A stretch of DNA of 32,579 nt from Promethearchaeota archaeon (GTDB lineage: Archaea > Asgardarchaeota > Lokiarchaeia > Sigyniarchaeales > SOKP01), in NCBI GenBank assembly GCA_016839765.1, contig JAEOTP010000031.1:1-32579 (forward strand), written 5' to 3'. This document shows, piece after piece, positions 1 through 32,579 of the stretch. How positions within the stretch are numbered: the stretch's first letter is position 1; each line of letters opens with the position of its first letter. Under the pieces are notes generated by a model. That model was not told the origin of the DNA and did no database searches. It saw only the letters and a program-made list of their open reading frames with translations. The position numbers and the translations under genes were made by a program.

Positions 1-366
1 ATTGAAGCTGAGTTTTTCTCATTTGGAACCAATGATTTAACCCAAATGACGTATGGATTCAGTAGAGATGATGCTGAAGGTAAATTTTTACCAATCTACT
101 TGAATAAAGAAATCTTAGATACGAATCCATTTGAAGTATTGGACCAAGATGGTGTTGGGAAGCTTATGAAAATGGCTTTAAAGCTTGGAAAGCAAACTAG
201 GCCAGATTTAAAATGTGGAATTTGTGGGGAACATGGCGGGGAACCACGATCTATTAAATTTGCTAATTCTATAGGCATTAATTACGTTTCCTGTTCTCCT
301 TTTAGAATCCCAGTAGCAAGATTAGCAGCTGCACAAGCAGCTATTGAACAAAAGAAAAAAATGTAA
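1..366 (+). CDS. ppdK: Pyruvate, phosphate dikinase, C-terminal part (5' truncated by window edge)
   Basis: The frame is open from base 1 ([24 protein letters not shown]). It contains the PPDK signatures [18 protein letters not shown] and [19 protein letters not shown]. Confidence 0.95.
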
Positions 367-465
367 ATACAAATATAAAATTCATATTTTAAAATTCTTT
401 TTAATCCATAAAGATTTTATCATAAAATATATTTAGTATTTTAAAACAACTTATTCACTAGTAAG

Positions 466-1578
466 ATGACATTAACTTTAGACGAAAAAATTGCATTATT
501 GCAGGAAGTCGGTGAAGAAATAATAAATCTTGATGAATTAAGGGAAATGGTCAAATGGAAAAACGATCATAACCAAGAGATTTATGCTTATGATGGTTTT
601 GAGCCTAGTGGTAATATTCATATAGCTCAAGGTTTATTAAGAGCAATAAATGTAAATAAGATAACTAAAGCAGGAGTCAAGTTTAAGTTTCTCGTTGCTG
701 ATTGGCATGCTGCTGCTAATCATAAATTTGATGGAGATTTGGAAGTTATTAAAGAGGTTGGTGACTTTTTCATTGAAGTATGGAAAGTATGTGGAATGGA
801 TTTAAGTAATGTAGAATTTATTTATGCTTCTGATATTGTAAAAGATCCAGCTTATTGGGAATTAGTTTTAAAAATTGCTATCAATAGTTCATTAAATCGA
901 GTTAAAAGATGTATCCAAATAATGGGAAGAAGCGAATCTGAAAAACTTACAGCATCCCAAATATTATATCCCTTAATGCAAGCAGCTGATATTTTTTATC
1001 TTCCAGCAGATATATGTCAATTAGGATTAGATCAAAGAAAAGTGAATATGCTTGCTAGAGAGGTTGCTACCAAATTGAATAGACCTAAACCAGTTGCTGT
1101 TCACCATCATATGATAATGGGTTTAAATAAACCTCCAGATACAAATCTAACGGGTGTTGACAGAGTAATAAAGCTTAAAATGTCAAAATCAGATCCAGAT
1201 ACTGCAATATTTATGCTAGACTCTCCTGATGATATTAAACGTAAGATAAATAAGGCTTATTGTCCTCCAAAGCAAATAACTGAAAATCCTATATTGGAAT
1301 ATTGCAAATATATCATTTTTGAATTAAGAGACAAATTTAAAGTGGATAGACCTCAGGAATATGGAGGAGACATAGAATATAGCTCATTTAAAGAGTTAGA
1401 AAATGATTATGGAAAAGGAAAGTTGTCTCCTCCTGATTTAAAACTAGCAGTAATAAAATATTTGAATCAACTACTACAACCGATAAGAGAACATTTTGAT
1501 AAGGATAAAAAAGCGAAAAAATTATATTTATTTGTTAAACAAGCTGATGAAAAAGATAAAAATAGGAAGAAGAAATAA
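466..1578 (+). CDS. tyrS: Tyrosyl-tRNA synthetase, archaeal/eukaryotic type
   Basis: YDGFEPSG-x-I-HIAQG (HIGH-like), YPLMQAADIF, CQLGLDQRKVNMLARE, KMSKS, KAYCPP. Confidence 0.95.
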   Translation: MTLTLDEKIALLQEVGEEIINLDELREMVKWKNDHNQEIYAYDGFEPSGNIHIAQGLLRAINVNKITKAGVKFKFLVADWHAAANHKFDGDLEVIKEVGDFFIEVWKVCGMDLSNVEFIYASDIVKDPAYWELVLKIAINSSLNRVKRCIQIMGRSESEKLTASQILYPLMQAADIFYLPADICQLGLDQRKVNMLAREVATKLNRPKPVAVHHHMIMGLNKPPDTNLTGVDRVIKLKMSKSDPDTAIFMLDSPDDIKRKINKAYCPPKQITENPILEYCKYIIFELRDKFKVDRPQEYGGDIEYSSFKELENDYGKGKLSPPDLKLAVIKYLNQLLQPIREHFDKDKKAKKLYLFVKQADEKDKNRKKK

Positions 1579-1595
1579 CTTTTTATGAATAATTT

Positions 1596-2225
1596 ATGGT
1601 AAAATTTCTTTTAATTGGAGATAGCCACGTTCCAAAAAGGGCATCAGGTATTCCTAAGCAGATTCAGATTAAATTAGAAGAATTAACAAAATCAGAATTA
1701 TTTGAATATACTTTTTTTACGGGGGATGAGATAAATTACCCTGAATTTATGGAATTTTTAAATTTAATTACTAAAAGAGATGTATTTAGAGTCATTGGGA
1801 ATATGGATTATTATTATGGAAATAAAGATGCTCCAATTTATCAAGAATTAAAAATTGACTTTTATGATAAGGAAAATAAGAAAATTGGACTAACTCATGG
1901 AGTCCAAATCCAACCAAGAGGAGATCGAACTCAGTTAGAACAATTTGCTATTGAAAAAAATAATAATATTCTAATTTCAGGACATACACATAAGGAAGAA
2001 ATTTTTCTTACCAAAACTGGGATTTTATTGTTAAATCCAGGAAGTGTCACAGGAGCATGGTCTTTTGTTGCCAGTAGAATCCCATCATTTATTGTGTTAG
2101 ATATAGATAAAGAAACTAAAGATATAGAAATATCTCTATTTCAATTGGATAAAAAATCAGAAAAAGTAAATGAAATCAAATCCTTTTTCAATTTTGAGAG
2201 AAACAAAATAAATTATAAATATTAA
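1596..2225 (+). CDS. vps29: Vps29-like calcineurin-like metallophosphoesterase (YfcE/Vps29 family)
   Basis: IGDSHVPKR, TGD, GNMD, GLTHG-Q-PRGD, ILISGHTHK, NPGSVTGAW and IPSFIVLDI closely parallel the motifs of eukaryotic Vps29. Confidence 0.8.
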   Translation: MVKFLLIGDSHVPKRASGIPKQIQIKLEELTKSELFEYTFFTGDEINYPEFMEFLNLITKRDVFRVIGNMDYYYGNKDAPIYQELKIDFYDKENKKIGLTHGVQIQPRGDRTQLEQFAIEKNNNILISGHTHKEEIFLTKTGILLLNPGSVTGAWSFVASRIPSFIVLDIDKETKDIEISLFQLDKKSEKVNEIKSFFNFERNKINYKY

Positions 2226-2231
2226 ATAGAT

Positions 2232-3194
2232 CTAATTCAGGATTTTTAATTTTTTTAATATATTTTTAAATTTTTTCTTAATATTTTGTGGATTTAGAGT
2301 TTTTTTTCTAAATATTAATGGTATATAATAAAATACTCTTTTTCTTTGCTGATTAGTAGATATATATTTTATCTTCTTTTTCTCTTTATTCTTAGGAGTC
2401 TTAATGCCAATTATATCAAGTTTCCATCCAGGTGCATTTTTAGAAATTTGAAATGCTGTTTTTAAATAAATTATATTTAAACCAGATACTTTAAACAAGT
2501 TGTATATACTCTCCTCTGAAAAAAAATTGATATGTCTAAAAGGGGTATCTAAGGATTTCCATTCATTTAAACAGCCTAAGGGAACTTGAACATAAATGAT
2601 CCCATTTTCATATAAATTTAGAATAAGATCCTTAATAACTTTTTTTGGATCATTAACATGTTCTAATACCCGAATTGAAAATATAACATTAAATTTTAGT
2701 TTTCCATTCAAATCATCTGTATTCCTTCCTAAATATCGAGTACCTTTAGGTAAGGCATATTTTTTATAGTCCATGAGGTAACAATCATATTTTTTGAGAA
2801 ATGGATATAATAGATATCCTGACGCTCCACCATAATCTAATATTTTTGGTTTATAAGGTAATTTATGTCTAAAATATTTAGAAATAAGTTTATATCCTCG
2901 AATAGCTCTAACAAAATATTGTTCTACATCAATTTTTTTATTGATAACTTCTGTTTTAAATATTATTTTATAGTCTTCTTCAGAAAATCTCGGATTTAAA
3001 AAAATAAATCCACATCTCTGACAATGATTTATGTAAAATTTAAATTCATTCTTAATCATTAATGATTCATTAGACATCGACTGAAGCGAGAGAGTAGAGA
3101 GATAATTGATAATATTTTGTTCTCTAAAAATATATTGTTTTAACCGTTTTAATTTTTCAGAATCACAAATTGGACAATTATTTAGTAACCTCAT
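2232..3194 (-). CDS. Class I SAM-dependent methyltransferase with N-terminal zinc ribbon
   Basis: CPIC...CQRCG zinc ligands followed by FLNPR; motif I ILDYGGASG; RVLEHVNDP; IYVQVP; HINFFS. Confidence 0.85.
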   Translation of the reverse strand: MRLLNNCPICDSEKLKRLKQYIFREQNIINYLSTLSLQSMSNESLMIKNEFKFYINHCQRCGFIFLNPRFSEEDYKIIFKTEVINKKIDVEQYFVRAIRGYKLISKYFRHKLPYKPKILDYGGASGYLLYPFLKKYDCYLMDYKKYALPKGTRYLGRNTDDLNGKLKFNVIFSIRVLEHVNDPKKVIKDLILNLYENGIIYVQVPLGCLNEWKSLDTPFRHINFFSEESIYNLFKVSGLNIIYLKTAFQISKNAPGWKLDIIGIKTPKNKEKKKIKYISTNQQRKRVFYYIPLIFRKKTLNPQNIKKKFKNILKKLKILN

Positions 3195-3338
3195 TTTAAA
3201 TCTTAATTTAAATTAATGTTATTAGTTTATTCCAGAAGAAAGAATTATACGTAAGATAAAAAGTTAATTTTCATTTAAATGTTTTAATCATTTAAATAGT
3301 AAGATATTACTTATTTTAAAAAAAAGGAAAAATAAATA

Positions 3339-3764
3339 TTATTTTAGATGTTTTACTTTATCTAAAACTAAAATTTTTGGTAGTTTCAATAATATTCCTA
3401 GATATCCTTTCCCTGTATTTCCTTTTTTATATCTTAATTTTTTAAAACCAAATTTATTCTTCTTAAACATCATATGAAGAGTCGAATATTCTCCACTAGA
3501 AAAATACATTAAATCTTCAGGATCTGCTATAATTTCTAAATCATATTCATCTAATTCTCCCTTACCCAAAGCATAATTACCATCATTCGCAATAAGATTT
3601 ATCCAAAAAATATAATCTTCGTGAATATGAAGTCCTAAATTGATTTTTGCGTTAAATTTTTTAAGATTTTTTAAATTTTTAGGGTTTTTTCGCTTATCAT
3701 CAATTATACACTCTATAACTCCTTTGTATGTAATAAACAGATTTTCCTTTTCAAATTCTTCCAT
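3339..3764 (-). CDS. SCP2 (sterol carrier protein 2)-like lipid-binding protein
   Basis: 141 aa with an SCP2-like pattern: beta strands, then DLEIIADPEDLMYFSSGEYSTLHMMF, KLRYK-G and LLKLPKIL. Recognised by pattern only. Confidence 0.6.
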   Translation of the reverse strand: MEEFEKENLFITYKGVIECIIDDKRKNPKNLKNLKKFNAKINLGLHIHEDYIFWINLIANDGNYALGKGELDEYDLEIIADPEDLMYFSSGEYSTLHMMFKKNKFGFKKLRYKKGNTGKGYLGILLKLPKILVLDKVKHLK

Positions 3765-3896
3765 TTTAATACACCCTAATAATAGAAATTTCTTATAACT
3801 AAGGTTGCAATTAATAATTTATTTAATTTAATAAAGATTAAAGTATAATTAGTATCCAATTAGCATAAAATTAGATAAAAATGTAAAGAAAGGTGA

Positions 3897-5102
3897 ATGA
3901 AGAAAATGTGGTATTTTTTTAGTCCAAATATCATTTATGGAGAAGATGCTTTAGACTTCTTAGAAAATATTCCTGGTGAAAAATGTTTTATTATAACAGA
4001 TAAAATTTTAGAAGATTTGGGATATTTAAAAATATTAACTGACAAACTTGAAAAATTTGGGAGAACTTTTGAAGTGTTTAATGATGTAAAACCAGATCCT
4101 CATGAAGAAGATGTGTTAAAAGCTAAAGAATTATGCATTTCTTATGCTCCAAATATAATCATTGGATTAGGGGGAGGTTCTGTCATGGATACCGCAAAAG
4201 CAGTATGGGCATTATATGAATATCCTGACTTTGTTGTTGACGATTTACATCCATTTAATATTAAATTGTATGACTTAGGAAGAAAGGCTAAGATGATAGC
4301 TATTCCAACAACATCCGGAACAGGGGCAGAGACAACTTGGGCAACAGTTATTTCTAGATATGAAGAAAATGTATGGAAAAAACTGGAACAAGCCCATAAA
4401 GGTTTAATTCCTATGTATGCTATTGTAGATCCAATATTTCCAACTGGAATGCCTCAAGAGTTAACCATTAATACAGCATTCGATGCATTAGCACACTCCG
4501 TTGAAGGTTTGATTTCCTTATGGAGGAATGAATTTAGTGAAGCCTTATTACTAAAAGCTATAGAGCTAATTTTTAAATATTTACCAATTGTGTACAAAGA
4601 TGGAAAAAATAAAGAAGCTCGAGATTATATGCATCAAGCAGCTACGATGGCAGGGTTAGGTTTTGGCAATGGTCAGTGCCATATTGGTCATTCTATGGGT
4701 CATAGCTGGGGAGCTATTTTTGATACTCAACACGGAAGAGCTGTTGGTCTTTTTCTCCCCTATGTTACGCAATTTTGCATGAATAACCCTGATGAGAAGG
4801 ATCAATCTATTGAAATTTTAGGTAAAATTGTTAAACAATTAGGATGGGTGGATTGGAAGGAAAACCAGAAAAAAGCGGCTAACGTAATGATTCAAAAAAT
4901 AAAACAATTACAAAAAGAAGTAAACTTTCCATCTAAACTTAAGGATTTAGTATCTAAAGAAGATTTGGAAAGTAATTTAGATATGTTAATTAATTTATGT
5001 TTTCAAAGTTCTAGCAGCGTCATGAGTTCAAGATCCGCTAATGCTGAAGATTTAAAGAACCTTTTTATATATGCTTTTGAAGGAAAGGATATTGATTTTT
5101 AA
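3897..5102 (+). CDS. Iron-containing alcohol dehydrogenase
   Basis: GLGGGSVMDTAK, AIPTTSGTGAE, AIVDP; metal ligands in DALAHSVE, HSMGH and HGRA. The true start may be the ATG at 3906, given GGTGA at 3892-3896. Confidence 0.93.
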   Translation: MKKMWYFFSPNIIYGEDALDFLENIPGEKCFIITDKILEDLGYLKILTDKLEKFGRTFEVFNDVKPDPHEEDVLKAKELCISYAPNIIIGLGGGSVMDTAKAVWALYEYPDFVVDDLHPFNIKLYDLGRKAKMIAIPTTSGTGAETTWATVISRYEENVWKKLEQAHKGLIPMYAIVDPIFPTGMPQELTINTAFDALAHSVEGLISLWRNEFSEALLLKAIELIFKYLPIVYKDGKNKEARDYMHQAATMAGLGFGNGQCHIGHSMGHSWGAIFDTQHGRAVGLFLPYVTQFCMNNPDEKDQSIEILGKIVKQLGWVDWKENQKKAANVMIQKIKQLQKEVNFPSKLKDLVSKEDLESNLDMLINLCFQSSSSVMSSRSANAEDLKNLFIYAFEGKDIDF

Positions 5103-5161
5103 AATCAAATTTTACTAAATTTTCTTCTTTTTATAATTTATAATATTAATTTTTTTGCCAA

Positions 5162-5200
5162 AACATTTTTACAAAATGTTAAACATAAATATAACATTTT
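5162..5200. repeat. Inverted/direct AACAT repeat cluster, possible operator
   Basis: AACATTTT-TAC-AAAATGTT (5162-5180), overlapping ATGTT-A-AACAT (5176-5186), and a further AACATTTT (5193-5200). Confidence 0.45.
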
Positions 5201-5221
5201 TATATTATTTTTTTAGGTGCT

Positions 5222-5236
5222 GAGAAAGTTAAATAA
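5222..5236 (+). promoter_or_regulatory. Candidate BRE-TATA promoter of the LRR gene
   Basis: GAGAAAG-TTAAATAA ends about 33 bp upstream of ATG 5270. Confidence 0.4.
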
Positions 5237-5269
5237 TCAACCTATTAAATTATAATTAAGGATCATCGC

Positions 5270-7000
5270 ATGGCTATTTCAGAAACAGAGCAGAGATACT
5301 TAAAACGCTTAGAATTATTAATAGGATTTCCAATTCCTAGAGTATCAGATTTACATAGCTATGCAATAGGCTATACTTTACAAAATGACCACATTTCTGG
5401 ATTAGGTCTTTTTTCCAGTGGGTTAAAAGTTATTCCTGAAAAAATTAACGTCCTATCTCAATTAAAACAGCTTCTTTTGAGAGGTAATAGATTAAAAGTT
5501 ATACCTGAAGATTTATCGTTTGTTTATTCATTGGATAGCTTAGATTTAAGCGAAAATAAACTAATTAAACTACCAAAAGCGATATTTTCGTTAAATAATT
5601 TAAAACAATTATTTATTGAATCAAATAAATTAACTTCTTTACCACCAGCTATAAGTACATTAACCTCTCTTGAAATATTAGATTTAAGTGGTAATACTTT
5701 GACAACCATACCAGAATCATTATGTGCGTTATCTAACTTAAAAACTCTAGACTTAAGCAGAAATGAAATTTATGAACTCCCTAAAGCGATTGGAAATTTA
5801 ACATCTTTAGAAATATTGTATCTTGGTAATAATAATTTAACTAGTCTTCCAGATTCTATTAACTCCTTGAAATCCTTAAAAAGATTAAATTTAAGAACGA
5901 ATAAACTAGAACATCTTCCAGATTCTATTGGGGATTTATCGTCATTGACTTCCTTATTCTTAAAGGGCAATAATTTAATCTCTGTCCCAGATTCAATTGG
6001 TAAATTAATTAATCTTAAATATTTAGGACTTTCATCTAATAAATTATCCAGTTTACCTGAATCCATTGGTTCATTAAACTCGTTAGAAAACTTAAGTTTG
6101 GCTTCAAATTTTTTAACTGATATTCCTAAATCAATTGGATTTCTTAATTCCTTGTTGAGATTAGAACTTACTAATAATAAATTAACAATTTTACCCGACT
6201 TTAACAAATTAGGTTCTCTTAAAGTATTAAGATTAGATCGAAATAATCTAAAGAAACTTCCAGAATCAATTGGAAATTTAACAGCATTAGAAATTTTAAA
6301 TTTAGATCGAAATGAAATTGATAGTCTACCAGCAACCATCAGTAATCTTTCTTTATTAAAAGAATTAGATTTATTTGATAACCAGTTAAATGAACTTCCA
6401 GAGCTTTTTGGAAATTTAAAAGCGTTAGAAATTTTAGATTTAAGTAACAACCGATTAAAAACATTACCTGAAGCTATTGGTTCAATTTCCTCATTAAAAG
6501 AGTTAGATCTTTCTAATAATAAATTAGAACTATTACCAACTTCCATAGGTTCTTTAGTCTTGTTAAAAAATCTTATTTTAGGATTTAATCGTTTAAAATT
6601 GATTCCAGAATCAATTGGATTATTAAAAAACCTAGAGACTCTAGATATGGGAAAGAATAATTTAAAAGTAATAACTAATTCAATTGGTTCATTAAAATCG
6701 CTTAAAAGACTATATTTATACTATAATGAAATAGAAGATATTCCAGAGTCTATAGGAGAACTTGAATCACTAAAATATTTATATTTAGGAAATAATAAAT
6801 TATCTAAGCTTCCAGATTCTTTAGGTAAACTTAAATCTCTTAAATACTTATTTTTAAGAACAAATAATATTACCGAATTACCAATAACTATTGAATCCTT
6901 GACTTCCCTTAAATATTTAAATATTGAAAGAAACAATTTACTTAAATTTCCTTATTTATTAGATAGATTAGAAGACCAAGACGTAAAAGTTATTAAATAA
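5270..7000 (+). CDS. Leucine-rich repeat protein (about 23 repeats of 23 aa), no signal peptide or TM segment
   Basis: Consensus LxxLxLxxNxLxxLPxSIGxL repeats from about aa 41 to the C-terminus, after a short N-cap. Confidence 0.95.
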   Translation: MAISETEQRYLKRLELLIGFPIPRVSDLHSYAIGYTLQNDHISGLGLFSSGLKVIPEKINVLSQLKQLLLRGNRLKVIPEDLSFVYSLDSLDLSENKLIKLPKAIFSLNNLKQLFIESNKLTSLPPAISTLTSLEILDLSGNTLTTIPESLCALSNLKTLDLSRNEIYELPKAIGNLTSLEILYLGNNNLTSLPDSINSLKSLKRLNLRTNKLEHLPDSIGDLSSLTSLFLKGNNLISVPDSIGKLINLKYLGLSSNKLSSLPESIGSLNSLENLSLASNFLTDIPKSIGFLNSLLRLELTNNKLTILPDFNKLGSLKVLRLDRNNLKKLPESIGNLTALEILNLDRNEIDSLPATISNLSLLKELDLFDNQLNELPELFGNLKALEILDLSNNRLKTLPEAIGSISSLKELDLSNNKLELLPTSIGSLVLLKNLILGFNRLKLIPESIGLLKNLETLDMGKNNLKVITNSIGSLKSLKRLYLYYNEIEDIPESIGELESLKYLYLGNNKLSKLPDSLGKLKSLKYLFLRTNNITELPITIESLTSLKYLNIERNNLLKFPYLLDRLEDQDVKVIK

Positions 7001-7152
7001 ATTTTAAAATAAAATTAAGTTTAATATTAAGAAGAATAACTTTTCTTCTCTGAAATATTTATAGTATCTTAATCTTAAATAGTAAAACTAAAAAGATTAA
7101 AACTTAAAAGATTTAATTAAGTATATAATCAAGATTTTTAGAGGGTAAAAAT

Positions 7153-8991
7153 ATGAAAGGATTTATTGGAAAATTATTAAGGGTTAATCTGAGTAATAAG
7201 GAAATTTCTGAAGAACCACTTGATGAAGAAATCGCTAAACTTTTTTTAGGGGCTACAGGTTATTGTGTAAGATATCTATACGATAAAATTGATAAAGTAA
7301 CAGATGCACTATCGCCTGAAAATATTTTAATGGTAATGACTGGACCTTTTTGTGGATCAAATGTCCCAACCAGTGGAAGATTTTCAATATGTTCTAAATC
7401 CCCTTATACTGGAATTTGGGGAGAAGCAATTTGTGGTGGTTTTTTCGGACCAGAGTTAAGAAAAGCTGGTTATGATGGAATTATAATCGAAGGTGCATCA
7501 GAATCCCCTGTTTATTTAGATATTACTGATGGGAAAGCTGAAATTAAAGATGCGTTATCCTTATGGGGAAAAGGTGTATTTGAAACTTCAAGACTATTAA
7601 AAGAAAAATCTGGGTCTGATTTAACTAGAATTGCTTGTATTGGGCAAGCAGGTGAGAAATTAGTAAAATACGCCACAATTGCTTCTGAAGAAAAAGCTGC
7701 AGGGAGAACAGGAATGGGTGCAGTTATGGGTTCAAAAAAGTTAAAAGCTATCTCTATTAGGGCTTCAAAAAGAAGTTACGAACCAGCAAAACCAGATGAA
7801 TTTAAAGAAGCTGTTAAGAAAGTTACTGAGGATGTAATGGCTTCTTTTGCTTCACAAATGCTTGGAATATTAGGAACTTCTGGTGTGGTAGATAAGTATA
7901 ACTCTGAAGGAGAATTACCAATCAAATATTGGACTCTTGGGACGTGGGATGGTGCTTTTGATATTTCTGGAGCAACTGCTTCAGAAAAAGTGTTTTCAGG
8001 AAATTACCCTTGTTTTTCATGTCCCATAGGATGTGCTAAAAAAGCCATGATTAAGGAAGGAGAATACAAAACTGAACATGAAATTGAAGCTGCCGAGTAT
8101 GAAACTGTTGTAAGTTTTGGTTCTTTAATATTAAATAATGATCTTGAATCTATACAAAGAGCTAATTATTTGTGCAACGATTATGGAATTGACACTATTA
8201 GTGGAGGTAGTGCTATAGCTTTCATCTATTACCTGTTTAATACAGGGAAAATACAAACTTCTGATATTGATGGTTTAGAGCCAAAATGGGGAGATATTAA
8301 ACCAGCTTTAGATATGATAGAAAAGATTGGACTTAGACAAGGAATAGGAGATATTCTAGCGGAAGGTTCAGATACAGTAGGGAAAAAATTTAATATTCCT
8401 CAAGATGAGATTGCTACCGCATATGGAATGGAGATTCCTTATCATGACTTAAGGCGTTGTTATGGAATGGCAATTGCATATGGTATAGGTACGACAAGGG
8501 GACCATGCCATATGGCTTGTGATGCTTATTATGTACTATTAGGAGTTCCTCTTGAAGAATTTGGAGTTGATTTAGGAGTCGATTGGTATTCAGATGGTGA
8601 AGATATGGTTGAAGTTGTTGCTAAGATTCAAAATTATCGATCAATATATAATTCTTTAGTATTATGTAGTTTTGCGAATCCCCCTCCATCGATGATTATT
8701 GATATGTTAAATTATGCAACAGGACTCGATTTTGGCATGGAAAAGTTTAAGCTATTAGGAGAAAGAATATATATGATGAAAAGATTGTTCAATCTTAAAA
8801 TGGGCATAACACCCGCAGATGACAAGTTACCAAAAATAGTTCTAAATCCAATTAATGAAGGGGGTTCAGCGGGGAAGAGCCCAGATTTTCAGAAATTAAA
8901 AGAAGCATATTACAAATATCGAACATTTGATACTCAAACAGGTTATCCCAGCAAAGAAAAATTACAAAGTTTAGGTTTAGATAACTTGTAA
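7153..8991 (+). CDS. aor: Aldehyde:ferredoxin oxidoreductase (tungsten/pterin, AOR family)
   Basis: GKLLRVNLS, SKSPYTG, GGFFGPELRKAGYDG, AAGRTGMGAVMGSKKLKAI, Fe-S motif CFSCPIGC, EYET, NDYGIDTIS, RGPCH, and a fourth Cys in SLVLC. Confidence 0.93.
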   Translation: MKGFIGKLLRVNLSNKEISEEPLDEEIAKLFLGATGYCVRYLYDKIDKVTDALSPENILMVMTGPFCGSNVPTSGRFSICSKSPYTGIWGEAICGGFFGPELRKAGYDGIIIEGASESPVYLDITDGKAEIKDALSLWGKGVFETSRLLKEKSGSDLTRIACIGQAGEKLVKYATIASEEKAAGRTGMGAVMGSKKLKAISIRASKRSYEPAKPDEFKEAVKKVTEDVMASFASQMLGILGTSGVVDKYNSEGELPIKYWTLGTWDGAFDISGATASEKVFSGNYPCFSCPIGCAKKAMIKEGEYKTEHEIEAAEYETVVSFGSLILNNDLESIQRANYLCNDYGIDTISGGSAIAFIYYLFNTGKIQTSDIDGLEPKWGDIKPALDMIEKIGLRQGIGDILAEGSDTVGKKFNIPQDEIATAYGMEIPYHDLRRCYGMAIAYGIGTTRGPCHMACDAYYVLLGVPLEEFGVDLGVDWYSDGEDMVEVVAKIQNYRSIYNSLVLCSFANPPPSMIIDMLNYATGLDFGMEKFKLLGERIYMMKRLFNLKMGITPADDKLPKIVLNPINEGGSAGKSPDFQKLKEAYYKYRTFDTQTGYPSKEKLQSLGLDNL

Positions 8992-8994
8992 AAC

Positions 8995-9010
8995 TTCTTT
9001 TTTTCTTTTT
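8995..9010 (+). terminator. U-rich archaeal terminator candidate after aor
   Basis: A T-rich tract (TTCTTTTTTCTTTTT-like) lies immediately after the aor stop codon. Confidence 0.45.
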
Positions 9011-9061
9011 ATATTACTTTTTCTATTTGATGTTTTCTTAATTCACAGATCTGTTTTATTT

Positions 9062-9073
9062 AAAGTTTAAATA
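9062..9073 (+). promoter_or_regulatory. Candidate BRE-TATA promoter of the hutUHI operon
   Basis: AAAG-TTTAAATA ends 22 bp before the hutU ATG, which fits archaeal TATA spacing for a leaderless or near-leaderless transcript. The AT-rich background weakens the call. Confidence 0.5.
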
Positions 9074-9095
9074 TTAGAGGGAGTTAGATAACAAT

Positions 9096-11108
9096 ATGGA
9101 TATCTCAAAAGCTACCAAAATAAAATTACCTGATGAGTTACCACCTGATCCAATTTTTAAGGAAGGTATTCGGAGAGCTCCAAATCGCGGATATGCTTTA
9201 TCCAAAAAAGAAACAGAACTAGCATTGAAAAATGCTTTAAGATATATTCCTGAAAAGCTACAAAAGATTTTAGCTCCAGAATTTTTAAATGAACTAGTTA
9301 CTAAAGGAAGAATTTATGGATATCGATATAGGTCCACTGACACAATAAAAGCTAAGCCTATAACGGAATATCAAGGAATTCTGGAAGCCAGGGCCATCCA
9401 ATTAATGATTGATAATAATTTAGATTTTGAAGTAGCACTATACCCTTATGAATTGGTCACTTATGGTGAAAGTGGGCAAGTATGTCAGAATTGGATGCAA
9501 TATCAGTTGATAAAGAAATATCTTGAAATAATGAATGAAAATCAGACTCTTGTTGTGATGTCAGGGCATCCTTTAGGTCTTTTTCCTAGCAAACGAGAAG
9601 CACCTAGAGTGATTATGACAAACGGTTTAGTGATAGGAATGTTTGATACATCACAAGATTTTCAACGATTAACAGCTCTAGGTGTTGCTAATTATGGTCA
9701 AATGACTGCAGGAGGATGGATGTATATAGGTCCTCAAGGTATTGTGCACGGAACTTATATAACTCTACTAAATGCTGGTAGATTATATTTAAATATTTCT
9801 CCAAAAGAAGGACTTAAAGGAATTTTGTATCTCAGCTCAGGTTTGGGTGGTATGAGCGGTGCTCAAGCGAAAGCAGTTGAAATAGCAGGGGGAATAGGAG
9901 TAATAGCAGAAGTTGATAATTCTAGGATTCAAACACGCTATAAACAAGGATGGGTAAGCAAAACATCAGATAATCTCGAGGAAATTTTTAATTGGGTTGA
10001 TGATTACAAGAAAAAAGGTGAAGCAATATCAATTGCTTATCATGGAAATATAATAGATGTATGGGAATATGTTGTAAATAATAATGTTGGTGTCGAACTT
10101 GCTTCTGATCAGACCTCTTGTCATGCAGCTTATGAAGGGGGCTATACTCCAATGGGAATGAGTTTTGAAGAAGGTAGAGAACTTTTAAAAACTGATCGCG
10201 AGAAATTTGTGAATAAAGTAAACGAATCTCTTAAGAAGCATTATGAATTAATTAAGAAAATGTCTCAGAGAGGGACAAAGTTTTGGGATTATGGAAATTC
10301 ATTTCTCAAAGCAGTTTACGACGCAGGAGCAACTGATATAGCAATTATGGGGGATCCTAAGAATGGCTTTATTTTTCCATCTTACGTTCAAGATATAATG
10401 GGGCCAATATGTTTTGATTTTGGATATGGTCCCTTTCGTTGGGTTTGTTTAAGTTTAAAGCATTCTGATTTAATTAAAACTGATGAAGCAGCTCTTTCAT
10501 GTATAGATCCCAATAGAAGAGCTCAAGATCGTGATAATTGGTATTGGATAAAAAATGCTGAAGAGAATAACTTAGTCGTTGGATCTCAAGCTCGTATATT
10601 GTATGCAGATAGAGAGACTCGAGTAAAAATAGCCTTAAAATTCAATGAAATGATAAGAAATGGAGATATAGGGCCTATTATGTTGGGAAGAGATCATCAT
10701 GATACGGGAGGTACAGATTCACCGTTTAGAGAAACTTCTAATATTAAAGATGGGAGCAATATAATGGCAGAAATGGCTCATCATTGTTGGGCGGGAAATA
10801 TTGCAAGAGGAATGACAATGTGCGTTCTTTCTAATGGGGGCGGAGTTGGTACAGGGAAAGCGATAAATGGTGGATTTGGATTAGTTATGGATGGTTCGCA
10901 AAGAGTTAATGAAATTATTAAAAGTGCTATTGACTGGGATGTCTCATGTGGTGTAGCTCGAAGGGCATGGGCTAGAAATGAAAATGCTCTTGAAGTAGCC
11001 AAAATTTGGAATATGGAGCATAAAGATGGTCATATTACAATTCCTTTTTTAGCCGATAATGATTTAATAAATGATGTGATAAATGAATACTTTAAAAGTT
11101 CAAAATAA
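9096..11108 (+). CDS. hutU: Urocanate hydratase (long, about 670-aa type)
   Basis: NNLDFEVA-YP-ELVTYG, YGQMTAGGWMYIGPQGIVHGT, GLGGMSGAQ, SDQTSCH, FWDYGN, GRDHHD, SPFRET, NGGGVG. Confidence 0.96.
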   Translation: MDISKATKIKLPDELPPDPIFKEGIRRAPNRGYALSKKETELALKNALRYIPEKLQKILAPEFLNELVTKGRIYGYRYRSTDTIKAKPITEYQGILEARAIQLMIDNNLDFEVALYPYELVTYGESGQVCQNWMQYQLIKKYLEIMNENQTLVVMSGHPLGLFPSKREAPRVIMTNGLVIGMFDTSQDFQRLTALGVANYGQMTAGGWMYIGPQGIVHGTYITLLNAGRLYLNISPKEGLKGILYLSSGLGGMSGAQAKAVEIAGGIGVIAEVDNSRIQTRYKQGWVSKTSDNLEEIFNWVDDYKKKGEAISIAYHGNIIDVWEYVVNNNVGVELASDQTSCHAAYEGGYTPMGMSFEEGRELLKTDREKFVNKVNESLKKHYELIKKMSQRGTKFWDYGNSFLKAVYDAGATDIAIMGDPKNGFIFPSYVQDIMGPICFDFGYGPFRWVCLSLKHSDLIKTDEAALSCIDPNRRAQDRDNWYWIKNAEENNLVVGSQARILYADRETRVKIALKFNEMIRNGDIGPIMLGRDHHDTGGTDSPFRETSNIKDGSNIMAEMAHHCWAGNIARGMTMCVLSNGGGVGTGKAINGGFGLVMDGSQRVNEIIKSAIDWDVSCGVARRAWARNENALEVAKIWNMEHKDGHITIPFLADNDLINDVINEYFKSSK

Positions 11109-11126
11109 ATTAAATATTTTAAAAAA

Positions 11127-12650
11127 ATGATTAAAATGGTAGAATTATTCAAATATGGTCAAGATCAATTAACTGCTGAATTAGCTTTAAAAATAGCAAG
11201 AGGAGAATTAAAAGCTGTACTTACTGAACAATCTGAAACAAAAGTCAATACAAGTTTCAAAGCCGTACAAACAATTGCTAAAGGAGAGAAATTAGTTTAT
11301 AGTATTAATACTGGATTTGGTTCTTTATGTACAACAAGAATTTCTAAAGAAGAAACAAGGAAATTACAGGAAAATCTCCTTAAAAGTCACAGTGTTGGAT
11401 TAGGAGCTTCTATTGATCAAGAAATTGCTAAATTAATGCTGATTCTAAAAGTTCATACACTATGTAAAGGCTATTCGGGATGTTCTCTAGAATTAATTAA
11501 ACGTATAATTTGGCATATTGAAAATGATTATATTTCCTTAGTACCTAAGCAAGGTTCTGTTGGCGCATCTGGAGATCTTGCTCCTTTAGCCCATCTATTT
11601 TTACCTTTAATAGGACTGGGCTATTTATCAAAGGATGGAATAAATTATAAACCATCTATAGAAATTTTAGATAAAAATAACTTAAAACCGTTAATACTTC
11701 ATGCAAAGGAAGGTGTAGCTTTGATTAATGGCACACAATTTATGTCTGCTTATGCTATTAAAATAACTGAAAGATTCTCTAACTGCCTTGAGCATGCAGA
11801 TATAATTGGAGCCCTCACACTTGAAGCATATTTAGGCTCACCCCAACCATTTGATGAAAGACTAATAAATCTAAGACCACATCAAGGAGCTAAAATCGTC
11901 GCCAAAAACTTTAGACGGTTTTTAAAAGCATCTCAGTTTATTGAGTCTCATAAGGATTGTGGAAGGGTTCAAGACCCTTATTCTATTCGCTGCATCCCAC
12001 AAGTTCATGGAGCTTCTAGAGATGCGTTATTTCACTTAATTGAAAAGTTGGATTGTGAATTAAATTCAGTTACAGACAATCCTATAATATTTAATGAAGA
12101 AGATACAATTAGTGGAGGAAACTTTCATGGTCAACCATTGGCTTTACCTTTAGATTATGTGGGTTTAGCTGCCTCTGAACTAGGAAATATCTCTGATCGC
12201 CGAATATATCTCCTTTTAGAAGGAAAATGGGGAATTCCTGAGTATTTAATTAAAGAATCTGGTCTAAATTCAGGATTTATGATTACTCAGTATACTTCCG
12301 CAGCATTGGTAAGCGAAAATAAATCAATGTGTTTTCCAGCAAGTGCAGACAGTATTCCTACTTCAATGGGTCAAGAAGACCATGTAAGTATGGGATCTAT
12401 TAGTGCTAGAAAAACTTTAAAAATTATAGAAAATCTTGAAAAGGTGTTAGCAATTGAGCTTTTATGCGCTTCCCAAGCATTTGATTTCAGAAGACCATTG
12501 AGATCAAGCAAAATTTTAGAATCTTGCCATTCATATATACGTCAAGTGATTCCTCATGTTAATAATGATGTTATACTTTCTGAATATATTGAGAAAAGTT
12601 TGGAAATTATAAGAAGTAAGGAATTATTAGAGTTAATTAAACAAGTATAG
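11127..12650 (+). CDS. hutH: Histidine ammonia-lyase
   Basis: YSINTGFG; MIO-forming GSVGASGDLAPL; ALINGTQ; QDPYSIRCIPQVHGA; GGNFHG; QEDHVSMG. Alternative start at 11136. Confidence 0.96.
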   Translation: MIKMVELFKYGQDQLTAELALKIARGELKAVLTEQSETKVNTSFKAVQTIAKGEKLVYSINTGFGSLCTTRISKEETRKLQENLLKSHSVGLGASIDQEIAKLMLILKVHTLCKGYSGCSLELIKRIIWHIENDYISLVPKQGSVGASGDLAPLAHLFLPLIGLGYLSKDGINYKPSIEILDKNNLKPLILHAKEGVALINGTQFMSAYAIKITERFSNCLEHADIIGALTLEAYLGSPQPFDERLINLRPHQGAKIVAKNFRRFLKASQFIESHKDCGRVQDPYSIRCIPQVHGASRDALFHLIEKLDCELNSVTDNPIIFNEEDTISGGNFHGQPLALPLDYVGLAASELGNISDRRIYLLLEGKWGIPEYLIKESGLNSGFMITQYTSAALVSENKSMCFPASADSIPTSMGQEDHVSMGSISARKTLKIIENLEKVLAIELLCASQAFDFRRPLRSSKILESCHSYIRQVIPHVNNDVILSEYIEKSLEIIRSKELLELIKQV

Positions 12651-12661
12651 ATGTTCTAAAA

Positions 12662-14005
12662 ATGTCGGTTACTTCTACGGTTTCTTTAAAAAAAACCAAA
12701 AAAAAGAAAGAGTCTTTAACATCAATTATTGCAAAAGAACAATCTCCAGATTTGATAATTATTCATGCAAATCAACTGGTAACTTTAGATTCGAAATATG
12801 GAGTCCCAAGAATAGGTGATGAAATGCAAAATCTTGCAATTATTGAGGATGGAGCTCTTGCTGTTATTGATAATAGAATTGAATTTGTAGGCACTACCGA
12901 AGAATTATTTTCTTTTTACACGATTAACCAAGATGTACTTGTGATTGATGCCAGTAACGAGCTTGTAACTCCTGGATTTGTTGATCCTCATACACATATA
13001 ATTTTTGATGGTTCAAGAGAAAATGAGCTAGAAATGAAATTAAAAGGAATGTCTTATCTTGAAATATTGAATGCAGGTGGAGGGATTCTAAAAACTGTAA
13101 AAGCAACAAGAAAAGCATCTATAGAAAAATTAGTGGAAAATGGGAAAAAGATTCTTGATCGTATGATGAAATTTGGCACAACTACAGTTGAGACAAAATC
13201 GGGATACGGGCTTGATGTTGAAAGTGAAATTAAATCATTGAGAGCAGCAAAAATTTTAAATAATAAGCATCCAATTGATCTGATTTCAACTTTTTTAGGA
13301 GCTCATGCGATCCCTCCAGAATATAAGAATAAGAAAGAAGATTATATTAACTTGATAATTTCAGAAATGATTCCTAAAATTGCTAGTGAAGAATTAGCTG
13401 AATTTTGCGATGTTTTTTGTGAGGAGGGGATATTTTCTATTGAAGAGACGAAAAAAATATTGAGTATTGCTAAACATTTTGGTTTGAAACCTCAAATTCA
13501 TATTGATGAGATAGTAGATACGAATGGAGCATTATTAGCAGCTGAAATGAATGTTGTACAGACTGGACACTTATTAAAATCGAATGATGAGGGTTTAAAA
13601 GCAATGGCTAAAATGGGTGTAATTGCCACACTTTTACCCGGAACACCATTCTCGCTGATGTTAAAAGACTATGCTCCAGCTAGAAAGATGATAGATCTTG
13701 GAATTCCAATAGCCCTAGCAACAGATTTGAACCCAAACTGTTGGACGGAGTCGATGCAGATGATTATAGCTCTAGCATGTTATAAAATGAAAATGACCCC
13801 CGCTGAAGCTTTAACTGCAGCTACCATTAATGGAGCCTGTGCACTCCAAAAGCAGGATCAAATTGGAAGCATCGAAATAGGTAAAAAAGCAGATATTTTA
13901 ATATTTGAGGTACCAAATTATAACTTTCTACCTTATCAATTCGGTGTTAATTTAATAGATAAAGTTATTAAAAATGGAAAAATAGTTTTTGAAAATATTT
14001 TTTAA
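12662..14005 (+). CDS. hutI: Imidazolonepropionase
   Basis: PGFVDPHTH, GGGI, GTTTVETKSGYGL, TFLGAHA, CDVFCEEG, ALATDLNP, EALTAATINGA. Confidence 0.95.
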   Translation: MSVTSTVSLKKTKKKKESLTSIIAKEQSPDLIIIHANQLVTLDSKYGVPRIGDEMQNLAIIEDGALAVIDNRIEFVGTTEELFSFYTINQDVLVIDASNELVTPGFVDPHTHIIFDGSRENELEMKLKGMSYLEILNAGGGILKTVKATRKASIEKLVENGKKILDRMMKFGTTTVETKSGYGLDVESEIKSLRAAKILNNKHPIDLISTFLGAHAIPPEYKNKKEDYINLIISEMIPKIASEELAEFCDVFCEEGIFSIEETKKILSIAKHFGLKPQIHIDEIVDTNGALLAAEMNVVQTGHLLKSNDEGLKAMAKMGVIATLLPGTPFSLMLKDYAPARKMIDLGIPIALATDLNPNCWTESMQMIIALACYKMKMTPAEALTAATINGACALQKQDQIGSIEIGKKADILIFEVPNYNFLPYQFGVNLIDKVIKNGKIVFENIF

Positions 14006-14015
14006 TAGTTCTCTC

Positions 14016-14933
14016 TTAAAAATCAAAGTAATATTCTAACAAATGCTTTTCATCAAGTTTTTCTGGATTTGATAGCTGTAAATAATATTCTAAAGAGTTA
14101 AGAACAGCACCCAAAGGTAAAACTCCGATCAATTCAGTACCAATAATATTTACTCCAAATCGTCTTGCTTCTATTCTTACAAGCTCCATCTGTCTATAAA
14201 GTGGTGTTTTTTTATAGTTAATGTTACTAATTCCGACTTGTACATAATTTCTCCCCTCTAAAAACGTTCCCATAGCTTTGATATTGATTAATCCACCAGA
14301 ACGTAGGTGAATGGCTTTAGCTACCTTTTTAGCAATATTCAGATCTTTAGTCCCAAGATTAATATTAAAACTAATTAATGGTTGTCTAGCACCAGTAATT
14401 AAAGCTCCTGCTGTTGGATGTAATTCCTCAGGGCCATAATCAGGTTTACGTTCAGGATCTGTTTTAATTGCTTCTCTAAGCCCTTCATATTCTCCAACTC
14501 TTATATTATCTATATTAATTCTATCTAGTTTACGGGCAGATTCTTCATATAAATATACCGGAATTCCTTCGTTTGCCATACCTTCTGCAAATTTCACTGA
14601 TAAGTCTATACACTCTTCAATGGAAACATTTTGAGCAGGTACAAATGGTACTACATCTACAGCACCAATTCTGGGGTGTTGTCCTTTATGATTGTTCATA
14701 TCAATTAATTCAACGGCTCTTTTCGCAGCAGCAATATTTGCTTTTAATACTGCTTCTGGAGTTCCTACAAAAGTAATGACGGCTCGATTATAATTTGTAT
14801 CATATTGAACATCTACAATTCTCGTATCTGATGTATTCTTAATTTCATTCACTATTTTCTCAATTTTATTACTATCCTTCCCTTCGCTATAATTAGGTAC
14901 AGATTCCACTATTTTCTTTTTTTTATTTTCCAT
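14016..14933 (-). CDS. ftcD: Glutamate formimidoyltransferase (formiminotransferase domain only)
   Basis: VESVPNYSEG, HKGQHPRIGAVDVVPF, PVYLYE, RVGEYEGL, PDYGP-HPTAG, GARQPL-FNINL. At 305 aa it has no fused cyclodeaminase. Confidence 0.92.
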   Translation of the reverse strand: MENKKKKIVESVPNYSEGKDSNKIEKIVNEIKNTSDTRIVDVQYDTNYNRAVITFVGTPEAVLKANIAAAKRAVELIDMNNHKGQHPRIGAVDVVPFVPAQNVSIEECIDLSVKFAEGMANEGIPVYLYEESARKLDRINIDNIRVGEYEGLREAIKTDPERKPDYGPEELHPTAGALITGARQPLISFNINLGTKDLNIAKKVAKAIHLRSGGLINIKAMGTFLEGRNYVQVGISNINYKKTPLYRQMELVRIEARRFGVNIIGTELIGVLPLGAVLNSLEYYLQLSNPEKLDEKHLLEYYFDF

Positions 14934-15029
14934 ATTAAGTACCTCTTATATTTTAAACACATTCTAAATTTTTAATATTTAAACTAATAAAATTGGTAAC
15001 TCACTAATTATTCAAAATAAATTTAATAA

Positions 15030-16292
15030 TTATAAAGAATACACCTTTCGCTTATAGGTTTTATCAGTAAAAATATAAACTTTATCTTTTCCATTCCCTA
15101 TAGCAGGTTCTTTAATCTTTAACTCTATCAAGATTTTATTATCCTTAGTACCTCTTGGTGATTTATTAACCTTTCTACCTTCATATTGAAGGTCTTGTGC
15201 TTTTTGATGAATATAGGTGTCTGTTTCTTTACCCATGATAATTAGGTCATCACCTTGAGAAATAAAACCATTATTTAATGAAATTCGGGCAAATCTTGTT
15301 TGTTGATTGAAACTATCAATACGGCCAACCCTAATATATCGATAATGTGAAAGATTGTACGGATAGTTATGCTGATGATCAACTTCCGTCATTCTTTTAA
15401 AATAAAAACCCGAAGTAAATCCTCTATTATATACTCTTTTCAATTCAGATACCCAACGCCCTACTTTTTTTTTTGTGAAATTTCCTTCATAATACGCTTC
15501 AATTGCTTCTCTATATACTTTACTAACAATTTCTACATAATGAGGATGTCTCATACGCCCTTCTATTTTAAATGCATCAATTTTTGCTTCAATTAAATCT
15601 GGAACATAAGCAATTGTGCATAAATCTCTTGAATTCATAAATCTTATTCCATCATAGATATATTCTGCTCCGGATTCTTCTCGAACCCACCACCTCCTTC
15701 TACAGGGTTGAATACAATTACCTCTATTTGCAGATTTTTCTTCAGTTCCGCATATATCTTGAGAAAAATAACACCTTCCACTTATAGAAGTACACATTGC
15801 TCCATGAATAAACACTTCTACTTCCGTTTTGGTTAAGTTTCTTTTAATTTCTTTTATTTTTCCTAGTGACAATTCTCTGGCTAATATTAAACGTTTCGCA
15901 CCTAAATTTTCATAAAATCTAGCTGATAGAGAATTAGATACATTACATTGAGTAGAAATATGAAAAGGGACTCCAATATCTTTAGCAATCTGAACTGCTG
16001 CTAGGTCATGTACTATTACGGCATCAATTCCTGCTTCTTTCCCCTTTTTAATAATATTTCTTAGTTCTTCTAATTCATTATCATAAACTAAAATATTGGT
16101 TGCTAAGTATGATTTCAAATTGTTATTATGACAGTAATTTATAATCTTAGGTAAATCATCTATAGGAATATTTTCAGTCCTCATTCTCATGTTGAAGCTT
16201 TCAACACCAAAATAAATAGAATCTGCATATTCTGAAGCTGCTTTTATCGCTTTAAAGTTTTTTGCCGGAGCCAATAATTCTACTCTCTTCAT
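15030..16292 (-). CDS. Peptidase U32 family Fe-S protein (TrhP/RlhA-like, probable RNA hydroxylase)
   Basis: ELLAPA, HISTQ, ILARELSL, EVFIHGAMC-SISGRC, NRGNCIQPCR, FKIEGR, NRGFTSGFY. Confidence 0.9.
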   Translation of the reverse strand: MKRVELLAPAKNFKAIKAASEYADSIYFGVESFNMRMRTENIPIDDLPKIINYCHNNNLKSYLATNILVYDNELEELRNIIKKGKEAGIDAVIVHDLAAVQIAKDIGVPFHISTQCNVSNSLSARFYENLGAKRLILARELSLGKIKEIKRNLTKTEVEVFIHGAMCTSISGRCYFSQDICGTEEKSANRGNCIQPCRRRWWVREESGAEYIYDGIRFMNSRDLCTIAYVPDLIEAKIDAFKIEGRMRHPHYVEIVSKVYREAIEAYYEGNFTKKKVGRWVSELKRVYNRGFTSGFYFKRMTEVDHQHNYPYNLSHYRYIRVGRIDSFNQQTRFARISLNNGFISQGDDLIIMGKETDTYIHQKAQDLQYEGRKVNKSPRGTKDNKILIELKIKEPAIGNGKDKVYIFTDKTYKRKVYSL

Positions 16293-16407
16293 AACATTTA
16301 ATTTTACTTATAAGTTTTCCAATATCTCAATATAATAAAAGAATCATGATATTATTTAAAAAAATTGAAAAAATTTAAGATAAAAAGATAATTTTTTCTT
16401 ACAAATT

Positions 16408-17454
16408 ATGAATGAAGATAAAAGCAAAAGAATTTCCAATTGGTTAAAAAGAAGAAAACGGCTTATTATAGGAATTACTACTATTATTTTAATCATTGTT
16501 ATGATTATATTCGTGGATTTTGAAAGTTTTATTCATAAAATAATCATTATTGGACCTTTTGGTTTATTGGCCTTTATTATTACATATACCCTAGCTTTTA
16601 TTTTAAGAGCATACAAATTAAAACTGGTATTTAAGGGTATTAATCAAAAAATTAGTTATTCTACATCATATTTTTCATTAGGTGCTTCCTTTTTCATTAA
16701 TAGTGTGATTCCAGGTAAAGTAGGTGATGTTGCAAAGATATTTATTATAAAAGATCAAGAAAATATTGGATTAGGTGAATCAACAGCTGGTATTGCCGTA
16801 GAAAGAATATTAGATTTGATATTATTGTTTATTATAAGCTGCTTTGCTTTAATTTTTTTATACTTAAGTAATATTGGAGAAGCCAGCGATAGAGAAGTTT
16901 TAGGGTTAAAATTACAATTTTATTTAATTATTGGTGCCGTATTAATAATTGGTATATTAATTCTTATAATTTTATTATTATATAAAACAGAAACCGTAAT
17001 AAAACTAATAGCAAAGATTTCTCCAAAAATTGCATATTATATCGGAAGATTTGTCGTAAATTTTAAAAGAGGTATTAAAGAATTAAAAGAAAACAAAAAA
17101 GTCTTAATATATATCATTCTGTTAGGCGTTCCAGTCTACGTTATTGATGCATTTATTATTGTAATATTCTTTTATGCATTAGGACTCCATCTAAACATTT
17201 TAATATTAATTTTGGCTGTGATCATATCCTTTTTCAGTCAAGTACTTCCTATATTACCAGGAGGTTGGATAATATCAGAAAATATTGGGGCAGTGTTTAT
17301 AGTCTTATTTTATCCTTTCTTAGGGTATGATAATATTTTAGCAATTTTTATAATTGATCACCTAATTAGACAAGTATATGTTTTATTCTTCGGAGGATAT
17401 TCTATTTTCCGTTTTAATTTCAGTTTAAAAGAATTTAAAGATATGAAAGAATAA
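16408..17454 (+). CDS. Flippase-like membrane protein (UPF0104 / lysylphosphatidylglycerol synthase TM / AglD C-terminal-like)
   Basis: About 8 hydrophobic segments; LRAYKL, NSVIPGKVGDVAK, VERILD, LPILPGG-E. Confidence 0.85.
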   Translation: MNEDKSKRISNWLKRRKRLIIGITTIILIIVMIIFVDFESFIHKIIIIGPFGLLAFIITYTLAFILRAYKLKLVFKGINQKISYSTSYFSLGASFFINSVIPGKVGDVAKIFIIKDQENIGLGESTAGIAVERILDLILLFIISCFALIFLYLSNIGEASDREVLGLKLQFYLIIGAVLIIGILILIILLLYKTETVIKLIAKISPKIAYYIGRFVVNFKRGIKELKENKKVLIYIILLGVPVYVIDAFIIVIFFYALGLHLNILILILAVIISFFSQVLPILPGGWIISENIGAVFIVLFYPFLGYDNILAIFIIDHLIRQVYVLFFGGYSIFRFNFSLKEFKDMKE

Positions 17455-17479
17455 TTATGAAAGTATAATTATTATTTGG

Positions 17480-18205
17480 ATGCAAATGTCAAATATTCAG
17501 AGTATAAGTGTTGTTGTCCCTGCATATAATGAGGAAAAAAATCTTCGTAATAGTATTAATATAATCTATAAATATTTAACAAAATTAGTTGGAAATTATT
17601 TTGAAATATTAATTATTGAAAATGGTAGTACTGATAGAACTGCTGATATAGCAAAAGAGTTAGAAATTGAATATACTAATATAAAAGCATTCTTTTTGCC
17701 CACTCCGTCCCTTGGAGAAGCCTATCGATACGGAACTCTTCAAGCAAATTATGATATGGTCACTGTTTATCCAGTGGATCTTGCTTTTAGCTTAAATTTT
17801 ATTGAGCATGCTTATAACCTTATTGATAAATATCCAATCATTCTTGGTGTTCGATTTCATCAAAAAAGTAAAGTTGATCGTCCCCTAATTCGAATTATGA
17901 TCTCCAAAATCCATACAATATTAGTAAATATTCTTTTTAGCACACACTATAATGATGTGGATAGTTTAAAAGCATTTAGGACAGACATATGTAAAAAGCT
18001 GGTTAAACATACTACTGCAAAAGGTCCCTTTATAGAAGTCGAATTAGTTTATCTAATGAATAAGATAGGAATTGAATTTTGTGAAATTCCGGTAAATCAT
18101 ATCGAAAAAGAAATTGCAAGACATCCTTTGTATATAGTCCGGTCGATTTTAATGAATTTCATTAAATTAATTAAGTATAAGTTTCAATCTTTCTTTATAT
18201 CATAA
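17480..18205 (+). CDS. GT2 glycosyltransferase, polyprenyl-phosphate sugar synthase-like (DPM1/ALG5/AglD-N-like)
   Basis: ISVVVPAYNEE, IIENGSTDRT, degenerate DxD (YPVDL), ILGVR, D-SLKAF, EIPV. Confidence 0.85.
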   Translation: MQMSNIQSISVVVPAYNEEKNLRNSINIIYKYLTKLVGNYFEILIIENGSTDRTADIAKELEIEYTNIKAFFLPTPSLGEAYRYGTLQANYDMVTVYPVDLAFSLNFIEHAYNLIDKYPIILGVRFHQKSKVDRPLIRIMISKIHTILVNILFSTHYNDVDSLKAFRTDICKKLVKHTTAKGPFIEVELVYLMNKIGIEFCEIPVNHIEKEIARHPLYIVRSILMNFIKLIKYKFQSFFIS

Positions 18206-19107
18206 AATATTTCACTCAAAAATCTATTCATTCTAATAAGTTTATAATTATTTATAGGTTTTAACTCGTCATTATTTATTAATTTAACAATACAATCCCC
18301 CATATCTATACCTGCAGCCTTTGTTATTATTGAGGATGCTCCTAGTCTTGGATTAATCTCAATAATGAATTGTTCATTCTCTGGAGTGAGAAATACTTGT
18401 AAATTAATTGGACCATAAAATTTTAAGTTGGAAATTATCTTATTAACGTTTTTAAGAAATATTTCATTATTAACGGTTTCACCTTTATAACATATCCCAA
18501 ATCTTACTTCGATTCTCTTTCTAGGGACCGCATATATTAATTCTCCGTTTTCACCACAAAAACAATCAATAGTATATTCTTGACCAGTGATTTTCTTTTG
18601 AGCAATATATTCTGAAGGAACATTTTCATATTTCAATCCGTCATCGATAATTCCTTTAGTACCAACTCCTCTTCTTAATTTATAAATTACATCATTTCCT
18701 ATATTTTTAGAAACATTCTCTAAACAAGTTATTGGTGTAGGAATATTATTAGATGAAAAAAATTTATAAGTTTCCCATTTGTCATTACATATTTTAACTG
18801 TTTTATATGGTGAGGCAATAAGTTTAGTTTCTAATTTTGTTCTATATTTTGATAATATTTCCACCTCAGTATCATAAATTGGTATGATGGCATCAATTTT
18901 TTCCTTATTGCAGACTTCATTTATTTTTTCAATATAAAAAGAATCTTCGGCACTAGGAACTAAATAAAATTTATCACAAAAATAACTCCCAGCTAAATAA
19001 TAGGCATCTTGACGATCTGTACCTACGATTCTAGTTTTATTTCTATCAAATAATTTAATAGCTGTTATAGCTGGATTAGCCCCAATGCTCGTTATAAGAA
19101 TATTCAT
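18184..19107 (-). CDS. ATP-grasp ligase (CarB-like small ATP-grasp family found in glycan loci)
   Basis: Likely start MNILITSIG at 19107 (the ORF track extends to 19161); IDAIIP, CNDKW, RRGVGTKG, QKKITGQEYTID, GPINLQ, IEINPR. Confidence 0.85.
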   Translation of the reverse strand: MNILITSIGANPAITAIKLFDRNKTRIVGTDRQDAYYLAGSYFCDKFYLVPSAEDSFYIEKINEVCNKEKIDAIIPIYDTEVEILSKYRTKLETKLIASPYKTVKICNDKWETYKFFSSNNIPTPITCLENVSKNIGNDVIYKLRRGVGTKGIIDDGLKYENVPSEYIAQKKITGQEYTIDCFCGENGELIYAVPRKRIEVRFGICYKGETVNNEIFLKNVNKIISNLKFYGPINLQVFLTPENEQFIIEINPRLGASSIITKAAGIDMGDCIVKLINNDELKPINNYKLIRMNRFLSEIFYDIKKD

Positions 19108-19239
19108 TGTTCTAAATATTAAAAAATTTTCAAGTATAATTAAATTAAGTAATATATTCAAAAAAAAAATACCTAAAAATAAAAATTAGAATATATTAAT
19201 GAGAACTATATTATAACTACATATAAAAGATTTCTTTAT

Positions 19240-20238
19240 ATGAATCTAAAAGGATTAAACATTTTGGTAACTGGTGGAGCGGGTTTTATTGGGTCGCATA
19301 TTGTTGAAAGTTTAATTAATAATGGGGCAAAAGTAAGAATTATTGATAATTTTAGTACTGGTTCTTTAGAGAATCTTAAAGGAATTATTGAAAAGGTAGA
19401 TATTATAGAAGGAGATATCCTTAACTATAATTTATTATTAAAGGCGTGTAAAGATATAGATGTTATTTCACATCAAGCAGCACAATTGGAAATTATAACC
19501 TGTATGCAAGATCCAATTTTTGATTTAAAAAGCAATACTGAAGCGAGTCTCAATGTTTTTAATGCGGCTGTAAAGTCAAATGTCAAAAAAATAATATATG
19601 CATCATCCGCTTGTATTTATGGCCAAGCAGAATATATTCCTCAGGATGAAGAGCATCCAAATAAACCAAATTGGCCATATGGCGTAAGTAAACTTGCCGT
19701 AGAAAAATATTCTAAAATATATACGGATTACTATAAAATACCGATGATTGGGCTAAGATATGGTATAACTTATGGACCAAGAGAATGGTATGGAAGAGTG
19801 TTAACAATATTTTTAAAGAGAGCTTTAGAGAAAAAATTACCTGTGGTTTGGGGAGGTGAACAATTGAGAGATTTTATTTATGTATCTGATGCTGTTGATC
19901 TTCATAATCTTTGTATTAAAAATAATGATTTAGTCAATGAAATATTTAATGTATCTACTGGAATAGGTACCAGTATTAAAGATTTAGCAGAAATTGTCAT
20001 AAAGACTCTTAATTTAGAAGGGAGTCCCATTTTTGAGGATTTGGATGAAGGAAACATTTCCAAGGAAGTAGAAGGAAGACCAAGATTACCATTAGAATTA
20101 AAAAGAATGGTTTTAGATAATAAAAAAGCAAAAAAGATACTTAAATGGGAGCCAAAAATAAAATTAAAAGAAGGAATCATTAAGGAATTTGAGTGGTTGA
20201 AGAATAATATAACGAAATGGAAAAATATTAGTATATAG
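19240..20238 (+). CDS. NAD-dependent NDP-sugar epimerase/dehydratase (extended SDR)
   Basis: LVTGGAGFIGSH, DNFSTG, HQAA, YASSA-YG, catalytic YGVSK, YGP, RDFIYV. Confidence 0.93.
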   Translation: MNLKGLNILVTGGAGFIGSHIVESLINNGAKVRIIDNFSTGSLENLKGIIEKVDIIEGDILNYNLLLKACKDIDVISHQAAQLEIITCMQDPIFDLKSNTEASLNVFNAAVKSNVKKIIYASSACIYGQAEYIPQDEEHPNKPNWPYGVSKLAVEKYSKIYTDYYKIPMIGLRYGITYGPREWYGRVLTIFLKRALEKKLPVVWGGEQLRDFIYVSDAVDLHNLCIKNNDLVNEIFNVSTGIGTSIKDLAEIVIKTLNLEGSPIFEDLDEGNISKEVEGRPRLPLELKRMVLDNKKAKKILKWEPKIKLKEGIIKEFEWLKNNITKWKNISI

Positions 20239-20241
20239 GGG

Positions 20242-21000
20242 TTGAATATGAATAATAATAAGAAAGTAATAGACGAAATTGCTGAGTGGTATGATTCTCC
20301 GGAAGGATTTACAAAGAATTGGTATAATCTTTATAAAAAATTAGTTTTTTTTAGATACAACGCTATAAAACCATTTCTTGAAGGTAATATTATTCTTGAA
20401 GTAGGGATCGCAAATGGAGAAATGACTCAATATCTCTTTCAACATTTTGAAAAAGTAATTGGATTAGAAGGAAGTAGTCATTTTATTGAAGAAATAAAAA
20501 AAAGGTTTCCAGAATATTATAAATCAAATCGATTAGAACTGATACATTCATTATTAGAAGATTATTCTTCTGATATTAAATATGATATTATACTCTTTAG
20601 CCATATTTTAGAACATTTAGATAAACCTGGTGAAATTTTGTTGAAATTAAAAAAATGGATTAAAAAAGATGGCAAAATAATAATTTTAGTACCTAATGCT
20701 AATTCATTACATAGACAGGTTGGGGTCAAAATGGGTTTATTAAATAGGATCGATGATTTAAATGACCTAGACAAAAAATTAGGTCATAAACGAGTATATA
20801 CTTGGGATACGTTAAAAGAGACTTTAATTGACTCAGGATTAAAGATTGTAGAACTAGGAGGTTATTTCCTCAAACCACTCGCAAATTATCAAATTGAGAA
20901 ATGGTTTACAGAGAAAATGATTGATGCTTTTTTTGAATTAGGTAAAAAATATCAAGAAATGGGTGTGGAGATATATGCAATTTGCATTTGCGAAAAATAA
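20242..21000 (+). CDS. Class I SAM-dependent methyltransferase
   Basis: ILEVGIANG, GLEGS, YDII-SHILEH, IILVPNA, GHKRVY. TTG start, or ATG at 20248. Confidence 0.88.
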   Translation: MNMNNNKKVIDEIAEWYDSPEGFTKNWYNLYKKLVFFRYNAIKPFLEGNIILEVGIANGEMTQYLFQHFEKVIGLEGSSHFIEEIKKRFPEYYKSNRLELIHSLLEDYSSDIKYDIILFSHILEHLDKPGEILLKLKKWIKKDGKIIILVPNANSLHRQVGVKMGLLNRIDDLNDLDKKLGHKRVYTWDTLKETLIDSGLKIVELGGYFLKPLANYQIEKWFTEKMIDAFFELGKKYQEMGVEIYAICICEK

Positions 21001-21199
21001 ATTAAATTCTGATTTGTTGATTTTGTGAGTAAATTTAATAATGAGATTTCCAGAGATATAGAAATATTGAAAATGTATTATTAATTTTTTTTTTTAGATT
21101 TAGTAGTAATAAATTTAAAAAAAATTTACTTAAAATTAATGATTTTTTAGAATTTTATAAAATTAAATAATCCATATAATCAAATAAGATGAATATGAA

Positions 21200-22090
21200 A
21201 TGAAGATTGGTATAGTTGGTCAAGGTTATTGGGGGAAGATTATCTTAAGAAATTTAGAGAATATGAATTATAAAGAGATTACATTATGTGATATTGCTTC
21301 TTTAAATAAAAAACATAATCAAAATTATGAGATATTTAATAATTATAAGGATTTGAATTGTGATTGTGTTTTTATTACAACGCCAACCAATACTCATTTT
21401 GAAATTAGTAAATACTTTTTAGAAAAAAAAGTTAATGTATTCTGCGAAAAACCTCTCACAACTTCCATAACCGAAGCAGAGGCTTTATACGATATAGCAT
21501 TAAAAAACAACACAATATTATTTACGGATTGGATTTTCACATATAATTCTCACATTGAAACAATAAAAAGAGACTATGAGAGCGGTAAATTAGGCAAAAT
21601 TAGAAGTATTTTTATGAATAGATTAAATTTGGGGCCAGAGAGATTTGACGTAAACGCTCGTTGGGATTTAGCCTCTCATGATATTTCGATCATCCAGTAT
21701 CTTTTTTCGGAAGAACCTGTAAACATAAGATGGACTGATTATAAAAGGAATAAAAATTCAAAGCAAGATGATAGCACTTTAGGTTTTATAGAATACAACG
21801 AATTTTTAGCCTGTATCAATGCTAGTTGGCATTACAGGAAAAAGGTAAGAGAATGTATTTTTGAATTTGATAATTATTTTATCGTTTGGGATGACTATAA
21901 AAGGTTTCTACAATATGAAGATTCAACTAACGTGAGTTTTCCAATATATTCAGGTAATTTAAGTTATCCTTGTAGTTCATATCAAGAACCACTAAAAAAT
22001 GCAATTGAAGTATTTTTTTCATTTAACACTGAATATTTAATTAAACAAAAAAAATTAACACTAGATACATTGAAAATATTGGAGGCGTAG
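21200..22090 (+). CDS. Gfo/Idh/MocA family oxidoreductase (WlbA/WbpB-like NDP-sugar dehydrogenase)
   Basis: KIGIVGQGYWG, ITTPTNTH, FCEKP, RLNLG, WDLASHD. Confidence 0.88.
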   Translation: MKIGIVGQGYWGKIILRNLENMNYKEITLCDIASLNKKHNQNYEIFNNYKDLNCDCVFITTPTNTHFEISKYFLEKKVNVFCEKPLTTSITEAEALYDIALKNNTILFTDWIFTYNSHIETIKRDYESGKLGKIRSIFMNRLNLGPERFDVNARWDLASHDISIIQYLFSEEPVNIRWTDYKRNKNSKQDDSTLGFIEYNEFLACINASWHYRKKVRECIFEFDNYFIVWDDYKRFLQYEDSTNVSFPIYSGNLSYPCSSYQEPLKNAIEVFFSFNTEYLIKQKKLTLDTLKILEA

Positions 22091-22094
22091 TTTT

Positions 22095-23216
22095 ATGGAT
22101 ATAATGTTTAATAATTTATCAAAACAGTGGGATATGATAAAGGAGGATGTTACTCCAAGATTAGAAGCGCTATTTAAAAAGTCTGATTTCATTGGTGGAA
22201 AAGCTATTGGGGAATTTGAAGAAAATTTTGCTCAATATTGCGGAATAAAATACGCTGTAGGCGTTTCAAATGGAACTGATGCGTTAAAACTATCATTAGC
22301 TGCATTTGAAGTTGAATCTCCATGTGGAGTAATTATTCCAGCTAACACTTTTATAGCTACAGCTTTACCGGTTACATATATTAGCGATATAACTTATGAT
22401 TTAATATTAGTTGATTGTGATGAATATTATCAAATCGATGTAGAGCTTTTAGAATTATACTTAAAGAAAAATAGAAACAAATGGAAATCTTGTATAATAA
22501 TTCCAGTTCATCTATATGGCCATCCATCCAATATGAAACGAATCCTTGAAATTGCAGAGGAATTTAATTGCTTTATTTTAGAAGATTCTTCACAAGCTCA
22601 TGGAGCAATGGTTTTAAATAAGAAAGTTGGAGGAATTGGGGATATTTCAGCATTTTCCTTGTATCCCGGTAAAAATCTGGGGGCTGCAGGAGATGCCGGA
22701 GTTATTACTACAAATAACGAGAAATTATATAAAAAGGTTAAATCTTTAAGAAATTATGGATCATCTGAAAAATATCATTATGACTTTAAAGGTTGGAATA
22801 ATAGGTTAGACACTATTCAAGCTATAATAGTAGACGAAAAATTAAAGCATTTAGACAAATGGAACGATATGAGAATTGAGAAAGCAAAAAAATATGATGA
22901 TTTATTTAAAGATAATAACGAAATAATAACACCAAAAACAGCGCCATATATTAATAAACAAGTTTATCATATTTATGCTATTAGAGTGGAAGAAAGAGAT
23001 AAACTTCAAACATATTTAACTAAACACAATATTCCTACTATTATTCATTATCCAATTCCTATTGAAAAAACAAAACCATTTAAGCATCTTGAACATTTTG
23101 ACAATAAAAAGGCAAAACAATATGCGAATGAGTTGCTTAGTTTACCTATGCATCCATTTTTAACAGAGGAGGAAATCGAGTATATTGTAGAAAGGATTAA
23201 AACTTTTACCAAATAA
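22095..23216 (+). CDS. DegT/DnrJ/EryC1/StrS PLP-dependent sugar aminotransferase (FdtB/WbpE-like)
   Basis: VSNGTDAL, PANTFIAT, IPVHLYG, EDSSQAHG, SLYPGKNLGAAGDAG (PLP lysine), RNYG, NNRLD, IHYP, LSLPM. Confidence 0.94.
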   Translation: MDIMFNNLSKQWDMIKEDVTPRLEALFKKSDFIGGKAIGEFEENFAQYCGIKYAVGVSNGTDALKLSLAAFEVESPCGVIIPANTFIATALPVTYISDITYDLILVDCDEYYQIDVELLELYLKKNRNKWKSCIIIPVHLYGHPSNMKRILEIAEEFNCFILEDSSQAHGAMVLNKKVGGIGDISAFSLYPGKNLGAAGDAGVITTNNEKLYKKVKSLRNYGSSEKYHYDFKGWNNRLDTIQAIIVDEKLKHLDKWNDMRIEKAKKYDDLFKDNNEIITPKTAPYINKQVYHIYAIRVEERDKLQTYLTKHNIPTIIHYPIPIEKTKPFKHLEHFDNKKAKQYANELLSLPMHPFLTEEEIEYIVERIKTFTK

Positions 23217-23363
23217 GTTCCAAGTATAAAAAGTTTTATTAACATATTTCTTAGAAGAATTGAAAAGATAATTAAATTTTTTACTAAAGCTTTAAATTAA
23301 TAATTCTTTAGATTTAATAAAATGTGTTAAGAATAGTACTACTTTAAGTAAGTGAAATAAAAA

Positions 23364-24410
23364 GTGAATAATGAACCTTCTAAAGAGAATCAGTCTTTTT
23401 TAGAAAAAATTTTGAATTATAAAGGAATAATTTTAATTTTTATCGGAATATTAATTAGAATCTTCATGCTTCTTTATTATTATTACACTCACGCAATAGA
23501 TCCATTAAAAAGTTGGGGAGATGTAGATATCAATTTCAGTGGTAGTTATCATTATCCTCCGCTCACTATGTATCTATTAGACTTTTTTAGAGTAGTTTCA
23601 TTTGGAATAGTTGAAATTTTTGCCTTTTGGTCTTTTCTTTTAGAAATATTAAGCGTTTTTTTATTCTACTTTGTCTTAAAAAGCTTTAATATATCTAACA
23701 AAAAATATGTTTATGGATTATTCTTAATAAACCCCTTTTTCTTTTTAAATAATGTATTTAGTTTAGAGAATTGTGGTTACCACATAACTGATTCATTCTT
23801 TTTTATTTTTTTATTTTTAACTTTAATATTTTACCCAAAAAAAGAAGATTGGAGCAAATATTTATTTTATGTATTTCTAGCGTTATCTGCAGTCGCAAAA
23901 ATTTATACTTTGCCAATTATGGGATTTTTCTTTCTTAAGTTTTTAATAGAAAAAGATTGGAATGAGATGAAAAAATTTTTAATTATCACAATCCCCATCG
24001 TTGTTGTTTTCTTAGCTATACCTTTCTTTTATATAGAAAATTATCTTAATCTTTATTTATTATGGAATGAGGCTGGTGAGGATATATTGCCATTATATAT
24101 TAGGCTAATCATCGTAGCAATCATGGGGCTGTTATATATTTTCTTTAGACTTAAAAAAGCTGGAATTATCGAGATGACTTTCTTTTCAATATTAATTATA
24201 GCTGTTCTTTTGTTCTTTAGTAAGCCCTTTATTCGGTATTTTCAACCTTTATTAATTTATGGAATTTTAACTCCTTATGTGTTTTTCTCATTTACGCTTA
24301 ATCTGGGATTTATCAAAAGGAAAATTACTTTTGATAATAATCTTTTAGTATTTTACTCCTCGTTCATTTTAGTCGGTATAGCCTATTTAATAATAATTTT
24401 TCTATTATAA
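23364..24410 (+). CDS. Polytopic GT-C fold glycosyltransferase, PIG-M/GT87-like
   Basis: About 9-10 TM segments. After TM1 (ILIRIFMLLY) come DVD and YHYPPL; later FLINP, DS, AKIY and FSK-RYF, in the same order as the PIG-M/GT87 motifs. GTG start. Confidence 0.65.
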   Translation: MNNEPSKENQSFLEKILNYKGIILIFIGILIRIFMLLYYYYTHAIDPLKSWGDVDINFSGSYHYPPLTMYLLDFFRVVSFGIVEIFAFWSFLLEILSVFLFYFVLKSFNISNKKYVYGLFLINPFFFLNNVFSLENCGYHITDSFFFIFLFLTLIFYPKKEDWSKYLFYVFLALSAVAKIYTLPIMGFFFLKFLIEKDWNEMKKFLIITIPIVVVFLAIPFFYIENYLNLYLLWNEAGEDILPLYIRLIIVAIMGLLYIFFRLKKAGIIEMTFFSILIIAVLLFFSKPFIRYFQPLLIYGILTPYVFFSFTLNLGFIKRKITFDNNLLVFYSSFILVGIAYLIIIFLL

Positions 24411-24428
24411 TAATTCTCTTTCAATTAT

Positions 24429-25667
24429 TTAACCAGTCAATTGAATACTAGTAGGAAATATTGCTGCTTTAGGTTTATTGCCATATTTTTTTTCTAATTT
24501 TTCTACTAATCTATCCCATTCGTTAAATAACACGACTGATTCAGGAAAGAAGTGATTCTTATCAAATTCATTAATATTGGGAGAGAATAAATAAAAATTT
24601 CTTCTTTTAACAAAAGCTTTCCAAAGAATGCTCTCAATTAAGTTTTTATATAATTTTGAGCCTGTCTCAGCTAAAAGACTATGATATCCTCTTCCCTCAT
24701 AAGAAGAAGTCATTATTACTACTGCACCTGTTCTTTCTAACATATTATTTGGTGCTGTCATAAGGAGATTAAAGGCTTTATATTGTGTCTGATTAAGTTC
24801 TGAGTCTTCTGGAAATGAATTAAAGAAACATATCTGATTATTTAAAGTAACCTTTGTTGAATAAAATTGATTAGCAAAGTCCATTGCCTTTCTATGAGCT
24901 TCTATAAAATGACCCGAAAACAATGTAGCTAGTTTCCCTTCTTCATTTAAGATTGCATTAATAGAAAAATCTAATCCTACCTTTTTAACAACTTCTTCGA
25001 TATCTCTTCTTATATCCGTCATTCTTCCGATGCCAGCACCTATTCCCCTCATTCCTGCAGAATGGCTTGCCTCTAATGTACGTATACCACATACTCCAGG
25101 TAGTACAATCTTTGCTCCTCCACCAAAACCAGCTAAAGCATGCGGTATTACACCTCCTATAGCAATTTTTAAATCTGCTTTAAGATATGTTGAATTGACA
25201 TCAATCGGGGTGCCTTTGCTAGAGTTCCCCATATATGTTAAATTCTCATAAGGATGATGATTTTCAATTCTTATTGTATTAACAATCTCTTTTCCAAGTT
25301 TTAATATAAAATCTTGTCTATTCATAGGTCGATGAGCTCCTATAGCCGCAATAATGGTAATTTGATCTTTGTAAATCTCTGCTTTTTCTAATTCTAATAG
25401 AACGTGCGGGAGAATCCTTGAAATCTGAGTAGTTCTTGTCATGTCATCAATTATTATTACTACATTTTCTCTTTCCTTTGCAAGTTGTGATAATTTTGGA
25501 GTTCCTATTGGATTTAAGATAGAAGATTTAATCTTTTCATCAGATAGTTCTTCATGTTGAGCTCCCTTCATTCTACAAGCAACAACATCCCAAGATGCTG
25601 GAAACTTTAAATCAAGAAAATTAGGTTCTCGCCAAGCAGCCCATGGCACTTTTATAATGTTAGACAA
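24429..25667 (-). CDS. larA: LarA-family nickel-pincer-dependent 2-hydroxyacid racemase/epimerase
   Basis: NPIG, IIDDMTR, GAHR, ENHH, GTPI, PHALAGFGGGAKIVLPG, ASH, Q-YKA. TTG start. Confidence 0.85.
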   Translation of the reverse strand: MSNIIKVPWAAWREPNFLDLKFPASWDVVACRMKGAQHEELSDEKIKSSILNPIGTPKLSQLAKERENVVIIIDDMTRTTQISRILPHVLLELEKAEIYKDQITIIAAIGAHRPMNRQDFILKLGKEIVNTIRIENHHPYENLTYMGNSSKGTPIDVNSTYLKADLKIAIGGVIPHALAGFGGGAKIVLPGVCGIRTLEASHSAGMRGIGAGIGRMTDIRRDIEEVVKKVGLDFSINAILNEEGKLATLFSGHFIEAHRKAMDFANQFYSTKVTLNNQICFFNSFPEDSELNQTQYKAFNLLMTAPNNMLERTGAVVIMTSSYEGRGYHSLLAETGSKLYKNLIESILWKAFVKRRNFYLFSPNINEFDKNHFFPESVVLFNEWDRLVEKLEKKYGNKPKAAIFPTSIQLTG

Positions 25668-25759
25668 TAAATATAACCTTACTTTAAGATATTTTTTGTT
25701 TATTAATTAATAACAAAATATTAAATTATTGAAGTAATCTCGAATTTCAAAAGTGGAAT

Positions 25760-26227
25760 ATGAAGATCATGAATGATAAAACCAAGGATAGAATTTCAAA
25801 AGACGCTTATTTTATGAAAATTGCTGAAGTTGTGTCCTTAAGATCTACTTGTATAAAAAGAAAAGTTGGTGCTGTATTAGTAAAAGATTCACATATCCTT
25901 TCTACAGGATATAATGGAGTTCCTTCTGGTTTTAAACATTGTACGCCTGAAACTTGTGTTCGAAAGCACTTAAAAAGCGGAGAAAAACCAGAATTATGTC
26001 GTGGCGTCCATGCTGAAATAAATTGTATCATTCAAGCAGCTATTCATGGAACATCTATAAAGGGTAATACTATATTATATTCTACAACATTTCCTTGTAT
26101 GAATTGCTTAAAACTGATTATAAATGCTGGTATTAAAAAATTATTTTATAAAGAAGGATATAATATGGAGAATAAGGTTAAAGAATCCCTATTCAAAGAA
26201 TCTTCTTTAATTATAGAGCAATTTTAA
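25760..26227 (+). CDS. dCMP deaminase (ComEB-like zinc deaminase)
   Basis: RSTC-RKVGAV, STGYNG, HAE, PCMNC, IINAGI. Confidence 0.92.
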
Positions 26228-26333
26228 GAAGATAATAAAAGAGTAAATTTATATAAATATTTTAGGAATAAATAAAAGTTATCATAAAAGCTAATAATGT
26301 ACTTTAATAATTTCTTAATTAATTCTTTCAAAA

Positions 26334-27779
26334 ATGGGTGTAATAAATATATTGGTGAATGAAAGAGATAACTTAATTGTAATGAAATTCGGAGGCTCAT
26401 GCTTACAAAATAAGGACTCATTCGACCAAATTCTCAAAATTATAACTCAGCATAAAGAAAAAAATAAATTAGTCGTTGTAACCTCTGCTATAAATGGAAT
26501 TACCGATAAATTAATACATTTCTATAAAGGATCTTGCATAGAGGATGAAAAGTGTACTTTAATCATTAAAGAAATCTATGATTTGCATAAAAGTTTATTG
26601 GATCAATTATTTTCTCAAAGTAAAACAGAATATAGTGAGACTTTAAAATTTATCCAAAGAAACATTGAAGAGTTAAAACAATTGGGTAAAGTAGTAAGAT
26701 TAATTAGACCAAGTTTAGATATTAAAGATTTGATAAGTTCTTACGGAGAAAGACTCAGCACTTTCATTTTATCAAAGTATTTAAAATCAAATAAAATTAA
26801 CGCAGTGTATATATCTTCAGATGAATTGATCCGTACTGATGATAATTTTTCTCGAGCTTTACCTTTATTGGAAGAAACTGAAGAATTAGTTAAGGAAAGG
26901 TTAATTCCTATTATAGAGAATCCCACAAATGAAATAATTTGTGCTCCAGGGTATTACGGCTCGACATTAGATAAAAAAATTACTACTTTAGGAAGAGGTG
27001 GTAGTGATCTTACAGCTGCTGTGATTGCATATTCCTTAAGAAGTAAATATGATTGCAAAGTTATCTATTGGAAAGATGTTAAAGGATTTTTAAACGCTGA
27101 TCCAAAAATAGCAAAAAAGACTGCCCTTCTAAAACAAATTTCGTATATTGAAGCTAAAGAACTTGCTTTTTTCGGTTCAAAAATCTTACACCCACTTTGT
27201 TTGGATATGAATGAGAAAGGAAACATTCCTTCCGAAATAAAAAGCTTTAAAGAACCTGAATCTGAGGAATTTACAACTATTACAAAAGAGATTATAAAAG
27301 ATGATAATGTGGTGAAGGCAGTAACTTCAATATATAAGCTTTCAATGGTTACAGTAGAAAGTGATACTATGGTTCCTTTAACTGGTACGGCTTCAAAATT
27401 GTTTTCTCTTTTAGGTGATAACAATGTAACTACAGTCTTTATTTCCCAGAGTTCATCAGAAAATAATATAACCTTTGGAATTGACTATGAAGATTCTACG
27501 AAAGTTAGCTTTCTGTTAAGAAATTCTGATTTATTTGGTAAAAAATGGTTTAGAATTAAAATTGACAATGATATTTCATTAGTTGCAGTAATAGGAGCTG
27601 GTCTATTATATACTCCTGGTATTGCTGGAAAAGTATTTACAACTTTAGGAGATAATAACATTAATATAAAAGCTATCGCTCAAGGTTCATCAGAAATGAA
27701 TTTTACAGCAATTATTGACAGAGTTGATTGCGATAAAGCTATCAATGTGTTATATGATGCTTTTATCAATCAATATTGA
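26334..27779 (+). CDS. lysC: Aspartate kinase with two C-terminal ACT domains
   Basis: VMKFGGS, VTSA-GITD, SYGERLS, TTLGRGGSD, NADP, EAKELA-FGSKILHP, ISQSSSE, IAQGSSE. The real start is probably the TTG/GTG at 26352/26355. Confidence 0.93.
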   Translation: MGVINILVNERDNLIVMKFGGSCLQNKDSFDQILKIITQHKEKNKLVVVTSAINGITDKLIHFYKGSCIEDEKCTLIIKEIYDLHKSLLDQLFSQSKTEYSETLKFIQRNIEELKQLGKVVRLIRPSLDIKDLISSYGERLSTFILSKYLKSNKINAVYISSDELIRTDDNFSRALPLLEETEELVKERLIPIIENPTNEIICAPGYYGSTLDKKITTLGRGGSDLTAAVIAYSLRSKYDCKVIYWKDVKGFLNADPKIAKKTALLKQISYIEAKELAFFGSKILHPLCLDMNEKGNIPSEIKSFKEPESEEFTTITKEIIKDDNVVKAVTSIYKLSMVTVESDTMVPLTGTASKLFSLLGDNNVTTVFISQSSSENNITFGIDYEDSTKVSFLLRNSDLFGKKWFRIKIDNDISLVAVIGAGLLYTPGIAGKVFTTLGDNNINIKAIAQGSSEMNFTAIIDRVDCDKAINVLYDAFINQY

Positions 27780-27794
27780 AATTTCATTAGAAGG

Positions 27795-29030
27795 TTAAAA
27801 AAAGCTTCTAAAAACCTCTTCTGCCTTAATTTTTCTATGATCTCGTCTTTTTTGACTTGAGGTTTTATTTAATAAAGCTTCATTACAAATTTTTTTACCA
27901 ATATTTACTTTTGGATTATTTGCCCAGTTAACATCTAATAGAAGGCAAAGATTATACACAGTACTCTGAATAAAAGCAATTAATTGTCCAATTTTTAAAG
28001 CATTTGGAGTTTCTAATGAAATTTTCGCTGATGGAACACCTTGCTCTATTAAAGCCTGAAAAGTTGCATCTGCTTGATAGCCTACAATTGATTGTGCTGT
28101 TTGTCCATGGATATAATCAATACTAGATTCTAATGTTAAATCTAATAATTCGTTTTCTACAGTCCAAATAATAGGAATTACAATACCCTTTGTTCCACCA
28201 AGAAGATATTCTAATACTGAGTGTTGGCATAAAGGTGCCGATTGATATGCTCCCATTAAACCTCGTTCATTTTTCCCACTACTTTCAGAGATTTCTTGTA
28301 CAAAAAGACCTATAGATCCTTCAAGATTTATAGAGTATGGCATAGAGAATAAAATTCTATATCCCTTATTATATAGTTTGAATAGAAAGGCGGAAAACTC
28401 TGTGCTAGGATTTAAATCATATTTCATGAATAAATCGTAACTTTTTTCTAAGCCTTTTAAAAAGCTATTAATGTCAATACCGGCTAGATATGCAGGGACG
28501 ATAGCAACATTAGATATAGATGCCGCAAATCTTCCTGCTAAATCAGGAACATCAAGAATAGGACAATTAATCTTTTTTAAAATCTTATTCATAGTACCCT
28601 TAGATGATAAACCTAGGAAATTATATCCTTTTTTTATAAATGTCCCAATAGTGGAATTAATATCTAAAGTTTCACCTCCTCGGGATATTGGAATAACTAT
28701 TGAATTTTTTGGTGTTGTACTTTCCAAACATAAATTTAACTCTACTGCTCGAGAGCTAGTTATAGGATATATTTTTTTTTTGGATAAATGCTTTAATGCC
28801 AATAATGTTTGTATAGATCCTCCTGTACCTAAAATGATAACATTTTGAATATTGTCGATATTAAGAGAATCAAGTACTGATTTAATCTTATCCAAGTTAA
28901 TAAAAGTTTTTGTATCTACGAAAAAAGGAGAATCCCAATTCTCTTTTCTTTCAGCAATACTATTGATTATTTCCTCTATTTGTGCATTATTAAGTTTTGG
29001 ATAATACTCTAATTCAATATCTTTACCCAT
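27795..29030 (-). CDS. pgi: Divergent glucose-6-phosphate isomerase-like (double SIS) protein
   Basis: LGTGGS, ISRGGET, AGRFA, QEISESSGK, CQHS and NNPKVNIGK correspond to the PGI motifs GIGGS, SKSGxT, GGRYS, QLxxESxGK, DQHS and DQPGVExGK. Confidence 0.72.
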   Translation of the reverse strand: MGKDIELEYYPKLNNAQIEEIINSIAERKENWDSPFFVDTKTFINLDKIKSVLDSLNIDNIQNVIILGTGGSIQTLLALKHLSKKKIYPITSSRAVELNLCLESTTPKNSIVIPISRGGETLDINSTIGTFIKKGYNFLGLSSKGTMNKILKKINCPILDVPDLAGRFAASISNVAIVPAYLAGIDINSFLKGLEKSYDLFMKYDLNPSTEFSAFLFKLYNKGYRILFSMPYSINLEGSIGLFVQEISESSGKNERGLMGAYQSAPLCQHSVLEYLLGGTKGIVIPIIWTVENELLDLTLESSIDYIHGQTAQSIVGYQADATFQALIEQGVPSAKISLETPNALKIGQLIAFIQSTVYNLCLLLDVNWANNPKVNIGKKICNEALLNKTSSQKRRDHRKIKAEEVFRSFF

Positions 29031-29243
29031 TTTTTAATCACGTTAATTTACTAATCAGATTTTATCTTTAAATATTAAAATTCTTTTCTTCTTTGATTAT
29101 ATTTTCTATTTTTTAAGTTTTGGATAACTAAAAATTGAAAAATTAGAAGTCTATTTTATTTAAAATATGTTTCCTCGTATTTATACCATAATTAATTTCC
29201 TATATTTAAATTACACTAAATTTTAAACTATAAGTGATATTTT

Positions 29244-30497
29244 ATGGCAAAAGCTAGCGAAATAAAAAATGAGGATAGTATTGAGATTGTTGAAGCTTAT
29301 TATTGCACAGAATGTAAAAGAAATCATACTAAAGGAAAGATTTATAAAGAACATCTTCAATTTGCAAAAATTGAAAACGATGGAGAAGAAATTACTGAAG
29401 ATGATGAATTAGAATTGAATAAAGATGATTACAGTGAACAAGAAGAAATAGATTTGGCAGAAGAAATAGAAGATACAGATTTAGAAGAAGATATAGAATT
29501 TGAGGAAGATGACGATTTTGATATTGGAGAAAAAATTCTTAATGATGATGTTCAAAATTGTGTTGAAGCTGTAAAAAAGCTCCCGGGAGTGGGAGAAGCT
29601 ACACTTAAAAAGCTAATTAAAGCAGGTTTTAATAGTCTTGAATCTATAGCATATACACCTCCTAGTATTATCCAAGAAGAATCTGGATTAGGAGATAAGA
29701 CTACAGTGAGATTAATCAAAGCATCAATGGAAAAATTGAATATTGGATTTAAGTCTGCTGAAGATGTTTGGGAACATAGAAAAAATATTGCTCGAATTTC
29801 AACAGGGAGTCAAGAACTTGACGATTTGTTAGGAGGCGGGCTAGAAACAGGGTGTGTAACAGAATTTTTTGGAGAATTTAGAACTGGGAAAACTCAAATT
29901 ATGCATCAATTATGTGTAAATGTTCAACTATCCAGAGAAAAAGGAGGCCTTGAAGGTAATGCTTTATATATTGATACAGAAGGCACTTTTAGGCCGGAAA
30001 GAATAATTCAAATGTCTGAGGCTCTTGACCTTGATCATAAGAAAGTATTGAAAAATATTGTCTTTGGTCGAGCTTATAATTCAGATCATCAAATTCTTTT
30101 GATTAAAGAAGCTGCAAATCTGATTAAAGAAAGGAATATCAAAGTAATAGTAGTTGATTCTTTAATTGGGCATTTTAGAAGTGAATATATAGGGAGAGGT
30201 ACCCTAGCAAACCGTCAACAATTAATTAATTCACATTTACATGATCTATTAAGATTAGCAGATATTCATCCAGAACTGGGAATAGTTGTTACAAATCAAG
30301 TTCAATCAAAACCAGATGTCTTCTATGGAAATCCCTTACAGGCAACAGGTGGCAATGTGGTGGCACATGGCTCCACTATTAGAATTTATTTAAGGAAGGG
30401 AAAAGGAGAGCAAAGAGTTGCCAAGATGGTTGATGCTCCTCATCTTCCTGAGGGAGAAGCTGTATTTAGTATTACAGAAAATGGTATATCAGATTAA
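29244..30497 (+). CDS. radA: DNA repair and recombination protein RadA (Rad51/DMC1-like) with about 100-aa N-terminal extension
   Basis: HhH LPGVG; polymerisation motif FKSA; STGS-LD-LLGGG; Walker [10 protein letters not shown]; [12 protein letters not shown]; Walker B VIVVDS; GRG-L-RQ; TNQV. Confidence 0.96.
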
Positions 30498-30587
30498 AAT
30501 TCTATAATTTTTAATTTAAGATAAATTAATGTTTTAATTCTAATTTTTTTAAAAAAAAAGTAATAGAAATAATAAAAATTATTAGGA

Positions 30588-32579
30588 TTATTTCAATTTT
30601 TCATATTCATTTGCTTTGTTAGTTAATCTTTTTACCTCTTTTGTCATATCCGTAACTCCTAATTTAAATATCTCAGATGCAATTTTAGAGGCTTGTTTGT
30701 ATTTCTGAGCCGCTTCGAGATAATTTTTCTTTTTCACTGCAAGTTTAGCTTCATTTTCAAATTGTTTTTTCTTAAGTGTTAGATCTTCTATCTTGGTTTT
30801 ACGAGTTAATTCTTCTAACTGCATAAATTCTTTAGATAACTCCCAGTTTGAAGCGATCAATGCAGCCTCTTGGAAGATTTCAATGGATTTTAGATAATTT
30901 TTCTTACTTTTTGCCTTTTTAGCTCGATTAAATAACTCCTTTATCCCGTTTTTAGCTTCTTTCTTATTGGCTATTTCAACGGTTCCAATTTTTGATTTAA
31001 TAGGAGCAGAAACTATTTTATGGCGCTCAGTAATACTAGAAAGATAAGCTTCTCTTTCAACAGGACCCACTTGTGCCAAATCGTTTACTAACTTTTGTTT
31101 TTCTTCAGATGAGAGCGTAGTTAGTTGTGAAACCTTTTGATTAATTAGGTTTATCTCTTGTTGTGAAATTGGTTGTGCTTCAAGTGCGGAAATTTCAATA
31201 GGAATTAACATCTTCTTATCCCTTAATTCTTTAATTCCCATAAAAATTTCAGCAGTATCTTTATTCGTTCTTTCTGAAGCCTCTTTTAATAATGTGGCTA
31301 TAAAAAAGAATTGCCTATCAGCTTCTTCGCAACAAGAATGAGCTATTTTTAATACCTCTTTCGAATGGGGATTCTTGAGCTCCTTAATACTCGAAAAATC
31401 ATATGATATTTGATGTGGTAAAATTATAGATGTACTTAATAGATCGTCAACTATTTGACCAGAATTTCTAAAGTGAGCCAATTGACCCCTCCAATTAGGT
31501 AAAACATCTTTATATGTCTTTTCAAATACATTAATAAATTCCTTTAAGTTTCTTCGAAGGATTAATGAGGCTTTTTTAGTTAGGACTAATGCAATTCTGA
31601 TATATTCACCATCAGCCAAAAGCAGCATTTTATCTCCATATGAAATTTCATTTAAAGCTTCTTGAGCAACCATTTCTCTACCAAATGAAGAAACAGCCGT
31701 TAAAAATCCACCTATCAATTCTGGGTCAATCTGTTCTGATCCATATGATTTAAAGTATACACAAGTTCCAGTCTCTTTGTATAATACTAAAATGTGTTCT
31801 AAATTGATTGCATCATCAAAAATTGTTTTAACTTCATTTAGAATTCGAGCTTTCTCTCTCTTTTTTGGAGCAATAACGCCTCGATGAATAGCTACAGCTG
31901 CAACAATTCCAATTACTACAATTGCGGCTATTATTATATAGGGTAGTAATTCTTTCAAACTTAGACCAGAAGGCGGTATTATATTAATATCTGAAATTTC
32001 ACGAGAAAATTCTTGATGATTATAGGCACTACTTAATTGAATTGTTAAATTCAATGTACTAGTATCACTATAGGTTGGAATTGTAAATTCTACTTCTCCA
32101 GTGCTATTGGTGGAATAGGGGCCTAAAATTGTGCCTGCTGCGCCATTATAGTATGGAGTTATTGTTATACTTGAACCATTAATTGGTACCCAATCAGAAC
32201 CATTGAAATATTCTGCCTTGATAACAATTGTGAATGGAAGTCCTGCATTTACACTATCGGGCACTACTGCTGTTAAATTAGCTTGATATCTGTCTATTAC
32301 CGTTAGATTAAACATAAAATAAACTTCTTCATAATTCAGTTTGTTAATAGTAATATTTAATTCGTAATTTCCTATTGTTAATGCTGGATTTGAGGTGGTA
32401 ATAGATCCTCTATGATTTTGGGATATGATCTGAAATGAGTTGGCAAGTGTACCATTATCTCCTGTATTAATATTTCTATAGTAGACCGTATAAATATCTG
32501 CCAAAGTTGATACTAATTGATTATTATTCTCCAAATCGGTTATATTGAACTCAACAGTGATATCACTTCCTTCAAAAAT
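30588..32579 (-). CDS. Large single-pass membrane glycoprotein with cytoplasmic longin-like domain and C-terminal helical (MIT/TPR-like) repeats; 5' truncated
   Basis: The frame stays open to the window end (IFEGSDITVEFNITD precedes the called TTG). Beta-rich region with NxS/T sequons, TM LLPYIIIAAIVVIGIVAAVAI, basic KKREKAR, and longin-like ILVLYKETGTCVY...IDPELIGGFLTAVSSF. Confidence 0.8.
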   Translation of the reverse strand: MFEGSDITVEFNITDLENNNQLVSTLADIYTVYYRNINTGDNGTLANSFQIISQNHRGSITTSNPALTIGNYELNITINKLNYEEVYFMFNLTVIDRYQANLTAVVPDSVNAGLPFTIVIKAEYFNGSDWVPINGSSITITPYYNGAAGTILGPYSTNSTGEVEFTIPTYSDTSTLNLTIQLSSAYNHQEFSREISDINIIPPSGLSLKELLPYIIIAAIVVIGIVAAVAIHRGVIAPKKREKARILNEVKTIFDDAINLEHILVLYKETGTCVYFKSYGSEQIDPELIGGFLTAVSSFGREMVAQEALNEISYGDKMLLLADGEYIRIALVLTKKASLILRRNLKEFINVFEKTYKDVLPNWRGQLAHFRNSGQIVDDLLSTSIILPHQISYDFSSIKELKNPHSKEVLKIAHSCCEEADRQFFFIATLLKEASERTNKDTAEIFMGIKELRDKKMLIPIEISALEAQPISQQEINLINQKVSQLTTLSSEEKQKLVNDLAQVGPVEREAYLSSITERHKIVSAPIKSKIGTVEIANKKEAKNGIKELFNRAKKAKSKKNYLKSIEIFQEAALIASNWELSKEFMQLEELTRKTKIEDLTLKKKQFENEAKLAVKKKNYLEAAQKYKQASKIASEIFKLGVTDMTKEVKRLTNKANEYEKLK

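Follow-up and report, generated by a model that had tools for sequence, protein, structure and literature searches.

A predicted lokiarchaeal type I membrane glycoprotein with a longin-containing tail and an exchangeable lectin-like tip, a candidate contact receptor

Locus organization

The analyzed window (32,579 nucleotides) is an entire contig, C3, of a 3.3-Mb genome of a Promethearchaeota archaeon (Lokiarchaeia). At its far end (30588..32579, minus strand) lies the 3′ part of a gene for a large, predicted type I membrane glycoprotein; this part encodes 663 amino acids (aa) and is open at its 5′ side at the contig end. The initial annotation was based on a 648-aa open reading frame starting with a TTG codon at position 32534. 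Because the frame stays open at the contig end, this TTG can only be an internal codon, and the start was rejected as a contig-end artefact. The missing upstream portion, to which the annotation had pointed, was located by homologue matching and synteny on another contig, C41 (L041:5119-7086, plus strand), where 656 aa of the 5′ part are encoded. Nothing else in the genome matches the N-terminus of the nearest homologues. About 240 aa between the two parts are missing from the assembly, and the parts could be aligned only with X filling this gap; the full protein (656 aa, the gap of ~240 aa and 663 aa) is therefore estimated at ~1560 aa. Its close homologues belong to Promethearchaeota (Lokiarchaeia), and most of them have 1500-1900 aa. 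The annotation had described a receptor-like membrane protein; that architecture is real, while approximately 900 aa of the ectodomain lay outside its view.

The C41 part is preceded by genes encoding a P-type ATPase, a roadblock-Rab fusion and an ATP-grasp protein, and the same gene order precedes an intact copy of the gene in locus L043. There, the intact gene is followed by radA, which matches the placement of radA in the window (29244..30497, plus strand; Pfam Rad51, E 2.5e-93). This convergently oriented, conserved neighbour, used here as a synteny marker, holds the same position in L043, L045 and L046.

Membrane topology and glycosylation signals

The portion of the ectodomain encoded in the window (31965..32579, minus strand) is membrane-proximal and β-rich, probably consists of Ig-like sandwiches, and contains nine N-x-S/T sequons; it gave a weak Pfam match to MG4 (E 9e-5), below the cut-off. 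It is followed by a single transmembrane (TM) helix (31887..31949, minus strand; Kyte-Doolittle score 2.9) and by a basic stop-transfer sequence (PKKREKAR) with a juxtamembrane helix (31806..31886, minus strand; residues 2-30 of the AF2 model of the tail), which in the model runs directly into the next domain, a longin. The TM helix at residues 196-216 of the called frame and the basic residues behind it are present as the initial annotation had claimed. Its sequon count was also reproduced: eight in residues 1-165 of the called frame, one further upstream in frame, and none in the 431 aa past the membrane.

Within the window alone these numbers represent a modest excess on the ectodomain side (9 sequons versus 4.7 expected, p=0.027) and 0 versus 2.4 expected on the cytoplasmic side (p=0.077). 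Across the family, sequon density is 4.4 per 100 aa outside and 0.47 inside, and the full ectodomain of homologue P0003 has 47 sequons versus 22 expected, a number reached in 0 of 3000 shuffles. A TM segment directly upstream of the longin was present in 214 of 217 homologues, and the charge distribution followed the positive-inside rule in 99%. Since the sequon asymmetry, the position of the TM segment and the charge bias agree, the type I topology proposed earlier appears well supported on sequence grounds. The genome encodes an STT3/AglB oligosaccharyltransferase, and the ectodomain is presumably N-glycosylated. BLAST comparisons revealed no internal repeats in two full ectodomains.

Cytoplasmic tail

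The tail was modelled with AF2 from 69 sequences (mean pLDDT 82.6). Its first domain (31425..31805, minus strand) is composed of the elements E31-38, E43-49, H57-69, E80-85, E88-94, E98-104, H110-126 and H144-152, i.e. a five-stranded sheet with two C-terminal helices in the β-β-α-β-β-β-α-α order of longins. Helix α1, ELIGGFLTAVSSF, carries two of the three invariant positions of the family (G and A). In longin/roadblock dimers the α1 helix forms the GTPase-binding face. The longin pattern that the initial annotation had recognized at about residues 244-366 of its frame is thus confirmed by the predicted structure and by fold searches (Z ~11). In VIA comparisons the domain aligned with the Loki longin 8yqg (Z 11.0, rmsd 3.2, 129 residues), which was solved as a dimer, and with Sec22b, AP sigma, Fuzzy and synbindin (Z 10.7-11.6). 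Many longins match at Z 10-11.6 over ~120 residues, roadblock chains align over ~105, and no longin subfamily stands out. Foldseek searches with the tail placed mostly longins at the top ranks, all above E 1e-3, and a GATOR1 chain (8fw5_C) appeared as a weak match (E 0.018, TM 0.19). At the sequence level the domain has no direct Pfam or PDB match, and a Sybindin match (E 0.03) was obtained for 2 of 64 family members. The longin profile does match proteins of the same genome that show weak Longin and Fuz_longin_1 similarity, plus longin-GTPase fusions. A recurring GSH-S_ATP match (E ~1e-3, 39 aa) was dismissed as chance because the predicted structure is a longin.

The longin is followed by a probable winged-helix domain (31200..31415, minus strand), whose modelled secondary structure, H-E-H-H-E with a short wing, fits the domain that had been suggested at about residues 390-446 of the called frame. 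Support from sequence is weaker: it matched the N-terminal part of a tandem wHTH protein encoded in this genome (HMM E 6.9e-5, hhalign 44%), no Pfam match was obtained, and ESM Atlas gave nothing usable for the winged helix alone. This wHTH protein, which has ArsR-like domains, is the only match of the winged-helix profile outside the longin-containing family. Together with the existence of soluble longin-winged-helix proteins, it would fit a regulator that is released by proteolysis after sensing and acts on DNA through the winged helix. We consider such a regulator very improbable, given that the region of the putative recognition helix (TAEIFMGIKEL) is not basic but hydrophobic and acidic, that winged helices of ESCRT-II and PCI proteins are protein-interaction modules (PMC11188069), and that no protease gene was seen in the listed loci.

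Between the winged helix and the C-terminus, a small predicted three-helix segment with a conserved P.EREAY motif (31026..31163, minus strand; approximately residues 458-503 of the called frame) had been overlooked. It was seen only in the subfamily with long tails, and there was no VPS28 Pfam match among the matches listed.

The C-terminus is built of two three-helix units, predicted to be TPR/MIT-like (unit 1; 30789..30965, minus strand) and MIT-like (unit 2; 30591..30788, minus strand; conserved ASEIFKLG..MTKEVKRL), which are homologous to each other (hhalign 94%). Unit 1 superposes on the TPR protein 4a1s (Z 10.7, rmsd 1.8, 67 residues aligned) and unit 2, a bundle of ~70 aa, on the MIT domain 2w2u (Z 10.5, rmsd 1.3, 69 of 74 residues), as well as on MIT domains 4a5x and 2jq9 (rmsd range 1.3-1.6). 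The two units together are spanned by the tandem-MIT protein calpain-7 (8uc6), and the tandem also matches LIP5. A generic coiled coil was rejected in view of the confidently predicted bundles (pLDDT 84-96), and a canonical array of 34-aa TPR repeats in view of the spacing of the units (~60 aa apart); alignment with CTPR requires a 24-aa gap or several gaps, and TPR_2 scored below the cut-off. Hence the two related MIT/TPR-like units of the initial annotation stand as homologous three-helix bundles, but TPR and de novo designed bundles fit as well as MIT domains do, so that "MIT-like three-helix bundle" marks the limit of the assignment from the model.

These units, and the longin matches, bear on a self-sorting cargo or coat adaptor, in which the longin would act as in AP sigma/mu or SNAREs, without GTPase signalling, and the MIT-like units would recruit ESCRT-III and thereby concentrate the adhesin at buds, on vesicles or at the necks of protrusions. 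The best-scoring longin matches include AP sigma and Sec22b (Z 11.5-11.6), the superpositions on MIT domains and on the calpain-7 and LIP5 tandems are close, and the genome encodes ESCRT-II, two ESCRT-III proteins and Vps4, all at other loci. Moreover, the pair of three-helix units can be separated from the rest as a module: P0049 has it in triplicate, and an adjacent paralogous gene fuses it straight to a TM segment without a longin. Surface assemblies have been described at high-curvature sites of L. ossiferum (PMC9834061). We nevertheless regard the adaptor as unlikely. The Pfam MIT model (PF04212) reached 11.3 bits (E 0.39) against a gathering score of 30, the best family member giving E 0.0054, and hhalign comparison with 30 Asgard Vps4 MIT domains (67% and 49%) covered the first hairpin only (helices 1-2; 32 columns for the 67% match, reversed controls <2%). 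Furthermore, most Asgard members of the family lack the three-helix tail and terminate behind the winged helix or with an acidic stretch. The ESCRT coupling advanced in the initial annotation consequently finds nothing beyond the fold in its favour.

Distribution of the family

The tail query was matched in 139 of 151 Asgard genomes, including 72 of the 73 high-quality ones. Beyond the Loki order, the matching region comprises the longin and winged helix, typically at the end of frames of 700-2000 aa, and the inspected loci there encode a signal segment or an open start, a sequon-rich ectodomain and one TM segment before the longin. Only genomes of the Loki order yielded the full 434-aa tail, in most cases as a single copy, closed genomes included. 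A survey of the architecture across Asgard genomes, suggested in the initial annotation, thus showed the longin-winged-helix unit to be widespread and detected the MIT-like tail only in this order. By prediction and comparison, the protein consists of a signal or anchor segment, a lectin-like jelly-roll on a long, presumably N-glycosylated β stalk, one TM segment, the longin and the winged helix; only in members from the Loki order is the winged helix followed by the helical bundle and the two three-helix units.

The genome analyzed here encodes at least 10 further members, including three in tandem, a fusion with 11 TM segments and soluble Cys-rich forms. At least six of its paralogues besides this gene, three of them in tandem, have the ectodomain-TM-longin arrangement. 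The cultured L. ossiferum carries a member, NEF87_001574, annotated as hypothetical and uncited in the papers and supplements searched. In the ESM Atlas, only unnamed Promethearchaeota clusters were matched.

Variability of the lectin-like tip

The N-terminal 411 residues, encoded on C41 and thus outside the window, were modelled with AF2 from 102 sequences (pLDDT 91.9). The model contains a β-sandwich jelly-roll inserted into a long β stalk. This tip is most similar to the lectin-like domain of Cwp84 (Z 15.0, rmsd 2.6, 146 residues aligned), followed by phage tail/baseplate and tail-tip domains (Z 14.3 and 12.8) and by carbohydrate-binding modules (CBMs; Z ~9). Sugar binding does not follow from a jelly-roll fold by itself, and we refer to the tip as lectin-like, as predicted from the model. 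A search of the phage collection gave no match for the tip, and its GC content is not distinct.

The tip is the least conserved part of the protein. Compared with homologues whose tails are 93-97% identical, it shares only 23-27% identity, and at the DNA level ~800 bp resisted alignment, whereas the flanks are 88% and 76% identical. Among 102 full-length proteins, 73 pairs had tails at least 90% identical; in these pairs, which are related and do not represent independent events, median tip identity was 27%, with 54 pairs below 35% and 10 above 70%. Clustering at 60% identity gave 70 clusters for tips and 13 for tails. Near-identical tips also occur on distant tails (87% tip identity, 64% tail identity). 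The exchange may extend further: two Ca. Lokiarchaeum ossiferum records are 98-100% identical at residues 2001-2566 (the last 566 aa) and 15-50% identical over residues 1-1800. As judged from these predictions and comparisons, close relatives swap the tip, and in some cases the complete ectodomain, on a tail that stays nearly invariant. That the identities fall into two peaks suggests recombinational replacement and not a gradual drift.

Replacement of entire alleles is typically seen under selection by viruses, and virus escape alone can account for a variable tip, which counts against the receptor reading. It would fit a structural glycoprotein of the non-crystalline coat of Loki cells, in which the tip would vary as a receptor for viruses and the tail would be a constitutive, non-signalling anchor that oligomerizes or links the coat to the cytoskeleton. 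Loki cells do bear an irregular protein coat, viruses attach to their surface (10.64898/2026.08.12.739948), and the numerous ectodomain-TM-longin paralogues would suit a coat. A pure anchor, though, has no obvious need for a longin with a dimer/GTPase helix that is conserved throughout the phylum, and the longin-winged-helix unit recurs in soluble proteins and downstream of 11 TM segments in another protein, which suggests a signalling output that can be reused. Taken together, a purely structural role seems to us quite unlikely.

Association with a roadblock-Rab protein

The roadblock-Rab fusion is encoded one gene upstream, divergently transcribed, within a syntenic block that is generally conserved. 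A gene of this type lies within ~1-7 kb in approximately 10 genomes of six genera. It is missing from loci L045 and L046, and at E<1e-60 it was not found in the gene-carrying genomes G049, G129, G147, G132, G135 and G141.

Co-folding of two longins with the neighbouring roadblock-Rab protein gave a score of 0.33, whereas the best of three controls scored 0.00. The individual runs gave 0.33, 0.39 and 0.07, with a contact agreement of at least 82% and a partner pLDDT of at least 73; the score covers the whole fusion, roadblock and GTPase parts together, and designates no interface. In calibration, 58 of 80 solved pairs but also 2 of 110 mismatched ones reached the mark, and the range up to 0.60 held only seven of the 80 solved pairs and both of the mismatched ones. 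Because similar complexes have already been solved, the signal may also reflect memory. An association between the longin and the roadblock-Rab protein is therefore weakly suggested. The GTPase coupling put forward in the initial annotation gains the neighbouring gene and the co-fold difference; counting against it are the carriers in which this gene was not found, its divergent orientation and the general conservation of the block. In addition, many longins regulate no GTPase, and AP sigma/mu and Sec22/VAMP7 score as high as longins of GTPase exchange factors (GEFs).

Discussion

The protein described here represents a real and apparently undescribed architecture assembled from known parts. 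In sequence searches of Pfam, NCBIfam and PDB, no match to the longin, the winged helix or the ectodomain rose above the cut-off, and a literature search of incomplete coverage retrieved no account of a longin-tailed type I glycoprotein; the initial annotation, too, had not recognized the architecture as a characterized family. Its components are familiar. According to the accessible portions of the literature, Asgard longins and roadblocks occur in fusions with GTPases and with two-component, Vps28-C, TPR, Ig-like and HTH domains. Makarova et al. 2024 (PMC11188069) describe ESCRT-related multidomain proteins that combine Vps28-C, longin, TPR, Ig-like and HTH/PCI domains, and Liu et al. (10.1101/2020.10.19.343400) describe NPRL2-like longin fusions. 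Both groups share with our protein a toolkit of longin, HTH, TPR-like and Ig-like domains shuffled in Lokiarchaeia; the accessible text of these papers describes Vps28-C, steadiness-box, adaptin-appendage and two-component fusions, and in it no type I glycoprotein with a lectin-like tip appears.

The longin GTPase platforms (Mon1-Ccz1, Fuzzy-Inturned/CPLANE, TRAPPC1/C4, NPRL2/3) and 8yqg have the same fold (Z 9-11.5) and a conserved α1, at an rmsd of ~3 over ~120 residues, 5-18% identity and no PDB sequence match. The known platforms are soluble complex subunits, whereas here the longin is fused behind a TM segment and an ectodomain of more than 1000 aa. The longin SNAREs (Sec22b, Ykt6, VAMP7) and the AP/COPI sigma, mu and zeta subunits are the best-scoring longins (Z 10-11.6) and are likewise membrane-associated; in our protein, by contrast, no SNARE motif or adaptin trunk was seen and the TM segment is N-terminal to the longin. 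With a TM segment and glycosylated ectodomain preceding the longin and a soluble C-terminus, it is not a longin R-SNARE. Tandem three-helix bundles resemble those of MIT proteins (Vps4, MITD1, calpain-7, LIP5/Vta1; Z 9.2-10.5), of which calpain-7 and LIP5 are also tandem, but here they score below the Pfam cut-off, are accompanied by no ATPase, and helix 3 of unit 1 continues into helix 1 of unit 2. The jelly-rolls of the Cwp84 lectin-like domain, phage tails and baseplates, and CBM6/35/36 share the fold of the variable tip, which differs in being inserted into the conserved β stalk of a membrane protein and is at most 14% identical to its top matches. Plexins, single-pass receptors with a Sema ectodomain, regulate small GTPases through a cytoplasmic part with a RasGAP fold. 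The likeness to them is a functional analogy without homology, and allele swapping is not a plexin feature. A possible relative, compared by description only, is the "badge" protein of Nerearchaeum marumarumayae (LOKIASV2_13140; 10.1101/2025.07.22.663070), a very large Loki surface protein with large β-sheet domains and homologues in Promethearchaeaceae, for which its paper mentions no longin tail. A rich and unexplained surface coat of Loki cells has already been published.

We give an even chance to the possibility that the protein is a surface adhesion or contact receptor acting as a membrane-anchored platform for small GTPases. In its favour are the longin fold, the longin-GTPase fusions of the same genome, the jelly-roll tip, the contrast between a variable outside and an invariant inside, the adjacent roadblock-Rab gene and the co-fold result. 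The receptor reading of the initial annotation thus acquires a lectin-like tip under allele replacement above a nearly invariant tail; beyond architecture, folds, variability and distribution, we infer the functional steps as follows. The tip would bind glycans or proteins displayed by partner cells, kin or particles; replacing the allele would shift its specificity or evade viruses. Ligand binding would cluster the receptors, so that the membrane-adjacent longins could pair through the conserved α1, either mutually or with a soluble longin/roadblock partner. Longin/roadblock dimers are established GTPase platforms, and those of Asgards dimerize (PMC10933270); a longin pair of the receptor might likewise form a dimeric platform for docking of a small GTPase, possibly the neighbouring roadblock-Rab, which would be localized or regulated at the site of contact. 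The winged helix and three-helix units may serve as accessory peptide-binding scaffolds, with ESCRT-III tails as one candidate ligand.

Asgard genomes encode dozens of longins and small GTPases, cultured cells lack endomembranes, and the process that these proteins regulate is open (PMC10933270). According to the accessible part of PMC13716822, L. ossiferum crawls and adheres with dynamic protrusions, and in the accessible portions of the literature on its adhesion we found no adhesion receptor named. The family described here would set a longin at the plasma membrane, behind an ectodomain of the recognition type that undergoes allele replacement, and, since a member is present in cultured L. 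ossiferum, a link from contact to the GTPase machinery is directly testable. A broader reading, about which we are rather doubtful, is that the family represents phylum-wide polymorphic single-pass receptors, in which recognition of kin, syntrophic partners or prey by an exchangeable tip is transmitted to local regulation of small GTPases and, in the Loki order, also to recruitment of ESCRT-III. If true, this would constitute a prokaryotic precursor of contact-triggered membrane remodelling. The protein itself is a testable candidate for a contact receptor among the archaea most closely related to eukaryotes.

Genes neighbouring the surface-protein gene

The radA gene of the window (29244-30497, + strand) encodes a RadA protein with an N-terminal extension of about 100 aa, composed of a Cys/His motif (CxxCxxxH...H), common to the relatives' loci L043, L045 and L046, and a subsequent long acidic stretch. 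The gene of a conserved 411-aa protein (27795-29030, - strand), whose sole match was a weak one to phosphoglucose isomerase (E 0.13), is syntenic with radA in relatives.

A sugar-modification cluster (window 19240-24410, + strand) encodes an epimerase, a methyltransferase, a Gfo/Idh/MocA oxidoreductase, a DegT aminotransferase and a 348-aa multi-pass membrane protein, for which a Pfam search gave no match. At the DNA level, resemblance to L043, a close relative, ends at window position 21200; there, a hexapeptide-repeat protein takes the place of the methyltransferase in L043. The cluster is a variable glycan locus; about 7-10 kb separate it from the variable surface-protein gene. One gene upstream of the latter, on contig C41, a divergently transcribed roadblock-Rab fusion is encoded (L041:2976-4058, - strand).

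Longin relatives and variant copies

Three tandem paralogues of about 760 aa each, two of them closely alike, were found elsewhere in the genome (L033; G000:C83:9649-19488); they comprise a signal, sequon-rich ectodomain, TM, longin and winged helix. Among further longin relatives (L038:1832-4114, -; L034:1436-2815, +; and L036), one lies behind an 11-TM protein and the others are soluble, with a Cys-rich N-terminus preceding longin and winged helix; the L034 form has an additional MIT-like tail (Pfam MIT, E 0.0027). These proteins are candidate heterodimer partners. In an 885-aa protein (L078:99-2753, G000:C95), a longin at the N-terminus is accompanied by a P-loop segment and, at the C-terminus, a carbon-nitrogen hydrolase domain.

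In members outside the Loki order (L025, L026, L029 and L030), the place of the three-helix tail is taken by a long acidic linker with a short, conserved FIxDVExLL-like helix at its end. At the L045 locus (7312-18641), the surface-protein gene is divided between two overlapping frames (the tip lies within the 888-aa frame), the three-helix pair is present in three copies, and the next gene encodes a partial ectodomain-TM-three-helix pair without longin. Directly downstream of the surface-protein gene, second copies with the same tip/stalk domain, both truncated at contig ends, occur at L057:6775-9219 and G144:C10:911047-912747, and might supply the exchanged alleles.
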